Of a stretch of 64,000 nucleotides of DNA, positions 1 to 64,000 are shown one piece after another. The stretch comes from a bacterium (GTDB lineage Bacteria > Bacteroidota > Bacteroidia > Bacteroidales > UBA1402). The first letter of the stretch is position 1, and each line of letters opens with the position of its first letter. Under the pieces are notes generated by a model. It did no database searches, was not told the DNA's origin, and saw nothing but the letters and a program-made list of their open reading frames with translations. The position numbers and the translations under genes were made by a program. Where the stretch lies: assembly GCA_963617485.1 (NCBI GenBank), contig CAVEPA010000002.1, positions 21,620-85,619 on the forward strand, given 5' to 3'.

Positions 1-1318
1 CGAAATAGACTTTGCCTTGCTCGAACTCGAAGCCTTGCCGCCAGCCGACTACCGTCCTTATTTTGCCGGCTGGAACATCGACACGCTGTCGTACAAGAAG
101 GTTCCGTTCACCTGCATTCATCATCCCTACGGGGAAATGAAGCGTTATGCCATAGAATACGACAGCCTGCAGAAAACATCCTGGCTCGGACTGGACGATG
201 GCATAGAAGGAGACAACCACTGGTCGGTATACCGCTGGGAAACCGGCCACACTTGGTCGGGATCTTCGGGGGCTGCGCTTTTCGACAAGGACGGACTGGT
301 GGTAGGTACGCTTTCGGGTGGCGATTCGGGCGGCGACACGGGCTGTTCTCCCTACATTACCGGAGACTTCTTCAGCCGATTGTACCGCGCTTGGGACTAC
401 TACAGCTCGCCGGCCAAACAGCTCAAACACTGGCTCGACCCCGATGACAGCGGCACACAGACGCTGGCAGCCTACGACCCTTGGCAGGAGGAAGCGGTAC
501 AACGTCTAAGCAACATCGGCCAAAACGACAGTATTCAAAGTTTTCCCATCGACGGCCTGGGATATCTGTTCGGTCATAACAACCGGAAAATCAGAGCCTT
601 CGCCGAGAGATTCGAACTGAACGGTCCACACAAGATTTACGGGGTTTATCTGATGCCTCATTTGGGTGCTTATCTGAAGGACTACCCGCTCACCGTCCGC
701 ATCATGAGTCTGGAAAACAGAGGTACAGTCTTTGCCGAGAAGACCCTCAATCCCAAGCTTTTGGAATATCGCTACAGCCAGATGCAAAGCAACGACAAGA
801 AAGTATTCAAGAACAAGGAAAACTACCTGCGTCTCGACTCGGCCGTGTGCGTGGATAATGAATTCTATGTGGCTTTCTACCTGAACGAATCTTCCATTGA
901 CAGCCGGGATGAATTTGCCATGTACGGAGCCCTGACGAGCGAAAACCACGCCTATTACTTGCAGAAACAATGGCTGGGTGTGAACGGATTGGATGTCTTC
1001 GGAAAAAATGCTTCCATTTGGATAGAGCCGCTCGCCGCAGCTTGCGACAGCTGTAGTTCCTCGTCGGCGGCAGACCGAAGCAACGACATGATAGGCTATT
1101 TCGATAGGGACAACCGCTATCTGTACCTTTCCACCTCTTCGACTTGGGAGGAGAACGGCGAATTACGGCTCTATGATATGCAAGGCAAACTATTGGAAAC
1201 CAGAATAATACCCAAAAACATGCCTTATATCCCCCTCAACAAGAATCTACCCTCAGGCCTGTACATTCTACGACTCATTGCCGACAAACGCTCACAGAGC
1301 TTGAAGATTCTTTTATAA
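1..1318 (+). CDS. Secreted chymotrypsin-fold (S1-like) serine protease, 5'-truncated by the window edge, with a C-terminal T9SS sorting domain
   Basis: The frame is open from base 2 to TAA 1316-1318; the track start at 17 is an internal TTG. GSSGAALF and GTLSGGDSGG read like a catalytic-Ser region. The last ~70 aa (GELRLYDMQGKLL...SGLYILRLIADKRSQSLKILL) fit the usual T9SS CTD pattern. Confidence 0.65.
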   Translation, partial: EIDFALLELEALPPADYRPYFAGWNIDTLSYKKVPFTCIHHPYGEMKRYAIEYDSLQKTSWLGLDDGIEGDNHWSVYRWETGHTWSGSSGAALFDKDGLVVGTLSGGDSGGDTGCSPYITGDFFSRLYRAWDYYSSPAKQLKHWLDPDDSGTQTLAAYDPWQEEAVQRLSNIGQNDSIQSFPIDGLGYLFGHNNRKIRAFAERFELNGPHKIYGVYLMPHLGAYLKDYPLTVRIMSLENRGTVFAEKTLNPKLLEYRYSQMQSNDKKVFKNKENYLRLDSAVCVDNEFYVAFYLNESSIDSRDEFAMYGALTSENHAYYLQKQWLGVNGLDVFGKNASIWIEPLAAACDSCSSSSAADRSNDMIGYFDRDNRYLYLSTSSTWEENGELRLYDMQGKLLETRIIPKNMPYIPLNKNLPSGLYILRLIADKRSQSLKILL

Positions 1319-1419
1319 GTCGTCTGTCATCGGCTTTGTCCCCATGTTATAAAAGTGTTAAAAAAGACCATTCTGCCTATTTTTCTAACATTCAAGGCTG
1401 ATAATTCATTTTTTAAATA

Positions 1420-1427
1420 TACTTTTG
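1420..1427 (+). promoter_or_regulatory. Candidate Bacteroidetes -7 promoter box (TActTTTG)
   Basis: Matches TAnnTTTG, 50 nt upstream of ATG 1478, in a 159-nt AT-rich spacer. Confidence 0.35.
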
Positions 1428-1477
1428 TGAGATTTTCGACGAAGAATCTATTGTAATTTTCATAAACTCAAACAACT

Positions 1478-3205
1478 ATGAACAAAACTTGTAAACTTTC
1501 ATTGCTCCTTGCCATCGCACTGGGTCTTTCCAGCTGCGGCTCCAAATTGGCATTGACCCGTGAACATTTCACCCTTACCCCCGAAACCCTCGAGGTTGTT
1601 GGTGGCAAGGTAGAGGTTTCCTACACCGGTGTTATTCCCGAAAAGTCTTTCCCCTCGAAGTCTTTGGTTACCATCACTCCCGTTTTGAAGTATGAAGGCG
1701 GTGAAGTTGAAGGCACTCCCATCACCCTGCAGGGCGAAAAGGCAGTCGGCAACAATCAGGTTATCCCCACCAAGGCTGGCGGTAACTTCAGCGGCAAAGT
1801 CTCTTTCGACTATATTCCCGAAATGCAGCGCTCAGAACTCTATGCCCGCATCGTTGAAGAAAAGGGCGGCCGTGTTCCTGCAAGCCAGCGCAGACAGGGC
1901 AAAGGCAATAAGGTTGTCAATTATCCCGAAGTAAAATTGGCTGACGGTGTCGTTTCTACCGAAAACTTGGCCAATGCCAAGACCGCTACACCCGCTCCTA
2001 GTGTTGACGCTTTCCAGCGCATTATCCAAGAGAACACCGAGGCTACCATTTTGTTCCTTATCCAGCAAGCTGAAGTTCGCAACAACCAGCTCAAGAGCGA
2101 AGAAATGAAGGCTTTGAACAACGCTCTTGCCGATGCTGTCAAGGCTGAAAACAAAGAGGTTTCGGGTGTCAAGATTTCTTCTTACGCTTCTCCTGATGGT
2201 GGTGTTGAACTGAACGAAAAGCTGGCCGGCCAGCGTGAAAAGAACACGACCAAGTACATCAACAAGGCTATGAAGAAGGCCAAAGCCCAAGGTGCCGTTG
2301 AAGGTGAATTCACCGCTCAGGACTGGGAAGGTTTCAAGGCTTTGGTAGAAGCTTCCAATATTCAGGACAAGGAACTTATCCTCCGCGTTCTTTCCATGTA
2401 TTCAGATCCCGAACAGCGCGAAGCTGAAATCAAGAATCTGGCTGCCGCCTACAAGGTATTGGCCGATGAAGTTCTTCCCCAGTTGCGTCGTTCTAAGATT
2501 AACCTTACCGTTGACGTTATCGGTCGCAGCGACGATGAAATTAAGGCTGCCTACGAAGCTGGCGCTGCCGAGCTGAGCCTTGAAGAAATGCTGTATGCCG
2601 CTACACTGTACAACACGGCTGCCGAGAAGGAAGCTGTTTACAACAAGACCATCGAAATGTATCCCGACGACTACCGCGCTTACAACAACATCGGTAACAT
2701 CAAGTATGCTGCCGGCGATTTGGAAGCTGCCAAGTCTTGGTACGAAAAAGCCTATGCTAAGGAAGCCAGCAAGGAAGTTGCTCTTAACCTTGCTTTGATT
2801 GCCCTTTCCGAAGGTGCCGACAACGCCACCATCGAAGCTTACCTCAACAAGGCTACCGGTGCAGAAAACTACGAAGAGGCTCTTGGTTTGTTCTACATCA
2901 AGAAAGGTCAGTATGCTGAAGCCGTCAAGACCTTCGGTGACAAGAAGTGCAACAATGCCGCTCTGGCCCAGATTCTTGTTAAGGACTACACCAAGGCCAA
3001 GGCTACTTTGGCTGCTGTTGATGCCGATGCCGACACCTATTATTTGCAGGCTCTTATCGGTGCCAAGACCAACAACAAGGCTGAAGTTGTTGCCGGTCTG
3101 AAGAGCGCCATTGCCGCCGATGCCAATGTCAAGGCTAAAGTTGCCAAAGACATCGAATTCGCCAAATACGCTACCGACGAAGAAGTTGCCGCTTTGCTGA
3201 AATAA
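1478..3205 (+). CDS. Lipoprotein with C-terminal TPR-like repeats, function unknown
   Basis: Signal peptide ends LGLSSC (lipobox Cys). The C-terminal third has TPR-like units (YNNIGNIKYAAGDLEAAKSWYEKAY...). Confidence 0.6.
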   Translation: MNKTCKLSLLLAIALGLSSCGSKLALTREHFTLTPETLEVVGGKVEVSYTGVIPEKSFPSKSLVTITPVLKYEGGEVEGTPITLQGEKAVGNNQVIPTKAGGNFSGKVSFDYIPEMQRSELYARIVEEKGGRVPASQRRQGKGNKVVNYPEVKLADGVVSTENLANAKTATPAPSVDAFQRIIQENTEATILFLIQQAEVRNNQLKSEEMKALNNALADAVKAENKEVSGVKISSYASPDGGVELNEKLAGQREKNTTKYINKAMKKAKAQGAVEGEFTAQDWEGFKALVEASNIQDKELILRVLSMYSDPEQREAEIKNLAAAYKVLADEVLPQLRRSKINLTVDVIGRSDDEIKAAYEAGAAELSLEEMLYAATLYNTAAEKEAVYNKTIEMYPDDYRAYNNIGNIKYAAGDLEAAKSWYEKAYAKEASKEVALNLALIALSEGADNATIEAYLNKATGAENYEEALGLFYIKKGQYAEAVKTFGDKKCNNAALAQILVKDYTKAKATLAAVDADADTYYLQALIGAKTNNKAEVVAGLKSAIAADANVKAKVAKDIEFAKYATDEEVAALLK

Positions 3206-3236
3206 GTTCGCCAAGCGACCGCTCTAAATAACAACG

Positions 3237-3277
3237 GAGCCGCCCTGCGTCCATAGGACTTGGGCGGCTCTGCTTTT
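3237..3277 (+). terminator. Rho-independent terminator after the TPR lipoprotein gene
   Basis: 9-bp GC-rich stem gagccgccc (3237-3245) / gggcggctc (3262-3270), followed by tgcTTTT. It lies inside the over-extended track ORF 3260..3853. Confidence 0.6.
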
Positions 3278-3307
3278 CACAACCACTTCACACGCCTGCT
3301 CATTCCC

Positions 3308-3853
3308 ATGCCAACGCCCGTTGTTCTCCATTGTTGTTGCGCACCTTGCAGCAGCGCCATTCTTGAATGGCTGCTACAGAACGATTACCGACCCGTAATC
3401 TATTACTGCAATCCCAATATCTTTCCTCAGGAAGAATACCTTATCCGCCGCAACGAAATAAGCCGTTACGCTACGCAGCTCCAACTTGAGATTGTAGAGG
3501 ATGACTACCGTCACGAGCCTTGGCTCCAGGCCGTACACGGCCTGGAGGCCGCGCCTGAGCGCGGACCTCGCTGTTTGGAATGCTTCAAGTACCGGCTGCT
3601 GTCGACGGCAAAATTCGCCCAAAGTAGAGGCATCGGACTGTTCACCACAACCTTGGCTTCTTCACGATGGAAATCCTTGGAGCAGATAAACCAAGCCGGA
3701 GCCTGGGCAGCCGCCCAAGTACCCGGCACTGAATTTTGGGACAAGAATTGGCGCAAAGGAGGCCTGCAGGAGCGTCGCAACGAGCTTCTGGCCTTAAATG
3801 GATTCTATAACCAACAATATTGCGGCTGCGAATTTAGTTTTCGGGAGAAATAG
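3308..3853 (+). CDS. queH: Epoxyqueuosine reductase QueH (DUF208 family)
   Basis: CCAPCS near the N-terminus, YYCNPNIFP, RCLECF and a C-terminal YCGCEFS Cys pattern. ATG 3308 is chosen because the terminator sits upstream of it. Confidence 0.85.
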   Translation: MPTPVVLHCCCAPCSSAILEWLLQNDYRPVIYYCNPNIFPQEEYLIRRNEISRYATQLQLEIVEDDYRHEPWLQAVHGLEAAPERGPRCLECFKYRLLSTAKFAQSRGIGLFTTTLASSRWKSLEQINQAGAWAAAQVPGTEFWDKNWRKGGLQERRNELLALNGFYNQQYCGCEFSFREK

Positions 3854-3859
3854 CCCGTC

Positions 3860-4510
3860 TCAGAAAACAAGACCATCCCTCATCTCTATAATACGGTCGC
3901 TCAGCGCAGCCAGTTCCTTGTCGTGGGTCACGATGACAAACGTCTGGTTGAAACGCTCTCGCAAATCGAAGAACAACTGGTGCAGCTCAGCCTTGTTCTT
4001 GGAATCAAGACTGCCGGAAGGCTCGTCGGCGAAGATGACACTGGGATGGTTCATCAAAGCCCGGGCCACGGCTACCCGCTGATTTTCACCGCCAGACAGC
4101 TCGGCAGGCTTGTGGTCTTTACGGTCGGCCAGACCCAGCGTATCCAATATTTCCATGGCCGACTTCTCCGCCTGACGCATAGACTGACCACCGATAAGGG
4201 CAGGAATGCATACATTCTCCAAGGCGGTAAACTCGGGCAAGAGCTGGTGAAACTGAAAAACGAAACCAATATGGCGATTGCGGAAAACTGCCTGTTGGGC
4301 ATCATTCATAGCTGAAACATCCTGATTGTCAATCAGGATATGGCCGCTGTCGGGGCGGTCGAGCGTTCCCATAATCTGCAACAGCGTGGTTTTGCCCGCA
4401 CCGCTGGGCCCAACGATGGACACCACTTCGGCATCCTGAATCTGCAAATCGATACCTTTCAGCACTTGAAGAGAACCGAAGCTTTTCTTAATGTCAATTA
4501 CCTGTATCAT
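3860..4510 (-). CDS. ABC transporter ATP-binding protein (LolD/MacB-type family)
   Basis: Walker [16 protein letters not shown] signature [15 protein letters not shown], Walker [10 protein letters not shown]; 216 aa. Confidence 0.8.
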
Positions 4511-4524
4511 AGATGTTTCAGTGT

Positions 4525-5223
4525 TTACAAGTTCCTCAGTACGTATGCGCTTATGTGACAGGCGAAGGCGGCCGGCATATACGACAATGTACCGGGAACT
4601 GTCCTTTCACCGGGAGAGGCACTATGGTGTGACAAGTCGGCAGGTTCGGGCGAAAAAACCACGGGAATCCCCGTCTTGATACCTTCTTGCAACAAGCGTT
4701 TGCGTACAGCCTTGGCCAAGGGACAATGATGCGATTTGGAGATATCGCTCTGCTGTATGAGCGAAGGATCGTATTTGCCGGCCGCCCCCATGGCCGCTAC
4801 CACAGGAATCCCGTTCCCGACACAATATTTCAGGAGAGCGCACTTGGCTGGCACATCATCGATAGCATCCACCACAAACTGATAATCGGCATTCTCGAAA
4901 AGTGTCTGTACATTGTCGGTATTAATCCACTGTTGGCGGACGATTACACTCATATCAGGGTTGATATCCATCAAACGCTGACGCAAGACCTCCACTTTGG
5001 CCTGACCTTCGGTCGAGCATAATGCCAGCAATTGACGGTTGCGGTTCGTTCCCGATACCACATCGCCATCTACTAGGGTGATACTTCCCAAACCGGCACG
5101 GGTCAGAAATTCTGCTACAAAGGCTCCCACGCCTCCAGTTCCAACAAGCAGCACATGCGCCGTAGCATAAGCACGAAGTCGGTCAGTGCCCACCAAAAGC
5201 TCAGTTCTTTGCGTCCAAGCCAT
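4525..5223 (-). CDS. tcdA: tRNA threonylcarbamoyladenosine dehydratase (ThiF-family, TcdA/CsdL-like)
   Basis: ThiF-type Rossmann motif [32 protein letters not shown]...NRNRQ; size and layout match TcdA. Confidence 0.75.
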
Positions 5224-7345
5224 CGTTTATCAAGGATTTAAAGTAGGATGTATCCTTGCCGTCTTTGTTGGATGCGGTCTGCACCGACAAAGGGCCGGAA
5301 TAAGTGGTGATATTCTCCACAAATACCGTTTGCTGAGGATAAAAATAGCAGCGCATCCTGTCTGGGAACAAGCCTTCCATCATGGAAGGAATCTCGTCAA
5401 GGATGGGTGTATACGACACTGTATTCTTGCGCGACAAGGCAAAAATGAGCAAATCTTGTGCAGGGAAACTGTCTATAAGCAGCGGCAAGTTCTGCCAATT
5501 GTGCAATTCGTTGAGTTCTACCGACAGACTCAGATTGAAACGCTTAATCAACTGACGGATATGCTGCAAGGTGTCGGGATGAGCATAAATAACGGCCGGG
5601 CTGTGCAAATGTCGGCTCAGTACGTAACAACGCTGCATGAACAGAAAGAAGCCGGTTTCGTATTCGGTTTTTTGAGGGAGAAGAAGTACCACACGCTTGG
5701 TCATATCAATCCCTTGCTGAAAATGCGTGATGAAAAGATTGAAAGAGGTTTGCTTGAGAAGTTTCTGCACCCTGCGTCCGAATGGAGCTTCCTTGACGCT
5801 GTGGTGGCCCTGTCCCAGACTGATGATAACATCCGACGCTTGAAACTCCTTGACTGCGTGCGTAATACCGGTTGGGACATCGGCATCGAAACGCATCACT
5901 TGATGGAATTCCGCATCGATGGAAGCAGCATAATGGGCAGCCATATTCAGAAGGTTGCTACACTGTTTGCGGTCCATTCCGGCATGCTCATCGACCACGC
6001 TCAGCACATAGAGTTTGTCGGAAGGGCTTTTCAGCACCATGGCAGAATGCAACACCTGGTCGATAAGTTTGGGCGTGGAAACGGGTACCAATATATTATG
6101 TTCTTTGGCATCGGTCTTGCCCTTTTCGTTGCGTTCCAAAAGCATCTGCTTGGCGGCTCGCTCCGTCACCAGCGAACTCGTCAAACAAGAAAGCAGAATC
6201 ATCACCACACTGCCGTTGAACACATATTCGTCCAGCAGACGCATGGGAGTCCCGTCGGGGTTGACACCAATAATGATGTTGAAGCCCACCATCACCACAG
6301 CCAGCGTTACAGCTGCGCGGCCACTGGTAAGACCGAAAATGATATTGCCTTGCGCTTGGCTCATTCTGGCTGAGACTTGGAAAATCTTTGCGGCCAAATA
6401 CTTGCCGGCCAACACGCTCACTGTCATTACAATAGCCACATACCATCCACCCCAGCCTTGGGTAAAAGCCCGTAAATCTATCATCATACCAATGCTGATC
6501 AGGAAATAGGGGAAGAACAGCGCGTTGCCCACAAACTCCACCCGGTTCATCAGGCTGGAGAGTTTGGGCACCTGAGTGTTTAGGGCAAGACCGGCAAAAA
6601 AGGCACCCAAAATACCTTGAAAACCGGCCATCTCCGTCAGCAAGGCTCCCAAAAAGGCCATTGCCAGCACAAAGACAAAGCGCAGGATACCGTCTTCAAA
6701 CTTGTGCAGGAACCAACGGCTCAAACGGGGAATGCCCAGGAAAATCACCGCCAGCGCAAAGAGCATCTTGAGCAACATGGGCAACCATGCATTGCTGGCG
6801 GCCGCATTGAAACTGCTGTCGACTACGGCCAGAATAATCATCGAAAAGGTGACAGCCACCACCGTACCTCCTACGGCAATATTCACCGCCGAACGGTTCG
6901 ACAAGCCATAACGGCTGATGATGGGGAAAGACACCAGCGTATGTGAGGCGAACATCGCCGCCAGCAACAGACAGGCCATTAAAGAGAATCCTAGCAGAAA
7001 CTTGCCGGCCAGCAAGGCGAACAAAGATGGAATGGCGAAGGTGAGCAAACCAAAGAACAGGCTCTTGGACAGGTTTTTCTTCAAATCGCTGATATCGATT
7101 TCCATACCAGCTAGAAACATGATGTAATATAGGCCCACCTTGCCAAATACATCGATGCTGCGGTCGAAGGGAAGGATATTCAAGGCATGGGGGCCAACTA
7201 TCATACCGGCCAGAATCATACCGACGATATGGGGAATTCTCAAGCGCTTAAAGGTGATAGGAGCCAACAAGATAATCAGCAGCACCATCAGAAAGACGGC
7301 GATAGGATTCTCCACCGGAAACGATATGCCCAGAAACTCTTTCAT
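5201..7345 (-). CDS. Cation:proton antiporter (CPA family) with a ~300-aa soluble C-terminal region
   Basis: The N-terminal ~400 aa are a run of hydrophobic helices typical of Na+/H+ or K+/H+ exchangers; ATG at 7345. The stop overlaps the tcdA start by 23 nt. Confidence 0.75.
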   Translation of the reverse strand: MKEFLGISFPVENPIAVFLMVLLIILLAPITFKRLRIPHIVGMILAGMIVGPHALNILPFDRSIDVFGKVGLYYIMFLAGMEIDISDLKKNLSKSLFFGLLTFAIPSLFALLAGKFLLGFSLMACLLLAAMFASHTLVSFPIISRYGLSNRSAVNIAVGGTVVAVTFSMIILAVVDSSFNAAASNAWLPMLLKMLFALAVIFLGIPRLSRWFLHKFEDGILRFVFVLAMAFLGALLTEMAGFQGILGAFFAGLALNTQVPKLSSLMNRVEFVGNALFFPYFLISIGMMIDLRAFTQGWGGWYVAIVMTVSVLAGKYLAAKIFQVSARMSQAQGNIIFGLTSGRAAVTLAVVMVGFNIIIGVNPDGTPMRLLDEYVFNGSVVMILLSCLTSSLVTERAAKQMLLERNEKGKTDAKEHNILVPVSTPKLIDQVLHSAMVLKSPSDKLYVLSVVDEHAGMDRKQCSNLLNMAAHYAASIDAEFHQVMRFDADVPTGITHAVKEFQASDVIISLGQGHHSVKEAPFGRRVQKLLKQTSFNLFITHFQQGIDMTKRVVLLLPQKTEYETGFFLFMQRCYVLSRHLHSPAVIYAHPDTLQHIRQLIKRFNLSLSVELNELHNWQNLPLLIDSFPAQDLLIFALSRKNTVSYTPILDEIPSMMEGLFPDRMRCYFYPQQTVFVENITTYSGPLSVQTASNKDGKDTSYFKSLINDGLDAKN

Positions 7346-7363
7346 ACCTTGTTAAACAGACAA

Positions 7364-7371
7364 CAAAGTTA
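7364..7371 (-). promoter_or_regulatory. Candidate -7 promoter box (TAacTTTG) for the antiporter gene
   Basis: TAnnTTTG on the minus strand, 18 nt upstream of ATG 7345. Confidence 0.45.
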
Positions 7372-7393
7372 TGAATTATTCCGGCAATTCCCA

Positions 7394-8347
7394 CTATTCT
7401 TCCACACGAAGGGCAAAAGTCTTGTGCCAAGTTTTTCCCGAAATGGTATAGGCATCCGCCTTGAGGATATAATCGCCAGGTGGCAGCACGCGGCCTTCAT
7501 CATCTATGCCCGGCCACGAAAGGTTGCCGCTGCTACCCAGCAGAAGATTGTCGGCTATGGTGGCACAAGGCAGACCATCCACATCGTATAGCAGCAAAGT
7601 CATGATATAGGTTTCTTCAAAATGATAGGCAAAAATCCATTGAGAGCAGCTCGAGAGCTTATTGGGCTGGATACCCCGCTGCAACACCTCGAAACAGCCG
7701 TGTTTCCGTTGGGTGAGCTGCGCGAAACGGGCGCGGTATTGCGAGTTTCGGGCCGCGGGGGTGGCACCGCCGACATCCAGCGCGGCCGTGGTCCAAGAAA
7801 AGGAGTTGGCCGAAGGCAGCAATGGATGCAGCTTTTCCAACGACAAGGCCTTTTTGTCGGACACCAAGGGATGATGGAAATCGTCCTGATACGGAAACTC
7901 GTCCACGATGCTGCCATCGCTCGAAAGCAAGACCACCGATCCGGAAGCATTGGCATAAGCCGGCAAGGATTTCATACTGAGCACCCGGGCCGTGTCGGGC
8001 AGATGATAATATGCCGACATCCAAGAGGTATCGCAGCAGAGCAGTACATAGGCAGCAGGCGGCAGCAGCATTGATGGCAAAGGCTTGACGGCGGCCACTT
8101 CTCCTTTGCTGTTGCGGTTGGCCAGGCTGAAGGCCGACAGCTGCAAGCTGTCGGCCGACACATTCACCAGCTCGACAAAATCCATGCCATCGGCCGGCGG
8201 ATTGAATAATAACTCGTTGATACTCAGGATTTCAGGACCGTCTGCCAAGGAAGCCTCATCATTAGGCCAAGAAGAATCGGCATCATGCTTGCATGAATAT
8301 ACACACAGCAAAAGTCCACAGATACAGGACAATAGAAAGTTTTTCAT
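7394..8347 (-). CDS. Lamin-tail-domain (LTD)-like lipoprotein
   Basis: ATG 8347 gives the lipoprotein signal MKNFLLSCICGLLLCVYSC; the track start at 8359 is a TTG. INELLFNPPADGMDFVELVNVSADSLQLSAFSL resembles the LTD signature. Confidence 0.55.
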   Translation of the reverse strand: MKNFLLSCICGLLLCVYSCKHDADSSWPNDEASLADGPEILSINELLFNPPADGMDFVELVNVSADSLQLSAFSLANRNSKGEVAAVKPLPSMLLPPAAYVLLCCDTSWMSAYYHLPDTARVLSMKSLPAYANASGSVVLLSSDGSIVDEFPYQDDFHHPLVSDKKALSLEKLHPLLPSANSFSWTTAALDVGGATPAARNSQYRARFAQLTQRKHGCFEVLQRGIQPNKLSSCSQWIFAYHFEETYIMTLLLYDVDGLPCATIADNLLLGSSGNLSWPGIDDEGRVLPPGDYILKADAYTISGKTWHKTFALRVEE

Positions 8348-8366
8348 TGTATTAGACAATTTTTAT

Positions 8367-8374
8367 TACCTTTG
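8367..8374 (+). promoter_or_regulatory. Candidate -7 promoter box (TAccTTTG) upstream of asd
   Basis: TAnnTTTG 114 nt upstream of ATG 8489; the long leader makes this less certain. Confidence 0.3.
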
Positions 8375-8488
8375 CGCGGTTTTTCGTCAACCTCGCCGTT
8401 TCCTCCTCCGCAAACTCATAGCGGAAGCGGGGACAAAGATAAGGAACGAAAGCATTTTATACAAATAATTTTAACCTTACATTAAAAA

Positions 8489-9493
8489 ATGAAGATTGCA
8501 ATTGTCGGCGTAAGTGGCGCCGTCGGTCAAGAGTTCCTGAAAGTATTGGCTGAACGGAACTTCCCCATGGACGAACTGGTTTTGTTTGGTTCTGCCCGCA
8601 GCGCAGGAAGAGTGTATAACTACAAAGGAAAAGATATAGTTGTCAAAGAGCTGAAACACAACGACGATTTTAAAGGCGTAGACATTGCTTTCACCTCTGC
8701 CGGTGCCGGAACTTCCAAGGAATTTGCCGAGACTATCACCAAATTCGGAGCTGTTATGATTGACAATTCAAGTGCCTTCCGCATGGACAAGGACGTGCCG
8801 CTGGTTGTACCCGAAGTGAATGCAGCCGATGCTCTCGACCGTCCACGCAACATCATTGCCAACCCCAACTGCACCACCATTCAGATGGTTGTCGCATTGA
8901 AAGCTATCGAAAACCTGAGTCACATAAAGCGTGTGCACGTGTCTACCTATCAGGCAGCCAGCGGTGCCGGAGCCACAGCTATGGCCGAACTGCTCGAGCA
9001 ATACGCCCAGATTATCCGCGGCGAGGAGCCTACGGTGGAAAAATTCGCCTATCAGCTGGCCTATAACCTCATTCCTCAAATCGATGTCTTCACCGAAAAC
9101 GGCTACACCAAAGAGGAAATGAAGATGTACAACGAAACGCGCAAAATCATGCATTCCGATGTTGAAGTCAGCGCCACCTGCGTACGCGTTCCTGTGCTGC
9201 GCGCCCACAGCGAAAGCATTTGGGTGGAAACCGAACAGCCCGTCAGCGTGGAACAGGCCCGCGAAGCCTTTGCCAAGGCCGATGGTGTAGTGCTGCAAGA
9301 CAACCCGGCCAAGAAGGAATACCCGATGCCCTTGTTCCTTTCGGGCAAAGACCCTGTATATGTAGGACGTATACGTCAAGACCTTACCAATCCTAACGGA
9401 CTGGCTTTCTGGCTGGTAGGTGACCAAATTAAGAAAGGGGCCGCCTTAAACGCCGTCCAGATTGCAGAATATCTGGTAAAGGCAGGAAAGTAA
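8489..9493 (+). CDS. asd: Aspartate-semialdehyde dehydrogenase
   Basis: [17 protein letters not shown]-terminus, active-site region [21 protein letters not shown]; 334 aa. Confidence 0.95.
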
Positions 9494-9497
9494 GGTT

Positions 9498-9785
9498 GTG
9501 TAGCGGGCCTACGCGGTTTATAACAGTTGCGTAGCGGGCCTACGTGACTGATGACAAGGCCGAAACCGGCCGAAAAGGCTTCGACTCCATTATGCGGATT
9601 TTTCGAGGCGGTTTCGATTTTGGAAGAAGGAGCGTAGCGGGCCTACGTGACTGATGACAAAGCCGAAACCGACCGAAAAGGCTTCGACTCCATTATGCGG
9701 ATTTTTCGAGGCGGTTTCGATTTTGGAAGAAGGAGCGTAGCGGGCCTACGTGACTGATGACAAAGCCGAAACCGACCGAAAAGGC
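9498..9785. repeat. 103-bp tandem repeat (2.5 copies plus an upstream 19-nt seed) filling the asd/FKBP convergent spacer
   Basis: Unit starts are at 9529, 9632 and 9735 (period 103). Copies 1 and 2 differ at 2 positions. The box tagcgggcctacg occurs 4 times (9501, 9531, 9634, 9737). Each unit carries an imperfect hairpin: cgaaaccg..cgaaaa pairing with ttttcg..cggtttcg. Confidence 0.9.
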
Positions 9786-9793
9786 CGCATAAT

Positions 9794-10321
9794 CTATTCT
9801 ATCTTTAACAATTCGATGTCGAAGATTAGCACAGAATAGGCAGGAATTGTGGGGCTGGAATAGTTGTAATCTGATGAACCATAGCCCAAATTGTAGGGGA
9901 TATAGACTTTCCAGCGCGCACCTAGGGGCATACGCTCCATAACTTCGCGCATTCCGTCTATGGTACTGCCATCACCAAGGGTAAAGGTAAGCTTGCCACT
10001 ATCGAATTCGGTATCATCGTAAAGCCAGCCCGTATATTTGATGCTGACACTCTGACCAAGCACTGCGATATTGCCGGTGCTTGGTTTTATCACTTTATAG
10101 AGGATGCCCGACACGGGACCAGGTTCATAGACGCCACCTTTTTCGACGGTGATGATGGAATCGCGGTTTTCGAGGGCGAAAATATCGGTGGAATCCTTAA
10201 GGCTTTTCAGAAAAGCCTCGTTGTCCAGACGCCATTGTCTGGTATCGGAATCTTCCAGACAGGAAGAGAAGAGATAACACAGCGCCAACATCAACAGGCA
10301 AAGAATACTTGCTTTCTTCAT
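9794..10321 (-). CDS. FKBP-type peptidyl-prolyl cis-trans isomerase, lipoprotein
   Basis: ATG 10321 gives the signal MKKASILCLLMLALCYLFSSC. The C-terminal FKBP pattern is VSIKYTGWLYDDTEFDSG...AYSVLIFDIELLKIE. The track ORF extended to 10630 is antisense to dut. Confidence 0.85.
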   Translation of the reverse strand: MKKASILCLLMLALCYLFSSCLEDSDTRQWRLDNEAFLKSLKDSTDIFALENRDSIITVEKGGVYEPGPVSGILYKVIKPSTGNIAVLGQSVSIKYTGWLYDDTEFDSGKLTFTLGDGSTIDGMREVMERMPLGARWKVYIPYNLGYGSSDYNYSSPTIPAYSVLIFDIELLKIE

Positions 10322-10359
10322 AGTGGTAATTTTGACTGCGAAAATAGTCATTTTTTTTG

Positions 10360-10367
10360 TATGTTTG
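10360..10367 (+). promoter_or_regulatory. Candidate -7 promoter box (TAtgTTTG) for dut
   Basis: TAnnTTTG 18 nt upstream of ATG 10386, preceded by a T8 run; a second match (TAatTTTG) is at 10327-10334. Confidence 0.45.
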
Positions 10368-10385
10368 TAGCCTTTAAAAACTATT

Positions 10386-10823
10386 ATGACTGAGGTAAAA
10401 ATAATCAACCGTTCGAAGCATCCGCTTCCGCAATATGCCACGCCACAGTCGGCCGGCATGGACCTGAGAGCCAACCTGACAGAGCCTGTCACGCTTAAAC
10501 CTTTGGAGAGGAAACTGATTCCCACAGGTTTGTTTATAGAACTGCCCGTCGGGTATGAGGCACAGATACGTCCTCGCAGCGGTCTGGCATTGAAGAAGGG
10601 GATAACCGTCCTGAACACACCGGGCACCATCGATGCAGACTACCGTGGCGAAATAGGCATCATTCTTGTCAACTTGTCCAATCAGGACTTCGTTGTGGAA
10701 GACGGCGAACGCATCTGTCAGATGGTAATTGCCCAGCATGCCCAAGCCTCATGGACCGAAGTCGAAGTTTTGGGCGACACCGAGCGTGGCAGCGGCGGGT
10801 TCGGACACACCGGCGCTTGCTAA
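10386..10823 (+). CDS. dut: dUTP diphosphatase
   Basis: dUTPase motifs [32 protein letters not shown] and [11 protein letters not shown]. Confidence 0.95.
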
Positions 10824-10841
10824 GTAATCTGTAAAAATATC

Positions 10842-12566
10842 ATGAAACGTCTGCTTGTCATTCTTTTGTCTTGCTGTCTTGCCTGGCCTATGGCGCAAGC
10901 CTGGGAAGAGCCCGCTCCTTTGGTTCGCAACGACAGTATCGAGAGCAGCCCCTCTTATCTTTTCCACGAAGCCATACAAAGCTTGTTCTGCGAGAAAACA
11001 CCCGTAGCCTACGAGCAATTCAAGGCCTGTCTGCGGCTCGATTCCACTATGGCCGTGGCCTGGTTTCTTCTGACGCCCTATTATCTGGAAAGCGGGCAAA
11101 CCGATTCCGCCCTTATCTGCCTGGAAAATGCGCTCTCTTACGACCCCGACAACAAGTATTACGTTTTTGGGCTGTCATCAGTGTATCTGGAAGCCGGACG
11201 TTTTGCCGAAGCAGCGCACAAGTTGGAAGACTATGTGGCCAAGCATCCCAAGGAGTACGAATATTATTTCAACATTGCCTCCATCTATGCCAAAGCCGAT
11301 GCTCCCCAAGATGCCATACGCGTTCTTCGTCAGCTGGAAAAGATTGATGGCAAGAGCAGAGACATTTCGATGGAGATTTTCAATCAATATCGCAAGATGG
11401 GCAATAAGAAGCTGGCGCTCAATGAAATACAGTCATTATTGGACACCGAGCCCGAGAACTACCAATACCGCCTGTTGCTGGCCTACGCCAACGAAGACTA
11501 CAAAGAGAAGACCGCCATCAAGCTTTACCGTCAACTCATGGACGAGGGACAAGGCAACGGCGAGGCCGACTTCCTACTGGCCAATTACCTGATTCGCCTT
11601 AACCGCAACAGCGAAGCCGAGGACATCTACCGACAACTGTTCGACAGCCCCAAGGGTTCCTTCGCCAACAAGACGGAAGTACTGTACGAATATTACCTAC
11701 AGCAGTATCCCAACGATACCACCCTGATTCAAGGCTTGATTGAGAAACTGGTAGAGCACTATCCCCAAGAGCCTCAAACCTACAGCCTCTACGCCAAATG
11801 GCAAGCAGCATTGGGCAATTTCGTATTGGCCGCCAGCTATTACCGCCGTTCGCTGGATATGGACCCATCTCAGTACAATACCTGGATGGAATATCTCAAT
11901 ATCTTTCTTGCGTACAACAACACAACGATGGTCAAGAATATCTGCGAGGAGGCCCGAATCTATTTCCCCCATGAATCCACCTTCCCCTACTACATAGCTA
12001 TCAGCCACAGCATCAATGGAGAAACTGATGAAGCCCTGAACTCTTTCCGCGAATGTCTGAACGTGTTGACAACAACGCAAGAGCAAGGACAAAACGAATC
12101 GTTATCGCAGGTGTTGGGCGACATGGGAGATCTTTTCCACATCAAGGGAGAGATGGATTCCTGCTATTATTACTACGAACTTGCGCTGGCCCAAAATGCA
12201 GAAAACGCTGCCGTTCTGAACAACTATGCCTATTTTCTCAGTTTGGAGCAACGCGACCTCGACCGGGCAGAGGCCATGGCCCGCACGGCCGTCAAGCTGG
12301 ACGACGGCAACGCCACTTATCTTGACACCTATGCTTGGGTCTGCTTCAAACAAGGGCAGTACACCATGGCCAAGCTTTACATTGAACGCGCCTTTTCGCA
12401 TGGCAAGGAACCTTCGGCCGAGTTGTTGGAACACTACGGCGATATTCTATGGTTCTGTCACGACCGGGATGCGGCCATTGAGCGCTGGAAACAGGCCATA
12501 CAGCTCAGTCGTACGCCCTCGGACACACTTATACAGAAAACCGTTCAAGGACAATATGTGGAATAG
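10842..12566 (+). CDS. Tetratricopeptide-repeat protein, secreted
   Basis: Signal peptide, then TPR-like repeats throughout (e.g. ALICLENALSYDPDNKYY, YYRRSLDMDPSQYNTW). Confidence 0.7.
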   Translation: MKRLLVILLSCCLAWPMAQAWEEPAPLVRNDSIESSPSYLFHEAIQSLFCEKTPVAYEQFKACLRLDSTMAVAWFLLTPYYLESGQTDSALICLENALSYDPDNKYYVFGLSSVYLEAGRFAEAAHKLEDYVAKHPKEYEYYFNIASIYAKADAPQDAIRVLRQLEKIDGKSRDISMEIFNQYRKMGNKKLALNEIQSLLDTEPENYQYRLLLAYANEDYKEKTAIKLYRQLMDEGQGNGEADFLLANYLIRLNRNSEAEDIYRQLFDSPKGSFANKTEVLYEYYLQQYPNDTTLIQGLIEKLVEHYPQEPQTYSLYAKWQAALGNFVLAASYYRRSLDMDPSQYNTWMEYLNIFLAYNNTTMVKNICEEARIYFPHESTFPYYIAISHSINGETDEALNSFRECLNVLTTTQEQGQNESLSQVLGDMGDLFHIKGEMDSCYYYYELALAQNAENAAVLNNYAYFLSLEQRDLDRAEAMARTAVKLDDGNATYLDTYAWVCFKQGQYTMAKLYIERAFSHGKEPSAELLEHYGDILWFCHDRDAAIERWKQAIQLSRTPSDTLIQKTVQGQYVE

Positions 12567-13350
12567 CAAACTCATACGTCTTGCCTTGCTGGCCGTGGTA
12601 CTCTGCAACTTGAGTGCCTGCAAAAGTCTGCAACAGGCGGCGGTGCAAAAACGGCAGGCATCGCAGGTACGCGCGTTGCTGGCCAGCAACGCGCGTACCT
12701 GCGACAGCCTCGACGCACGCTGTTCCTTGCTCACCGACGACTGGCGCGTGTCGGGCCAGCTGAGCATCGGTCCGGGTTCCATTTGGCTCAGCGTCCAGCC
12801 GCTACTGGGCATCGAAACCCACCGTTTCCACTGGCACCATGAGTTGTTGCAGTTTCTCGACCGCAGCCAGAAAGCTTATGTTTCCGACAGTCTGAGCCAA
12901 ATAAATCTTCCCTTGGAACAGGGTCTGCCGCTCTTACGCAGCCTGCTTATCAACCAAATATCCCATCCCGATGGCCGGCCCTACGCATTGGAAGAATTGG
13001 ACTACAGTTTTCGCGAAGACGGGTCGTGTCTGTTGTCGTACCGGCTGCAAGAGAATGTTGTGCTGCAATATATCATCGATGAAAAGGGAGATTTTTCCCA
13101 TTTTTATCTTCTTAGGGACGAGGCCCGCCTGCTGGATGTCAGCTATAGTGTTTTCACTCCCTATGGCGAGATATCTTTTCCCGTCAAGATAAGCATCAAG
13201 AGTTCCGCCCTGCCCAAAACAGGGAGTTTGCAACTGAGCTTGAGCAATCTGCGCTTCGACCGTGAGCCCAAGCACAGTTTTCCCATTCCCGGAAATTATA
13301 CCAAAATCGAAGCCAAATATCTGTTGCGTGCATTAATCAATCTGTTGTAA
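12556..13350 (+). CDS. DUF4292/LolB-like lipoprotein (tentative)
   Basis: ATG 12556 gives the lipoprotein signal MWNSKLIRLALLAVVLCNLSAC and overlaps the TPR gene by 11 nt. Its position between the TPR and M23 genes matches an arrangement I recall as conserved in Bacteroidetes. The longer track ORF from 12226 is read-through. Confidence 0.55.
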   Translation: MWNSKLIRLALLAVVLCNLSACKSLQQAAVQKRQASQVRALLASNARTCDSLDARCSLLTDDWRVSGQLSIGPGSIWLSVQPLLGIETHRFHWHHELLQFLDRSQKAYVSDSLSQINLPLEQGLPLLRSLLINQISHPDGRPYALEELDYSFREDGSCLLSYRLQENVVLQYIIDEKGDFSHFYLLRDEARLLDVSYSVFTPYGEISFPVKISIKSSALPKTGSLQLSLSNLRFDREPKHSFPIPGNYTKIEAKYLLRALINLL

Positions 13351-13351
13351 T

Positions 13352-14566
13352 ATGAACCTCCGTCTGTCGCTTGTTGTCTTGCTGCTTTTTGCCTGCACGG
13401 CCGTAGATGCCCAAAACATCGCCGAAACGCGCCGCCAGTATCAGGAAACGATGAAACGTATCGAAGAGACGGATAAGGCCCTGAGCACCAACGAGAAATC
13501 GGTCAAGAACCAACTCTACAGATACAATGTCATCAACGAGAAGGTCAAGGAAAACCAGCGTTATCTGAACAAGCTGAATGCCGCTTACGACCAGACCAAA
13601 GCCAAAATCGGCAAACTCAGCAAAGAGCTCAACGAGTTGCAGGCCGAGTTGGATATTCGTCAAGACCAATATGCCAAGATGGTGCGACAGCTCTACATTA
13701 GATTGGGCGACAACGACAAGCTGTTGTTTATTTTCTCGGCCGATAACCTGAACCAAAGCTGGCGGCGTATGCGCTATCTGAACGATTATGCCCGCTATCA
13801 GCGTCAACAAGCCGAAAAAATCAAGGAGAAACAGGCCGAAATCGCCTTGTCCAAACAACAACTCGAAAAATCACGGCAAGAGCAAGCCCAGCTGGTGTCG
13901 GAGCAGATGAGCGAACAGAACCGCCTGAAAAAGGAACGGAGCGCTCAGAACAGCATCGTTCAGGACCTCAAGAAAAAGCGTGTCAAACTACAGGCCGAAC
14001 TGCGCAAAGACAAGCAGAAAGCCGAACGTCTGAACAAAAAAATCGAAGAAATCATCGCTGCCGAAAACAAGAATTCGTCGGGAGAAGCCGGCAAGAAGGG
14101 AGTCGTTACCGCCTATGCCATGTCGGTAGACGAAAAGAAACTGGCCACCGAATTCGGCAACAATATGGGCAAACTTCCCTTCCCCGTTTCCGAACCGGGT
14201 ACCGTCATCGTCCATTTCGGAGAGCAGAAGCATAAGGATATGAAATATGTGCAGACCAGCTCCAACGGCATTGATATCCAGACCAAGCCAGGAGCCTCGG
14301 CACGAGCCATTTTCAAGGGAACCGTATCGAAGGTGTTTGCCGTACAGGGCACCAATTTTTCCATCATCGTACGGCACGGCAACTATTTGTCGGTCTACTC
14401 CAACTTGGAGAAAGTGACGGTGAAAGCGGGCCAAACGGTAAAAATTGGCGACAAGCTCGGCACCATCTACTCCGACAGCGACCAGGGAGGCCTTACCATT
14501 ATGCACTTCCAAATTTGGAAAGACTTGCAGAAGCTCGACCCGGAAGTTTGGCTACAACGCAATTAG
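13352..14566 (+). CDS. M23/LytM-family peptidoglycan metalloendopeptidase or murein hydrolase activator (EnvC-like)
   Basis: Signal peptide, a long Q/E/K-rich coiled-coil N-terminal half, and a C-terminal M23 pattern GIDIQTKPGA...IIVRHGNYLSVYSNL...GDKLGTI. Confidence 0.8.
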   Translation: MNLRLSLVVLLLFACTAVDAQNIAETRRQYQETMKRIEETDKALSTNEKSVKNQLYRYNVINEKVKENQRYLNKLNAAYDQTKAKIGKLSKELNELQAELDIRQDQYAKMVRQLYIRLGDNDKLLFIFSADNLNQSWRRMRYLNDYARYQRQQAEKIKEKQAEIALSKQQLEKSRQEQAQLVSEQMSEQNRLKKERSAQNSIVQDLKKKRVKLQAELRKDKQKAERLNKKIEEIIAAENKNSSGEAGKKGVVTAYAMSVDEKKLATEFGNNMGKLPFPVSEPGTVIVHFGEQKHKDMKYVQTSSNGIDIQTKPGASARAIFKGTVSKVFAVQGTNFSIIVRHGNYLSVYSNLEKVTVKAGQTVKIGDKLGTIYSDSDQGGLTIMHFQIWKDLQKLDPEVWLQRN

Positions 14567-15636
14567 AAAATCAAACCATCGAGCAGGCGATAATACATAT
14601 CAAGGGCCTGCTCTATTTCCTCAATGCACACGTATTCATCGGCAGTATGCGAGCGCATACTGTCACCGGGACCCAATTTGACCGAAGGAAAGGGCATACG
14701 CGACTGGTCCGACAAAGTAGGTGAGCCATAAAGGTCCATGCCCATTTCCCGGCAACGCTGCACCAACGGATGTTTCAAATCTATCCCAGATGACGAAAGA
14801 CGATACGAACGGGCCTTCACTTCACATGCCACTTGCGAGGCGATATAGTCGCAGAGTTCACGGTTGCTGTAGCATTCGTTCACGCGCACATCTACCGTAA
14901 AGCGACAAGTGTCGGGGATAACATTGTGTTTGCTGCCCGCATTGATGATGGTAACGGTCATTTTCACAGGGCCAAGCAAAGGAGAAACCTTGGGCAAAGT
15001 TGTCCGCTCGAACCACTGTATATCCTTGATAGCCTTGTAAATAGCATTATCACCCAAGTTGTGGGCCGCGTGTCCGCTACGTCCGTAAGCGCAACAATCG
15101 AGTACCAACAGACCCTTTTCGGCAACAGCCACGCGCATCGAAGTTGGTTCACCCACGATGGCCAGGTCGATAGCGGGCATATCTTTGAGCAGAAGGTCGA
15201 TACCACCTTCGCCCGTCACTTCTTCCTGACAGGAAAGCCCCAAAACAAGGTTATAAGACTGATGTTTGCCTTGGGCATAAGCATCGCGCAAAGCCAGAAA
15301 AGTGCTGACCAGGCTGCAAAGGGGCGCACCGGCATCGTTGCTTCCAAGCCCATAGAGGCGGCCGTTCTCTATGGTCGGCTCAAAGGGCGGGCGCGTCCAA
15401 GAATCGCTGGACGGGACTGTGTCTATGTGGGAATTGAGCAGCAGCGTGGGCAGGGACGCATCGGGTTGCCAAGCATAGCACCATAGGTTGTTGCCCACCC
15501 GGTGAATATCCAAGGAGGATTGTTCCAGATAATGTTGCAGAAAATCGGCACGGGTGTTTTCTTCACGGCTCTTGGCAGGAATACGCACCAAGGATTGCAG
15601 AAGTTCGAGGGTCGAAGGCAATGAGTTCTGATTCAT
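14563..15636 (-). CDS. M20-family metallohydrolase (ArgE/DapE-like deacylase)
   Basis: ATG 15636 (MNQNSLPS...). M20 metal-site regions LLLNSHIDTVP and SCQEEVTGEGG; C-terminal GPGDSMRSHTADEYV. Confidence 0.8.
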   Translation of the reverse strand: MNQNSLPSTLELLQSLVRIPAKSREENTRADFLQHYLEQSSLDIHRVGNNLWCYAWQPDASLPTLLLNSHIDTVPSSDSWTRPPFEPTIENGRLYGLGSNDAGAPLCSLVSTFLALRDAYAQGKHQSYNLVLGLSCQEEVTGEGGIDLLLKDMPAIDLAIVGEPTSMRVAVAEKGLLVLDCCAYGRSGHAAHNLGDNAIYKAIKDIQWFERTTLPKVSPLLGPVKMTVTIINAGSKHNVIPDTCRFTVDVRVNECYSNRELCDYIASQVACEVKARSYRLSSSGIDLKHPLVQRCREMGMDLYGSPTLSDQSRMPFPSVKLGPGDSMRSHTADEYVCIEEIEQALDMYYRLLDGLIF

Positions 15637-15659
15637 CGTATAAACATGGTTTAGGAGAG

Positions 15660-15667
15660 CAAAATTA
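15660..15667 (-). promoter_or_regulatory. Candidate -7 promoter box (TAatTTTG) for the M20 gene
   Basis: TAnnTTTG on the minus strand, 23 nt upstream of ATG 15636. Confidence 0.4.
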
Positions 15668-15689
15668 AAGTTTTTTGCCCAAATTACAC

Positions 15690-15697
15690 TACCTTTG
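15690..15697 (+). promoter_or_regulatory. Candidate -7 promoter box (TAccTTTG) for the acyl-CoA ligase gene
   Basis: TAnnTTTG 27 nt upstream of ATG 15725; it overlaps the TTG the track used as a start (15695). Confidence 0.45.
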
Positions 15698-15724
15698 TCG
15701 TTCCTATCAAAAAAAGACATTGAC

Positions 15725-17548
15725 ATGAATGAAATCCTGCATCTCGCAAAACTGATACCGACCAAGGCGAAACAACAGCCCGACACTGTGGCAGTCCGTT
15801 TCCGCGACTATACCGATGGAAAATGGAAAGGCCTCACTTGGGCCGACCTTGAGGGTTCCGTCAATCTGGTGGCAGCCGCCATGCTGAAATTCGGTATCAA
15901 GAAGGGCGACAGAATTGGCATTTACTCACAGAACAAGCCCGAATGCATCGTCTGCGAATCGGCCATTTATTCGCTTTGCGCCGTAGGAGTTCCTTTTTAC
16001 GCCACCTCCACCACCGCTCAGATTGAGTATTTCATTCAGGATGCCGACATCAAGCTGGTCTTTGTTGGCCAACAATATCAATACGATCGTGCCTTTGAGG
16101 CCAAGACCGATAATTGCGGGTTGCAAAAGATTGTCATCTTCGATACCGAAGTGCGTCTGAACCGCAACGACCACGACTCGGTTTACCTGAAAGACTTCAT
16201 GCACGCAGGTCTCATCGCCGATCTCAAAAACGAAGTGCAAGCCATCCGCAACAATTGCAGTTTCGACGACATGGCCAATATTCTGTATACATCCGGTACA
16301 ACGGGCAACCCCAAAGGCGTGATGCTGATGCACAGCAATTTCCACGAAATTGTCCGCGTAATGAACCTCAAGCTGCAGAACGTTATCGGCAAGCACCAGT
16401 CTTCGCTCTGTTTCCTGCCGCTGACCCATATCTTTGAGAAGGCATGGACTTACTATTGTCTGCAGAACGACATCCGCGTCGATATCAACCTTAGACCCAA
16501 CGACGTACAGATGGCCATCAAAGAGGTGCGTCCCAATTATATGTGCAACGTTCCCCGTTTTTGGGAGAAAGTCTATGCCGGCGTACAGACTGTTCTGAGC
16601 AATTATTCGCCTTTTATGCAAAAGGTGGTAAACTTCTCGCTGCGCATAGGAGAGGCTTACCATTGGAAATACCGCCGCTTGGACAAACACGCACCCTTGG
16701 GCCTTTACCTGGCTTACGTCCTGGCCAATATGTTGGTTTTCAGCAAAGTGAAGAAAACCGTCGGGCTGGGCAACGGACTACTCTTCCCCATCGCCGGTGC
16801 CAGACTCAACGATGAAGTCTGCCGTTTTATCTATTCCATCGGCGTTCCCGTCTGCTATGGCTACGGACTGACGGAATCTACCGCTACGGTGGCCTGCTGG
16901 GACGACAGCAACTTCTGCTTGGGCTCAGTCGGGACGGCAGTAGACGGGCTGGACATCAAGATTTCCGAACAAGGAGAAGTGCTGCTGAAGGGCAGGACCA
17001 TCACCCCGGGCTATTACAAGCGTCCCGATGCCAATGCCGAAAGTTTCACCGCCGACGGCTACTTCCGCACGGGCGACTGCGGCTATCTAGACGAGGAAGG
17101 CCGTCTTTTCCTGACCGACCGCATGAAAGACCTTTTCAAGACATCCAACGGCAAGTACATCGCCCCACAGAATATCGAAAGCATCCTCGAGAACGACAGA
17201 TACATCGACAATGCAGTGATTATCGGCAACGAGCGCAAGTTTGTGAGTGCCATCATCGTGCCTACTTTCAGCGAGATGGGTGGGTTGCTCAAAGAGCTGG
17301 GCATCAACGACTTGTCGGCAGACAACATAGAAGCTTGCGTCAAGGACGAGCGCATTTACCGCTTCTTTGAACAACGCATCCGGCTGGCACAGAAGGATAT
17401 GGCCGGCTACGAACAGGTGCGCCGCTTCATCTTGCTGCCCGAGGCCTTCTCGATGGAAAAGGGAGAGCTTACCAACACGCTGAAAACCAAACGAAATATC
17501 ATCATCGAGCACCATCGTCAAGAGGTGGATGCTCTATACGAAAACTAA
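15725..17548 (+). CDS. Long-chain-fatty-acid--CoA ligase (AMP-dependent synthetase family)
   Basis: AMP-binding signature YTSGTTGNPKGVML, GYGLTESTA, TGDCGYLDEEGRLFLTDRMKD. Confidence 0.85.
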   Translation: MNEILHLAKLIPTKAKQQPDTVAVRFRDYTDGKWKGLTWADLEGSVNLVAAAMLKFGIKKGDRIGIYSQNKPECIVCESAIYSLCAVGVPFYATSTTAQIEYFIQDADIKLVFVGQQYQYDRAFEAKTDNCGLQKIVIFDTEVRLNRNDHDSVYLKDFMHAGLIADLKNEVQAIRNNCSFDDMANILYTSGTTGNPKGVMLMHSNFHEIVRVMNLKLQNVIGKHQSSLCFLPLTHIFEKAWTYYCLQNDIRVDINLRPNDVQMAIKEVRPNYMCNVPRFWEKVYAGVQTVLSNYSPFMQKVVNFSLRIGEAYHWKYRRLDKHAPLGLYLAYVLANMLVFSKVKKTVGLGNGLLFPIAGARLNDEVCRFIYSIGVPVCYGYGLTESTATVACWDDSNFCLGSVGTAVDGLDIKISEQGEVLLKGRTITPGYYKRPDANAESFTADGYFRTGDCGYLDEEGRLFLTDRMKDLFKTSNGKYIAPQNIESILENDRYIDNAVIIGNERKFVSAIIVPTFSEMGGLLKELGINDLSADNIEACVKDERIYRFFEQRIRLAQKDMAGYEQVRRFILLPEAFSMEKGELTNTLKTKRNIIIEHHRQEVDALYEN

Positions 17549-17553
17549 ACCCT

Positions 17554-18640
17554 ATGACGACGACCGAACAGATTAAAGAAGTTCAGGAGCGCGAGCACGC
17601 GCTGAGGAGGTATCTTTGACATCGATGGAAAGATATCGCAGTTAGCCACCGAAGAAGAAAAGACCCAAGCCGCCGATTTTTGGGACGACCAAAAATCGGC
17701 CGAGGCCCAGATGCGCAAAATCAAGGACCTGCGGTCGTGGATAGAGGCATACAAGGCCGTGGAAACCGCCTGCGAAGAGCTGACGCTGGCCTACGACTTC
17801 TACAAAGAAGAGGCCATGAGCGAAGAGGAGATTGACCAGACCTACGCCCACACGCTCAGCCTGGTAGAAGGTCTTGAAATGAAGAATATGCTGCGTCACG
17901 AAGAAGACAAGCTGGGCGCCGTACTGAAGGTGAACGCCGGTGCGGGCGGCACCGAGAGCCAGGATTGGGCCGAAATGCTTTTCCGTATGTATCAGCGTTA
18001 CTGCGAAAACCACGGTTACAAAGCTCAGATTACCAACTGGCAAGACGGCGATGATGCCGGCATCAAGACTGCCACAATGACCATCGAGGGCGATTATGCT
18101 TTCGGTTATCTGAAGAGCGAAAACGGCGTGCATCGTCTGGTGCGCGTATCGCCCTACAATGCCCAAGGCAAACGCATGACATCCTTCAGTTCTGTCTTTG
18201 TCGTGCCCTTGGTCGACGATACCATCGAAATAGAAATCAAAGAGTCGGACATCACTTGGGACACCTTCCGTTCGTCGGGAGCCGGCGGTCAGAATGTAAA
18301 CAAAGTGGAAACGGGCGTGCGCCTGCACCACATCCCCACCGGTATCGTCATCGAGAATACCGAAAGCCGCTCACAATTGGGAAACAAGGAAAATGCCCTG
18401 CGCCTGCTCAAATCGCAACTCTACGAAATAGAGCTGGAAAAGCGTCGCGCCGAGCAAGCCAAGATTGAGGCCGGCAAGAAGAAAATCGAATGGGGTTCGC
18501 AAATACGCAGCTACGTCTTCGACGACCGTCGCGTGAAAGACCATCGCACCAACTATCAGACTTCCAACGTACAAGCAGTGATGGACGGCGATTTGGATGC
18601 CTTCATCAAAGCTTATCTGATGGAGTTCGGGGCAGAATAG
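17554..18640 (+). CDS. prfB: Peptide chain release factor 2, expressed through a programmed +1 frameshift
   Basis: Frame 0 runs from ATG 17554 for 21 codons to CTT 17614-17616, then an in-frame TGA at 17617-17619. The +1 frame from 17618 runs into the 309-aa track ORF. GGQ motif SSGAGGQNVNK is present. The tripeptide at the SPF position reads SPY. Confidence 0.9.
17605..17620 (+). promoter_or_regulatory. prfB recoding site: SD-like AGGAGG + TAT CTT TGA C
   Basis: AGGAGG (17605-17610) lies 3 nt upstream of the slippery CTT, followed by TGA and C. This is the same layout as the classical E. coli prfB site. Confidence 0.85.
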
Positions 18641-18653
18641 CACTATCTATCAT

Positions 18654-19676
18654 ATGAACGAGCTGGAACTTAAGGCCTTGGCGCTACACCGGGTGGGCAA
18701 CAAGGCCAACGAAGATGCTTGCGTCTTTTCCGAAGAACTGCTGACACTGGATGAAAACTTGCAGCTGGTTTTGGGCGACTACTTTGCCTTGGCCTCCAAA
18801 TCGGAAGAGATGTTTCAGTTTTATCACGAGGAAAACCTCGATGAAAACGTCGTTTTCTGCTGCGCCCAACGCATTTTCGAGGAGCCTGACAACCTTTTGG
18901 AGCAATCGCGCGTACTGGCAGAACATCTCTACGACAAGAGCGAGCATCCCAATATCAAGCCCGGCGAATTTTTCGTGGCCTATTTCGAAGGGCAGCTCGA
19001 AGAGGAACCTGTACAGGTACTTGGTCTGTTCAAGGCCGAAAACAAGGAGTTTTTCCTGCGCAGCGAATATTGCCGGAACTCCTTCCAATTGCTGTGTCAA
19101 GAAGGCATGAGCACTCATAAACTCGACAAGGCTTGCCTGATTTTCAACCGCAATGCCCAAGAAGGATATGCCCTTTCCATCGTCGATCACGTGAACCGTG
19201 GCGAAGCCATTTTCTGGGTGGAAGACTTCCTGCAGGCCCGCCAGCGACGCGATTCCTATTCCAACACGCACGATGCGCTGAGCATCTGCAAGGATTTCGC
19301 CGTCAAAGAGTTGCCCAAACAGTTTGAGCTAAGCCGCGCCGACCAAGCCGATTTTCTGAACCGTTCGGTCAATTACTTCAAAGAAAACGAGCGTTTCAAT
19401 ATGCAGGACTTTGCCCAACAAGTGATAGGGCAACCCGAAGTTATTGATGTTTTCGACCATTATGCCAGCCAATACCAAAACGAACGCGGCATAGACTTAG
19501 GCGATGATTTCGCCATTTCGCAAGGGGCCGTCAAAAAGCAGTCGCGTGCACTGAAGAGCGTTATCAAGCTCGACAAGAACTTCCACATTTACGTGCACGG
19601 CAACCGCAACCTCATTGAGCAAGGCGAAGACGACAAAGGCAAATTTTACAAAGTATACTACCAAGAAGAGTCCTAG
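18654..19676 (+). CDS. Nucleoid-associated protein (NdpA/YejK, NA37-like), tentative
   Basis: 340 aa, with N-terminal ALHRVGNKANEDACVFSEELL as I recall for Bacteroidetes NA37-family proteins; not verifiable here. Confidence 0.5.
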   Translation: MNELELKALALHRVGNKANEDACVFSEELLTLDENLQLVLGDYFALASKSEEMFQFYHEENLDENVVFCCAQRIFEEPDNLLEQSRVLAEHLYDKSEHPNIKPGEFFVAYFEGQLEEEPVQVLGLFKAENKEFFLRSEYCRNSFQLLCQEGMSTHKLDKACLIFNRNAQEGYALSIVDHVNRGEAIFWVEDFLQARQRRDSYSNTHDALSICKDFAVKELPKQFELSRADQADFLNRSVNYFKENERFNMQDFAQQVIGQPEVIDVFDHYASQYQNERGIDLGDDFAISQGAVKKQSRALKSVIKLDKNFHIYVHGNRNLIEQGEDDKGKFYKVYYQEES

Positions 19677-19919
19677 ACTCCATCAGCTTCCTGTCGTCCT
19701 TTCCGCTCTTTTCATGGCTTTCCGTATTAGAAGTGTCTCATGTGCGTTTTTCATTAATTCGGTGCAGAGATAGCAGATGTTTAATGAATTCCGAATTTTC
19801 TCAAAAATAATAAAAACCCATGCCCATCGACGGATTGTTATGGGGTAGCAGTTTTGAGATAGTCTGCGGTTATTGGGGGAATTAATTTTTACATATTGCA
19901 GATATTTAAGCAGGGGCGT

Positions 19920-21155
19920 ATGAACACAGTTTTATCCGAATTTGTACAGGCACATTTGGACGATGATTTGTGTGAGCTGGCTTTGAAAGGGTCACGCTAT
20001 CCGCAGATAGATATGCCTCAAGCTCTGGTGCAGATAGCCGGGTATCAGGCCATCCGGCAGAAGGTGCCGCAATGGTACGCCTACCCGGATTTGTGTTTTC
20101 CGCCCAAACTCTCATTGGAACAAGCATCGTCCGAAACCACGGCTCAGTATAAAAAGTCTGTGGTGGAACGCTTGTTGCCATCAGAGCGGCGCAACTTGGG
20201 CTTCGATTTGACGGGCGGTCTGGGTGTAGACACCTATTATTTGTCGGAACTTTTCCAGCAATATGTCTATGTGGAGCAACAAGAATCGCTGAGCCAATGT
20301 GCGCGGCACAATTTCGATGTTTTGCACCGCCCACAGGTGCAAGTAAGGTGCGGTACCGCCGAAGAGACTTTGCGCAACACCGACCACGCCGACTTTATTT
20401 ATCTTGACCCGGCCCGGCGCGACAACAATGGTCACAAGGTCTTTGCCCTGCAAGATTGCAGCCCCGATCTCACATTGTTGTTGCCGTTGTTGCGCGAAAA
20501 ATGCTCCCTGTTGATGCTGAAGCTTTCGCCCATGTTGGATATCAGCCAAACGCTGGCCCAATTGGGGAATGTGGACGAATGTCATGTGCTGGCCCTCGAC
20601 AACGACTGCAAAGAACTTCTGATGGTGTTGCACTTCGATGGAAAAGACAAGGACACCCGCTTGTACACGCGCAATTTCCGCCACAATGCTTCCACCCAAT
20701 GTTTCGACTGTTTCCGCCAAGAAGAGAGAACTTCTCAGGCAACCTTACTGGCATCGGACAATCCTTGGTTCAAGAACGCAAGCCTGCCCGACGAACCGCT
20801 GTATCTGTACGAACCCAATGCAGCCCTGATGAAAGCAGGCACCTACAAACTATTGTCACAGCGCTATGGTCTGCTAAAACTGCATCAGCACACACATCTG
20901 TATTTGTCCGACCGTCTGGTGGATGGTTTTCCGGGCCGGATATTCCGTCTTGTCGAGATTCTTGCACCATCGTCCAAGGCAAGCAAACTGCGATTGCAAC
21001 AGCTAAGCAAGGCCAACCTGGCTTGTCGCAACTATCCCGAAACAGTAGAAGCCCTTCGTAAAAAATATCGTCTGAAAGAAGGCGGACAAAACTACATATT
21101 TGCAGTCACCCTTGCCGATAACCAACGGCTTTTCCTGCTCTGCGAAAAGATTTAA
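19920..21155 (+). CDS. Class I SAM-dependent methyltransferase with a THUMP-like C-terminal region (tentative)
   Basis: First ATG is at 19920; the track start at 19896 is a TTG. MTase-like core DLTGGLGVDTYYL ... FIYLDPARR. Confidence 0.6.
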   Translation: MNTVLSEFVQAHLDDDLCELALKGSRYPQIDMPQALVQIAGYQAIRQKVPQWYAYPDLCFPPKLSLEQASSETTAQYKKSVVERLLPSERRNLGFDLTGGLGVDTYYLSELFQQYVYVEQQESLSQCARHNFDVLHRPQVQVRCGTAEETLRNTDHADFIYLDPARRDNNGHKVFALQDCSPDLTLLLPLLREKCSLLMLKLSPMLDISQTLAQLGNVDECHVLALDNDCKELLMVLHFDGKDKDTRLYTRNFRHNASTQCFDCFRQEERTSQATLLASDNPWFKNASLPDEPLYLYEPNAALMKAGTYKLLSQRYGLLKLHQHTHLYLSDRLVDGFPGRIFRLVEILAPSSKASKLRLQQLSKANLACRNYPETVEALRKKYRLKEGGQNYIFAVTLADNQRLFLLCEKI

Positions 21156-21190
21156 AAAATCTCGTCATGGCGGACGACACTCGCAAGAAC

Positions 21191-21233
21191 GAAAAGAAGC
21201 CGAGTGAAAAAGTTTTTCTCTCGGCTTCTTTTC
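21191..21233 (+). terminator. Rho-independent terminator after the methyltransferase gene
   Basis: Perfect 14-bp stem gaaaagaagccgag (21191-21204) / ctcggcttcttttc (21220-21233), with a T-rich 3' arm and tail. The GTG the track used as the start of the next ORF (21204) lies inside it. Confidence 0.65.
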
Positions 21234-21248
21234 TCGCTTCAATCGCAC

Positions 21249-21256
21249 TACCTTTG
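21249..21256 (+). promoter_or_regulatory. Candidate -7 promoter box (TAccTTTG)
   Basis: TAnnTTTG 16 nt upstream of ATG 21273. Confidence 0.45.
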
Positions 21257-21272
21257 TTTCAAATTTTGGGAA

Positions 21273-24248
21273 ATGGACAAGTTTGAGACAGATTTGGAGC
21301 AAATGGAGATACGCGACTCCTTCTCCAAATTGATGGTAAAACGCGTTTACAACATTCTGCTCATCGCCAGCAAGTACGACTCCTTTATTCTGGAGGAAGA
21401 CGGACGCATCGACGAAAGGATTTTCAACGAATACACATCGCTTAACCTACGCTATCCACCGCGATTTACCCAGGTCACCAACATAGATGCCGCCATTGAG
21501 GCCATGCAGAAGAACAACTTCGAGCTGATTATCTGCATGCCGGGCGACAAAAGCAAACAGGCCTTCGAAGAAGCCAAACACATCAAAGAGGCCGGGCCCA
21601 ATGTGCCGATTGTCATGCTGACGCCCTTCTCGCGCGAAGTATCCCAATATTTGGCCAATGCCGACACCTCGGCCATCGACTATGTGTTCAGCTGGCTGGG
21701 CAACACCGACCTGCTGCTGGCCATCGTCAAGCTGATGGAAGACAAGATGAACGTCGAAGAAGACGTGAATAACGTTGGCGTTCAGGTGATTATGTTGGTA
21801 GAAGACTCCATCCGCTTTTATTCATCCATTCTGCCAGACCTGTACAAATATGTGCTGGAGCAGTCGCGCAACTTCTCTACCGAAGCCTTGAATGCTCATC
21901 ACAGAACCTTGCGTATGCGCGGGCGTCCAAAAATTCTGCTGGCCCGAAGCTACGAAGAAGCCGTTTCCATCTACGACACATACAAAGACAATATGCTGGG
22001 TGTCATCACCGATGTCAGCTTTACGCGCGAAGGCGAGAAAGACCCCCATGCCGGTAGCCGACTTGCCGAATACCTGCGTTCCAACGACCCCGTGCTGCCC
22101 ATCATCATCGATTCGTCGGAGGCGGCCAACAAAGAGATTGCCAATGGTCCCGAAATGGCCTTTATCCAGAAAGGCTCCAAGACTTTCCCGCAAGAATTGC
22201 GCCAGCGTATGACCGAGCTTTTCGGTTTCGGCGACTTTGTGTTCCGCGACCCCAAAACCGGCAAGGAAGTGGCCCGCATCCACGATTTGCAGGAACTGCA
22301 GAACGCCATCTTCAATATTCCCGACGATTCGCTGCGTTATCACTTCGAGCGCAACCATGCTTCGCGCTGGCTGTTTTCGCGCGCCATGTTCTCCATAGGA
22401 CGCTTTATCAAGCAGATTCCCATTCAAGCTTTTACCGACACCATGCCCGTCAGGAAGATGCTGTTCGATGCCATCGTCAAGTACCGCAAGATAAAGAACG
22501 AGGGCGTCATTGCCGAGTTCAAGAAGGGCAAATTCGACAAGTATTCCAACTACGCACGCATCGGTGAGGGTTCACTGGGCGGCAAGGCCCGAGGATTGGC
22601 TTTCTTGAGTGCCATGATAAAGAGACATCCGGAGTTGAACCGTTTCGAAGACACCAAGGTGATGATTCCCAAGACTTTGGTTCTCTGCACCAACGTGTTC
22701 GACGAGTTTATGGAACAGAATCATCTCTACGACATCGCACTGCAAGACCTACCCAACGAAGAAATATTGGATGCTTTCCGCCAGGCCCATCTGCCCGAGA
22801 TGCTTTTCGACGATTTGGTAGCCTTTATCAATGTGGTGAAGAAGCCTATTGCCGTGCGCTCGTCTAGTTTGCTAGAAGATGCTCATTACCAGCCATTTGC
22901 AGGCGTATACTCCACCTACATGGTTCCTTACGACGAAGACCCCAAGGTGATGCTGAAGATGGTGCGTACCGCCATCAAAGGTGTTTACGCTTCGGTGTTC
23001 TTCGAACAGAGCAAGGCCTATATGACCGCCACCTCCAACGTTATCGACCAGGAAAAGATGGCTGTCGTTATTGAAGAAGTGTGCGGCAACACTTACGGCG
23101 ACCGCTTTTATCCCACTTTTTCCGGCGTAGCCCGCTCGCTCAATTTCTACCCTATCGGACAGGAAGAAAGCACCGACGGTATCGCCAACGTAGCGCTGGG
23201 CCTTGGCAAATATATCGTTGACGGTGGCCTGACGCTACGCTTCTCGCCCAAGCATCCCAACCACATCCTACAGATGAGCACCACCGACTACGCCCTACGC
23301 GAAACACAGACCTCGTTTCTGGCCCTCGACATGAGCAACAAGGACAGTCATCTGCCCGTCGATGACGGCTTCAACCTGCTCCGTCTGCCCATCAAGGAAG
23401 CCGAGCAGGACGGCACGCTCGCCCATATCGCCTCTACCTTCGACCCTTACGACCAAGTGATACGCGACGGCCTTTGGGATGGCGGACGCAAGATTATCTC
23501 CTTTGCACATGTGCTGGAAAACAACACCTTCCCCTTAGCGGAATTGCTCTCGACCATTCTCAAACTGGGCGAAGAAGAGATGGGACGTCATATCGAAATA
23601 GAATTTGCCGTCAACCTCGACACGCACGACTATGAAAAGAAGCACACCTTCTATCTGCTGCAAATCAGGCCTATCGTCGACAGCAAGGAACAGATTACCG
23701 AAGACCTGAACAGCATTCCCAAGGAGCAGTTGCTCATGCGCACCAACTTTGCACTCGGACAAGGCATCACCAATGAGATTTCAGATATTGTGTATATCAA
23801 CCCTGAAGAGTTTTCTGGCTCGCACAACCAGCTTTGCGCCTATGAGGTTGACAAGATAAACAAGAAACTCACCCAAGAAGGACGTACCTATGTGCTTATC
23901 GGCCCGGGACGTTGGGGTTCGAGCGATCCATGGCTGGGCATTCCTATCCGTTGGCCCAATATCGCCTCGGCAAGACTTATCGTTGAGACCAGCCTCAACA
24001 AGTACCAGATAGACCCGAGTCAGGGTACCCATTTCTTCCAAAATCTGACCTCCTTTGGCGTGCATTACTATACCCTGCCGCATGCCCAGGACGATTTGAA
24101 TTTCCTTGACATGAACTATCTGAACAACCTTGAGCCCTTATATCAAGACAAGTATCTGAAACACTACCGTTTTGACAAGCCTCTGGTAGTCAAAACAGAT
24201 GGTAAAAAGGGCATTGGGGTGCTGATGTTGCCTACGGCCGGCGAGTAA
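21273..24248 (+). CDS. PEP/pyruvate-binding (PPDK_N, ATP-grasp) domain protein with two N-terminal receiver-like modules
   Basis: GEGSLGGKARGLAFL and AVRSSSLLED are typical of the PEP synthase/PPDK nucleotide-binding domain. GPGRWGSSDPWLGIP is near the C-terminus. The N-terminal ~330 aa show two CheY-like alternating patterns. No TSHAA-type phosphohistidine motif was seen. Confidence 0.7.
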   Translation: MDKFETDLEQMEIRDSFSKLMVKRVYNILLIASKYDSFILEEDGRIDERIFNEYTSLNLRYPPRFTQVTNIDAAIEAMQKNNFELIICMPGDKSKQAFEEAKHIKEAGPNVPIVMLTPFSREVSQYLANADTSAIDYVFSWLGNTDLLLAIVKLMEDKMNVEEDVNNVGVQVIMLVEDSIRFYSSILPDLYKYVLEQSRNFSTEALNAHHRTLRMRGRPKILLARSYEEAVSIYDTYKDNMLGVITDVSFTREGEKDPHAGSRLAEYLRSNDPVLPIIIDSSEAANKEIANGPEMAFIQKGSKTFPQELRQRMTELFGFGDFVFRDPKTGKEVARIHDLQELQNAIFNIPDDSLRYHFERNHASRWLFSRAMFSIGRFIKQIPIQAFTDTMPVRKMLFDAIVKYRKIKNEGVIAEFKKGKFDKYSNYARIGEGSLGGKARGLAFLSAMIKRHPELNRFEDTKVMIPKTLVLCTNVFDEFMEQNHLYDIALQDLPNEEILDAFRQAHLPEMLFDDLVAFINVVKKPIAVRSSSLLEDAHYQPFAGVYSTYMVPYDEDPKVMLKMVRTAIKGVYASVFFEQSKAYMTATSNVIDQEKMAVVIEEVCGNTYGDRFYPTFSGVARSLNFYPIGQEESTDGIANVALGLGKYIVDGGLTLRFSPKHPNHILQMSTTDYALRETQTSFLALDMSNKDSHLPVDDGFNLLRLPIKEAEQDGTLAHIASTFDPYDQVIRDGLWDGGRKIISFAHVLENNTFPLAELLSTILKLGEEEMGRHIEIEFAVNLDTHDYEKKHTFYLLQIRPIVDSKEQITEDLNSIPKEQLLMRTNFALGQGITNEISDIVYINPEEFSGSHNQLCAYEVDKINKKLTQEGRTYVLIGPGRWGSSDPWLGIPIRWPNIASARLIVETSLNKYQIDPSQGTHFFQNLTSFGVHYYTLPHAQDDLNFLDMNYLNNLEPLYQDKYLKHYRFDKPLVVKTDGKKGIGVLMLPTAGE

Positions 24249-24254
24249 GCGGGT

Positions 24255-25187
24255 CTATTGCCTTTGCGAAGTGAATTTGTCGAGCACGCGGGCACTGTAG
24301 GTTTTGGAAACCGGTATTTCGGGGATGTGGTCGTTGTCGAGGTCGAGCATAAGGCCGTCCTCGCATTTGCGCAAGAGTTTCACCTTGTCGAGATTCACCA
24401 TGTAGGAGCGGTGACAACGCATCATCAGGCGGTCGCCTATCTGCTCGTCGAGGCTCTTCATAGAGTTGCGCAGCATAAAGTGTTCCAGCCGGCCTTTCAT
24501 CATGTAGTAAATCTTCACGTAGTTGTCGGCAGACTCGATGTAATAGAGACTGTTCTTGTCGATAGACAGGCGAAGATCGCCCTTTTCATCGTAGAAACAC
24601 ACCATTTCGTTGCGGGGCTTGGTCCTTTCCTTCTCCCTTTCGTTTTCGCTCTGGCTGTGTTTTTCCCTAAGTTGTATCAATTGGTTGGTCTTGTCTTTGA
24701 GCGCAAAATACAACCACATGATGGTATAGGGAATCAGCAGCACCAGTGAGGTTTTCTTGATGGCACCCAAAAAGCTGCTTGCCAACCGGAGAGGAACATC
24801 TATCTTGTTGAAACGTTCCAGCACAAATACGGTGAAAAGGGAGAAAATGACACCCATCACCGCTATCTCCAGCAGAATAAAGCCGGCATAGCCGAAATAC
24901 GTTACCGTATGTCTCTTGGCGTAATAATAAAGCAGGATACGGCTGATGGCAATAACACACATACCGGCCAGCGTCACCAAGCTGGAGTAGAAGAAATAGA
25001 CGAAGGAATCGGCTTCGCGGCCAAAGCGGCCGGCCCAGATACCGGAGTTGAAAGGCTGGTAGAGGTTCAGGAAAAGCAAAGCGAAGACGGCCGTGAAAAC
25101 CGTCAAGCGAACCACATTACCCTTCTTGTTTAGATAGGAAGGAATGGCGAAAGGCGTCTGTTTTGGGGCGCTGTCCGTTGGATTCAT
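24255..25187 (-). CDS. Membrane-anchored LytTR-family DNA-binding protein
   Basis: ATG 25187. Several hydrophobic helices are followed by the C-terminal LytTR pattern LRLSIDKNSLYYIESADNYVKIYY...CHRSYMVNLDKV. Confidence 0.75.
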   Translation of the reverse strand: MNPTDSAPKQTPFAIPSYLNKKGNVVRLTVFTAVFALLFLNLYQPFNSGIWAGRFGREADSFVYFFYSSLVTLAGMCVIAISRILLYYYAKRHTVTYFGYAGFILLEIAVMGVIFSLFTVFVLERFNKIDVPLRLASSFLGAIKKTSLVLLIPYTIMWLYFALKDKTNQLIQLREKHSQSENEREKERTKPRNEMVCFYDEKGDLRLSIDKNSLYYIESADNYVKIYYMMKGRLEHFMLRNSMKSLDEQIGDRLMMRCHRSYMVNLDKVKLLRKCEDGLMLDLDNDHIPEIPVSKTYSARVLDKFTSQRQ

Positions 25188-25217
25188 CTTTGTGTAAACT
25201 TCTCCGTAATAAGAAGA

Positions 25218-25225
25218 CAAAAGTA
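25218..25225 (-). promoter_or_regulatory. Candidate -7 promoter box (TActTTTG) for the LytTR gene
   Basis: TAnnTTTG on the minus strand, 30 nt upstream of ATG 25187, flanked upstream by an A9 run (T9 on plus, 25228-25236). Confidence 0.45.
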
Positions 25226-25300
25226 CATTTTTTTTTCATATCACCATCGACTTTGCTAATTTTACGCGCTTCAAAAAAGCCTATCACCAGCGTATTTCCT

Positions 25301-26212
25301 ATGAAATTCGAAGACCACGGACCACAGACCCAAGCACAAGGCACGCATCTGGTTGTCAAACAAGAACAAAGCCTCGACGAGTTGCTGCAACACCATATGC
25401 AGGGACGCAGCAAGTCCGCGCTGAAAAAACTCTTGCAGAACGGCATGATCAGCATCGACGGACAGACGGCCCACCGCTTGGACGAGCCACTACAGAGCGG
25501 GCAGAAGGTCTTTATCGGCAAAAAGCAGGACTTCCAGTTTCCCCAAGGCTTGCGCATTGTTTGGGAAGATGCCTGGCTGATTATCGTCAAAAAGGAAAGC
25601 GGGCTGCTCACTGTCAAGACTCGCTCGGAAAACGAACGCACCGCCGAGGAATACCTGAACCAGTACATGCAGTTCAAGAAGGCGGGCGACCGCATCTATG
25701 TGGTCCACCGCATCGACCGTGACACCAGCGGCATCCTGGTTTTCGCCAAAACCCTGAAAGCCAGAGATATCCTAAGAACCAACTGGCACGACATCGTGGA
25801 AAGCCGTCGCTACATTGCCGTAGTGGAAGGCTGTCTGCGCCCCAGCAAAGGCTGCATCGACACTTGGATGGACGAGAATCCGAAAACGCTCGACATGTAC
25901 GTCTGCCAGCCAGGCCAGGGCAAACGGGCCATTACTCATTACGAGGTACTGCAGTGCAACGGTCGTCATAGCCTGGTGGCTTTGGAGTTGGACACAGGCC
26001 GTCGCAACCAGATTCGCGTTCACATGGAGTATTTGGGGCACCCCATTGCAGGAGACCCGCGCTACCACGCCCAAACCGACCCCTGCAACAGGCTCTGTCT
26101 GCATGCCCAGCAGATAAAATTCAAGCACCCCATCACCGGCGAGATGATGGAGTTCAGCAGCGATATTCCAACAGATTTTCTACGACTGTTCCGCCGACCT
26201 ACATCGCGTTGA
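25301..26212 (+). CDS. RluA-family 23S rRNA pseudouridine synthase
   Basis: ATG 25301; S4-like N-terminus; catalytic motif VVHRIDRDTSGILVFAK. Confidence 0.85.
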   Translation: MKFEDHGPQTQAQGTHLVVKQEQSLDELLQHHMQGRSKSALKKLLQNGMISIDGQTAHRLDEPLQSGQKVFIGKKQDFQFPQGLRIVWEDAWLIIVKKESGLLTVKTRSENERTAEEYLNQYMQFKKAGDRIYVVHRIDRDTSGILVFAKTLKARDILRTNWHDIVESRRYIAVVEGCLRPSKGCIDTWMDENPKTLDMYVCQPGQGKRAITHYEVLQCNGRHSLVALELDTGRRNQIRVHMEYLGHPIAGDPRYHAQTDPCNRLCLHAQQIKFKHPITGEMMEFSSDIPTDFLRLFRRPTSR

Positions 26213-26624
26213 AAACACGCGCGTAATCGAGAATTTGCTTCACCATCGCATACAAACCATTGCTGCGCGTGGGCGAAAGATGTTCTTTCAGTCCGATTTT
26301 ATCGATAAAATACAAGTCGGCCTCCAGAATTTCCTTAGGGCTGCGGCCGCTCAACACTTTCAGCAACAAGAAGACCAAACCCTTGACGATAACCGTGTCG
26401 CTCTCGGCTTTAAAATGCAAAAGGCGGGTTTCCTTGTCAAAATCGGCCACTATCCACACACGGCTTTGACATCCTTCGATAAGATACTGGGGCTTTTTGT
26501 AGGCCTCGTCCAAGGCAGGCAGACCGTTGCCCATATCGATGAGCAGCTGGTATTTGTCCATCCAGTCGTCGAGCAGCGCGAATTCATCGATAATTTCGTC
26601 TTGTATCTGATTGATTGTTTCCAT
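26199..26624 (-). CDS. sufE: Cysteine desulfuration protein SufE
   Basis: 141 aa with the conserved-Cys region IEGCQSRVWI, directly downstream of sufS. Confidence 0.85.
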   Translation of the reverse strand: METINQIQDEIIDEFALLDDWMDKYQLLIDMGNGLPALDEAYKKPQYLIEGCQSRVWIVADFDKETRLLHFKAESDTVIVKGLVFLLLKVLSGRSPKEILEADLYFIDKIGLKEHLSPTRSNGLYAMVKQILDYARVFNAM

Positions 26625-27848
26625 TTATCTGAACATTTTCTGAATTCTCAAAAGAGCCGCCACCAAAGTATCGATTTCATCGACAGTATTGTAGAACGAG
26701 AAAGACGCACGGGCGCAAACCTCCAGCCCCATCGATTCGAGCAGCGGCTGTGCGCAATGGTGACCGGTTCGAATTGCTATGCCCAGTTTGTCGAGCAGCA
26801 AGCCCATATCGTAAGGATGTATGCCATCCACGACAAACGATACCACAGCCCCTTTATGCGCCGAGTTTCCAATGATATGCAGTCCTTCTATCTGTTGCAG
26901 CTTTTCGGTAGCATAATGCAGCAAGATATCTTCTTGAGTGGCAATCTTGTCCATGCCTATCTGCTGCACATACTGTAAGGCTGTGGCAAATGCAGAAGTT
27001 CCGATGAAATCGGGCGTTCCGGCCTCAAATTTATATGGAAGACGGTTGTAGGTGGTATGCGAATAATGCACTTGGTCTATCATCTCGCCGCCGCCCTGAT
27101 AGGGAGGCAGGGCCTCGAGCAGCGCACGTTTGCCGTAAAGCACGCCCAGTCCGGTGGGCCCATACAGCTTGTGGGCCGAAAACGCGAAGAAATCGGCATC
27201 CATGTCCTGCACATCGATGGGCAGATGGGGAGCCGACTGGGCACCGTCTATCAGCACCGGAATGTTGCGTTCGTGCGCCAAGCGAATCATCTCCTTGACG
27301 GGATTTATGGTACCCAACACGTTCGACACCTGAGTCAAGGCCACCAGACGCGTTTTTTCGCTGAGCAGCGAAGTATAGTCATCAAGACGGATATCGCCCT
27401 TTTCATCGAAAGGAATCACCTTCAGCGTCATGCCTTTGCGCTCGCACAGCATTTGCCAAGGCACAAGGTTGGAGTGATGTTCCATGCCCGAGATAAGAAT
27501 CTCGTCGCCCGTGTGGCAGAAGGTTTCACCAAAGGAGAAAGCCACCAAATTGATGGACTCCGTGGTGCCGCGGGTAAAGACAATTTCTTCTCTTTCGGCC
27601 GCATGGATAAAGTCTTTTACAGCATCACGCGCCTGTTCGTGTGCCTGAGTGGCCTGCTGGCTGAGGTAATGCACTCCACGGTGCACGTTAGCGTTGCAGG
27701 TTGCGTAGGCCCGAGAAATAGCATCGATGACCACCTTCGGTTTCTGCGTGGTGGCGGCGTTGTCGAAATACACCAAGGGCCTGCCGTACACCCGGCTCTC
27801 GAGTATGGGAAAGTCGGCGCGAATGCTTTGTATGTCGAAGTCTTGCAT
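26625..27848 (-). CDS. sufS: Cysteine desulfurase SufS
   Basis: PLP-Lys region FSAHKLYGPTG and active-site Cys RTGHHCAQP; 407 aa. Confidence 0.95.
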   Translation of the reverse strand: MQDFDIQSIRADFPILESRVYGRPLVYFDNAATTQKPKVVIDAISRAYATCNANVHRGVHYLSQQATQAHEQARDAVKDFIHAAEREEIVFTRGTTESINLVAFSFGETFCHTGDEILISGMEHHSNLVPWQMLCERKGMTLKVIPFDEKGDIRLDDYTSLLSEKTRLVALTQVSNVLGTINPVKEMIRLAHERNIPVLIDGAQSAPHLPIDVQDMDADFFAFSAHKLYGPTGLGVLYGKRALLEALPPYQGGGEMIDQVHYSHTTYNRLPYKFEAGTPDFIGTSAFATALQYVQQIGMDKIATQEDILLHYATEKLQQIEGLHIIGNSAHKGAVVSFVVDGIHPYDMGLLLDKLGIAIRTGHHCAQPLLESMGLEVCARASFSFYNTVDEIDTLVAALLRIQKMFR

Positions 27849-27867
27849 TTGGGTATTTATTAAGGTT

Positions 27868-29211
27868 CTACGGGCAGATGTCGCATTGGGCGCACTTGGA
27901 CAGTTCGCCTCGGAAGCGTTTGCCGATAAGCATACGCACCCTTTCCTGCAGAGGTTTCAGCTGAATGCGGTCTACCACGTCGGCAGCAAAGGCATATTTG
28001 AGGAACATGCGCGCCTCTTCGGGCGACAGACCGCGCTGACGCATATAGAACAAGGCCGCTTCGTCTATCTGACCCGTGGCAGAACCATGGTTGCAGGTAA
28101 CATCGTCGGCATAGATCTCCAGTTGGGGCTGGCTGTACATATGCGCCTGCTCCGAACAGCAAAGGTTGGCATTCGATTGCAAGGCAACAGTCTTCTGAGC
28201 GTCCGGTTGTACCAGCACCTTGCCCTCGAACACACCTTGCGCGTTCCCATCGAGCACGTATTTGAAAATCTGATTGCTCTGGCAGCCACCACTCTTGTGG
28301 TTAACCAGAATATGGTTGTCGGTCTGCTGGCGACGGCTCAACAGGCTGATGCCCGACAAGTCGACCTTGGCACCGGGAGCATCGAACTGAAGAAAGACGT
28401 TGTTGCGCGTCAGGCCATTTTCCAGACCGATATTGCTCATCAGCAAGTTGGCATCGGGGCCTAGAGAGAGGAAGGTGTTGCTCACGCGGGTGGTGCCGTC
28501 GTGGGTCATTTCCATCTCGTAATACGACAGATTGGCGTTTTTGCCCAAGAAAATTTCGCTTACCTGATTGGAGAAATATCGCGCTTTGGACATGGCGTGG
28601 TCGCAGACGATGAGTTGGGCCGAAGCATCTTCCTCCAATATCACCAGCAAACGTCGTGTAGCCATAATGTCGATGTCGCCTTGAAACATCTGCACCAATT
28701 GCAGGGGCTGCTCGATATGCACACCGGCCGGAACGTAAAGCACGAAGCCGTCTTGCACCAAAGCGGTGTTCAGTGCGGCCAGCGCATCCTTACCTTGCGC
28801 AGCCAAAGCATTGTAGTATTTCTCCAGCAAGTCGGGGTGTTCGTTGAGCAATTGGTTAAGACTGCCGCAAAGCACGCCCTCCGGCAGACTGACGGGCCTT
28901 TTCTTGTTGGGATAGAAAAGGTCGTTCACCACAAAGAACAGGCGCGTGGAGAGCGTTGGCACGTCGCAACGGAACACTTCGCTGGGATGTGCCGGAATGC
29001 CCATACGGTACAGGTTCAGACCATAGTCCACCTCCAGTGCCGGGTCTAGATTGCAATGCCGGTAATCTTCATCCTTGGGACCGGGCAGCCCCAAAGATTC
29101 GAAGAGAGCAAAGGCCTGGTCGCGAGCGCCGTCCAAGGCGCGAGCGGCATTCAGCCTCAGCACTTCGCGATAGTTCTTGAACAGATTACTGTAAGTTTCT
29201 TGTGCTTTCAT
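27868..29211 (-). CDS. sufD: Fe-S cluster assembly protein SufD
   Basis: 447 aa between sufC and sufS, with a SufB/SufD-type beta-helix core by eye. Confidence 0.85.
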   Translation of the reverse strand: MKAQETYSNLFKNYREVLRLNAARALDGARDQAFALFESLGLPGPKDEDYRHCNLDPALEVDYGLNLYRMGIPAHPSEVFRCDVPTLSTRLFFVVNDLFYPNKKRPVSLPEGVLCGSLNQLLNEHPDLLEKYYNALAAQGKDALAALNTALVQDGFVLYVPAGVHIEQPLQLVQMFQGDIDIMATRRLLVILEEDASAQLIVCDHAMSKARYFSNQVSEIFLGKNANLSYYEMEMTHDGTTRVSNTFLSLGPDANLLMSNIGLENGLTRNNVFLQFDAPGAKVDLSGISLLSRRQQTDNHILVNHKSGGCQSNQIFKYVLDGNAQGVFEGKVLVQPDAQKTVALQSNANLCCSEQAHMYSQPQLEIYADDVTCNHGSATGQIDEAALFYMRQRGLSPEEARMFLKYAFAADVVDRIQLKPLQERVRMLIGKRFRGELSKCAQCDICP

Positions 29212-29223
29212 TGCAAGGCCGCG

Positions 29224-29982
29224 TTAATATCCCAATTCCTGCTTTATCCAGTCGTAGCCCTTGGCTTCCAGTTCGGCAGCCAATTCAAAGCCGGCCGTTT
29301 TCACTATTTTGCCTTTGTAAAGCACATGCACCACACTGGGCTTGATATAGTCCAGCAGACGCTGGTAATGCGTAATGACGATGCAGGCCTTTTGGGGCGT
29401 ATGAATCTTGTTCACCCCTTCCGAGACAATGCGCAGCGCATCAATGTCCAGACCGCTGTCCGTTTCGTCCAAGATAGATAAGGTGGGGTCGAGCATAGCC
29501 ATCTGGAAAATTTCGTTGCGCTTCTTCTCACCGCCCGAAAAGCCTTCGTTCACCGAACGGTTGGCCAATTTGCTGTCGAGTTCCACCAAAGCACGCTTCT
29601 CGCGCATCAGTTTCAGGAATTCAGAGGCATTCAAGGCTTCCAGACCACGGTATTTGCGATGCTCGTTCACCGCAGCGCGCATAAAGTTCACCATGCTGAC
29701 ACCGGGGATTTCCACCGGATACTGGAAACTAAGGAAGAGACCTTCGCGCGAGCGCACTTCGGCAGGCATTTCCAGCAGATTCTTGCCCTTGAAATACACC
29801 TCTCCTTCGGTAACCGTGTAAGCGGGATTACCCGTCAAGACGGCCGAGAGTGTACTTTTTCCCGAACCGTTGGGGCCCATGATGGCATGGATTTCACCTT
29901 CATCAACCGTCAGGTCCAAACCTTTGAGAATTTCCTTGTCGCCTATGGATGCGTGCAAGTTCTTTATTTCCAACAAATGCAT
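29224..29982 (-). CDS. sufC: Fe-S cluster assembly ATPase SufC
   Basis: Walker A GPNGSGKST, signature FSGGEKKR, Walker B ILDETDSGLD. Confidence 0.95.
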   Translation of the reverse strand: MHLLEIKNLHASIGDKEILKGLDLTVDEGEIHAIMGPNGSGKSTLSAVLTGNPAYTVTEGEVYFKGKNLLEMPAEVRSREGLFLSFQYPVEIPGVSMVNFMRAAVNEHRKYRGLEALNASEFLKLMREKRALVELDSKLANRSVNEGFSGGEKKRNEIFQMAMLDPTLSILDETDSGLDIDALRIVSEGVNKIHTPQKACIVITHYQRLLDYIKPSVVHVLYKGKIVKTAGFELAAELEAKGYDWIKQELGY

Positions 29983-29994
29983 ATTAGAATCTTT

Positions 29995-31449
29995 TTATCC
30001 AACACTACCTTCCAGAGAAACGCTCAGCAATTTCTGTGCCTCCACGGCAAATTCCATGGGCAATTTATTGAGCACCTCCTTGGCATATCCGTTAACAATC
30101 AGCTCGACAGCCTCTTCGGTGGAAAGGCCGCGTTGCTGACAATAGAACAATTGTTCCTGATTTATTTTCGAAGTGGTGGCTTCGTGTTCCACCACCGCCG
30201 TATTGTTGTTGATGTCGATGTAAGGGAATGTGTGCGCACCGCAGGTATCGCCCATCAACAGACTGTCGCACTGGGAATGGTTGCGCGCATTGTGAGCCGA
30301 GGGTGCCACACGCACCAGCCCACGGTAGCTATTCTGGCTCTTGCCCGCCGATATTCCCTTAGAAACGATGGTACTGCGGGTGTTTTTGCCCAAATGTATC
30401 ATCTTGGTACCCGTATCGGCCTGCTGGTAATTGTTGGTCACCGCCACAGAATAGAACTCGCCCACCGAGTCGTCGCCCTGCAGCACACAGGAAGGATACT
30501 TCCACGTGATGGCCGATCCCGTTTCCACTTGCGTCCACGACACCTTGGAACGATGACCTTTGCACAAACAGCGCTTGCTCACAAAATTGTAGATGCCACC
30601 ACGGCCGAATTTATCGCCGGGGAACCAGTTCTGCACCGTAGAGTACTTCACCTCGGCGCGGTCGCAGACCACAATCTCCACAATGGCCGCGTGCAGCTGG
30701 GCCTTGTCGCGAATGGGAGCAGTGCATCCCTCCAGATAGCTGACGTAACTGTCGTCGTCGGCCACAATCAGGGTTCGCTCGAACTGACCCGTGTTCATCG
30801 CATTGATGCGAAAATAAGTAGAAAGTTCCATGGGACAACGCACACCCTTGGGAATATACACGAACGAACCGTCGCTGAAAACAGCCGAGTTCAACGCTGC
30901 AAAGAAGTTGTCGCGATAAGGCACCACGCTGCCCAAATACTGGCGCACCAAATCGGGATATTCCCTCACGGCCTCCGAAATGGAGCAGAAGATGATGCCC
31001 AGTTCGGCCAGATTCTCTTTGTATGTGGTCTTGACCGACACGCTGTCCATCACGGCATCGACGGCCGTACCGCCGCTCAAGAGATGCTCGCGTTCCTCAA
31101 GGGGAATGCCCAGCTTGTCGAAAGTTTTCAGCAGTTCAGGGTCGATGCCCTCTTTGTTATCATCTTGCTGCGTCTTGGGAGCGGCAAAATAGATAATATC
31201 CTGATAATCAATTTCCGGAATCTTCAGCTGCGCCCAAGTGGGCATGGTCAGACCCTGCCAATAGCGGAAGGCTTTCAGGCGGAACTCCAACAGCCATTCG
31301 GGTTCTTGCTTCTTGGCCGAAATATAGCGGATGATGTCCTCGTTCAGACCACGGGGCACCACTTCCGTTTCGATGTCGGTTACAAATCCGTGTTTGTATT
31401 CCCCGCTCGTAACTTCGTCTATAATATGCTGATCCGTAGACTTTTCCAT
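29995..31449 (-). CDS. sufB: Fe-S cluster assembly protein SufB
   Basis: ~484 aa with strong SufB-like sequence throughout. The first ATG is at 31449; the track start at 31458 is a TTG. Confidence 0.95.
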
Positions 31450-31454
31450 ATGGT

Positions 31455-31994
31455 TCAAATTTGTTGTTTCCGGCCGTCGACCGCCTTTTCGATACTGAAG
31501 TTGTCCTCGTAAAGATTCTTCAGTTCGGGAATGAAGGTCGGTGCCATATCTAGAACAGGCTTGTAAAGCGTAGAGCTCTGGATTACTTTATCGGGAATGA
31601 GCAAGTGCTTCTTGTCGGCAAACTCATAGATATTCAACACGATACTCATGATAAAAGCCGCAATGAGCACCGAAAGCACGGCACCGAACAAGCGGTTCAC
31701 CCAGCCCAAAAGCAAGGTCTTCACCAGCTTTTCCACCAGCCAGGCCAGCAAGGAAACCAGCAAATCCGCCCCTACAAAGACGAGGGCAAAAGCGATGATA
31801 TACACCACCTTGTCGTCCATTTCGGTCCAGTATCCGCCCAGCGTCACAGCCAGGTCTGGAGCATACCTGCGTGCAGCCGCCAAACCAGCCACCAAGGCAA
31901 TCACTCCGCCCACCGCGCTTATCAGTCCCTTGCGCCAACCGGAAATAAAGGCCAGCAGCGCAATTATCACCAGAACAATGTCTATCACATTCAT
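31455..31994 (-). CDS. cvpA: CvpA-family membrane protein
   Basis: 179 aa with four hydrophobic helices; N-terminus [25 protein letters not shown] is typical of CvpA. Confidence 0.8.
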
Positions 31995-31997
31995 CCC

Positions 31998-34967
31998 TTA
32001 CAGGCTTTGCTTTACTTCGTGTTCTTCGAACGATTCAATGTAGTCGCCAACTTTGATGTCGTTGTAGCCCACAATGCTCATACCGCATTCGAAACCGACG
32101 GTAACTTCCTTGGCATCGTCCTTGAAACGCTTCAAGGCAGCCATCTCGCCCGTGTAGATAACAATACCGTCGCGGATAAGGCGCACCTTGGTGCCACGCT
32201 TTACCTTGCCGTCCTTCACCATACAGCCGGCAACGGTGCCCACCTTCGAAATCTTGAAGATTTCGCGCACCTCGGCCGAACCCAGAATTTCTTCTTTGAT
32301 GACAGGCGAAAGCATACCCTCCATGGCCGCCTTCACTTCTTCGATGGCATCGTAGATAACCGAGTACAGACGAATGTCGACACCTTCCTTCTCGGCATTG
32401 CGTCGGGCAGGGATAGAAGGACGCACTTGGAAACCGATGATAATGGCATCTGAAGCCGAAGCCAGGGTAACATCCGATTCTGAAATCTGGCCCACACCCT
32501 TGTGGATGACATTCACCTTGATATGTTCGGTGCTCAGCTTGATGAGAGAGTCTTGCAAAGCCTCGGCAGAACCATCCACATCGGCCTTGACGATAAGATT
32601 CAGTTCTTTGAAGTTGCCAATGGCGATGCGGCGGCCTATTTCGGCCAGCGTCAGCGTGGTGCTGGTACGCAGACCTTGTTCGCGCTGCAACTGCTCACGC
32701 TTGGAGGCGATTTCGCGGGCTTCCTGTTCGGTTTCCATCACGTTGAAGTTATCGCCGGCCTGGGGCGCACCGTTCAGACCAAGCACCAGAGCGGGCTGGC
32801 CCGGCGTGGCCTTCTGCATTTTCTGTCCACGCTCGTTGAACATAGCCTTGATACGTCCGAAATACGGACCGGCCACCATGATATCACCCACGTGCAAGGT
32901 ACCATTCTGAACCAAGACCGTAGCCACATATCCGCGGCCCTTGTCCAAAGACGATTCGATAATGCAACCCAGCGCACGTTTGTTGGGATTGGCCTTCAGG
33001 TCGAGCATTTCAGCTTCGAGCAATACCTTGTCGAGTAGTTCGGCCACATGCAATCCCGTCTTGGCCGAAATATCCTGCGACTGGTACTTGCCGCCCCAAT
33101 CTTCCACCAGATAATTCATCTCGGCCAACTGCTGCTTGATATGCTCGGGATTAGCGGAAGGCTTGTCTATCTTATTGATGGCGAAGACAATAGGCACACC
33201 GGCGATAGATGCGTGTGAAATAGCCTCCTTGGTCTGGGGCATCACGTCATCGTCGGCAGCCACAATAATGATGGCAATATCGGTCATCTTGGCACCACGG
33301 GCACGCATGGCGGTAAAAGCCTCGTGACCAGGCGTATCGAGGAAGGTGATTTCACGTCCGTCGTCCAAAGTAACGCTGTAGGCACCGATGTGCTGCGTAA
33401 TACCGCCGGCTTCACCGGCAATGACGTTGGTGTTGCGGATATAGTCGAGCAGCGAAGTCTTACCGTGGTCTACGTGACCCATCACCGTAATGATAGGCGG
33501 ACGCGGAACCAAATCTTCTTCCTTGTCTTCTTCCACATGGATGGCCTGCAGCACTTCGGCACTCACATATTCGGTGGTGAAGCCGAATTCGTCGGCCACG
33601 ATGTTGATGGTTTCAGCATCGAGACGTTGGTTGATGGATACCATCTGGCCCATTTCCATACACTTGGAGATAACCTGCACGGCACTCACATTCATCATCG
33701 TAGCCAAGTCGTTTACCGTAACGAACTCGGTAAGCTTGATAATACGCGATTCGCGCGATTCCTGCTCCTGCTGGTCGTGCATACGCTGCGAGGCAGCCTG
33801 ACGCTTGTCTTTGCGGTACTGTACGCCCTTCTTGGGCTTGGCACTCAGACGGGCCAGCGTTTCCTTCACCTGCTTGGAAACATCCTCTTCGTTGAAGTCG
33901 GGCTTACCGCCAAACTTGTTGTTCTTATTGTTTTTGTTGTGCTGGTCCTTGGAATGGAAGTTGCCTTGTCCACCCTGATTGCCCTGATTATTGTAGTCGG
34001 AAGCCTCTACTCGCACCTTGCCATCGCGAATGCGGTTGCGCTTCTTCTTGTTCTGGGCATCGCCAGCTTGCTGGGCATGCGCTTCGTGAGCAGCGTGGTC
34101 GGTTTGGTTGGCGGTATGGTCGGCAGCTTTCTGCTTGTTGGCGGCAGCCTGTTGCTGACGGCGCTCTTCCTGCTCCTTCTGACGCTCGGCCTTGGTCTTC
34201 TTCTTGGGCCGCGTAAACTGGTTGATAGAATCCAAATCGATGGTAGACAGCACTTTCAGACCTGGCACCTTTTCTACACCCAACTTGAAAACCTCATCGT
34301 GGTGCTTGGCCTCAGCTTCTGTCTGAGGTTCAGCGGCGGGCTGCTCGGGAGCGGCGGGTTCTTCGGTTTTCTCAACAATGGTCGGTTTTTCGGCAGGGGT
34401 CGGCTCAACCACGGGCTCAACCACAGGTTCTGCCTTGGGTTCAACAGCCACAGGTTCCGGTTTTACTGCCGGTTCCGGCTCGGCCAAAGGCTTTTCAACA
34501 GACACAGGCTGCTCCTCTGGCTTTTCCTCGGCTTTCACCGGCTGTTCCTTTGGTTGTTCCACGGGTTTCTCCACCGGCTTCTCTTCCACTGCCGGAGCTG
34601 CGGGCGTTTCCTGTTCCTTCTTGGGCTGGCCCACCGTATTCAAATCTATCTTGCCCAAAGGTTTATACTGCTGACGCTCGAAGGGTTGCTCCTCCTTTTT
34701 GGCAGCGGCGGGCTTTTCGGCTGCAACTTCCGGCTTGGCAGCAGCTACGGGCTCGTCCTTGGGAGCCGGAGCCTCGGCCTTCTTGGTGGGCATTTCGCCG
34801 TGTCCGAATTTCTTCCACAGAATGGCATAGGCTTCGTCCGACACCTTTACATTGGGATCGTTCTCCACTTCGATACCTTCCTTGCGCAGATATTCCACCA
34901 AGGAAGACAAACCTACTTGTTGTACTTGCTGTACTTCTTTTAATATCTTACTTAATCTTACGGGCAT
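31998..34967 (-). CDS. infB: Translation initiation factor IF-2
   Basis: G-domain motifs [20 protein letters not shown] and NKID; low-complexity P/E/A/K-rich N-terminal region; sits downstream of nusA. Confidence 0.97.
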
Positions 34968-34972
34968 AAATT

Positions 34973-36241
34973 TTAATTTTCTGTTTCGTCAAACTCGGCT
35001 TTCAAAATAGCAAGGACATCGTCCACAGTAGACTCTTCGAGGTCGGCTTTTTCAATCAGCGTCTCGCGAGGAATGGCCAGCACGTCACGGGCAGTATCGC
35101 AACCGATAGACTTCAGGGCATTGATTACCCATTCATCGATTTCATCTTTGAACTCATCCAGGAAGATATCGTCGTCCTCGTCCGTTTCGCGGAATACATC
35201 CAACTGATAGCCGGTAAGCATACTTGCCAGCTTGATATTGTTACCGTTCTTGCCGATAGCCAGGGAAACTTCTTCGGGTTTCAACCAAACGGAAGCCTGC
35301 TTGTTCTCTTCGTCCAGGCGGATAGAAGAAATCTTGGCGGGGCTGAGCGCACGCTGGATATACAAACGGATATTGGGCGTATAGTTGATAACATCGATGT
35401 TTTCGTTACGCAACTCGCGGACGATGCCGTGGATACGCGAACCCTTCACACCTACGCAAGCGCCCACCGGGTCGATACGGTCGTCGTAAGACTCAACGGC
35501 AATCTTGGCTCTTTCGCCAGGAATGCGGGCCACACCCTTGATGTTGATAAGGCCGTCGTGGATTTCGGGCACCTCCAATTCGAAGAGTCTTTCCAGGAAA
35601 GCGGGAGAAGTACGCGAAAGGATGATTTTCGGGTTGTTGTTCTTGTTGTCGACACGTTCGATGACGGCACGCACTGTTTCGCCTTTGCGGTAAAAATCGC
35701 TGGGAATCTGCTCCTGCTTGGGCAAGAGCATTTCGTTGTTTTCGTCATCAAGCAAAAGAATTTCCTTTTTCCAGATTTGATAAACTTCGGCACTCACCAG
35801 TTGGCCCACCATCTCGCTGAAACGCGCATAGAGGTTTTCCTTCTGCAGCTCCATAATGCGCGACGCCAAGGTCTGACGCAAGTTCAAGATGGCGCGACGG
35901 CCGAACTCGCTGAAATGAATCTTCTTGGTCACTTCCTCGCCCACCTCGAAGTCTTCGTCAATCTGACGGGCCTCGCTAAGAGGAATCTGCAACTGTGCAT
36001 CGGTCAGGTCTTCGTCGGCAACTACCACGCGGTTGTGCCAAATTTCAAAGTCGCCGTTATCGGGGTTGATAATAACGTCGTACTGTTCGTCGGTGCCATA
36101 CATCTTGGCAATCACATTGCGGAAAGAATCCACGATCACATTAATCATCGTGCTGCGATCGATGTTTTTCGATTCCTTGAAATCGGAGAAAATCTCAATC
36201 AGGTTGATTTTCTCCTCGGTGGGAGTTGTTTTCTTAGCCAT
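34973..36241 (-). CDS. nusA: Transcription termination/antitermination factor NusA
   Basis: 422 aa with the NusA N-terminal, S1 and KH layout by eye, in the rimP-nusA-infB order. Confidence 0.95.
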
Positions 36242-36299
36242 TCCTTCTAGTTATTTTTTAATTGTTATTGATTTTTCCTTTTTGATTCTTGTACGGCCG

Positions 36300-36764
36300 T
36301 CAGAACTCGATGTACTGCGCCACCGATTTGGCCTCGCTGTAAGGATAAGTTTCTTCGACCACTTTCTGCACCGGACGTTTGGAGCCTTCTTCCTTAACCT
36401 TGCGCAACACATTCACGCAAAAGCTCTCGTCGCCGGCACTTTGCAGCACGCCTATGAATTTCTGTCCGTTTTTCAGGCGCACTTCTACATCGTTGCCTAT
36501 ATGCTTGAGCCACTGAGCCTTTACCTTGAATGGCTGGCCTATACCGGCCGACGACACTTCGAGCGAATAGTCTTCCTGTTCGCGGTCGAATTGCGTTTCG
36601 AAAAAGTTGCTCAAGTCGGAGCAATCGTCGATGTTTACCGAGCCCTTGTACGACTCGAATTCGATGGCTACCACATTGTCGGACGATACGGTGCAGTCTA
36701 CCAAAAAGAACCCGCGTTCTTCCAACCAAGGGCCAACCACCTGATTTACAGTATCTTTGTTCAT
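36300..36764 (-). CDS. rimP: Ribosome maturation factor RimP
   Basis: 154 aa immediately upstream of nusA; N-terminus ...VVGPWLEERGFFLVDCTV is typical of RimP. Confidence 0.9.
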   Translation of the reverse strand: MNKDTVNQVVGPWLEERGFFLVDCTVSSDNVVAIEFESYKGSVNIDDCSDLSNFFETQFDREQEDYSLEVSSAGIGQPFKVKAQWLKHIGNDVEVRLKNGQKFIGVLQSAGDESFCVNVLRKVKEEGSKRPVQKVVEETYPYSEAKSVAQYIEF

Positions 36765-36829
36765 AATTATCGGGTATTATTAAAAGCGAAAGGAAGACCA
36801 ACGGGGCCCTCCTTCTGCATCATCGGCGG

Positions 36830-36837
36830 CAAAAGTA
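36830..36837 (-). promoter_or_regulatory. Candidate -7 promoter box (TActTTTG) for rimP-nusA-infB
   Basis: TAnnTTTG on the minus strand, 65 nt upstream of ATG 36764. Confidence 0.4.
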
Positions 36838-36878
36838 CACAGTATCAAGCAATTTGCCAAATTTTCTGCATGGAAATT

Positions 36879-37988
36879 CTATCTGCTCCGCTCGATGTTG
36901 TTTCCATCCAGCACTTCGCGAATCTGGGAGATGATGCCCGAGGCTTGCCGTTTTGTTAAGCCCGCATCGGAGGCTACGGCCAGAAAATCGTCTATGTCAG
37001 GACGTTCCTTGCCATTAACAATCGATGCATGGATACCGTTATTTGCATTGCGGCACTCAGTGATGTCGTAGGCGGGCGCTATGCTCCATTTCGATCCGTC
37101 ACAGATGAAGGAGAAATTCTTCGCATGGTCATCGTTGTTACCTATTTCGTAGTTGAAAATCATCCTGCGATACATTTCCTGCGCTTGCGACATATCTTTG
37201 GTCAGATGAGCGGTGAACCTTATCAGTTTCCGATAGTCCATCATCGGGAGACGAATCGATTCTCCAAGCAACGCAGCTGCTGTAGCTACGTGAAGTCTTT
37301 TGCCGTCCAATGTCAGGTCGAATCGTCTAGTACCAAGATATTTTCCGTTGAACAGTTTGCAGTCGGGTATTCTTATGCCGCACATCTTGGCCTTTTGAAG
37401 TATGTCGTACTCGCGCATTCCCATGTCCAGAGGATCGTAATAATGTCTGAATTTGACCAACCACGAGCCGTTTTCGTCCTTCCACAAGCATTTAGGACGA
37501 CATCCTCCGGAATTTCCGCTCATGATGTAGAGGTTTCCGGCACTCGAAAAGTCTTTTTCCGTCAACACAGCCAAGGCATCCTTCTGTATCTGGTCCAAAG
37601 TGGCAGATTCCTGCTTTTCGTCGACAACAACCTGCGGAACATACACCAAAGCCCCCATTCCATTTTCTCCTACCAAAGAAAGCCGCTCTACCGGAGTCAT
37701 CTCTAGGAGTGAAAGTCCATACTTTTGCAGCAACTTATTCAGAAGATAACTACCATATCCATCGGGCATACTATCTTCGAAAATTCCGAAGTTGCCGTAA
37801 AAGCAGTTTGTTTTCGGCACCAAGAGTTCATCGGTTAGGGGCAACTCCAAGGGAGAAATAGAAAATCCTGTTGCCAACCAACGCTGGTTGTACTGGAACA
37901 CGCAACTATGGTTATCAGGAGTCATGGACAGCGTCCCAACTGCCTCGTTGTGATATAATACCGTCAATGATTTTGGCAATCGTATCAT
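36879..37988 (-). CDS. hipA: HipA-family Ser/Thr kinase toxin (type II TA)
   Basis: 369 aa; kinase catalytic loop IGNNDDHAKNFSFI; 4-nt ATGA overlap with the upstream HTH gene. Confidence 0.8.
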   Translation of the reverse strand: MIRLPKSLTVLYHNEAVGTLSMTPDNHSCVFQYNQRWLATGFSISPLELPLTDELLVPKTNCFYGNFGIFEDSMPDGYGSYLLNKLLQKYGLSLLEMTPVERLSLVGENGMGALVYVPQVVVDEKQESATLDQIQKDALAVLTEKDFSSAGNLYIMSGNSGGCRPKCLWKDENGSWLVKFRHYYDPLDMGMREYDILQKAKMCGIRIPDCKLFNGKYLGTRRFDLTLDGKRLHVATAAALLGESIRLPMMDYRKLIRFTAHLTKDMSQAQEMYRRMIFNYEIGNNDDHAKNFSFICDGSKWSIAPAYDITECRNANNGIHASIVNGKERPDIDDFLAVASDAGLTKRQASGIISQIREVLDGNNIERSR

Positions 37989-38302
37989 ATTTTTCTCACT
38001 CCTCGTTTGCGATTGGCGTTCTTTTTAATGGATTCCATTTCTCTGAGCGTACTATATTTGGGCTCGTTGAACATTCTCTCCAACTCTTCGGTATAACCTA
38101 GCGCCATGGCTATTTTCACGAAAGATTCGAGCGAAACCTTCGATGTCAGTTCAAAACGGGCGATGCTTGCCTTAGGCACACCCGTCAACGATTGCAAGTC
38201 TGCTCTGGTCAGACCCTTTTCGAGCCTACGCTTCTTGAGCCGTTCCGACAAGATTTTCATCACCTCTTCTGGTGTGGTCAGCACAAAGTCTGATTCAAAC
38301 AT
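37985..38302 (-). CDS. XRE-family HTH protein (HipB-like antitoxin)
   Basis: HTH region GLTRADLQSLTGVPKASIARFE. ATG 38302 is preferred because a -7 box overlaps the longer track start at 38338. Confidence 0.7.
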   Translation of the reverse strand: MFESDFVLTTPEEVMKILSERLKKRRLEKGLTRADLQSLTGVPKASIARFELTSKVSLESFVKIAMALGYTEELERMFNEPKYSTLREMESIKKNANRKRGVRKI

Positions 38303-38335
38303 AACGACTAAAATTTTATCTCTTATAATCGAAAG

Positions 38336-38343
38336 CAAAGATA
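38336..38343 (-). promoter_or_regulatory. Candidate -7 promoter box (TAtcTTTG) for the hipB-hipA-like operon
   Basis: TAnnTTTG on the minus strand, 33 nt upstream of ATG 38302. Confidence 0.4.
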
Positions 38344-38400
38344 AGAAATAATATTTAAGTCTCTATAAAAAGTAGCGCTGCAAACTTCCGAGTCAGCTCG

Positions 38401-38487
38401 ATGTTGGAAAAGTTGCAGAAAAACCACTATTTCATGTTGGAAAAGTTGCAGAAACATGCTATTTTTGCAATGAAAAAGTTGCAAATA
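38401..38487 (+). repeat. Direct repeats (iterons): 2 perfect 21-nt copies and 1 degenerate copy
   Basis: atgttggaaaagttgcagaaa occurs at 38401-38421 and 38434-38454 (33-nt phasing). A degenerate copy aatgaaaaagttgcaaata is at 38469-38487. The repeats bracket the ATPase -7 box. Confidence 0.85.
38460..38467 (+). promoter_or_regulatory. Candidate -7 promoter box (TAttTTTG) for the AAA ATPase gene
   Basis: TAnnTTTG 21 nt upstream of ATG 38489. Confidence 0.4.
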
Positions 38488-38488
38488 T

Positions 38489-39850
38489 ATGCTTAAACGA
38501 CAGATAGACAACGTAATAGAGTCGCATTTTGCCTCCCATCAAAAAGCCTTGTTGCTTACAGGCGCAAGGCAAGTAGGAAAAACCTATGCCATAAGGGAAT
38601 ATGCACGACGGCATAGCCTTAACCTCGTCGAGTTAAACTTTCTTCTTCAGCCGGAAGCCATCTCCATCATTAAGGGCGCAGGCGATACGAAAGATTTGTT
38701 GCTTAGAATCTCCGCCTCCACCAGCACCAAGCTTGAGCCAGGCAAAACGCTGATTTTCTTTGATGAAATACAAGAATACGCCGATGTTATGACTTGGGTA
38801 AAAGGACTTGTTGACGAGGGCAGTTACAGCTACGCCCTCAGCGGATCTCTTCTCGGCATTGAAATGAGGAATATCCGTTCCTTGCCTGTCGGCTATATGT
38901 CCGAATATCAGGTTTTCCCGCTGGATTTCGAAGAATTTGTCCTAGCCGTCGGCCTGTCCGAAAATGTTATTGACTCCTTGCGAAAAGCTTGGGAAAACAA
39001 ATCTCCCGTGGACGACTTCATCCACCGGAAAATGATGCAACTCTTCCATCTATATTTGGTTATCGGCGGAATGCCTGCCGCGGTTCAAGCTTATGTGGAC
39101 ACCAACAATCTCCAAAACGTTGTCAAAGAACAGCGCGATATTCTCAACTTATACAAACTGGACATCTCCCGTTACGACAAGGATGAGCGCAAGAAGCTAT
39201 ATATCAACGAGGTTTTCGATATCATTCCATCCGAACTCAACGCCAAGAACAAACGTTTCATATTGAAACGCCTCAACGAACACATGAGTTTCAGCCGTCA
39301 CGAAAACGACTTTATCTGGCTTAAGGATGCCGATATGGCTCTGCCTACTTACAATGTTGAAGAACCGGTCTACCCACTGAAACTAAACGAACAAAGAAAT
39401 CTTTTCAAACTGTTCCAAAACGATGTCGGACTGCTGACGTGCCAATATTCTTCGGGAAAGATTCAACTGAAGATTCTCAATGGAGAGGTGGATATCAACT
39501 TTGGAGCGGTATTTGAAAACGCCATCGCCCAAGAGTTCCATGCACATGGTTGGGACCTTTACTATTTCAACAGCAAGAAACAGGGAGAAATAGATTTTCT
39601 GCTGGAAACAGACAATGGAATCATTCCCGTCGAAGTGAAATCCGGAAAAGAATACCAGCGACACAATGCCTTAAACAATCTTATGTCAAACCCAGATTAC
39701 GGTTTCGCCAAAGCCTATGTTCTATGCAATGGAAATCTCCATACAGAGGGCAATATCGAATATCTGCCCGTGTATATGACAATGTTCATCCGCAAATACC
39801 AAGACCTCGGCAATCTGATTTACAAGCTAGATCTTTCTGGATTGGAATAG
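38489..39850 (+). CDS. AAA-family ATPase with a DUF4143-type C-terminal domain
   Basis: Walker A LLTGARQVGKT and Walker B LIFFDEIQE. The C-terminal GEIDFLLETDNGIIPVEVKSGKEY is the nuclease-fold-like signature of DUF4143 ATPases. Confidence 0.8.
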   Translation: MLKRQIDNVIESHFASHQKALLLTGARQVGKTYAIREYARRHSLNLVELNFLLQPEAISIIKGAGDTKDLLLRISASTSTKLEPGKTLIFFDEIQEYADVMTWVKGLVDEGSYSYALSGSLLGIEMRNIRSLPVGYMSEYQVFPLDFEEFVLAVGLSENVIDSLRKAWENKSPVDDFIHRKMMQLFHLYLVIGGMPAAVQAYVDTNNLQNVVKEQRDILNLYKLDISRYDKDERKKLYINEVFDIIPSELNAKNKRFILKRLNEHMSFSRHENDFIWLKDADMALPTYNVEEPVYPLKLNEQRNLFKLFQNDVGLLTCQYSSGKIQLKILNGEVDINFGAVFENAIAQEFHAHGWDLYYFNSKKQGEIDFLLETDNGIIPVEVKSGKEYQRHNALNNLMSNPDYGFAKAYVLCNGNLHTEGNIEYLPVYMTMFIRKYQDLGNLIYKLDLSGLE

Positions 39851-39884
39851 GCATATAAATCTGTATATTTGCATTCAGAGCAAT

Positions 39885-39906
39885 GATAACTTTTCAAAAA
39901 GTTATC
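39885..39906 (+). terminator. Small AT-rich hairpin downstream of the ATPase gene
   Basis: gataactt-ttcaaa-aagttatc: 8-bp stem, 6-nt loop, no clear T tail. Confidence 0.3.
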
Positions 39907-39923
39907 CGCACGCTCTATAAATA

Positions 39924-39953
39924 GTGGCAGCGACTCGTAAGAGTCGCTGCCAC
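39924..39953. terminator. Strong hairpin between convergent genes, likely a bidirectional terminator
   Basis: Perfect 13-bp stem gtggcagcgactc / gagtcgctgccac with a GTAA loop. On the minus strand it is followed by tatttata. Confidence 0.6.
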
Positions 39954-40009
39954 CGCGCTGTCAGAAGCTGAGTTGACCGCCGCATATTATCGGGCGGAAA
40001 GGTCCTTTA

Positions 40010-42748
40010 TCATTTCGATGCAATTTTCGAAACAGTGTAGGTGGTTCCGTTCTGGATTACCTCATAGCCGTCGGCGACAAGACTCTTCGTGCATCCGTTT
40101 TGGGCAGGGTTAAAGCCTTCGAATGCGCCGCCATATACATTGATGTATCCGCGTTCATAAGTGCAACTGTTCAAGGGATCATAGTAGCCGTCAACAGAAG
40201 AATAATCATACAAGCAATAATTTGCATATAACTCTTCCAGTTCTTGTGTCTTGTTGGTCAAAATTGCAGCATTGAACGAACCGCCATAAATATTGACAAC
40301 ACCACCGCCGCGCGCCCAGCAAGCGCCAGGGCCATCAGGATCGGAATTAGAACAAGTGAAGACCAGTCCATCGATATTGACAGTACCTCCCCAAGCCATA
40401 ACACAGCATCCGCCATTTAGGGACTTCATTGTAGCATTTTTGATGTAGGAGACACCGCCTGATGCGTAAATGCAGGAATTAGCTCCCTCCATATATACAT
40501 CGTCTACAGTAAGTTTGCCGGAATAGACGTTAAGAAGAGCATTGCCGTCGCCCGTCGTGTTGTTGGCAACGATTTTACCGTTGCCGGTAACAATCAAATC
40601 TCCATTGATTATGGAAATTGCGCGGCACCCGGTACCATCGATGGTCTTGCCGTTAAGGTCAAGAGTAGCAGCATGGCCGCTGTCCAGGGTAACGGTACTT
40701 TTAATACGAATGTCTTCGTTGAGAATGACCTTATTGACTTCAGCATTCGCGAAGGCCTCTTTTAAAGCCGCCTCAGAGGCAACATAAGAAATAACACCGT
40801 CGGCACTTAATACATTGGCCAGCGAGATGCCTTCAACAATAAGAGTACCGTTGGTGTTATCTACAGTGTAAGCGTTGCTGGCGCTTTGGATTTTGCCATT
40901 GCCGCTTCCGTCCTTCAAGGTGAGGCTGGCACCACTTTCGATGGTGATAACATTGCCGCTCTCAGTGCTGAGGGTCTGGCCGTTCAGATCGATGATGGTA
41001 TTCGTTCCACTGGCAATGTTGAAGTTACCGGTGATGCCTGCTGCCAATTTTACTTCGCGGCCGTTTTCGAGTGCATATTCAAGGGTCTTGATATCTTTAA
41101 CCTTGATGAAGGCTTCCAGTTCTTCGCCGCTTTCGCTGGTGGCGGTTTCAGATTCGATTTTAACAACTTCATTGGCCTTCTCGCCGATAATGGCATCTTC
41201 GGCCAGCGAGGCACCGTTCTGCAGCTCGATAACGGGTGCTTTATATTCAACGGTTGTAGTCCCCGTGGTTTCGGGAGCTTTCACTACAATCGAGGAAACC
41301 TTGGCTTGCTCTTTCACCTGTCCTTCATCGCTGGCGGTAGCCTTAACGATGATGGGAGCAGAAGAAGTGGTGGTCATAGAAGTGGTGATGTTGGCTGTGG
41401 GAGCCAAAACGATTTTGGCCTCTGCAGGCACGGTTTCCTTCACTTCCACCTCGGCTACTTCACAAGCGATTTCAACACCACCCTTGGCCACCTCGAGTTT
41501 CCCGGTGATTATGGTGGAGTTGCTCAATACCAGCGTACTATTGTTGGTCTGGGAAGAGACGGTTTCGAAGGTTCCGCCCTCGATATCAACGTGGCTGTTT
41601 TCCAGATTGACAACAAGATTCGAGATGTTGTAGCTACCGGCATTGATGGTTACATTGGCGGGATAGTTTTGGGAAGTTGCGGCATTCTCGTTGTATGCTA
41701 TCGTGATAACGTTCTCACCCTTGCAGTCGCCTTCGATATTCAACAATATATCGTCCTTGGTGTCGGGCAGATTGTAGGTGCCTAAGTAGCCTGCGGGAAT
41801 GGAGAGGCGGTCAACATTGATTGTTTCTGTAAAAGCGGGATCCACAACAATGTTGAAGTCGGCCTGGCTGGTGTAGAGCTTACCGATAATATTGGTGCGG
41901 TAGTTGCCCTGCAAAGGAACGTTGGGCAACGAGATGGTGTTGATGGCTGCGTTGCTGGCATCGTAGATGGTCAGCTTGGCTTCGGTCATGGCCTTAGCAG
42001 CCTTGCCCACCAGCACGTAGTTCATTGATACGTAGCCGTACTCGGTGTTGTTAACCTTGAGTTTTTCGCTCAGAAGCTCGGCGGCCGTGAATGCGGCATC
42101 AACCTCGCCGCTTACCTCGCCAGTGGCCAAATTCAGCGTGTTGGCAAGCTTGGTAAGGGTCAGCGAAGACTTGGAAACGGTTACGCCAAGGGCCGTTGCA
42201 GCTTCAACATCTGCCTTATCAACGCCGAAGTTCAACTGGGCAAAGGGACGATTCAGCGTGACAGGTTCCTTAAGCGAACCCGTGATTGTCTTGTTGGCTA
42301 CATAGGCGTAGAAGGCGTCGCGGCTCTCGTCGTTGGTGGCCGTGGTGTAGTTGTTCACCGTTACGCTCTTGGCGGCAGTATTGAAGGTATAAGGAGAAGT
42401 GAATCCTGCTGCCGGAGCCTTGTAAGCCCAGAATGCGAAACTGTAGGTCTGGCCTGTCACTAGGCGCACCTGGTAGTCGAACGCACCCAATGCATTCCTG
42501 CTGATGGTTTCGTTAGTGACAAGTACGCCAGCGTCATTGTAGACACAGCAGTCCACTTTGTCTACGGTAGTACCATCGGCCACGGTTTTGTCGCCGGCGG
42601 CACGCGTCTGCAAACCGGGCGTGGCTATCGCGAAACTCACGATGGCTTCTTCGCCGTCAACCGGGGGTGTTTCAATCATTTCGTTGGTGCAGGATGCTGC
42701 AAACGCTACTAAAGCTATCGCAGCCAGCGATTTGAAAATCTTTTTCAT
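40010..42748 (-). CDS. Type V pilin-like (fimbrillin/Mfa-like) lipoprotein fused to a ~600-aa beta-helix-like adhesin extension (paralog A, 912 aa)
   Basis: Lipobox signal MKKIFKSLAAIALVAFAASC; ATPGLQTRA candidate maturation site; DAFYAYV...RPFAQLNFGV and NVPLQGNYRTNIIGKLYT pilin-like motifs. These are followed by G/N/T-rich repeats (LNGKTIDGTG..., GNGKIVANN...). Confidence 0.55.
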   Translation of the reverse strand: MKKIFKSLAAIALVAFAASCTNEMIETPPVDGEEAIVSFAIATPGLQTRAAGDKTVADGTTVDKVDCCVYNDAGVLVTNETISRNALGAFDYQVRLVTGQTYSFAFWAYKAPAAGFTSPYTFNTAAKSVTVNNYTTATNDESRDAFYAYVANKTITGSLKEPVTLNRPFAQLNFGVDKADVEAATALGVTVSKSSLTLTKLANTLNLATGEVSGEVDAAFTAAELLSEKLKVNNTEYGYVSMNYVLVGKAAKAMTEAKLTIYDASNAAINTISLPNVPLQGNYRTNIIGKLYTSQADFNIVVDPAFTETINVDRLSIPAGYLGTYNLPDTKDDILLNIEGDCKGENVITIAYNENAATSQNYPANVTINAGSYNISNLVVNLENSHVDIEGGTFETVSSQTNNSTLVLSNSTIITGKLEVAKGGVEIACEVAEVEVKETVPAEAKIVLAPTANITTSMTTTSSAPIIVKATASDEGQVKEQAKVSSIVVKAPETTGTTTVEYKAPVIELQNGASLAEDAIIGEKANEVVKIESETATSESGEELEAFIKVKDIKTLEYALENGREVKLAAGITGNFNIASGTNTIIDLNGQTLSTESGNVITIESGASLTLKDGSGNGKIQSASNAYTVDNTNGTLIVEGISLANVLSADGVISYVASEAALKEAFANAEVNKVILNEDIRIKSTVTLDSGHAATLDLNGKTIDGTGCRAISIINGDLIVTGNGKIVANNTTGDGNALLNVYSGKLTVDDVYMEGANSCIYASGGVSYIKNATMKSLNGGCCVMAWGGTVNIDGLVFTCSNSDPDGPGACWARGGGVVNIYGGSFNAAILTNKTQELEELYANYCLYDYSSVDGYYDPLNSCTYERGYINVYGGAFEGFNPAQNGCTKSLVADGYEVIQNGTTYTVSKIASK
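40806..42373. repeat. Copy 1 of a 1,568-bp direct repeat (inside paralog A)
   Basis: Same sequence as 45725-47292 (offset 4,919 nt). Four pairs of six-frame track ORFs are letter-identical, and every sequence line I compared by eye matched. Confidence 0.9.
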
Positions 42749-42805
42749 AATGGAATTCTCTTATACTACTATTAGGATACTGTGATGGTTCGAAAGGATG
42801 CCGAT

Positions 42806-42859
42806 GTTTTCTTGTCATGGCAAAGTCAAATTGACTTGACTTTGCTCATGACAGAAAAC
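42806..42859 (-). other. 54-nt near-perfect hairpin in the spacer between pilin paralogs B and A
   Basis: Arms gttttcttgtcatggcaaagtcaa (42806-42829) and ttgactttgctcatgacagaaaac (42836-42859) give 23 bp with two 1-nt bulges and a 6-nt loop. There is no T tail on either strand. Confidence 0.8.
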
Positions 42860-42875
42860 ATTTCCAAAGTAGGGC

Positions 42876-43829
42876 CTAGTTTGTAGTAGGATAATCCACA
42901 TTGTCATCCTCCCCTGCGAAAGCAGGAGCCACTTCAACACTGTAGTCGGTCTGGCTGGTGAAGAGATCGCCAAGCACGTTGGTGCGGTAGTTGCCCTGCA
43001 AGGGAACGTTGGGAACATCAATGGTGTTGATTTCCTCATTGTTCTCTTTGTAAAGCGTCAGCTTGGCATCGGCCGTGGCCTTAGCAGCCTTGCCTACCAG
43101 CACGTAGTTCATCGATACGTAGCCGTAGCCAGTTTCGTTAACCGTGAGGTCTTCGTTCAGAAGCGCTGCAGCGGAGAACGTGGCTTCAGCTTCGCCGCTT
43201 ACTGTACCGTCAACCAGGTTGAGCGTAGTGCCAAGATTCTGAATCGTCAGCGCAGACTTGGAAACGGTTATGCCAAGATTCTCGGCGACGGTGATATCAT
43301 CCTTGTTCACACCAAAGTTCAGCTGGGCGAAGGGACGGTGCAGCTTAACTTCCCGATTCAGGGAACCCGTAATCTGCACAGGCTCTACATAGGCGTAGAA
43401 AGCATCGCGGCTCTCGTCGTTGGAAACGGCGTTAGCGTAAGAAACGGTAACGGTCTTGTCAGTAGCACTGAAGGTGTAAGGAGAGGTGGCTCCTTCTGCC
43501 GGAGCCTTGTAAGCCCAGAAGATAAAGCTGTAGGTTTGACCCGTCATCAGGCGCACCTGGAAATTGGTCGAGCCGTTGGTCATATCGATGGTTTTGCTGA
43601 CAGTTTCGTTGGAGATAAGTGCCCCTTCTGAATCGTAAACACAGCATGCCACTTTGTCTACGGTTTTACCATCGGCCACGGCACGGGTCATCAGGCCCGG
43701 AGTGGCTATGCTGAAGTTAACAACGGACTCTCCCTCGTTCACGATAGGGGTTTCAATCATTTCTTTGGAACAAGATGCTGCGAAAACCATTAAGGCAATG
43801 GCAGCGATGGATTTCATAATCTTTTTCAT
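42876..43829 (-). CDS. Type V pilin-like (fimbrillin/Mfa-like) lipoprotein, pilin module only (paralog B, 317 aa)
   Basis: Signal MKKIMKSIAAIALMVFAASC, ATPGLMTRA, DAFYAYV...RPFAQLNFGV, NVPLQGNYRTNVLGDLFT. It is colinear with the N-terminal ~310 aa of A and C. Confidence 0.55.
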   Translation of the reverse strand: MKKIMKSIAAIALMVFAASCSKEMIETPIVNEGESVVNFSIATPGLMTRAVADGKTVDKVACCVYDSEGALISNETVSKTIDMTNGSTNFQVRLMTGQTYSFIFWAYKAPAEGATSPYTFSATDKTVTVSYANAVSNDESRDAFYAYVEPVQITGSLNREVKLHRPFAQLNFGVNKDDITVAENLGITVSKSALTIQNLGTTLNLVDGTVSGEAEATFSAAALLNEDLTVNETGYGYVSMNYVLVGKAAKATADAKLTLYKENNEEINTIDVPNVPLQGNYRTNVLGDLFTSQTDYSVEVAPAFAGEDDNVDYPTTN

Positions 43830-43875
43830 AATGTAATGGGTTTTAATTGGTTATACTTTGTTTATCGGTTTATTC

Positions 43876-46800
43876 TTAGTAGTTGATGGTAGCAGTGCCG
43901 GTGTTGCCAGTCTCGGTGCCGGTCCAACTGTTATAGCGTCCGATGTAGTTCCTGGCATTGAAACTTGCGTTGTCCGTGAGGTTCTTGTAGTTACGGGTCT
44001 TATCGACCGTAATGGTCACTCCGGCAATAGAACAATCCTTAACGGAATCATACTGCGCCGCAATGCCGACAATACCGCCCATATCTCTATAGCCCTTGAT
44101 GCTGACATTCTTCACTGAGCAGCCTGAAATCACATAACCAGGAGCATTTGATTCACCCCAATGACCAAGAATACCACCAACCTTATCGCCTTCGTCGTAT
44201 TCTTTACCATTAGCCAACGGAGCTGTTACAGCAATCAGTTCAGCTTTCTCTACCGCGCAATTTGATATTGAGCAATAGCCCTGGCCGCTGATGCCGCCAA
44301 CATAGTGCGTACTGCGAACCTTGGCATTGTAAACCTTGATGCCTTCAGCCTTTGAAGTGTGAAGATTGCCGACTGCAACGCCACAAGCGCTACCACTGCA
44401 AATGCTTACTTCAGAAGCAATATCGGCATTTTCTACCGTGAAATTCTTCAAAGAGCCGTTAAGGACGCGGCCAAACAGACCCAAATAGGCTTTCTGCTCT
44501 GCGGAATGAACATACAGATTGGAGATGGTATAACCCTTGCCGTCGAAGGTGCCTTGGAAAGATTTGGCATCTTCACCATACAGTCCAATGGGAGCCCAGT
44601 TGAGATTGCAAAGATTGATGTCAGCATTAAGGTAAACAGTCTTGCCCTTGAAAGTGGTAATGCCTTCATTTACCTCCTTGGCAATCCACGCCAGTTCGGA
44701 AGCTTTGGTAATGAGGTAGTTGCCGTTGGCATCGGTAGTGGGTTCGGAAACCGAGCCGTCCCAATCGTATTTATACTGGTTGGCCGACGCATCCAAGAAG
44801 GTACCGCTGTAGATAAATCTGGGGTTGTTCTGCGAATAAATGGCACCATTGAAAACACCACCGGTAACAGTGAGCTTAATCTGGTCGCGTGCAACATCGT
44901 TCTGAACGTCTTTCTCCCAAATAGCATATACGCCGTTGAAAGTACCGCCCGAGATGGTTACATTTATCGGCAAATTGGTGTTGTGCTGCGAAATACCAAT
45001 GGCTGCACCATCTGTGGTAGTTCCACTTCCGTTAGGCTGCACGGTAAAAGGATTGGCTGTGGAGGTAAATTCACCGCTGGAGATATTCATGATACCCGCA
45101 CGGATTTCTATGGCAGTCATTCTGCCCACCACCTTGCTGTTCTTGATATTCCAAACAGCATAGCCTGCAGCGTAGATTCCCACACCTCTTGAATCGAAAT
45201 CGGCACCGTCAAGGTTGAATATCGGGGCATTGGCACCCGTCTGCTGATTAGACCCGTTGATGTAGACACCGTATACATCTTTAATAAAATTCTCATCGTG
45301 AACATACTTGGCGGAGCAGTTTACTACAAGGCCGTAGTTGTTATAAGTTCCATTGTCGTCTTTGGCTACAAAGATACCAGCCCAGCCTTTCAAGGTGATG
45401 CCGTTACCGATAGTAACAACTGTATAATTGGCTACATTCTCGGTGCCACTGCCTCTAAGCATAAGACCGTGGCCATCATCAACGCTTTCCGCTATGATAC
45501 CGGTACCGATGAAATCAACGGTAGCATTGTATATATCAAACGGTGTGTCATTTTTCGTAATTGTTTTGCCGTTCATGTCAATCACTACCTTGCGACCGCC
45601 ATTGATAACCGCCGTTTTTGTAAGGTCGATATCAGCACTAATCACAATCTTGCCGATGTTGGTGTCGGCGATAGCGGCGTTGAGAGCCTTTTCGTCGGCA
45701 ACATAAGAGCGTACACCGTCGGCGCTTAATACATTGGCCAGCGAGATGCCTTCAACAATAAGAGTACCGTTGGTGTTATCTACAGTGTAAGCGTTGCTGG
45801 CGCTTTGGATTTTGCCATTGCCGCTTCCGTCCTTCAAGGTGAGGCTGGCACCACTTTCGATGGTGATAACATTGCCGCTCTCAGTGCTGAGGGTCTGGCC
45901 GTTCAGATCGATGATGGTATTCGTTCCACTGGCAATGTTGAAGTTACCGGTGATGCCTGCTGCCAATTTTACTTCGCGGCCGTTTTCGAGTGCATATTCA
46001 AGGGTCTTGATATCTTTAACCTTGATGAAGGCTTCCAGTTCTTCGCCGCTTTCGCTGGTGGCGGTTTCAGATTCGATTTTAACAACTTCATTGGCCTTCT
46101 CGCCGATAATGGCATCTTCGGCCAGCGAGGCACCGTTCTGCAGCTCGATAACGGGTGCTTTATATTCAACGGTTGTAGTCCCCGTGGTTTCGGGAGCTTT
46201 CACTACAATCGAGGAAACCTTGGCTTGCTCTTTCACCTGTCCTTCATCGCTGGCGGTAGCCTTAACGATGATGGGAGCAGAAGAAGTGGTGGTCATAGAA
46301 GTGGTGATGTTGGCTGTGGGAGCCAAAACGATTTTGGCCTCTGCAGGCACGGTTTCCTTCACTTCCACCTCGGCTACTTCACAAGCGATTTCAACACCAC
46401 CCTTGGCCACCTCGAGTTTCCCGGTGATTATGGTGGAGTTGCTCAATACCAGCGTACTATTGTTGGTCTGGGAAGAGACGGTTTCGAAGGTTCCGCCCTC
46501 GATATCAACGTGGCTGTTTTCCAGATTGACAACAAGATTCGAGATGTTGTAGCTACCGGCATTGATGGTTACATTGGCGGGATAGTTTTGGGAAGTTGCG
46601 GCATTCTCGTTGTATGCTATCGTGATAACGTTCTCACCCTTGCAGTCGCCTTCGATATTCAACAATATATCGTCCTTGGTGTCGGGCAGATTGTAGGTGC
46701 CTAAGTAGCCTGCGGGAATGGAGAGGCGGTCAACATTGATTGTTTCTGTAAAAGCGGGATCCACAACAATGTTGAAGTCGGCCTGGCTGGTGTAGAGCTT

Positions 46801-47646
46801 ACCGATAATATTGGTGCGGTAGTTGCCCTGCAAAGGAACGTTGGGCAACGAGATGGTGTTGATGGCTGCGTTGCTGGCATCGTAGATGGTCAGCTTGGCT
46901 TCGGTCATGGCCTTAGCAGCCTTGCCCACCAGCACGTAGTTCATTGATACGTAGCCGTACTCGGTGTTGTTAACCTTGAGTTTTTCGCTCAGAAGCTCGG
47001 CGGCCGTGAATGCGGCATCAACCTCGCCGCTTACCTCGCCAGTGGCCAAATTCAGCGTGTTGGCAAGCTTGGTAAGGGTCAGCGAAGACTTGGAAACGGT
47101 TACGCCAAGGGCCGTTGCAGCTTCAACATCTGCCTTATCAACGCCGAAGTTCAACTGGGCAAAGGGACGATTCAGCGTGACAGGTTCCTTAAGCGAACCC
47201 GTGATTGTCTTGTTGGCTACATAGGCGTAGAAGGCGTCGCGGCTCTCGTCGTTGGTGGCCGTGGTGTAGTTGTTCACCGTTACGCTCTTGGCAGCCGAGT
47301 CGAGTTCGTAATGATTGCCGTCCTTATCGTAGGCCCAGAAAACAAAACTGTAGGTCTGGCCCGTTACCAGGCGCAGCGAGATGTCGGCCTTGCCGCCGCT
47401 CATGTCGGATGTTTTGCCAACACCCTCGATAAGATTGCCGTCCTTGTCGTAGACATGGCATTGCACCTTGTCTACGGTGTTTCCGTCGGCCACGGCTCGG
47501 GTCATCAGGCCCGGAGTGGCAACCGAGAAGTTCACAACGGCTTCTTCGCCGTCGTAAGATGCGGGATTTTCCAACAGCTCGTTGGTGCAGGATGCTGCAA
47601 ACGCTACTAAAGCTATCGCAGCCAGTGATTTGAAAATCTTTTTCAT
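43876..47646 (-). CDS. Type V pilin-like lipoprotein fused to a ~940-aa beta-helix plus GLUG-like adhesin extension (paralog C, 1256 aa)
   Basis: It has the same signal peptide and pilin motifs as A and shares a 522-aa block with A. The unique C-terminus carries FQGTFDGKGYTISNLYV...YLGLFGRV...VGGISGQG...VGGILGHW...MGGIVGIA, a GLUG-type repeat pattern. Confidence 0.55.
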   Translation of the reverse strand: MKKIFKSLAAIALVAFAASCTNELLENPASYDGEEAVVNFSVATPGLMTRAVADGNTVDKVQCHVYDKDGNLIEGVGKTSDMSGGKADISLRLVTGQTYSFVFWAYDKDGNHYELDSAAKSVTVNNYTTATNDESRDAFYAYVANKTITGSLKEPVTLNRPFAQLNFGVDKADVEAATALGVTVSKSSLTLTKLANTLNLATGEVSGEVDAAFTAAELLSEKLKVNNTEYGYVSMNYVLVGKAAKAMTEAKLTIYDASNAAINTISLPNVPLQGNYRTNIIGKLYTSQADFNIVVDPAFTETINVDRLSIPAGYLGTYNLPDTKDDILLNIEGDCKGENVITIAYNENAATSQNYPANVTINAGSYNISNLVVNLENSHVDIEGGTFETVSSQTNNSTLVLSNSTIITGKLEVAKGGVEIACEVAEVEVKETVPAEAKIVLAPTANITTSMTTTSSAPIIVKATASDEGQVKEQAKVSSIVVKAPETTGTTTVEYKAPVIELQNGASLAEDAIIGEKANEVVKIESETATSESGEELEAFIKVKDIKTLEYALENGREVKLAAGITGNFNIASGTNTIIDLNGQTLSTESGNVITIESGASLTLKDGSGNGKIQSASNAYTVDNTNGTLIVEGISLANVLSADGVRSYVADEKALNAAIADTNIGKIVISADIDLTKTAVINGGRKVVIDMNGKTITKNDTPFDIYNATVDFIGTGIIAESVDDGHGLMLRGSGTENVANYTVVTIGNGITLKGWAGIFVAKDDNGTYNNYGLVVNCSAKYVHDENFIKDVYGVYINGSNQQTGANAPIFNLDGADFDSRGVGIYAAGYAVWNIKNSKVVGRMTAIEIRAGIMNISSGEFTSTANPFTVQPNGSGTTTDGAAIGISQHNTNLPINVTISGGTFNGVYAIWEKDVQNDVARDQIKLTVTGGVFNGAIYSQNNPRFIYSGTFLDASANQYKYDWDGSVSEPTTDANGNYLITKASELAWIAKEVNEGITTFKGKTVYLNADINLCNLNWAPIGLYGEDAKSFQGTFDGKGYTISNLYVHSAEQKAYLGLFGRVLNGSLKNFTVENADIASEVSICSGSACGVAVGNLHTSKAEGIKVYNAKVRSTHYVGGISGQGYCSISNCAVEKAELIAVTAPLANGKEYDEGDKVGGILGHWGESNAPGYVISGCSVKNVSIKGYRDMGGIVGIAAQYDSVKDCSIAGVTITVDKTRNYKNLTDNASFNARNYIGRYNSWTGTETGNTGTATINY
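45725..47292. repeat. Copy 2 of the 1,568-bp direct repeat (inside paralog C)
   Basis: See the 40806-42373 entry. Boundaries were set where the two genes first differ: ggcAcTTAAT vs ggcGcTTAAT at one end, and cttggcG vs cttggcA at the other. Confidence 0.9.
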
Positions 47647-47670
47647 ATTGGAATTGTTTATTAGTGGATA

Positions 47671-48888
47671 TTATAAGTTGATATTGTATTCGCCGTTGAA
47701 TTCTGCGTTGACACCAATGCTGCCTCCCGTACTGAGGGTGAGAAAATCGCCACGCACTGTCGTTATTCTGCTCCTGACAATCGGCACTGTTATGGAGGGT
47801 GTGAGCGAGAGCAGATTGTTGGTTTTCTTGTCGTAAAGGGCCACCTGCACAATGACGCTCGATTCGTGGCCGTTCACCATCACATAGTCGAAGCCCATCA
47901 GCACCTCGTCCATCGAAATCGGGCTGAACTCTGAGTCGAACTGCACGCCGGCGCGTGAATCGATGGGCTTGTTCTTGAACATATCGAACATAAAGGGCAT
48001 AAACGAGGTGTAATAAAAGCGGATGTAGTAGTCGGATGGGTTGAAGCCGGGAGCTTTAGCCGGATTCCAGACATTCGACACATCGCTGCCGGGCAAGAGC
48101 TCGGCCGGTGTTTCTACCGTTACCTTCGTCTCGCCTTCTTTAACCTTATTCATAGCTTCCTTTTCGAGTTTTCTTGCGTTTATCCAGCGGGAATATTCCT
48201 CACTCGAGAGTTTTTCCTTCAATACCTTCATCATCAGACATTCAAGGTCGGTGGCGATAAAGCGGAACTTGGCGAGCGGACGTTCCATATCCAGCGTTAC
48301 CGCGATGGGTTCTTGCTTGCTGCCCACCCGCTGAAGGGACACCTCTGCCGAACCCAAGAATGCGTCTTTATAGTCGGTGTTGGCCGAATGCAGCTCGGGC
48401 AAGGCGATGGCGGCAAAATCGCCGGTTTCATAGTAAAGGTCGTCTGTACTGCCTTTGGCTACATAATCGGCCCAACAGCGTATCTGCCAATCGCCTTCGG
48501 GCAATACCGCCAGCGTGCTGTAATCGAGCGTTGAGAGGTCGTCTTTGGTCAATACCAACGTATAGTCGGGGGCTTCGTTGCGCGAGAAGCTGCCATCGGG
48601 AAGGCGAGGATAGAATTTCACCGTATATCTGAAGGCATGCTCTTTATCGGCCTTGGTTGTCGATTCTGAGGATATATCCGTCTTGGTTTCGTAGTTTACC
48701 GTCAGGTAGGGTGGCAAGTCGGTAGAGAATACGAAATCAAGTTTCAGCACCGCAGGGGTGGACTCGTCGGGCCATTGATGAACGCTGCAGGAAAAAGCGC
48801 CAATAACCACTAACACGCAACCAAGGACCGGCAGCGCTCCCGTAAACGCGACCAGACGAGTCCATATTTTTAATATCATCCGCTTCAT
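47671..48888 (-). CDS. FimB/Mfa2-like type V pilus subunit (anchor/terminator-like), lipoprotein
   Basis: Signal with Cys (...VIGAFSC), DAFLGSAEV...RPLAKFRF core, and C-terminal VPIVRSRITTVRGDFLT resembling the pilin-module end motif. It has a 4-nt overlap with the upstream gene. Confidence 0.45.
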   Translation of the reverse strand: MKRMILKIWTRLVAFTGALPVLGCVLVVIGAFSCSVHQWPDESTPAVLKLDFVFSTDLPPYLTVNYETKTDISSESTTKADKEHAFRYTVKFYPRLPDGSFSRNEAPDYTLVLTKDDLSTLDYSTLAVLPEGDWQIRCWADYVAKGSTDDLYYETGDFAAIALPELHSANTDYKDAFLGSAEVSLQRVGSKQEPIAVTLDMERPLAKFRFIATDLECLMMKVLKEKLSSEEYSRWINARKLEKEAMNKVKEGETKVTVETPAELLPGSDVSNVWNPAKAPGFNPSDYYIRFYYTSFMPFMFDMFKNKPIDSRAGVQFDSEFSPISMDEVLMGFDYVMVNGHESSVIVQVALYDKKTNNLLSLTPSITVPIVRSRITTVRGDFLTLSTGGSIGVNAEFNGEYNINL

Positions 48889-50153
48889 TTCCGAGTCCTC
48901 CTTCCCAAACTGAATTCATAGAAGAAACCTATCGCGAGGTTGTCGAGTCCCATGTAGACTTCTTTTTGCGTATCTACATAAGGGCCGTTCTCCTCGTTCA
49001 CGAAGCGATCGTATTCGAAGTTGTAGGCACCGGCACCGATGACAAATTCCACGCCCAGGCGCGGATAGTCGGGAAAATGGAGCTTGTAGCCCAGGCTCAG
49101 GCCACCGCCAAGCATCGGAGTCTCGCCGGCATGGTCTTGGATGCGGTAATTGCCGTTGGCTGCCAAATTGAAGTAGCATATACTGCCGTGTACTCCTACA
49201 AACAGTCCCTGGGGCCAGGCGAAATTCCACCTAAGCTCGGGCTGCAAGGTTAAAGTCCTGAATTTTATGGTGCTGCTGAAATAGTCGAATGCGCTGAAAT
49301 AGACCGGGACATGCAAGGAGAGCCTGCGCGAGAAGTCAATCTCTACACCAGCGTTCGCAATCAAAATGCCCCAAAGCAAGGCATTGGTTTTGGGAGTCAG
49401 CTTGGGTCGCCAAGCCTCGGGCCAGTTGGCGGCCGGTTCGGTGCGGCGGCCGGCAGCTTCCAAGATATCGGCAGTGGACTGCTTCACGGAGGGCTCCACC
49501 AGAGCTTGCACGTCAAGTTCCGACTTCAGGGAATCCGTTTCATTCACGCTGACAATGGCCTTGAAAGTACGCATGCCCGGGAAAACCTTTTTGGCAAGAG
49601 TATTCCATATCTGGCCGCCGTTCAAGGTTTTGAGCGCATGGAGTTTTTGCTTGTCATTATAAACGGAATCGTTGAGGATGGACATGATGGCCGCCTTTTC
49701 CTGAGCATCGATGGCCATCGACTTTTCTACCATCTCAGGAAGACCGGTCATAGGCGCAATACTGACGAAAGCCGACCCCAGATTCGATATATTAAAATAG
49801 ACAGCATCGAGCCCTGCTGCCGCCAAAGCCTCAATAGCATGCTGAAGTCTTTCGGCACGAAGCTTTTCATTGAACGAAACCGAGCCTTCGGGACATGCCG
49901 ATGCGCTGAAGTAAACTTTCACCTTACCAGCCGTCAGGGTGTCGGCCAAGTGGTTGGCCTGCTCGACAAAACGGGCCACTGTTTCTCCATTGGAATGGTA
50001 AGCTGGCTCATATTTCGATGACCCGAAACGATAATGAATATCTATCGAAGAGCTCGATTGTGCATAAGTCTCGATTCCATACCATCCAACGCACAATATG
50101 CCTATTATCAGCAATGTGCGTAATATGCAAAAGGATGTTCGCGGTTTAGGCAT
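48885..50153 (-). CDS. Outer-membrane protein, DUF3868-like N-terminal half plus DUF3575-like beta-barrel C-terminal half (tentative)
   Basis: ATG 50153 gives a signal peptide (...GIETYAQ); the track start at 50204 is a TTG. The C-terminal half has alternating hydrophobic strands (LLWGILIANAGVEIDFS...LSLHVPVYFSAFDYF...LGYKLHF...IGFFYEFSL). Confidence 0.45.
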   Translation of the reverse strand: MPKPRTSFCILRTLLIIGILCVGWYGIETYAQSSSSIDIHYRFGSSKYEPAYHSNGETVARFVEQANHLADTLTAGKVKVYFSASACPEGSVSFNEKLRAERLQHAIEALAAAGLDAVYFNISNLGSAFVSIAPMTGLPEMVEKSMAIDAQEKAAIMSILNDSVYNDKQKLHALKTLNGGQIWNTLAKKVFPGMRTFKAIVSVNETDSLKSELDVQALVEPSVKQSTADILEAAGRRTEPAANWPEAWRPKLTPKTNALLWGILIANAGVEIDFSRRLSLHVPVYFSAFDYFSSTIKFRTLTLQPELRWNFAWPQGLFVGVHGSICYFNLAANGNYRIQDHAGETPMLGGGLSLGYKLHFPDYPRLGVEFVIGAGAYNFEYDRFVNEENGPYVDTQKEVYMGLDNLAIGFFYEFSLGRRTRK

Positions 50154-50344
50154 AGTGGTTCTCGGTTTAACAATTTGCTTGTTGTGGTAATATTGGGTTC
50201 GCAAATTTCATAACAGGGAGTTACAATTTACCGCAAGTTTTTACTAATAACCTGTTACAAAAGCGTATCATAACCTTAACAATGAGCAGACCAAAAGCCG
50301 TTGAAGAATCAGGGGGAATTATTTCAAAACAGCTTGTAAATATG

Positions 50345-50352
50345 TACCTTTG
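50345..50352 (+). promoter_or_regulatory. Candidate -7 promoter box (TAccTTTG) for the OmpA-family gene
   Basis: TAnnTTTG 21 nt upstream of ATG 50374. Confidence 0.45.
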
Positions 50353-50373
50353 CGGCTTGAAAAAAAGGGCTTT

Positions 50374-50997
50374 ATGCGCAAGCTTGGTCTTCTTATCGCT
50401 ACAGGGTTCGTGTTGCTTGCTTCCTCTTTCGACACGGACGACATTCTGCACCATACGGCAGCCGAATATATCGTGCTTTCGAGTGTGGGCGGCGAAGGAG
50501 CATCGGCACTGGACCAGGCCGTCGGACAAGCTGTGAAAGAGCAGATGAAGCCCTTGGAAACCGCCCTGCGCGAGCTATGGCAAGATATCGCCACCATCCG
50601 TCAACCAGACGAAGGCGTGCTGATGGTCATCCCCGGCGATTTCCTTTTCAAAAGCGGACGCAGCGAACTTAGAGATGCAAGTCTGCCCTATTTGCAGGCA
50701 ACGAAGGAATTGTTGGCGCAATATCCGCAATTCCGCACCTATATACTGGTGCATACCGACGACAATGGTTCGGATTTCATGTCGATGGATTTGTCGGAGC
50801 ATCGGGCGAAGGTCTTGAAAAAGTGTCTGCAGCAAGACACTTCGGTAAAGATTTCCGGCAAGGGCAAAGGCGCACTGGTGCCGGTTATCTCCAACGCTTC
50901 GGACGCTGGCCGGCAGCTGAACCGCCGCGTGGAATTTGCCATTGTGGCCAAAGGAAAGCTGATTAGAGATTTGAAACGGCAAATCAAACAACAATAA
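50374..50997 (+). CDS. OmpA/MotB C-terminal-domain protein
   Basis: ATG 50374 gives the signal MRKLGLLIATGFVLLASSF. OmpA_C pattern FKSGRSELRD...ILVHTDDNGS...NRRVEFAIV. Confidence 0.75.
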   Translation: MRKLGLLIATGFVLLASSFDTDDILHHTAAEYIVLSSVGGEGASALDQAVGQAVKEQMKPLETALRELWQDIATIRQPDEGVLMVIPGDFLFKSGRSELRDASLPYLQATKELLAQYPQFRTYILVHTDDNGSDFMSMDLSEHRAKVLKKCLQQDTSVKISGKGKGALVPVISNASDAGRQLNRRVEFAIVAKGKLIRDLKRQIKQQ

Positions 50998-51012
50998 TAA
51001 AATACAAGCACT

Positions 51013-52536
51013 ATGAACAAGAAAGCCATGCTGATGATTCTCGACGGTTGGGGCATCGGCAAACACGGAAAAGCAGATGTTATCTACAACACGCCCACTC
51101 CTTATTGGGACAGTCTTTTGGCTCAGTATCCTCACTCGCAATTGCAGGCTTCGGGCGAAAACGTAGGTCTGCCCGACGGACAGATGGGCAACTCTGAAGT
51201 AGGCCACCTGAACATCGGCGCCGGCCGCGTGGTTTATCAGGATTTGGTCAAAATTAACATTGCCTGCCGCGACAACAGCATTTTGGAGAATCCGCAGATA
51301 AAGTCGGCCTACAGCTACGCCAAAGAAACGGGCAAGCAGATTCATTTCCTCGGTTTGGTTTCCAACGGCGGTGTGCACAGCTCGCTCGACCATCTGTTCA
51401 AACTTACCGAGATTTCCAAACTTTACGGCATTGAAAAGTCTTACGTTCACTGCTTTATGGACGGCCGCGACACCGACCCGCATAGCGGCGTGGGCTTTAT
51501 CGAGGATTTGGAGAAACATCTGGCCGTGAACGGCGGTGCCATCGCTTCCATTGTGGGACGCTACTACGCCATGGACCGCGACAAACGCTGGGAACGCATC
51601 AAAGAGGCTTACGACCTGCTCGTGAACGGCGTGGGCAAGGCTTCGACCGATATGGTACAGGCTGTGAAGGAATCGTACAACGAGGGTGTTACCGACGAGT
51701 TCATCAAGCCAATCTGCCATGTTGATGCCCAAGGCAAGCCTATTGCCACCATTCAGGAGGGCGACGTGGTTATCTTTATCAACTTCCGCAACGACCGCGC
51801 CAAGGAACTTACCATCGTCCTGACCCAACAGGATATGCCCCAGGCCGGTATGCACACCATTCCCTTGCAGTATTATTGCATGACACCTTATGATGCCACT
51901 TTCAAGGGTCTGCACATTCTTTTCGACAAAGACAACGTATCGAACACGTTGGGCGAAATTGTCGCTGCCAACGGCCTGCGCCAGCTGCGTATAGCCGAAA
52001 CGGAGAAATATGCCCACGTTACTTTCTTCTTCTCGGGCGGCCGTGAAAAGGAATTCGAGAATGAAGACCGCATCCTGATTCCTTCGCCCAAGGTTGCCAC
52101 CTACGACCTGAAACCCGAAATGAGTGTCTACGAAGTGGGCGATGCCTTGAAGCAGGCCATCGAAACCCAAAAATACGACTTCATCGCCGTGAACTATGCC
52201 AATGGCGATATGGTGGGCCACACGGGCGTTTACGAAGCCATCGAAAAGGCCGTCATCGCTGTGGATGCCAACGTGAAGAAAGTGGTGGAAGCTGCCAAGG
52301 CCAACGGCTACGAAGTGATTATCATCGCCGACCACGGCAATGCCGACAACGCCATCAACTCAGACGGTACGCCCAACACGGCCCACTCGCTCAATCCGGT
52401 GCCCTTCGTTTACGTTACCGACAACAAGAACGCCAAGGTGGAAGACGGTATACTGGCCGATGTCGCTCCTTCTATCTGCCACATTCTCGGCATTGCCCAG
52501 CCGGCCGAAATGACGGGTCATTGCCTTATCAAATAA
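51013..52536 (+). CDS. gpmI: 2,3-bisphosphoglycerate-independent phosphoglycerate mutase
   Basis: MILDGWGIG, catalytic-Ser region [23 protein letters not shown]; 507 aa. Confidence 0.95.
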
Positions 52537-52552
52537 GGATTTTTACAAGCGC

Positions 52553-53152
52553 ATGATTGAAATCGACAATACCATCGTCAGCCTTGATGTCTTCGAGAAG
52601 AAGTTCTGCTGCGACCTGGGCAAGTGCAAAGGCATTTGCTGCGTCGAGGGCGAAAGCGGAGCTCCCCTGCTCAAAGAGGAAATAGCCGAACTGGAAAAGG
52701 CCTTGCCTGCCGTCTGGGACGACCTGTCGTTGAAGGCCCGCGCGCTCATCAACCGACAGGGTGTTTCCTACAAGGACATCGATGGCGAAGACGTTACTTC
52801 CATTGTCGATGGCCAAGATTGCGTCTTTACTTGTTACGACGAGAAAGGCACTTGCTATTGTGCCATAGAAAAAGCTTGGAGGGCAGGAAAGATTTCGTTT
52901 ATGAAACCTCTTTCCTGCCATCTCTATCCCATACGTCTGCAACCGCTCTCGGGCGGACGTTACGGCTTGAATTACCACCGCTGGCCCGTCTGCAAGGATG
53001 CCTGGGTTTGCGGCGAGAAACTGGGCCTGCCCGTGTACCGTTTTCTGAAAGAGCCGCTCATCCGCGCTTTCGGCCAAGAATGGTACGACAAACTGCTGGC
53101 AGCAGCCAAATGGTTAGAAGAGAATTCTGAACGTATACATGGGCGAGAATAG
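52553..53152 (+). CDS. DUF3109-family Cys-rich protein
   Basis: N-terminal KKFCCDLGKCKGICCVEGESGAPL matches my recollection of DUF3109; 199 aa. Confidence 0.6.
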   Translation: MIEIDNTIVSLDVFEKKFCCDLGKCKGICCVEGESGAPLLKEEIAELEKALPAVWDDLSLKARALINRQGVSYKDIDGEDVTSIVDGQDCVFTCYDEKGTCYCAIEKAWRAGKISFMKPLSCHLYPIRLQPLSGGRYGLNYHRWPVCKDAWVCGEKLGLPVYRFLKEPLIRAFGQEWYDKLLAAAKWLEENSERIHGRE

Positions 53153-55102
53153 CGTCTGGTAATAATACGTATAAAGTCGGCTTTCGCTGTTGTACACTTC
53201 GTAGAGCAGGTTCTTGTGGTTGGTCCAGTTCTGGAAATCTATGGCGAATTCGTAGAACCAGCTGCCGGGCTTAAACTGGTAGAAGAGTCTTAGATCGCTG
53301 CGAAAATAGGGCGGATACACTGCCGAATATGCCTCTCCGCCCAGCGGTGTTGTCGGCCTGCCGCCGCTGGTTGTCGCTTTCAGGTCGATACCGAATAAGC
53401 TACGCTTTGATAGCTGCCACTGATAACCGCCCACCAAATTCAAAATATAACGCACATCGTAAGCCGAACTGCGCCAAATGCCGTCGCTGCCCGTGTAGAG
53501 GGAACGGAACAGATTCACATTCAACATAGCGTACCAGTTGTTGTGCAGGAATTTTTCCAAGCTGGTTTCGATGCCGTAGTTTCTGGCCAAGCCTCCATTG
53601 CAGAGCGGGGCCTTTAAAGGGATATAGAAATCGCTGCCAAGGTTGTGCACCGAGAAGCTCGACAATGTGTCGCTTTGCACGGCCAGGTCTTGCAGGGCTT
53701 GGTAGTAGGCATCGGCCTTCAGTCGCCAGTGCGGGGTCAGCTGCCAGTCGTAGCTGAGGCAATAGTGGTCTGCACGGGCAAAATCCAATCCGGCATTGGC
53801 TGCGTCTTGGTAAAGATACAAGGTGTGTACTTGCGTCTGATGATGTCTTCCGTAGGCCAGCGCCAGCCTGTGCCTGTCGTTGATGCGCCATTGCAGTGCC
53901 GCGCGGGGTTCCCACTTGCCGTGACGGTGATTTTCCAGATGCTTGCCTTGCCAGCGCAGGCCCAAGCTTGCTTTCCAGGTATCGGAGAAGCGATATTCAC
54001 CCTGGGCGTAGGCATGCCCCAGCCATAGCCACGCCCGACGGGAGAAGAAGCGAAGGTCGTAGGCGTCGGCACCGGCGCCGGCCTGCAACAGCAGGCGGGC
54101 GCCGGGCCGACCCTCCCACTTGCCCGCCAGCGTGTAGCGCGTCTCCAGATTGTTCTCATCGTAGAGCCTTGCAGCCTCTTGTGACAAGGAAGAATGGCAA
54201 TGGCTGCGATTGATGTAGGCTCGCAGGCTCAGCTTTTGGCCGGCCTGGTCGTCGTAGTGCAGCCCCATACCCGCAAAATGGGTGGACGAACCCGTACGCA
54301 ACTGCGTTCCGTTCTGCATTGTTTCCAAAAGGCTGGTGCCCCAAAGGGCCAATGCGTCCAGCTTCCAGAGCTGCGAGAGTGGCTGTTGCAGTTTCAAGGT
54401 AAAGTCTTGGTATTTGGGATTGAGGCCGCGATTCAGTCCCAGTTTCTCCATTACGTCCAAGAAAGAATATCGGTAAGACATCTGAAACGTGCCGCGACCA
54501 ATGCCGCTACCCTGAGCCGGTGCGATGGGGCCTTCCCCGCCGAGTTCGAAACCGTTCCAGCCCGTCTGGAAACGGAAGCGGTAATCATCGCCCACCTGTC
54601 GCAAGTGCAAGTCGAACACGCCCGACAGGGCGTTGCCGTACTCGGCGGGGAAGGCCCCCGTCAAGAAGTCGGAGTTGTCGATAAGGTTGGTGTTCAGCAA
54701 AGAAACACTGCTGCCCGTCAGCCCGATACTGCCGTAATGGTTGGGGTTGGCTATTTCGTATCCGTCGATGCGCCAAAGCAGCTGGCTGGGCGAATTACCC
54801 CTGATGCTGATATCGTTGCGGCTGTCATCGGGACAGGCCACGCCGGCGTAGCTGCGCACCATTCGGCCCACATCGCCCAAGGCTCCGGCATAACGATAGG
54901 CATCTTCGGTAGAAAAACTGCGGCCGCTGCTGTACACCAGCCGATTGATAGGACGTTCTTTCTGAAAAGGAGCCACTACACCGATACTGGCTAAAGTATC
55001 ACCCTGTATTTCACAACTGTCGCCGCGGGCAGCGGCCGACAGGCAAACTGGGAACATCATCATAGTGGCAACAAGGCACAAGGCCCGGTGTCTTTTTTTC
55101 AT
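53114..55102 (-). CDS. TonB-dependent receptor-like outer-membrane protein
   Basis: ATG 55102 gives the signal MKKRHRALCLVATMMMFPVCLSAAA. Plug-like DISIRGNSPSQLLWRIDGYEI, beta-strand-rich remainder, terminal ...YTFRILF. Confidence 0.7.
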   Translation of the reverse strand: MKKRHRALCLVATMMMFPVCLSAAARGDSCEIQGDTLASIGVVAPFQKERPINRLVYSSGRSFSTEDAYRYAGALGDVGRMVRSYAGVACPDDSRNDISIRGNSPSQLLWRIDGYEIANPNHYGSIGLTGSSVSLLNTNLIDNSDFLTGAFPAEYGNALSGVFDLHLRQVGDDYRFRFQTGWNGFELGGEGPIAPAQGSGIGRGTFQMSYRYSFLDVMEKLGLNRGLNPKYQDFTLKLQQPLSQLWKLDALALWGTSLLETMQNGTQLRTGSSTHFAGMGLHYDDQAGQKLSLRAYINRSHCHSSLSQEAARLYDENNLETRYTLAGKWEGRPGARLLLQAGAGADAYDLRFFSRRAWLWLGHAYAQGEYRFSDTWKASLGLRWQGKHLENHRHGKWEPRAALQWRINDRHRLALAYGRHHQTQVHTLYLYQDAANAGLDFARADHYCLSYDWQLTPHWRLKADAYYQALQDLAVQSDTLSSFSVHNLGSDFYIPLKAPLCNGGLARNYGIETSLEKFLHNNWYAMLNVNLFRSLYTGSDGIWRSSAYDVRYILNLVGGYQWQLSKRSLFGIDLKATTSGGRPTTPLGGEAYSAVYPPYFRSDLRLFYQFKPGSWFYEFAIDFQNWTNHKNLLYEVYNSESRLYTYYYQTLFSPMYTFRILF

Positions 55103-55123
55103 AGCAATACGTTTTTTTCGGCG

Positions 55124-55131
55124 CAAATATA
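55124..55131 (-). promoter_or_regulatory. Candidate -7 promoter box (TAtaTTTG) for the TonB-dependent receptor gene
   Basis: TAnnTTTG on the minus strand, 21 nt upstream of ATG 55102. Confidence 0.45.
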
Positions 55132-55251
55132 GAAGGATGCCCAATAACATCCAAATCAATTAACATTAAATTTATATTCCGAGATATCGCTTTTATTTCT
55201 ACTTTAGCCCTCGACATTCAACAGAAGCTTTCAAGCCTCTCACATTGCATT

Positions 55252-56136
55252 ATGCCCGAACTGGAACTGCTAGTCTGCACCTACGGTCTGCAAGGACTCG
55301 AACGCCTGGCCCGCACGCAAAGGCCCCGTCTGAACGGGGTCACCTACCTTGTCTCCTGCCAACTGCCAGCACAAGACCAACTGCCGGCGGATATCCTTGC
55401 TGTTGCCAGCCCCGAGTTGCAAGCTTTTCTGCAACGTCCTGACGTAAGCCTTCACATTATCCACAGCCGGGGCCTCAGCAAGAACCGCAACAACGCTCTG
55501 CGCCTGGCCACAGCCCCGCTCGCCCTTATCAGCGACGATGATGTTGACTATACCGCTGAAGGGCTGCAAGCGGTCATCCGGGCCTTCCGCAACCACCCTC
55601 AGGCCGATGTCATCAGTTTTCAGTTTCGCTGCGAAGGACCAGGCAAGGCCTACCCTACCCGGCCCTTCAACCATCGCTGTCCCGCCAAAGGATTTTACAT
55701 CACCTCCATCGAAATGGCCTTCCGTCGGGAAAGAGTGCAGGGCCGCCTGCGCTTCAACGAGCATTTCGGCCTAGGCTCGGAGCATTTTCCCATGGGCGAA
55801 GAAGCCGTGCTGCTCCACGATATGCTCAAAGCCGGACTGGAGTGCATCTATCAACCCTACGTTATCTGTAGCCATCCCGGGCAAAGCACCGGTCCAAGGG
55901 AATTGGCCCAGGCCTCCCACCTTCAAGCCAAAGGAGCCGTGCTGCGTTATCTGCATCCGCACACCTACGCGCTGCGACTGTTCAAGGAAGCGCTGATGAA
56001 CGGCATCAAAAAAAGGGTGCCAGCAAGGTTCTTCCTTGCCAACACCCTTAAAGGAGCGTCACTGGCCCGCCGGCTCAGTGTTTTCGATGACCCTTCTTGC
56101 GGTTCTTCTTCCGGCTCTTGGCAATCAACGGAATAG
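55252..56136 (+). CDS. GT-A fold (family 2-like) glycosyltransferase
   Basis: N-terminal ELLVCTYG, DxD-like LISDDDVDY; 294 aa. The last 62 nt overlap the convergent potD-like gene. Confidence 0.6.
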   Translation: MPELELLVCTYGLQGLERLARTQRPRLNGVTYLVSCQLPAQDQLPADILAVASPELQAFLQRPDVSLHIIHSRGLSKNRNNALRLATAPLALISDDDVDYTAEGLQAVIRAFRNHPQADVISFQFRCEGPGKAYPTRPFNHRCPAKGFYITSIEMAFRRERVQGRLRFNEHFGLGSEHFPMGEEAVLLHDMLKAGLECIYQPYVICSHPGQSTGPRELAQASHLQAKGAVLRYLHPHTYALRLFKEALMNGIKKRVPARFFLANTLKGASLARRLSVFDDPSCGSSSGSWQSTE

Positions 56137-57382
56137 CAATCATTGCCACTACCAGCACACCAATCAGCACATAGGTACGTCCGCTGGCATTGTCGCCACG
56201 CACACGCGACCACATTTCGATAAGCAGCGGGGTGTCATTGCCCCAGTCGTGCATAATGGTGCAGCGGGCAATCTCGGCCGAGTCGGGATAGAACATGTGG
56301 TTCAATTTGGCATGATTGGCCGTGCCGGGGCCGAAGAAGTACGATGCGTTCACCGTATAGTCGAGGCTGTTGTCGGTCATGGCTTCCAGAATTTCAGGCG
56401 AAGCCAGAGCAGAAACATAGCCGGTAACGTCCATGTTGCGGATGGCAATGTCGGGGCGGCAGAGGAAGTTGATAAAATAAGCGGCAGCCTTCACGTTCTT
56501 GGCATATTTGGGGATAACCCAACCATCGAACCAGACATTGGAACCTTCGTGGGGAATGCGGTAGCGCAAGTCAACGCCCAGGGCTTGAGCCTCATCGTAA
56601 GCCCATTTGGCATCGCCGCTCCACGACAGGTTCAGGTAACCTTTTTCCTGCGTCATCTGTTCCTTGCCGAAGTCGGCTTCCCAACCGGAAACGCCCGTAG
56701 CTACCTGACGGAGGAAGTCCTCTACCTGAGCCATATATTCGGCATTGTAGCTGTACATGATGGAATCCTTGTTGAGCCGTCCGGCATTGATTTCATCGTA
56801 TTTGAGGTAAAGCAGCAAAGTGGTGTAGACATCGCGGCAAGCATCCTTGACAAAGAGCTTGTCCTTGAATTTTTCGTTCACCAGCACATCCCAAGAGGAA
56901 GCCTCTTCATCGCTCACGTATTTGGCATTGTAGAGCAGACCCGTGGTTCCCCACATATACGGCACGGCATATTCGAAAGCATCCTTGCCACCGGCATTCA
57001 CCTTCTTGAAGTTCTCGGTGATGAAGGGCGACATATTGGCATCGATATAGTTGGGAGTGTTGCCGAAATCGCGCGAAATAGGCAGAAGCAGGTCTTGGGC
57101 AATCATCCTTTCGATGATATACTCCGAAGGGCAGACAACATCGTAATCTTCCTGGCCTTTTTCAATGCGCGACAACATGGTCTCGTTGATATCAAAGGTC
57201 TGATAGATGACTTCCACCCGTTCGCCGGTTTGTTCATAATACCAGGTCTCGAATTCGTCCAGCGCCGTTTCATCGATGTAATCGGCCCAGTTGTACACTT
57301 TCAGCACAGTGCTGCGGTCGCCACAGGCGGCAAAGGCAAGTATACTCACCGCCAAAAGGAGTCCCCTAAAGATTCTTTTCAT
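56075..57382 (-). CDS. potD: Spermidine/putrescine ABC transporter substrate-binding lipoprotein (PotD-like) with a C-terminal hydrophobic/basic tail
   Basis: Lipobox signal ...SILAFAAC, VYNWADYIDE as in PotD/PotF proteins, operon position. The C-terminus reads YVLIGVLVVAMIAIPLIAKSRKKNRKKGHRKH. Confidence 0.75.
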   Translation of the reverse strand: MKRIFRGLLLAVSILAFAACGDRSTVLKVYNWADYIDETALDEFETWYYEQTGERVEVIYQTFDINETMLSRIEKGQEDYDVVCPSEYIIERMIAQDLLLPISRDFGNTPNYIDANMSPFITENFKKVNAGGKDAFEYAVPYMWGTTGLLYNAKYVSDEEASSWDVLVNEKFKDKLFVKDACRDVYTTLLLYLKYDEINAGRLNKDSIMYSYNAEYMAQVEDFLRQVATGVSGWEADFGKEQMTQEKGYLNLSWSGDAKWAYDEAQALGVDLRYRIPHEGSNVWFDGWVIPKYAKNVKAAAYFINFLCRPDIAIRNMDVTGYVSALASPEILEAMTDNSLDYTVNASYFFGPGTANHAKLNHMFYPDSAEIARCTIMHDWGNDTPLLIEMWSRVRGDNASGRTYVLIGVLVVAMIAIPLIAKSRKKNRKKGHRKH

Positions 57383-58182
57383 TTCTGTTTGTTTTTAGAT
57401 TGTTTACTAGAACGGATATTAGCTACAATTAAAAGGGTTAATATGGTGATGAAAACAATAGACATCAACGGACGAAGTTCGGGCGTAAGACCGCCTTTGC
57501 GCGCATCGTTGTAGATAAAAGTGGAGAGCGTTTCCAGCCCCTTGTTGCCCTTGGTGAACACGGTCACCACGAAGTCGTCGATAGACATGGCAAAAGACAG
57601 GATAAAGCCCGTGAACATAGCCCCGCGCAGCTGCGGGATGATAACTTTGCGCATGGCTTGCATGGGCGTGGCTCCCAAGTCGAGAGCAGCCTCGTAGATA
57701 TTGGGATTGAGTTGCATCAGACGCGGCATCACATTAAGCACCACAAAAGGCGTGCAGAAAGTGATATGCGCCAGCACCACCGTGGTATATCCCTGCGAAA
57801 TGCCCAGCGAAACGAAAAGCAGAAACAGCGACACACCGGTAATGATATCGGGATTGAGCATCGGAACGCTGTTCAGAAAGCTGATGGCTTTGCGCTTGCG
57901 CCCACGCAGACTGTTGATGCCTATGGCCGAGAAAGTGCCCAAGATGGTGGCCACCAGTGCCGAAATGGTAGCAATGATGAGCGTGTTCTTCAAAGCGGCG
58001 CTGAGCGAATGAGAATTGGCCATGCCACCCGTAAACAGAGATTCGTAGAGTTTGGTGGAAAAGCCCGTCCAGTTGCCCAGGGCGCGCGCCTCGGTAAAGG
58101 AGAACACCACAATGATGACCAGCGGTGCATAGAGCATCACCAGCAGGATGTAGATATAGCTTTGGGCCAGAAATTTTTTCAT
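57379..58182 (-). CDS. potC: Spermidine/putrescine ABC transporter permease (PotC-like)
   Basis: Six hydrophobic helices, a binding-protein-dependent permease loop (EAALDLGATPMQAMRKVIIP), 4-nt overlaps with both neighbours. Confidence 0.8.
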   Translation of the reverse strand: MKKFLAQSYIYILLVMLYAPLVIIVVFSFTEARALGNWTGFSTKLYESLFTGGMANSHSLSAALKNTLIIATISALVATILGTFSAIGINSLRGRKRKAISFLNSVPMLNPDIITGVSLFLLFVSLGISQGYTTVVLAHITFCTPFVVLNVMPRLMQLNPNIYEAALDLGATPMQAMRKVIIPQLRGAMFTGFILSFAMSIDDFVVTVFTKGNKGLETLSTFIYNDARKGGLTPELRPLMSIVFITILTLLIVANIRSSKQSKNKQK

Positions 58183-58955
58183 ATGGCAGTGCCTCCTTTC
58201 TTCATCTCGCCGGAGCCATCACCCGTAAACAGAGTAGTTAGCCCGATAATAGCCAGCATAATCAGTGCCAGCGCCGAACCGTAATTCCAGAATGAACTGT
58301 TGATATTCTCTTGAATGATGGTACCGAAAAGCTTGATTTTGTTGTTGGTAAGGAATTCCGAAATAGCAAAGGTGGAGATGGTGGGCATAAACACCATGGT
58401 GATACCGCTCTTGATTCCCGGCACCGACAGCGGCAGTGTCACCTTGCAGAAAGTCTGGAAGGGCGAAGCGCCCAGATCTTGCGCGGCCTCGTAGTAAGAA
58501 TTGTCGATTTTGCGCAAAGTATTATAGATGGGATAAATCATGAAGGGCAGGAAGTTATACACCATACCGAAAATCAGCGTTCCCTCGCCCAGACCGATAT
58601 TCAGGATGTCGAAAAGCTCCACGGTGGCCAGCGTGCGGATAAGCGCGTTGATGGACATGGGCAAGACGAAAAGCACGATGGTGATGGCCGAAGCGTTCAA
58701 ATGCTGGTTGCTCAAGATATAGGCGGCCGGATAGCCCAGCAGCATACAGAGGGCCGTATTGTAAGCGGCAATCTCTATCGAATAAAGGAAGGTGTTGATA
58801 ACCTCCGGCTCGTTGAAGAACTTCACGAAGTTCTGCAGGCTGAAGCCTCCGCCCACGCCTTGGAAGGCATAGACGAAAATCAGTATCAAGGGCAGCGCCA
58901 CAAAAACCACCAGAAAGACGGCATACGGCAGCGCCCAGTTGGCTCGTTTGTTCAT
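58179..58955 (-). CDS. potB: Spermidine/putrescine ABC transporter permease (PotB-like)
   Basis: Permease loop EAAQDLGASPFQTFCKVTLP; position between potA and potC. Confidence 0.8.
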   Translation of the reverse strand: MNKRANWALPYAVFLVVFVALPLILIFVYAFQGVGGGFSLQNFVKFFNEPEVINTFLYSIEIAAYNTALCMLLGYPAAYILSNQHLNASAITIVLFVLPMSINALIRTLATVELFDILNIGLGEGTLIFGMVYNFLPFMIYPIYNTLRKIDNSYYEAAQDLGASPFQTFCKVTLPLSVPGIKSGITMVFMPTISTFAISEFLTNNKIKLFGTIIQENINSSFWNYGSALALIMLAIIGLTTLFTGDGSGEMKKGGTAI

Positions 58956-58958
58956 CGT

Positions 58959-60350
58959 TTAGGCCTCCTTTTTGCTTAGACGAATATCTTGGGCGTGGAT
59001 ATTGATGCCCACCGTATCGAGTTTGTCCCACACATCATTGGTATCGACATAGATTTTGTCGCCGCCTTCGGTGGTGATAGTCAGATGATAATGGTTGCCC
59101 TTGTAGAGGATAAGACTAACAAAGCCGCGCAGGTCGGAATCTTCCTTGTGGTCGAGCAGGTCTACCTTCTCGAAGGCCACGTCCACCGTCACCTTGTCGC
59201 CCACTTCGAAACCGGCAGTGTCACAGTCGAACACGGTGTCGAGGAAGGTCACTTCGCCCTGGGACGTCACTTCGCCGTCGAAGACGTTGCTCAGGCAGTC
59301 TTTGCGCATCACATGGATGTCGGCCGGCTTAATAATCATGCCCACTCTGGTGCCTTGCGGAAAGGCATTATAGTCTTGTATCATCAGTTCGTAGCCGTTG
59401 TCGGTATCCACGAAAATCTCGTTGTGTACGCCTTTGAAAGTGCAGCTCTTCACTGTGCCGGTAAACTGGGCACCATCGAGTTTGGTCATGATGTAGATGT
59501 CTTCGGGACGCAGCACCACATCCACCGCCTCGTTGGGGGCAAAGCCCTCGTCCACGCAAGCGAATTCGTGGTCGATGAACGAAACTTTGCGGTCTTCTAT
59601 CATGGTGCCGGTAAGGATGTTGCTCTCGCCGATAAAGTCGGCCACAAAACAGTTCTGCGGCTCGTTGTAAATATCTTCCGGTGTACCGATTTGCTGTATC
59701 TTGCCTTCGTTTATCACCACGATGGTATCGCTCAGCGTCAGGGCTTCTTCCTGATCATGCGTAACGTAGACAAAGGTGATGCCCAGTTTTTGGTGCATTT
59801 CCTTCAATTCTATCTGCATATCCTTGCGCATCTTCAAATCGAGGGCCGACAAGGGTTCATCGAGCAGCAGCACCTGAGGCTGGTTCACCAAAGCGCGGGC
59901 AATGGCAATGCGTTGCTGCTGGCCGCCCGAAAGGGAGTTTACATCGCGATCTTCGTAATCGGACATACCCACCATCTTCAGTACCTTGGTCACTTTTTGG
60001 GCTATCACTTCGTTGTCTTCCTTTTTCAGCTTCAGACCGAAGGCCACATTGTCGTACACGTCCAGGTGCGGAAAAAGGGCATAGCGCTGAAATACCGTAT
60101 TCAAGGCGCGCTTGTTGGGAGGCAGGCTCAGAAGGTCTTTGCCGTTCATTTCCACCTTGCCTTGAGTAGGCAGCGCAAAACCGCCGATAATGCGCAGCAA
60201 CGTGGTTTTGCCACAACCCGAAGGACCCAGTAGGGTCACGAACTCGCCTTTCTTTATCTGCAGGTTGATATCGTCGAGCACCTTTTTGTTGTCTTCGAAG
60301 ACCTTGCTTACATGCTCAATGTTGATGATGACATCACTGTTTTTGGTCAT
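58959..60350 (-). CDS. potA: Spermidine/putrescine ABC transporter ATP-binding protein (PotA-like, long C-terminal regulatory region)
   Basis: Walker [12 protein letters not shown], signature [15 protein letters not shown], Walker [12 protein letters not shown]. At 463 aa it is longer than the ~380-aa enterobacterial PotA. Confidence 0.85.
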
Positions 60351-60361
60351 AGTGCTAGCGA

Positions 60362-61429
60362 TTAAAAGAGGTCGAACAAATCGAGGAAATAAGTGGCACC
60401 CACGTTAAGCGAGATGCCTTGGGCATAGTTATTGGCGGCCAGAGCGCCGTGAATGCGAAGTTGCTCCAGAGGATAATAGTTGGCAAGGACTCCGCCAAAG
60501 AAGTAATCATGCTCCATCTGAGCCAAGGATGTCGGTACAAACCAGGGTTCTTCTTCGTAACCGAACACGTCCTCGCCGCTGCGGTTGCTTTCCCAGCCGC
60601 CCTTGAGGGTGACATCCATCTTGTCGCTGAAGCTGTATTTTACCGCAGCCATCAAAGTGGTTTCTTCGCTCAGAATCTTCTTAGCCTCGTAGCTGCGCGA
60701 TATCCAATCGAGCGTCAGCTCTACCCGGCCGAAGGTAAAGCGGTTGCCGCTGGCGAACACATACATGTTGTCGGCCAGCGCCTGGGAAAGCGGGTCCTTG
60801 TATTCCAACAGGTTAAGCGACCAAATGGGGCTATACAGTCCGTACTCGCCCATCCAGTAGAGCGAATAGGTAAACAGGCCGCTGTTGTTGTACTCGCCAA
60901 AGGGCGACACTGTCCATTGCAGTGCCAGCGAGGTGCTTTCGTCGGGAGTGTCGTAGCCCACTGCCAAACCCCAATTATAAGTGTACAGGTTGTTCCACAC
61001 CGTCGAGCTGAGGTTGTAAGTCATGTCGTAGTCGTAGTTGTCCTGGTCGAAGGAACCCAAGAGCAGACATTGCTTGCCGGCCGTCAGGCTGAAGCCCTCC
61101 AAAGAAAAAGTAAGGCTAGCCACGTCTACCCAGTTGGCATCGTCGCTGCGGCCTGTGTTTTGATACAGGGTGGCTGGCTCGGTGGACAACCAATGGTTCA
61201 ATACCGAATAGGAAAAATGTTCTCCGAAATTTCCTTCGAACAAGGTATACAACGAAGTATTGCCAAAGTCTATTCCCAAATCGCTTCCTATATAGGGATT
61301 CGCCTCCACACGAGGCACCACCAGAAAGGAGTGTTCGTTCTCAGCGGGAAACAGGCTGCCGGCAAAGCAGCTCAAGAAAATCAACAAAGCAACAAATTTT
61401 TTCACTAGGCACTGTTCTTTAAAAGTCAA
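60362..61429 (-). CDS. Predicted outer-membrane beta-barrel (porin-like) protein
   Basis: Signal peptide ([20 protein letters not shown]), alternating aromatic/hydrophobic strands, C-terminal ...LDLFDLF. The track start at 61429 is a TTG; GTG 61405 (VKKFVALL) is an alternative. It lies 11 nt upstream of potA. Confidence 0.5.
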
Positions 61430-61450
61430 TCAATCGGTTTCTTACAGGGT

Positions 61451-61488
61451 ATAAAAAATGGAACCCTCCCTATTGCTAGGGCGATTCC
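61451..61488 (-). terminator. Candidate rho-independent terminator downstream of metY
   Basis: On the minus strand, ggaatcgccctagcaatagggagggttcc (interrupted stem) is followed by ATTTTTTAT. Confidence 0.45.
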
Positions 61489-61612
61489 ATAATTTTGGCA
61501 TATTACTGTTCCACACAGACCAGCCTCCGTAATCGTTGATACGGATGTCCAGAACGATACCCAGTGGGTCAGGAGGCACGATGAATCTCTTGAGTGTGGT
61601 CATGGCAGCTGC

Positions 61613-62893
61613 TTAGATTTTGTCCAGCGACTGGGCGATATCTGCAATAATGTCTTCAACGTTCTCGATACCCACCGACAGACGGATGAGGTCGGGATTG
61701 ATACCGGCTTCGCGCAGCTGTTCCTCGCTCATCTGACGGTGCGTGTGACTGGCCGGATGAAGCAGGCACGAGCGGGCATCGGCCACGTGCGTTACCACGG
61801 CTATCATCTTCAGACCGTCCATAAACTTGATGGTGTCTTCGCGGGAAGCCTTCAGACCGAAACAGAGTACACCGCAAGACTGGCCGTTCTTGAACTGTTT
61901 CTGGGCCAGCGGATAATATGGGTCGTCTTTCAGGCCGCTGTACTTGACCCAAGCCACTTTTTCGTTGGCTTGCAAATATTCTGCCACCTTCTGTGCATTT
62001 TCGCAATGACGGGGTACACGCAGGTGCAAAGTTTCCAGACCCAAGTTCAGCAGGAAAGCGTTTTGGGGCGATGGTATAGAACCGAAGTCGCGCATAAGCT
62101 GTGCGGTAGCCTTGCGCATATAGGCCTCCTTGCCAAAAGCCTTGGTATAGGTAAGCCCGTGATAAGAAGCATCGGGCTGGGTCAGACCGGGGAATTTGTC
62201 GCCCTGAGCCTCCCAATCGAAATTGCCGCTGTCCACGATGGCTCCGCCCACTTGCGTAGCATGACCGTCCATGTATTTGGTGGTGGAATGCGTCACAATG
62301 TCGGCTCCCCATTCAAAGGGACGGCAGTTGATGGGCGTTGCAAAGGTATTGTCAACGATAAGAGGCACGCCGTTCTTGTGCGCGATGCGGGCGAACTTCT
62401 CTATATCCAGTACACAGCAGGTCGGGTTGGTGATGGTTTCGGCAAACAGACATTTGGTGTTGGGGCGGAATGCCTTCTGAATGTTCTCTTCACTGTCGTT
62501 TTGGTCGATGAGCGTCACCTCGATGCCAAGTTTCTTCAAGGTGCAGGTGAACAGATTGTAGGTGCCGCCGTAAATCTCGTTGGAGCATACAAAATGGTCG
62601 CCAGCTTGGCAGATGTTGAAAATGGCGTAGAAATTGGCAGCCTGACCCGAAGAAGTAAGCATGGCCATCACACCGCCTTCCAATTCGCAAATTTTGGCTG
62701 CGACAGCATCGTTGGTGGGGTTTTGCAGACGGGTGTAGAAATAGCCTTCGGCCTTCAGGTCGAAAAGGTCTGACATCTGCTGTGTAGAATCGTACTTGAA
62801 AGTGGTACTTTGGTAAATGGGCAGGACGCGTGGTTCGCCGTTAGAGGGCTTCCATCCTGCTTGTACACAGATAGTTTCTACGTTTTTTTTCAT
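61613..62893 (-). CDS. metY: O-acetylhomoserine aminocarboxypropyltransferase / sulfhydrylase (PLP-dependent)
   Basis: Cys/Met-metabolism PLP family with PLP-Lys region HSTTKYMDGH; 426 aa, the usual MetY size. Confidence 0.85.
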   Translation of the reverse strand: MKKNVETICVQAGWKPSNGEPRVLPIYQSTTFKYDSTQQMSDLFDLKAEGYFYTRLQNPTNDAVAAKICELEGGVMAMLTSSGQAANFYAIFNICQAGDHFVCSNEIYGGTYNLFTCTLKKLGIEVTLIDQNDSEENIQKAFRPNTKCLFAETITNPTCCVLDIEKFARIAHKNGVPLIVDNTFATPINCRPFEWGADIVTHSTTKYMDGHATQVGGAIVDSGNFDWEAQGDKFPGLTQPDASYHGLTYTKAFGKEAYMRKATAQLMRDFGSIPSPQNAFLLNLGLETLHLRVPRHCENAQKVAEYLQANEKVAWVKYSGLKDDPYYPLAQKQFKNGQSCGVLCFGLKASREDTIKFMDGLKMIAVVTHVADARSCLLHPASHTHRQMSEEQLREAGINPDLIRLSVGIENVEDIIADIAQSLDKI

Positions 62894-62964
62894 TGTTTTC
62901 TTGGCAAAATAGGGCGCAAAGATAATGCCGTGTTATAGAAAATCAAAATTAGCGGCGGCGTTTT

Positions 62965-64000
62965 TTATTTCACTTTTATGCGGAGGTTGGCCACGGGTTT
63001 CCGCGAAGAATTGCCCACACGCAAAATATAGTCACCGGATTCAAGCTTCCAGGCGCTTTGAGCCTCGTCCCAGAAAGCGAAAGCATCTACCGGAATATGC
63101 AGTGTTAGCGTCTGTTTTTCGCCGGCTTTGAGGAAGACTTTCTGAAAAGCCTTCAGTTCCTGGTAAGGACGGGACACCGAACACTTGGGGTCGGAAACGT
63201 ACACTTGCAGCACTTCGGCTCCGTCGCGAGAGCCGGTATTCGTCACATCGGCCGTCAAGACGATGGTATCGCCTGCCGCATAGGTCTTGGCATCGCAACG
63301 CGCATTGCCGATGGCAAAAGTGGTATAGGACAAACCGTAGCCGAAAGGATATGCGGCCGGAATTTTTTTGGTATCGTGCCAACGGTAGCCCACCAGTATG
63401 TCTTCCATATACACCTGCTTGACTCCGTTGCCCGGATAGGACAGCGTGCCGTAAGAGATGGCTCCGTTGTCTTCGAGCCGTTTGGGGAAGGAGAAGGGCA
63501 GTTTGCCGCTTGGGTTCACATCGCCCGACAAGACGGCAGCGATGGCCTTACCCGCTTCGCTACCGGGATACCAAGCTTGCAGAATGGCCTTCACTTTGGG
63601 AGCCCAGGAGGTTTCAACGGCATTACCGCTCATCAGTACCACCACCACGTTAGGGTTGACAGCGGCGATATCGCTGATTAAGACCGGCTGGTTGAAGGGC
63701 AGTTCGTAGCTATAGCGGTCGGCGGCCTCGCAATCTTGCTTGTGATTCTTGTTAAGACCGCCCACGAAAATCACCAAGTCGGCCCCGGCAGCGGCGCGAA
63801 CGGCCTGGGCATGCAGGCTGTCGAGGTTCTGCGTGGGTGTTCCTTCGTGCGAATACTGGGCCTTGCCCGAATCGTAGGCCTGCGCGAAAATGATTTCCGA
63901 CTGCGGGAAGCGCTCCTTGATGGCCTGCAAAGGCGTGCTGATATGCTTGGGCTTGAGTTCGCTGCTGCCGCCACCCTGCATCAGGTTGCGTACGGCATTC
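62965..64000 (-). CDS. Glycoside hydrolase family 3 (beta-glucosidase/xylosidase-like), C-terminal part only; the gene continues beyond the window
   Basis: The frame stays open upstream of the track Met to base 64000. GH3 C-terminal domain pattern LVIFVGG...VVVLMSGNAVE...AILQAWYPGSEAG...NPSGKLPFSFP, followed by an Fn3-like tail. Confidence 0.8.
   Translation of the reverse strand, partial: NAVRNLMQGGGSSELKPKHISTPLQAIKERFPQSEIIFAQAYDSGKAQYSHEGTPTQNLDSLHAQAVRAAAGADLVIFVGGLNKNHKQDCEAADRYSYELPFNQPVLISDIAAVNPNVVVVLMSGNAVETSWAPKVKAILQAWYPGSEAGKAIAAVLSGDVNPSGKLPFSFPKRLEDNGAISYGTLSYPGNGVKQVYMEDILVGYRWHDTKKIPAAYPFGYGLSYTTFAIGNARCDAKTYAAGDTIVLTADVTNTGSRDGAEVLQVYVSDPKCSVSRPYQELKAFQKVFLKAGEKQTLTLHIPVDAFAFWDEAQSAWKLESGDYILRVGNSSRKPVANLRIKVK

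Follow-up and report, generated by a model that had tools for sequence, protein, structure and literature searches.

The locus described here, a chromosomal operon from a gut Bacteroidales bacterium, falls within the very large and unstudied DUF6562 branch of the type V (FimA/Mfa) pilin superfamily. It probably builds a short, possibly stalk-less type V surface display structure for beta-helix heads.

Organization of the Locus

Within the window, i.e., the whole 64-kb stretch of DNA that was analysed, five open reading frames occupy the minus strand at 40010–50153, all in the same direction and with short spacers or a 4-nt overlap, exactly where the original prediction had placed them:

48885–50204, minus strand: DUF3575 outer-membrane protein gene (p439/p422), a TTG-opened ORF with an ATG at 50153
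47671–48888, minus strand: p405 gene, overlapping the preceding gene by 4 nt
43876–47646, minus strand: p1256 gene, after a 24-nt spacer
42876–43829, minus strand: p317 gene, after a 46-nt spacer; pilin module alone, with lipobox Cys20, Arg49 (43683–43685) and the short C-terminal tail AGEDDNVDYPTTN
40010–42748, minus strand: p912 gene, after a 127-nt spacer
42805–42860, minus strand: strong imperfect hairpin within the 127-nt p317/p912 spacer
39924–39953, minus strand: perfect 13-bp hairpin, 57 nt past the p912 stop codon, then UAUUUAU

The perfect hairpin is likely the operon terminator. The spacer hairpin has an RNA minimum free energy of -37.6 kcal/mol, compared with -19.0 for shuffles (z -6.6); it has no second example within the window, and no T-run lies 3' of it.

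The Outer-Membrane Barrel Protein

The first gene encodes 422 aa when read from the ATG at 50153 (M18 of the TTG-opened ORF at 50204), a start which is directly followed by a signal peptide and which agrees in length with homologues of 420–422 aa. After the signal peptide comes an N-terminal domain of ~230 aa, so far uncharacterised, and a DUF3575 beta-barrel makes up the C-terminal part. Of the DUF3868/DUF3575 likeness proposed earlier, the second half stands, with a Pfam match at residues 272–431 (E 2.3e-25, 89.4 bits, gathering cut-off 21.1), and the first falls, as neither DUF3868 nor any other family matches the N-terminal part even at E<=10. The barrel gene opens the cassette in 41 related loci, and its product would be a constant outer-membrane partner. 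By gene position it resembles PgmA/FimX of P. gingivalis, an outer-membrane protein whose gene lies upstream of fimA, at the head of a type V pilus cluster. In that species FimA polymerises without PgmA (PMC3436787), and the DUF3575 barrel may likewise have no part in assembly. As side observations on DUF3575 proteins elsewhere, the UniProt accession of one in a P. gingivalis list differs by two from that of FimB, and in B. thetaiotaomicron an Mfa1-like gene has DUF3575 and DUF3868 genes in its vicinity.

The Pilin Module and Its Processing Site

The lipoproteins of 1256, 317 and 912 aa are paralogous, as predicted: p317 shares 63% identity with p912 residues 1–313 (E 1e-125), and p912 shares 79% with p1256 across ~800 residues (BLASTP). 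Each of the motifs first quoted for them was found, namely FAASC with Cys20, ATPGL[QM]TRA, DAFYAYV...RPFAQLNFGV and, near residue 280, NVPLQGNYRTN[IV][IL]G. The modules and candidate processing residues of the two extended proteins are:

p1256 residues 21–305, window 46732–47586, minus strand: pilin module, following the signal and lipobox at residues 1–20
p1256 Arg50, window 47497–47499, minus strand: candidate processing Arg in ATPGL[QM]TRA
p912 residues 21–312, window 41813–42688, minus strand: pilin module
p912 Arg49, window 42602–42604, minus strand: candidate processing Arg in ATPGL[QM]TRA

All three proteins exceed the Pfam DUF6562 cut-off of 25 bits (p1256, 47.5; p912, 46.3; p317, 44.6), and p317 also passes that of Mfa2 (27.2 vs. 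21.2 bits). The AlphaFold2 model of p317 (pLDDT 86.4, pTM 0.82) was compared with the PDB by Foldseek, and the top 27 matches, among them 3r4r, 3gf8, Mfa2 5nfi, FimA 6jzk and Mfa4 5dhm, are all FimA/Mfa-family type V pilins (prob 1.0, best E 7e-11). Profiles and the predicted structure thus identify residues ~30–305 of the paralogs as a type V pilin fold, where the original prediction had expected one at ~50–310. The C-terminal tail of p317 is homologous to the tails of anchor proteins, and p317 may serve as an adaptor or as a stalk subunit.

An Arg at the maturation position of type V pilins had also been proposed, and comparison with relatives bears this out. R or K aligns with Arg49 in 109/110 distinct pilin-module N-termini from other species, with A, S or T next, and the position is that of Mfa1, which has its lipobox at Cys20 and is cleaved at Arg49|Ala50 (PMC13655056). 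The loop around the site has lower pLDDT in the p317 model. No gene for an Arg/Lys-specific cysteine protease lies within the 64-kb window; in other Bacteroidales the surface protease of this specificity is gingipain or clostripain.

After ...VDPAF the extended proteins retain TETINVDRL, an internal stretch whose homologue in anchors and module-only pilins is the terminal tail, and hence they are not simply pilins without a donor strand. One could imagine that they polymerise through this segment into a fibre with beta-helix side arms, since it aligns with those tails and since in some operons two to five extended genes stand together, none of them joined by a short pilin. Yet in the AlphaFold2 model this stretch forms, with confidence, a strand belonging to the domain that follows (residues 305–310, pLDDT ~91), and published stalk and anchor pilins have their donor strands in the C-terminal domain, which makes such self-polymerisation highly improbable. 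Deletion of the Mfa1 C-terminus served as a polymerisation test in published work.

The Anchor-Type Lipoprotein p405

The second gene encodes a 405-aa protein in which the lipobox Cys34 directly precedes VH(E/Q)WP, a motif of the family, and which has the conserved tail GSIGVNAEFNGEYNINL at its end. It had been called an Mfa2/FimB-like subunit, and this needs rewording: p405 belongs firmly to DUF6562 (E 7e-69), and its Pfam Mfa2 score is 15.2 bits, under the cut-off of 21.2. Proteins of the p405 type are homologous end to end with the pilin-module family (hhalign, prob 98.8%, E 9.7e-17), and nearly all anchor relatives carry the tail G-I-G-I-x-P-x-F-D-G-E-Y-N-I-x-I at the extreme C-terminus. 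The R/K processing motif is absent from p405 and from each of 43 anchor-type relatives. Like the Mfa2/FimB anchors, p405 thus keeps a lipobox, a conserved C-terminal strand and no processing site, and Mfa2 (5nfi) is a structural match to the fold family of its relatives; unlike them, it falls below the Mfa2 cut-off and has the family-specific C-x-V-H-E-W-P motif after the lipid Cys as well as a ~60-aa insertion.

These proteins might instead be independent surface lipoproteins in which the pilin fold is a stalk or spacer, each held by its own lipid tether or shed by Arg cleavage, with neither strand exchange with p405 nor a fimbria. Many Bacteroidales pilin-fold lipoproteins are deposited merely as 'putative cell adhesion' or 'polysaccharide binding', most related operons are missing a stalk-like subunit, no protease gene is nearby, and seven related loci with visible upstream sequence have extended genes and no adjacent anchor. 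Against this, the R/K site is split between extended or module-only proteins and the co-encoded anchor (109/110 vs. 0/43), a division of labour as expected for strand exchange; the anchor gene is directly upstream in ~50 of 57 loci with a visible upstream region; and the anchor tail is conserved at the extreme C-terminus. We regard independent lipoproteins as rather unlikely.

Beta-Helix and GLUG Extensions

Beyond the pilin module, p1256 and p912 continue as follows:

p1256 residues 306–644, minus strand: proximal and middle modules, beta-rich (boundaries from homologue HSPs)
p1256 residues 645–958, window 44773–45714, minus strand: conserved beta-helix module (boundaries from homologue HSPs)
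p1256 residues 960–1256, window 43879–44769, minus strand: GLUG-type domain (GLUG 17.9 bits, below cut-off)
p912 residues 313–912, window 40013–41812, minus strand: extension, with a C-terminal module (~655–912) of its own

The extension of p1256 models as a run of right-handed beta-helix modules and a GLUG domain. In AlphaFold2, residues 296–1256 have pLDDT 85.7, and the leading Foldseek matches are all right-handed beta-helices, plus the GLUG protein 3n6z; viral beta-helix and tailspike proteins are also returned. For the beta-helix part every E against the PDB exceeds 1e-3, and the Pfam beta-helix and GLUG scores of the window proteins all lie under their cut-offs, including Pectate_lyase_5 in p1256 (20.8 bits) and at 655–717 in p912, the pectate-lyase-like start of a C-terminal module with homologues in three related loci (L011, L015 and L013). 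Homologues carry precomputed PF13229 Beta_helix or PF20585 next to PF20200. Of the G/N/T-rich repeats reading like a right-handed beta-helix that had been predicted, the beta-helix is retained, and distinct modules with a GLUG domain replace the simple repeats.

That the heads are displayed enzymes rather than adhesins (polysaccharide lyases, hydrolases or a GLUG-associated protease) is suggested by the best whole-model Foldseek matches, to PL6 alginate lyases, tailspike depolymerases, AlgE4 epimerase and polygalacturonases, by the deposition of 3n6z as 'putative immunoglobulin A1 protease', and by a precomputed PF05342 in one homologue. However, these matches have little strength (E 6e-3 to 0.5, with low TM) and mirror a generic solenoid, no catalytic Pfam or NCBIfam family passes a threshold in the window proteins, the sole Pfam beta-helix hint is a 'pectate lyase-like adhesive domain', and relatives swap the heads for LRR or other binding modules. 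Enzymatic heads are accordingly quite improbable.

The likeness of p912 to p1256 is partly due to an exact direct repeat, not to ordinary divergence:

40806–42373: 1568-nt exact direct repeat, copy 1, inside p912
45725–47292: copy 2, inside p1256, offset by 4919 nt

Residues 122–652 of p912 are identical to residues 115–645 of p1256, and a second assembly (L081) holds the same repeat, its copies being 99.6% identical. Recombination between the two large genes probably exchanges sequence and so swaps heads onto a constant carrier module.

Comparison with Known Systems

The closest systems are the type V accessory and tip pilins (P. gingivalis Mfa3-5 and FimC-E, Bacteroides BovFim1C), which are likewise lipoprotein precursors with a double beta-sandwich pilin fold, an Arg/Lys processing site and an operon shared with an anchor, and whose tip subunit typically has an additional C-terminal ligand-binding domain. 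Here the heads, 600–950 aa long, consist of beta-helix modules, in some cases with GLUG, and not of vWA (Mfa5) or small lectin-like domains, the sequences fall in DUF6562 and not in the Mfa or FimA families, and the gene order opens with barrel and anchor instead of a stalk gene. Mfa5 is reported to be T9SS-dependent, whereas profile searches found no T9SS sorting domain in the extended proteins.

The Bacteroides tip adhesins BfrT, BthT and BunT (bioRxiv 10.1101/2024.11.15.621889) share the modular architecture, with a pilin N-terminal domain, a C-terminal binding head, sometimes a connecting third domain, and genes downstream of anchor and stalk. Their heads have C-type lectin folds, which a retroelement (DGR) diversifies; those of the present locus are beta-helix and GLUG, with variation from paralog recombination, and no DGR was seen. 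A right-handed parallel beta-helix rod also serves as projecting binding surface in the autotransporters pertactin and Ag43, in HxuA and in S. pneumoniae PfbA, and Foldseek lists such adhesins, which belong to other secretion systems, among its matches to the p1256 extension; PF20585, the family of Gram-positive proteins with a 'pectate lyase-like adhesive domain', gives a sub-threshold match. These use type V secretion or sortase in place of a lipoprotein pilin module, and the heads showed no significant sequence similarity to them. Finally, the Bacteroides ovatus GLUG protein BACOVA_03286 (3n6z) matches the p1256 C-terminal domain locally (Foldseek prob 1.0 and TMt 0.54, with 17% identity and an rmsd of 5.1 across 335 columns), but the crystallised construct has no pilin-module fusion, and its 'IgA1 protease' name is putative only.

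Proposed Assembly

In the proposed display structure, all four pilin-fold proteins would, judging by their signals, be exported, lipidated at the lipobox Cys and brought to the cell surface. If they then behave as FimA and Mfa1 do, a surface Arg/Lys-specific protease would cut p1256, p912 and p317 after Arg49/50, in a loop past the first beta-strand, removing the lipidated strand and opening a groove in the pilin module. Because it has no Arg/Lys site, p405 would stay lipid-anchored, and its C-terminal strand (...EFNGEYNINL) may fill the groove of a cleaved subunit, directly or via p317, whose N-terminus is cleavable and whose C-terminal tail is similar. The beta-helix/GLUG rods of p1256 and p912 would then extend outwards from the cell as ligand-binding surfaces, with glycans as the most likely ligands. 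Counted against this display reading are the missing protease gene in the window, the internal TETINVDRL, the Mfa2 score of p405, the weak beta-helix scores in Foldseek and Pfam, the seven loci without an adjacent anchor, and the dispensability of PgmA.

Family Distribution and Significance

Clustering gives 7,207 representatives for the pilin module; among the best 150 of them 139 exceed 500 aa and three are of 340 aa or less. Of 77 Bacteroidales loci, 41 show the order barrel, anchor, extended pilin (another 20 being uninformative), spanning Muribaculaceae, Alistipes, Prevotellaceae, Bacteroidaceae and Paludibacteraceae. That a tip pilin can carry an additional binding domain at its C-terminus is textbook knowledge. 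The literature found mentions neither DUF6562 nor a type V pilin with a beta-helix, and does not treat the fusion as a well-characterised family. The undescribed class that had been proposed is an uncharacterised family, not an oddity of one locus, its extended form being dominant among thousands of members. Just 11 of the 41 barrel-anchor-pilin loci contain a module-only gene with a product no longer than 340 aa, and 21 of the 41 have a single pilin-module gene. As most related operons are without a stalk-like short pilin, 'pilus' may here mean only an anchor and a head.

Gene Organization and Genomic Setting

Five co-directional open reading frames (ORFs) occupy positions 40010-50204 of the minus strand, and both this layout and all of the sequence motifs quoted in the original prediction were recovered in the ORFs. 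The first ORF of the operon starts at a TTG codon at 50204; the proteins are named here by their length in amino acids.

Genes of the operon
48885-50153, minus strand: p422, DUF3575 protein; the ATG at 50153 precedes the signal peptide and gives 422 aa, as in relatives
47671-48888, minus strand: p405, anchor-type protein, 405 aa; 4-nt overlap with the first gene
43876-47646, minus strand: p1256, extended protein, 1256 aa; preceded by a 24-nt spacer
42876-43829, minus strand: p317, pilin module alone, 317 aa; preceded by a 46-nt spacer
40010-42748, minus strand: p912, extended protein, 912 aa; preceded by a 127-nt spacer

At 48-52%, the locus resembles the remainder of the window in GC content, and the operon is flanked by rimP-nusA-infB and by gpmI. 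An origin from a mobile element was considered and ruled out by this GC content, the housekeeping flanks and the same arrangement in a second strain. A stretch of lower GC (36879-39850, 44-47%) between the operon and rimP-nusA-infB is probably accessory DNA; it encodes a HipA-like kinase together with its HTH partner (36879-38338), as well as an AAA_14/DUF4143 ATPase (38489-39850). Upstream, an OmpA-like gene (50350-50997) is divergent from the first gene of the operon. A search for promoter and phase-variation signals found no inverted repeats at 49900-51100, around this upstream region, and the Bacteroides TAnnTTTG -7 box is absent from the 267 nt ahead of the first gene (50154-50420). A scan for sigma-70-type promoters gave 17 matches against 11 expected, for a consensus that is not meaningful in this phylum. 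The final stop codon is followed, after 57 nt, by a perfect 13-bp hairpin with UAUUUAU behind it. In the spacer between p317 and p912 there is also a strong, imperfect hairpin of about 24 bp (42805-42860, minus strand; MFE -37.6 kcal/mol, z -6.6), the only such structure in the window, with no T-run after it; it may be an intra-operon element of mRNA processing, stability or attenuation.

When 20 other genes of the window were scanned with Pfam for a pilin-maturing protease, neither a C25 nor a C11 peptidase was found. The scans yielded only a plus-strand gene at 2-1318, truncated at the left edge of the window and represented by its 3' part, which has a weak trypsin-like match with a GDSGG motif; behind this match, its product carries a type IX secretion system (T9SS) type A sorting domain (TIGR04183; 27.5 bits, cut-off 23), so that the organism has both a T9SS and a secreted serine protease. 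The T9SS is the export route reported for Mfa5. The sorting domain (TIGR04183 or PF18962) is absent from p1256, p912 and p317, as judged by the same models that detect it in the gene at 2-1318. Elsewhere in the window are a 575-aa lipoprotein (1478-3205, plus strand; LSSCGS) with TPR repeats and a weak OmpA-like stretch, and a separate 355-aa ORF (60362-61429, minus strand) with no Pfam match.

Family Assignment and Pilin Fold

The first protein belongs to Pfam family DUF3575 (PF12099), which covers its C-terminal barrel (residues 272-431; 89.4 bits against a gathering cut-off of 21.1), and its N-terminal ~230 residues matched no family. The DUF3868 domain originally proposed for this gene was not found, either at E<=0.1 with the whole protein or at E<=10 with residues 1-275 alone. 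The other four proteins all exceed the 25-bit cut-off of DUF6562 (PF20200), p405 by far (233 bits, E 7e-69) and p1256, p912 and p317 with 47.5, 46.3 and 44.6 bits, respectively. The identification of p405 as an Mfa2/FimB-like subunit is not upheld by its profile score (PF08842, 15.2 bits, E 0.017, cut-off 21.2), and its anchor role therefore rests on its features, namely the lack of an R/K processing site and a terminal tail, rather than on family membership. It is p317 that passes the Mfa2 cut-off (27.2 bits). None of the five operon proteins was matched in NCBIfam.

Sequence searches of the PDB with p1256, a p317 profile, p422 and p405 gave no significant match (the best was 3gf8, E 0.4-0.5); the comparison of folds alone was informative. 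An AlphaFold2 model of p317 built from 40 homologues (pLDDT 86.4, pTM 0.82) was compared with the PDB by Foldseek, and the best 27 matches were all type V pilins (prob 1.0, E 7e-11 to 5e-7), including BDI_3522, BACOVA_04980, BT_1062 (3gf8), Mfa2 (5nfi), the FimA prepilins (6jzk, 6jzj), PG_0181 and Mfa4. The TM-scores are modest, at 0.34-0.57, to which the two-domain architecture may contribute. Since p317, the protein modeled there, is 63% identical to residues 1-313 of p912, the result extends to the large paralogs, and the type V pilin fold, with its two beta-sandwich domains, that was predicted for the three paralogs is thus borne out.

Putative Processing Site, Anchor and Donor Strand

As in lipoprotein precursors of the type V pilin superfamily, the signal peptide leads to a lipobox cysteine, at position 20 in all three paralogs (FAASC) and at position 34 in p405 (AFSC). 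Among relatives, a lipobox-like cysteine is present in 115 of 123 pilin-module proteins and 43 of 56 anchor-type proteins. In the p317 model, Arg49 lies in a loop of lower confidence just after the strand at residues 34-42, and in the paralogs Arg49/50 is followed by Ala at the position of the processing site of type V stalk and tip subunits. Across 110 distinct N-termini of pilin modules, aligned from genomes of other species, this position is Arg in 79 and Lys in 30 (109/110), followed by A/S/T and then an invariant DG. The pilin Mfa1 has its lipobox cysteine at position 20 and is cleaved at Arg49|Ala50 (PMC13655056); the numbering of Cys20 and Arg49 in p317 and p912 is identical.

p405 and its relatives are homologous to the pilin module from the lipobox to the C-terminus (hhalign prob 98.8%, E 9.7e-17), and the R/K motif occurs in none of the 43 anchor-type relatives with a recognizable lipobox. 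In these relatives a nearly invariant C-x-V-H-E-W-P motif is found immediately past the lipidated cysteine, and G-I-G-I-x-P-x-F-D-G-E-Y-N-I-x-I stands within a few residues of the C-terminus. Compared with the pilin module, the anchor-type proteins (p405 and those of L001-L076, related loci in other genomes) have an insertion of about 60 aa, which is partly helical in p405 (residues ~215-275). The isolated tails read ...EFNGEYNINL in p405 and ...AGEDDNVDYPTTN in p317.

In type V pilins a C-terminal donor strand is expected in anchor and stalk subunits and not in tip subunits. Here a short conserved tail closes both the anchors and the module-only proteins, and the extended proteins keep a homologous segment internally, TETINVDRL, which forms a confident strand of the next domain in the extension model. 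The presence of an R/K site in one class and of a terminal tail in the other is, at the level of sequence, the division expected between a cleaved strand acceptor and an uncleaved, lipid-anchored donor. Module-only proteins, p317 among them, combine the R/K site with a short related tail, and could serve as an adaptor or stalk.

The C-terminal Extensions

That the extensions are simple tandem repeats was ruled out by alignments with homologues, in which distinct modules are found separately.

Modules of p1256 according to homologue alignments
residues 1-305: pilin module
residues 306-430: proximal module
residues 430-645: segment common only to the closest relatives
residues 645-958: module with 50-55% identity in >100 proteins
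residues 960-1256: module that directly follows the pilin module in some relatives

The beta-helix nature proposed for these extensions was examined for p1256 with a model of its residues 296-1256 (AlphaFold2, pLDDT 85.7). Along most of this model, short strands recur at intervals of 6-8 residues. Its leading Foldseek matches are all right-handed beta-helix proteins, including PL6 lyases, the P22 and HK620 tailspikes, pertactin, AlgE4, Ag43, HxuA and PfbA, with weak E-values in the PDB (6e-3 to 0.5). A viral library gave the same picture, with five matches at E<=1e-3. As to GLUG, a strong local match was obtained to the GLUG protein BACOVA_03286 (3n6z; prob 1.0, TMt 0.54), and phage models annotated as 'putative IgA1 protease' were matched as well. 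In Pfam, the window proteins remain just below the cut-offs, both for Pectate_lyase_5 (PF20585, cut-off 24.3 bits; 20.8-21.7 for p1256 and 16.3-19.0 for p912) and for GLUG (PF07581; 17.9 bits in two stretches, cut-off 20.5), and homologues of ~535 aa have precomputed PF13229 or PF20585 beside PF20200. The confident model, its beta-helix matches and the annotation of homologues speak for the proposal, while the sub-threshold Pfam scores and weak E-values speak against it; an extension of the beta-helix type is well supported, but not proven.

Probable Recombination between the Paralogs

p1256 and p912 share an exact direct repeat of 1568 nt (40806-42373 in p912 and 45725-47292 in p1256, offset 4919 nt), which spans from the middle of the module to the end of the shared extension. 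A second, independent assembly, GCA_963620385.1, was located by looking up p405, and its locus (L081) has the same five genes with 99.68% identity over 21.2 kb. There, 6 of the 1599 positions are not the same in the two repeat copies (11594-13192 and 16513-18111), and the changes that separate the strains from each other occupy mirrored positions in the two copies. As a sequence pattern, this fits gene conversion and concerted evolution, yet the same mirroring could arise if each assembler had collapsed the repeat. If the two copies recombined with each other, p317 would be lost and a chimeric gene formed. In a third variant, P0244, N-termini of the p1256 type and of the p912 type are combined in a mosaic. 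A separate observation concerns a hypervariable patch of 33 nt (46010-46042 and 41091-41123) in an acidic/Ser/Thr linker, p1256 residues ~535-546, just ahead of the first helix-capped beta-helix module, where the two strains differ at 16 alignment positions, some of them gaps.

Conservation and Abundance of the Cassette

Many homologous loci have a gene order in common: DUF3575 barrel, anchor-type DUF6562 protein and one to three pilin-module genes follow one another in 41 of 77 non-redundant related loci. The remainder comprises nine loci with an anchor and then a pilin, 20 in which the upstream part is cut off and seven with a lone extended gene. A single pilin-module gene is found in 21 of the 41 full-order loci, and most related operons are without a candidate stalk gene. 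As a module-only gene is present in only 11 of the 41, the conserved core consists of the barrel, the anchor and one extended pilin, with an optional stalk, for which reason we call the structure short or stalk-less. It is in this tendency that the cassette departs most from the paradigm of Fim and Mfa. Two Prevotellaceae loci (L024, L033) have five consecutive pilin-module genes behind one anchor.

A profile of the module alone retrieved 7,207 sequences with E<=1e-3, each representing a cluster at 50% identity, and 4,017 of them reached E<=1e-30. The module is N-terminal throughout the best 150 representatives; their median length is 783 aa, 139 exceed 500 aa and three have at most 340 aa. 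Species-representative genomes contain at least 567 relatives, nearly all in metagenome-assembled genomes of Bacteroidales (Muribaculaceae, Alistipes/Rikenellaceae, Prevotellaceae, Bacteroidaceae, Paludibacteraceae and Barnesiella), and the family occurs in most gut Bacteroidales families. The heads, that is, the C-terminal extensions, include beta-helix, GLUG and BspA-type leucine-rich repeat (LRR) forms, and many lack a Pfam match. For instance, GLUG directly follows the pilin module in the relative P0007, and a relative at 10001-13780 of L080 has BspA-type LRRs (PF13306, E 1e-24). No source names any family member otherwise than 'hypothetical protein'.

Relation to Known Systems and Biological Meaning

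Among the adhesive organelles known in Bacteroidales, type V pili are the principal ones; little is known of their ligands and of the outer-membrane step of their assembly, and an outer-membrane assembly or docking factor is a component not yet known for the pathway. Pilin domains with C-terminal heads have precedents, so the principle is known: Mfa5 carries a vWA domain, and pilus tips diversified by diversity-generating retroelements (DGRs) are fused to C-lectin heads (bioRxiv 10.1101/2024.11.15.621889), in place of the beta-helix or GLUG heads proposed here. Our literature searches found no mention of DUF6562, no report that combines type V pili with beta-helix heads and no function for DUF3575. 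There are hints that connect DUF3575 genes with fimbrial loci, both in P. gingivalis and in B. thetaiotaomicron. The P. gingivalis outer-membrane protein PgmA, encoded upstream of fimA, is dispensable for polymerization (PMC3436787).

The structural interpretation of the locus is supported, and that the p1256/p912 system deserves the words 'adhesin' and 'pilus' is something we infer. Within the type V pilin superfamily, the p1256-p912 locus is typical of a large and uncharacterized branch that is distinctive in structure. The model we favor, and consider rather probable, is that the beta-helix heads become tethered, upon a protease trigger, to a lipidated anchor. A wider proposal is more speculative, and we would sooner doubt than accept it: the DUF6562 cassette would be a distinct stalk-less type V form that gives gut Bacteroidales a major adhesin platform, in which the anchor captures, by protease-triggered strand exchange, one pilin module as the universal carrier of interchangeable giant heads (beta-helix, GLUG, LRR), with the linked DUF3575 barrel as a dedicated outer-membrane assembly or docking factor.

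The locus clearly exemplifies a very large and unstudied branch whose pilin module carries long beta-helix heads, in most cases next to an anchor and without a stalk, and with a linked outer-membrane barrel gene. If the tethering model is false, these are abundant surface lipoproteins whose function is not known. If it is true, the cassette would offer a two- or three-protein system for testing protease-mediated strand exchange, the DUF3575 protein would be a candidate assembly partner, and the family would provide a catalogue of exchangeable heads, by which the specificity of binding in the gut is probably determined.

Follow-up and report, generated by a model that had tools for sequence, protein, structure and literature searches.

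In an uncultured gut bacterium of the order Bacteroidales, two neighbouring putative adhesin genes have a long stretch of DNA in common and differ on either side of it. The question raised by this locus is how one stretch inside two otherwise distinct genes came to be alike, and how much of the likeness may come from assembly. The locus lies in a window of 64,000 nucleotides (contig CAVEPA010000002.1 of assembly GCA_963617485.1, positions 21,620 to 85,619 of the forward strand), and the coordinates below are positions in this window.

Positions 40806-42373 and 45725-47292 were compared directly. They were identical at 1,568/1,568 nt at an offset of 4,919, and the exact run did not extend by a single matching base beyond either end. 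The identical block that a sequence-only reading of the window had reported at this offset was thus recovered with zero differences and sharp ends. Both copies lie on the minus strand, in direct orientation, one in lipoprotein gene A (40010-42748) and the other in lipoprotein gene C (43876-47646). As the genes are on the minus strand, what that reading called the N-terminal side is the side of high coordinates. Identity at offset 4,919 was 1.00 in every 100-nt bin of the block, 0.31-0.55 in the two bins adjoining it and 0.17-0.37, which is chance level, in bins starting at least 600 nt away. On the 3' side, where weak homology goes on past the border, the adjoining bins reached 0.37 and 0.55. 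Self-BLAST of the whole window found no other long repeat.

Synonymous divergence inside and outside the block, named earlier as a check, was then calculated for A versus C. Within the block dS was 0; on the 5' flank (N-terminal codons 24-125) it was about 1.0, and 3' of the block it was saturated. This contrast agrees with the earlier preference for a recent conversion over an old duplication. The 5' flank is as diverged as had been stated, except at its very start: the first 69 nt of A (42680-42748, minus strand) and of C (47578-47646, minus strand), which encode the lipoprotein signal peptide, align with one mismatch and form a second, short repeat. On the other side, the 129 aligned codons right after the block belong to diverged homologues (36% amino acid identity), and the heads are unrelated beyond them; the description of the heads as entirely different holds from that point on and not before it. 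The block encodes 522 aa, as had been read (residues 126-647 in A, 119-640 in C). It spans the pilin fold's C-terminal 60% and the proximal stalk in its entirety. Some 188 aa of it are pilin module and some 334 aa are stalk, fewer than the ~370 aa of stalk first estimated.

In the proteins of A (912 aa) and C (1,256 aa) alike, a type V pilin fold at the N-terminus is followed by a beta-rich stalk and then by a parallel beta-helix head, which differs between the two. The description of an adhesin with pilin module, stalk and head was supported by Pfam matches and by predicted structures searched with Foldseek. Both proteins matched PF20200 (DUF6562; cutoff 25 bits), A with 46.3 bits (E 5.1e-12) and C with 47.5 bits (E 2.2e-12). 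The AlphaFold model of A (pLDDT 81) contains the two-domain beta-sandwich pilin fold. Its Foldseek matches were the Bacteroides pilins 3up6 and 3gf8, 3r4r, Mfa2 (5nfi), FimA (6jzk) and Mfa4 (5dhm), with E values from 6.5e-8 to 1e-3 and target TM scores of 0.4-0.57. In type V pilins, cleavage at an Arg or Lys behind the first strand removes that strand and so opens the groove for strand exchange. A candidate for such a site is a conserved 'TR' (R49), which the model of A places in a low-confidence loop (residues 44-59) right after strand 34-42. The head of A is the shorter one and is a Cys-rich beta-helix. The head of C is a large parallel beta-helix with a GLUG-like end; its model (pLDDT 83) matched 3n6z, a putative IgA1 protease of Bacteroides (E 1e-4), and further the SRRP adhesin of L. 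reuteri (5nxk), PL6 lyases and phage tailspikes. Below the Pfam thresholds, the regions of A and C that follow the block matched Pectate_lyase_5 and the head of C matched Glug. A sequence search of the PDB gave nothing useful (best E 0.5).

A and C are part of an operon for type V pili (FimA/Mfa class) on the chromosome; its five genes, all on the minus strand, stand in the order DUF3575 gene, DUF6562 pilin gene D, C, pilin-only gene B and A. The first gene (48885-50204) encodes a DUF3575 outer-membrane protein (PF12099, E 2.3e-25). Its mechanical open reading frame has 439 aa from a TTG codon, and the gene call in the sister assembly L003 has 364 aa; if the latter is followed, the gene would start near 49979. 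Gene D (47671-48888) encodes a type V pilin-like lipoprotein of 405 aa, with a match to DUF6562 of 233 bits (E 7.2e-69; cutoff 25 bits); a BLAST comparison at E 1e-3 did not relate it to A, B or C. D may be the shaft or the anchor subunit. Gene B (42876-43829) lies between the two copies of the block, in the spacer, and encodes a paralogue of 317 aa that matched DUF6562 with 44.6 bits (E 1.6e-11; cutoff 25) and Mfa2 (PF08842) with 27.2 bits (cutoff 21.2). Its moderate similarity to the other two was measured as 61-63% amino acid identity to A and C (BLASTP); the protein is a pilin module only, a point to be added to its first description. Ten assemblies carry an identical B protein. The open reading frames of A, B and C are complete, with a start codon and a signal peptide. 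Lipobox signal peptides were read from the sequence: A, B and C start with MKKI...A(F)AASC and D has ...IGAFSC.

To our knowledge, a long C-terminal extension is tolerated in type V assembly only by the tip subunit. Because both proteins carry such an extension, C is predicted to be a pilus-tip adhesin and A an alternative pilus-tip adhesin.

Signals for transcription were sought within the operon. The motif TAnnTTTG was absent from the minus strand of the D-C, C-B and B-A spacers, so no internal promoter was found there, and the matches of a sigma-70 promoter scan were no better than those in shuffled sequences. No known RNA family was found in the window at gathering thresholds. Downstream of A, a GC-rich hairpin with a perfect 13-bp stem followed by a T-rich run (39924-39953, minus strand) is likely to be the operon terminator. 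A strong hairpin was predicted at 42805-42860 (minus strand), in the B-A intergenic region, which folds over its 127 nt with a minimum free energy of -37.6 kcal/mol (z -6.6). It may act as an attenuator or a processing site.

The locus was then compared between assemblies of the species. In L003 (GCA_963620385.1, a 124.7-kb contig), the same exact 1,568-nt repeat was found with the same borders. Over 23.6 kb, only 72 sites distinguish this assembly from the window, and 38 of them are 19 block sites that count twice, once for each copy. Seventeen of the differences within the block are clustered in a patch of 33 nt, at 41091-41123 in A and 46010-46042 in C, and a single site differs in the 3.35-kb spacer between the copies. 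All 19 are carried by both L003 copies, so that in the window as in L003 the two copies within a genome share their variants at these sites, a pattern that assembly collapse could give as well.

The identity of L001 (GCA_963656495.1) to the window is about 100% in the head of C, in B and up to codon 176 of A. Beyond this codon its A gene becomes a mosaic: identity to the window ranges from 70 to 100% between 100-nt bins, and patches of difference occur in the head of A, too. L001 covers the 3' 705 nt (45%) of the block, and within them its A and C are only 92.4% identical. In L004, the A gene alternates between segments like those of the window and segments like those of L001. It departs from the window block at a few patches, and near codons 24-32 about 25 nt resemble C. 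L001 and L004, both of them fragmentary metagenome-assembled genomes (MAGs), may be chimeras of several strains. B was considered as the donor of the A patches specific to L001 and was rejected, since it matched at 28 of the 62 differing sites; no other donor of these patches was found. Where it could be compared, C was about 99-100% identical across L001, L003 and L015-L021, and A varied in L001 and L004.

In seven further assemblies (L015-L021), the locus is present as a spacer contig of 3.0-3.6 kb alone, the ends of which lie k-1 bases within the repeats. The contigs of L015 and L016 reach 55 and 69 nt, respectively, into A's copy of the block. The two Logan contigs, presumably built with k=31, end exactly 30 nt inside the block, at 45754, and one of these two also ends exactly 30 nt into the exact run of the signal-peptide repeat. 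Contigs break within the locus in 9 of 11 assemblies, seven times at repeat borders, once inside the block and once just beyond it. The contig ends of these nine (L001, L004 and L015-L021) fit four distinct junctions. Both outer borders of the repeat are common to the window and L003; the A-side 5' border is also found in L015-L016 and the C-side 3' border in L016-L021. Scans of genome and metagenome contigs with the block protein returned, as other loci, distant relatives that are 39-57% identical (L005-L013), and no comparable long near-identical repeat was found in them.

A sharply bounded, near-identical tract is thus present in many samples. It is probably the product of RecA-type gene conversion between the tandem tip-adhesin paralogues, combined with exchange of A alleles between strains. 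A and C would be old paralogues whose flanks are saturated with synonymous changes, and the internal tract of 1,568 nt would have been homogenized by non-reciprocal homologous recombination, by the general machinery of the host. The gene conversion first proposed is favoured by the contrast in dS, by the 19 block differences of L003, alike in both copies, by the lower likeness of A and C in L001 (92.4% over the part of the block it covers) in spite of neighbouring regions about 100% identical to the window, and by the breaks of seven further assemblies at the repeat borders. C would be the donor, and the A copy is likely to be the recipient, because C is constant where it can be compared and A differs between near-identical strains. 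Because several assemblies have the outer borders in common, the founding event would predate these strains. Within the tract, variation takes the form of short dense patches, which points to repeated short-tract exchange together with import of A alleles between strains. Import would account for part of the variation of A, since the head of A, for which no C donor is possible, is also patchy. The two putative tips would then present the same shaft-docking surface and stalk with different beta-helix heads. The direction of conversion, its dependence on RecA, the position of A and C at the tip and any advantage for the bacterium are inferred. A side effect of the direct repeats could be that the 4.9-kb unit is deleted or duplicated; the geometry of such a deletion had been correctly given, and the deletion itself would follow from it. 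That no dedicated recombinase would be needed is consistent with the ORFs of the window scanned against Pfam and is implied by any direct repeat.

The alternative that survives best concerns the assembly. The repeat structure would be real, and the perfect identity and the shared strain variants would be produced by assembler collapse, the true copies differing by a few single-nucleotide polymorphisms or one patch. A direct repeat with a unique spacer is a simple loop in a de Bruijn graph, and threading this loop writes the same edge twice, so that small real differences between A and C are erased. Collapse could therefore imitate both the 100% identity and the 19 shared differences of L003. 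Most assemblies of the species break exactly at the repeat, which indicates that short-read graphs cannot separate the copies, and the identical borders of the window and L003, with variants that are 'homozygous' across copies, are what bubble-popping followed by loop traversal is expected to give. Collapse, however, requires copies that are already very similar. Copies diverged like the flanks, or at the 92% seen in L001, assemble separately, as they did in L001, so the core finding stands, and the contig ends of nine independent assemblies are consistent with four junctions. We regard this explanation as possible but rather unlikely; exact 100% identity could nevertheless be slightly overstated by collapse.

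Another explanation is that the identity stems mainly from the import of a ready-made allele from another strain, or that part of a gene was recently duplicated in frame. Strains of this population do exchange alleles at A, as the patchy A head of L001 against the window and the mosaic A gene of L004 indicate, and a between-strain route is used by Porphyromonas gingivalis too (PMC5266723). An imported A allele whose block equals that of the resident C nevertheless needs a C-to-A copying step somewhere. Moreover, a single imported segment cannot explain one spacer difference against 19 in both copies between the window and L003. We consider this origin improbable.

Gene conversion could also be seen as part of a built-in recombination device of the type V pilus, a variation strategy of gut Bacteroidales similar to pilE/pilS and in need of no dedicated recombinase. 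Tandem tip-adhesin genes would be kept identical over the shaft-docking pilin core and the stalk, and frequent conversion of both short and long tracts together with repeat-mediated deletion or duplication would reassort stalk patches and heads within clonal populations. We hold this quite improbable. The patch mosaics between strains that are about 100% identical in the C head, B and the start of A are compatible with it. The two protein clusters (90% identity) into which a deletion or hybrid product would fall contained none; short-read assemblies cannot span the block and could not show such variants. Programmed adhesin variation of the pilE/pilS or shufflon type, with the block as a dedicated substrate for frequent head swaps, is very improbable: dense patch mosaicism between those near-identical strains, the shuffling of stalk and head modules across the family and the strong hairpin between B and A speak for it, but A and C are complete with intact frames, hence not silent cassettes, the repeats are direct and not inverted, and hybrid or deletion products are absent from the protein clusters examined.

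Specific systems of this kind were looked for around the operon. An invertible promoter or shufflon was rejected, as no inverted repeats were found upstream of the operon (49700-51200), and a G-quadruplex of the Neisseria pilE type was rejected, as no such motif was found between 39 and 51 kb. For a silent-cassette (pilE/pilS) system, no promoterless or truncated donor was found, A, B and C being complete. A Pfam scan of 40 ORF products found no recombinase, transposase or reverse transcriptase. Some eight further large ORFs, most of them at 26.6-36.8 kb and 51-57.4 kb, took their names solely from counterparts in related loci. The block is also a poor candidate for the target of a diversity-generating retroelement, with no reverse transcriptase in the scanned ORFs and a repeat pair that is 100% identical over 1.6 kb, where a template and its variable repeat would differ at adenines. 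The 'cassette exchange' suggested by the sequence-only reading is unsupported in its programmed sense.

RecA-dependent gene conversion of duplicated bacterial genes is known from tufA/tufB of Salmonella and from opa and pilE/pilS of Neisseria. The locus resembles them in the sharp-bordered tract of identity inside diverged paralogues. It may also resemble them in having copies that are closer within a genome than orthologues are between strains, a relation that collapse could mimic here. It differs from them in the lack of silent cassettes or a dedicated sequence element, and in partners that are adjacent, in direct orientation and probably co-transcribed.

Closer in taxonomy are hagA, rgpA and kgp of P. 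gingivalis, which carry identical repeats within and between genes and undergo gene conversion and domain rearrangement (PMC5266723). In both cases, a member of the Bacteroidales has long identical tracts inside otherwise distinct surface-adhesin genes, the tracts break automated assemblies, and they are attributed to homologous recombination or gene conversion as a source of surface diversity. The P. gingivalis genes are dispersed and encode type IX secretion (T9SS) cargo, gingipains and haemagglutinins, whereas the genes described here are tandem type V pilin fusions in one operon that share the pilin core and stalk while their heads remain different.

Among type V pili (FimA/Mfa1; Mfa3-5, FimC-E), the lipoprotein precursor, the two-domain fold and the operon of pilin-like lipoproteins are shared features. 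Bacteroides type V tip adhesins are diversified by diversity-generating retroelements (bioRxiv 10.1101/2024.11.15.621889). As in these tips, diversification acts on an adhesive domain joined to the C-terminal end of a pilin module. In contrast to them, the route here would be homologous recombination between paralogues, no reverse transcriptase being present in the scanned ORFs. Compared with known type V tips, the adhesive part is a long beta-helix stalk with a head, the family is DUF6562 and the pilus is a predicted one. Our literature search found no paper linking type V pili with gene conversion and none mentioning DUF6562.

No new mechanism is revealed by this locus, as gene conversion is a well-known route by which bacterial surface proteins are maintained or varied. 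It shows concerted evolution within an operon for type V pili in a clear case with sharp borders, in a family for which no literature was found. For metagenomics, it means that such adhesin genes are systematically truncated or lost in MAG catalogues, because contigs break here in nine of the eleven assemblies. Gene A is a strain-variable surface gene and could serve as a strain marker.

Genes A and C, two candidate pilus-tip adhesin genes, were compared along a constant offset of 4,919 nt. As the sequence-only reading had claimed, positions 40806-42373 (in A) and 45725-47292 (in C) match at all 1,568 of 1,568 positions, and the exact run extends no further on either side. In 100-nt bins, identity is 1.00 throughout this block, 0.31-0.55 in the two adjoining bins and 0.17-0.37 in bins starting at least 600 nt from it. 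Chance is ruled out as the source of this identity. The two genes are near-identical over their first 69 nt as well (1 mismatch). Self-BLAST of the entire 64-kb window returned no further long repeat; besides the block, it gave weaker hits to the third paralogue and, near 9.6 kb, an unrelated tandem repeat with a 103-bp unit.

Divergence between A and C inside and outside the block, a comparison that the sequence-only reading had called for, was estimated by the Nei-Gojobori method. Within the block, dS is 0. It is about 1.0 over the N-terminal codons 24-125 (54% amino acid identity), and synonymous sites are saturated over the 129 aligned codons after the block (36% amino acid identity). A and C are thus old paralogues carrying a recent tract of identity.

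The pilus operon, all of whose genes are on the minus strand, starts at about 50.2 kb and ends at 40.0 kb. Its genes are a DUF3575 outer-membrane protein gene (48885-50204), gene D (47671-48888; 405 aa, strong DUF6562 match), gene C (43876-47646; 1,256 aa), gene B (42876-43829; 317 aa, DUF6562 and Mfa2 matches) and gene A (40010-42748; 912 aa). No literature on DUF6562 was found. A, B and C start with a lipoprotein signal peptide (MKKI...AASC). In the AlphaFold model of A (pLDDT 81), residues 1 to ~310 match Bacteroides type V pilins, Mfa2, FimA and Mfa4. The block, amino acids 126-647 in A and 119-640 in C, would therefore encode ~188 aa of pilin fold and ~334 aa of beta-rich stalk, the order of modules first proposed but with a stalk shorter than the ~370 aa then suggested. 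Directly after the block, A and C remain diverged homologues with a below-threshold match to Pfam Pectate_lyase_5, and beyond this segment they are wholly different; the earlier description of entirely different heads applies to the distal part. The C-terminal 616 aa of C are predicted to form a right-handed beta-helix (pLDDT 83), resembling a Bacteroides 'IgA1 protease-like' GLUG protein (3n6z), PL6 lyases, phage tailspikes and the binding region of an L. reuteri serine-rich repeat adhesin. In type V pilus assembly, the tip subunit alone has a free C-terminus, so A and C are most plausibly alternative tip adhesins, with B and/or D providing the shaft or anchor.

The 127-nt spacer between B and A folds at -37.6 kcal/mol (z -6.6) and contains a strong hairpin (42805-42860, minus strand; arms of ~24 bp) with no T-run after it. 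This hairpin could attenuate or process the transcript ahead of gene A. A terminator-like hairpin is found 3' of A. No internal promoter motif TAnnTTTG was found on the minus strand in the spacers within the operon. Shuffles predict 32.6 copies of this Bacteroidetes -7 motif for the whole window and 51 are present, which fits a Bacteroidota genome.

A and C are present in the protein database from the source genome and close relatives. Assembly L003 of the same species (GCA_963620385.1, 124.7-kb contig) contains the whole locus with the identical exact 1,568-nt repeat and the same boundaries. Seven further assemblies (L015-L021; five MAGs and two Logan), found by protein B look-up, have contigs holding the spacer only (3.0-3.6 kb), with a short overhang into the repeats (into A's block copy, 55 nt in L015 and 69 nt in L016). 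The Logan contigs, built with k=31, begin exactly 30 nt within the block, and one also stops exactly 30 nt within the signal-peptide repeat. Contigs break within the locus in 9 of 11 assemblies of the species: these seven at repeat boundaries, L001 within the block and L004 just past it, with ends mapping to 45751-45900, 42305-42319 and 42681-42729. Ends at repeat boundaries are what a genuine repeat leaves behind in a read graph. The four junctions are thereby shown to exist in many independent samples, and the two copies are not the artefact of a single assembly. Part of the exact identity, and of the strain-specific variants common to both copies, could still be an assembly product, since two direct copies around a unique spacer make a simple loop in a de Bruijn graph, and an assembler that threads this loop writes the same edge twice. 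Such an effect is unable to create the tract itself, and copies as unlike as those of L001 were assembled separately.

Over 23.6 kb, L003 and the window differ at 72 sites, 38 of which are the same 19 block sites counted in each of two copies; the 3.35-kb spacer between the copies has 1 differing site. L001 (GCA_963656495.1) is an 8.2-kb contig starting inside C's block. It is about 100% identical to the window across the C head, B and A up to codon 176. Past that codon, identical segments alternate with 70-90% identical ones in its A, in block and head alike, and this A is 92.4% identical to its C over the 3'-most 705 nt of the block. The A gene of L004 (GCA_963604475.1) has two patches in common with L001. 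At 2860-2890 of L004 (window about 42650-42680), a ~25-nt C-like tract (codons 24-32, 'ELLENPASY') stands amid A-type sequence; it is a second, independent short conversion tract copied from C. Variants are densely clustered in otherwise identical DNA (e.g. 13 changes in 24 nt and, in the L003 block, 17 in 33 nt), which argues for recombination and not point mutation.

Gene conversion of one tandem paralogue by another, through general homologous recombination, explains these data most simply. The proposal of recent conversion rather than old duplication is supported by a dS of 0 inside old paralogues and by the strain mosaics. The founding tract predates the sampled strains, as the window and L003 agree in both boundaries and either boundary is backed by spacer contigs. 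In the stretches that can be compared, C is stable and A is variable, which points to transfer from C to A. The head of A is also patchily different between strains, and C is no possible donor there, so import of A alleles between strains must contribute too, a route also described for surface proteins of P. gingivalis (PMC5266723).

The 90% clusters expected to hold a hybrid or deletion product contained none, and short-read contigs could not show one. There were no inverted repeats upstream of the operon, no G4 motif at 39-51 kb and no silent cassettes at the locus, where A, B and C are all complete ORFs. A Pfam scan of 40 ORF products of the window detected no recombinase, transposase or reverse transcriptase; the suggested lack of a dedicated recombinase holds among these products, and the suf, infB, rimP, iPGM and solute-binding-protein ORFs were named solely by counterparts in related loci.

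Outside the operon, the window carries housekeeping genes (suf, infB, nusA, rimP, iPGM and those for ABC transporters). Between rimP-nusA and the operon, 36879-39850 encodes a HipA/HTH (HipB-like) toxin-antitoxin pair and an AAA_14/DUF4143 ATPase, and falls within the window's lowest-GC part (0.44-0.47 versus about 0.51). A related species (L002) has neither the hipBA pair nor pilin B, and its ATPase lies between the C-like and A-like genes; the operon neighbourhood has thus been rearranged between species. The 103-bp repeat (9529-9785; about 2.5 copies, 98.7% identical) lies in the intergenic gap between the aspartate-semialdehyde dehydrogenase (8489-9493) and FKBP isomerase (9794-10630) genes; its unit opens with GCGTAGCGGGCCTACG, itself a small palindrome. 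A perfect 44-nt palindrome (12661-12704) lies just 3' of a TPR protein gene (10842-12566), within the mechanically extended ORF of a DUF4292 gene. This palindrome probably forms a terminator hairpin, and the true DUF4292 start is probably further downstream.

Homologues from other species (P0003, P0006, P0007, P0058) form a modular family. P0007 has the pilin joined directly to a C-type distal head, P0006 combines additional stalk with an N-terminus and a head that are both A-type, and P0058 has an A-type terminal module behind a C-type head. Stalk and head modules are reassorted between species, so modular exchange is a general habit of the wider family. Among the relatives fetched, the nearest named ones are a chicken-gut Bacteroidales MAG and Candidatus Cryptobacteroides; no repeats comparable to the block were found in the distant relatives fetched. 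In practice, the locus is relevant to MAG fragmentation, as the contig breaks leave A and C truncated or missing in most MAGs, and as a strain marker. Its descriptive value lies in the architecture of DUF6562 adhesins with a putative tip role. The phenomenon itself is already known: this is concerted evolution of the ordinary sort among tandem surface-protein paralogues, and the operon for type V pili in this uncultured Bacteroidales bacterium is a further instance.
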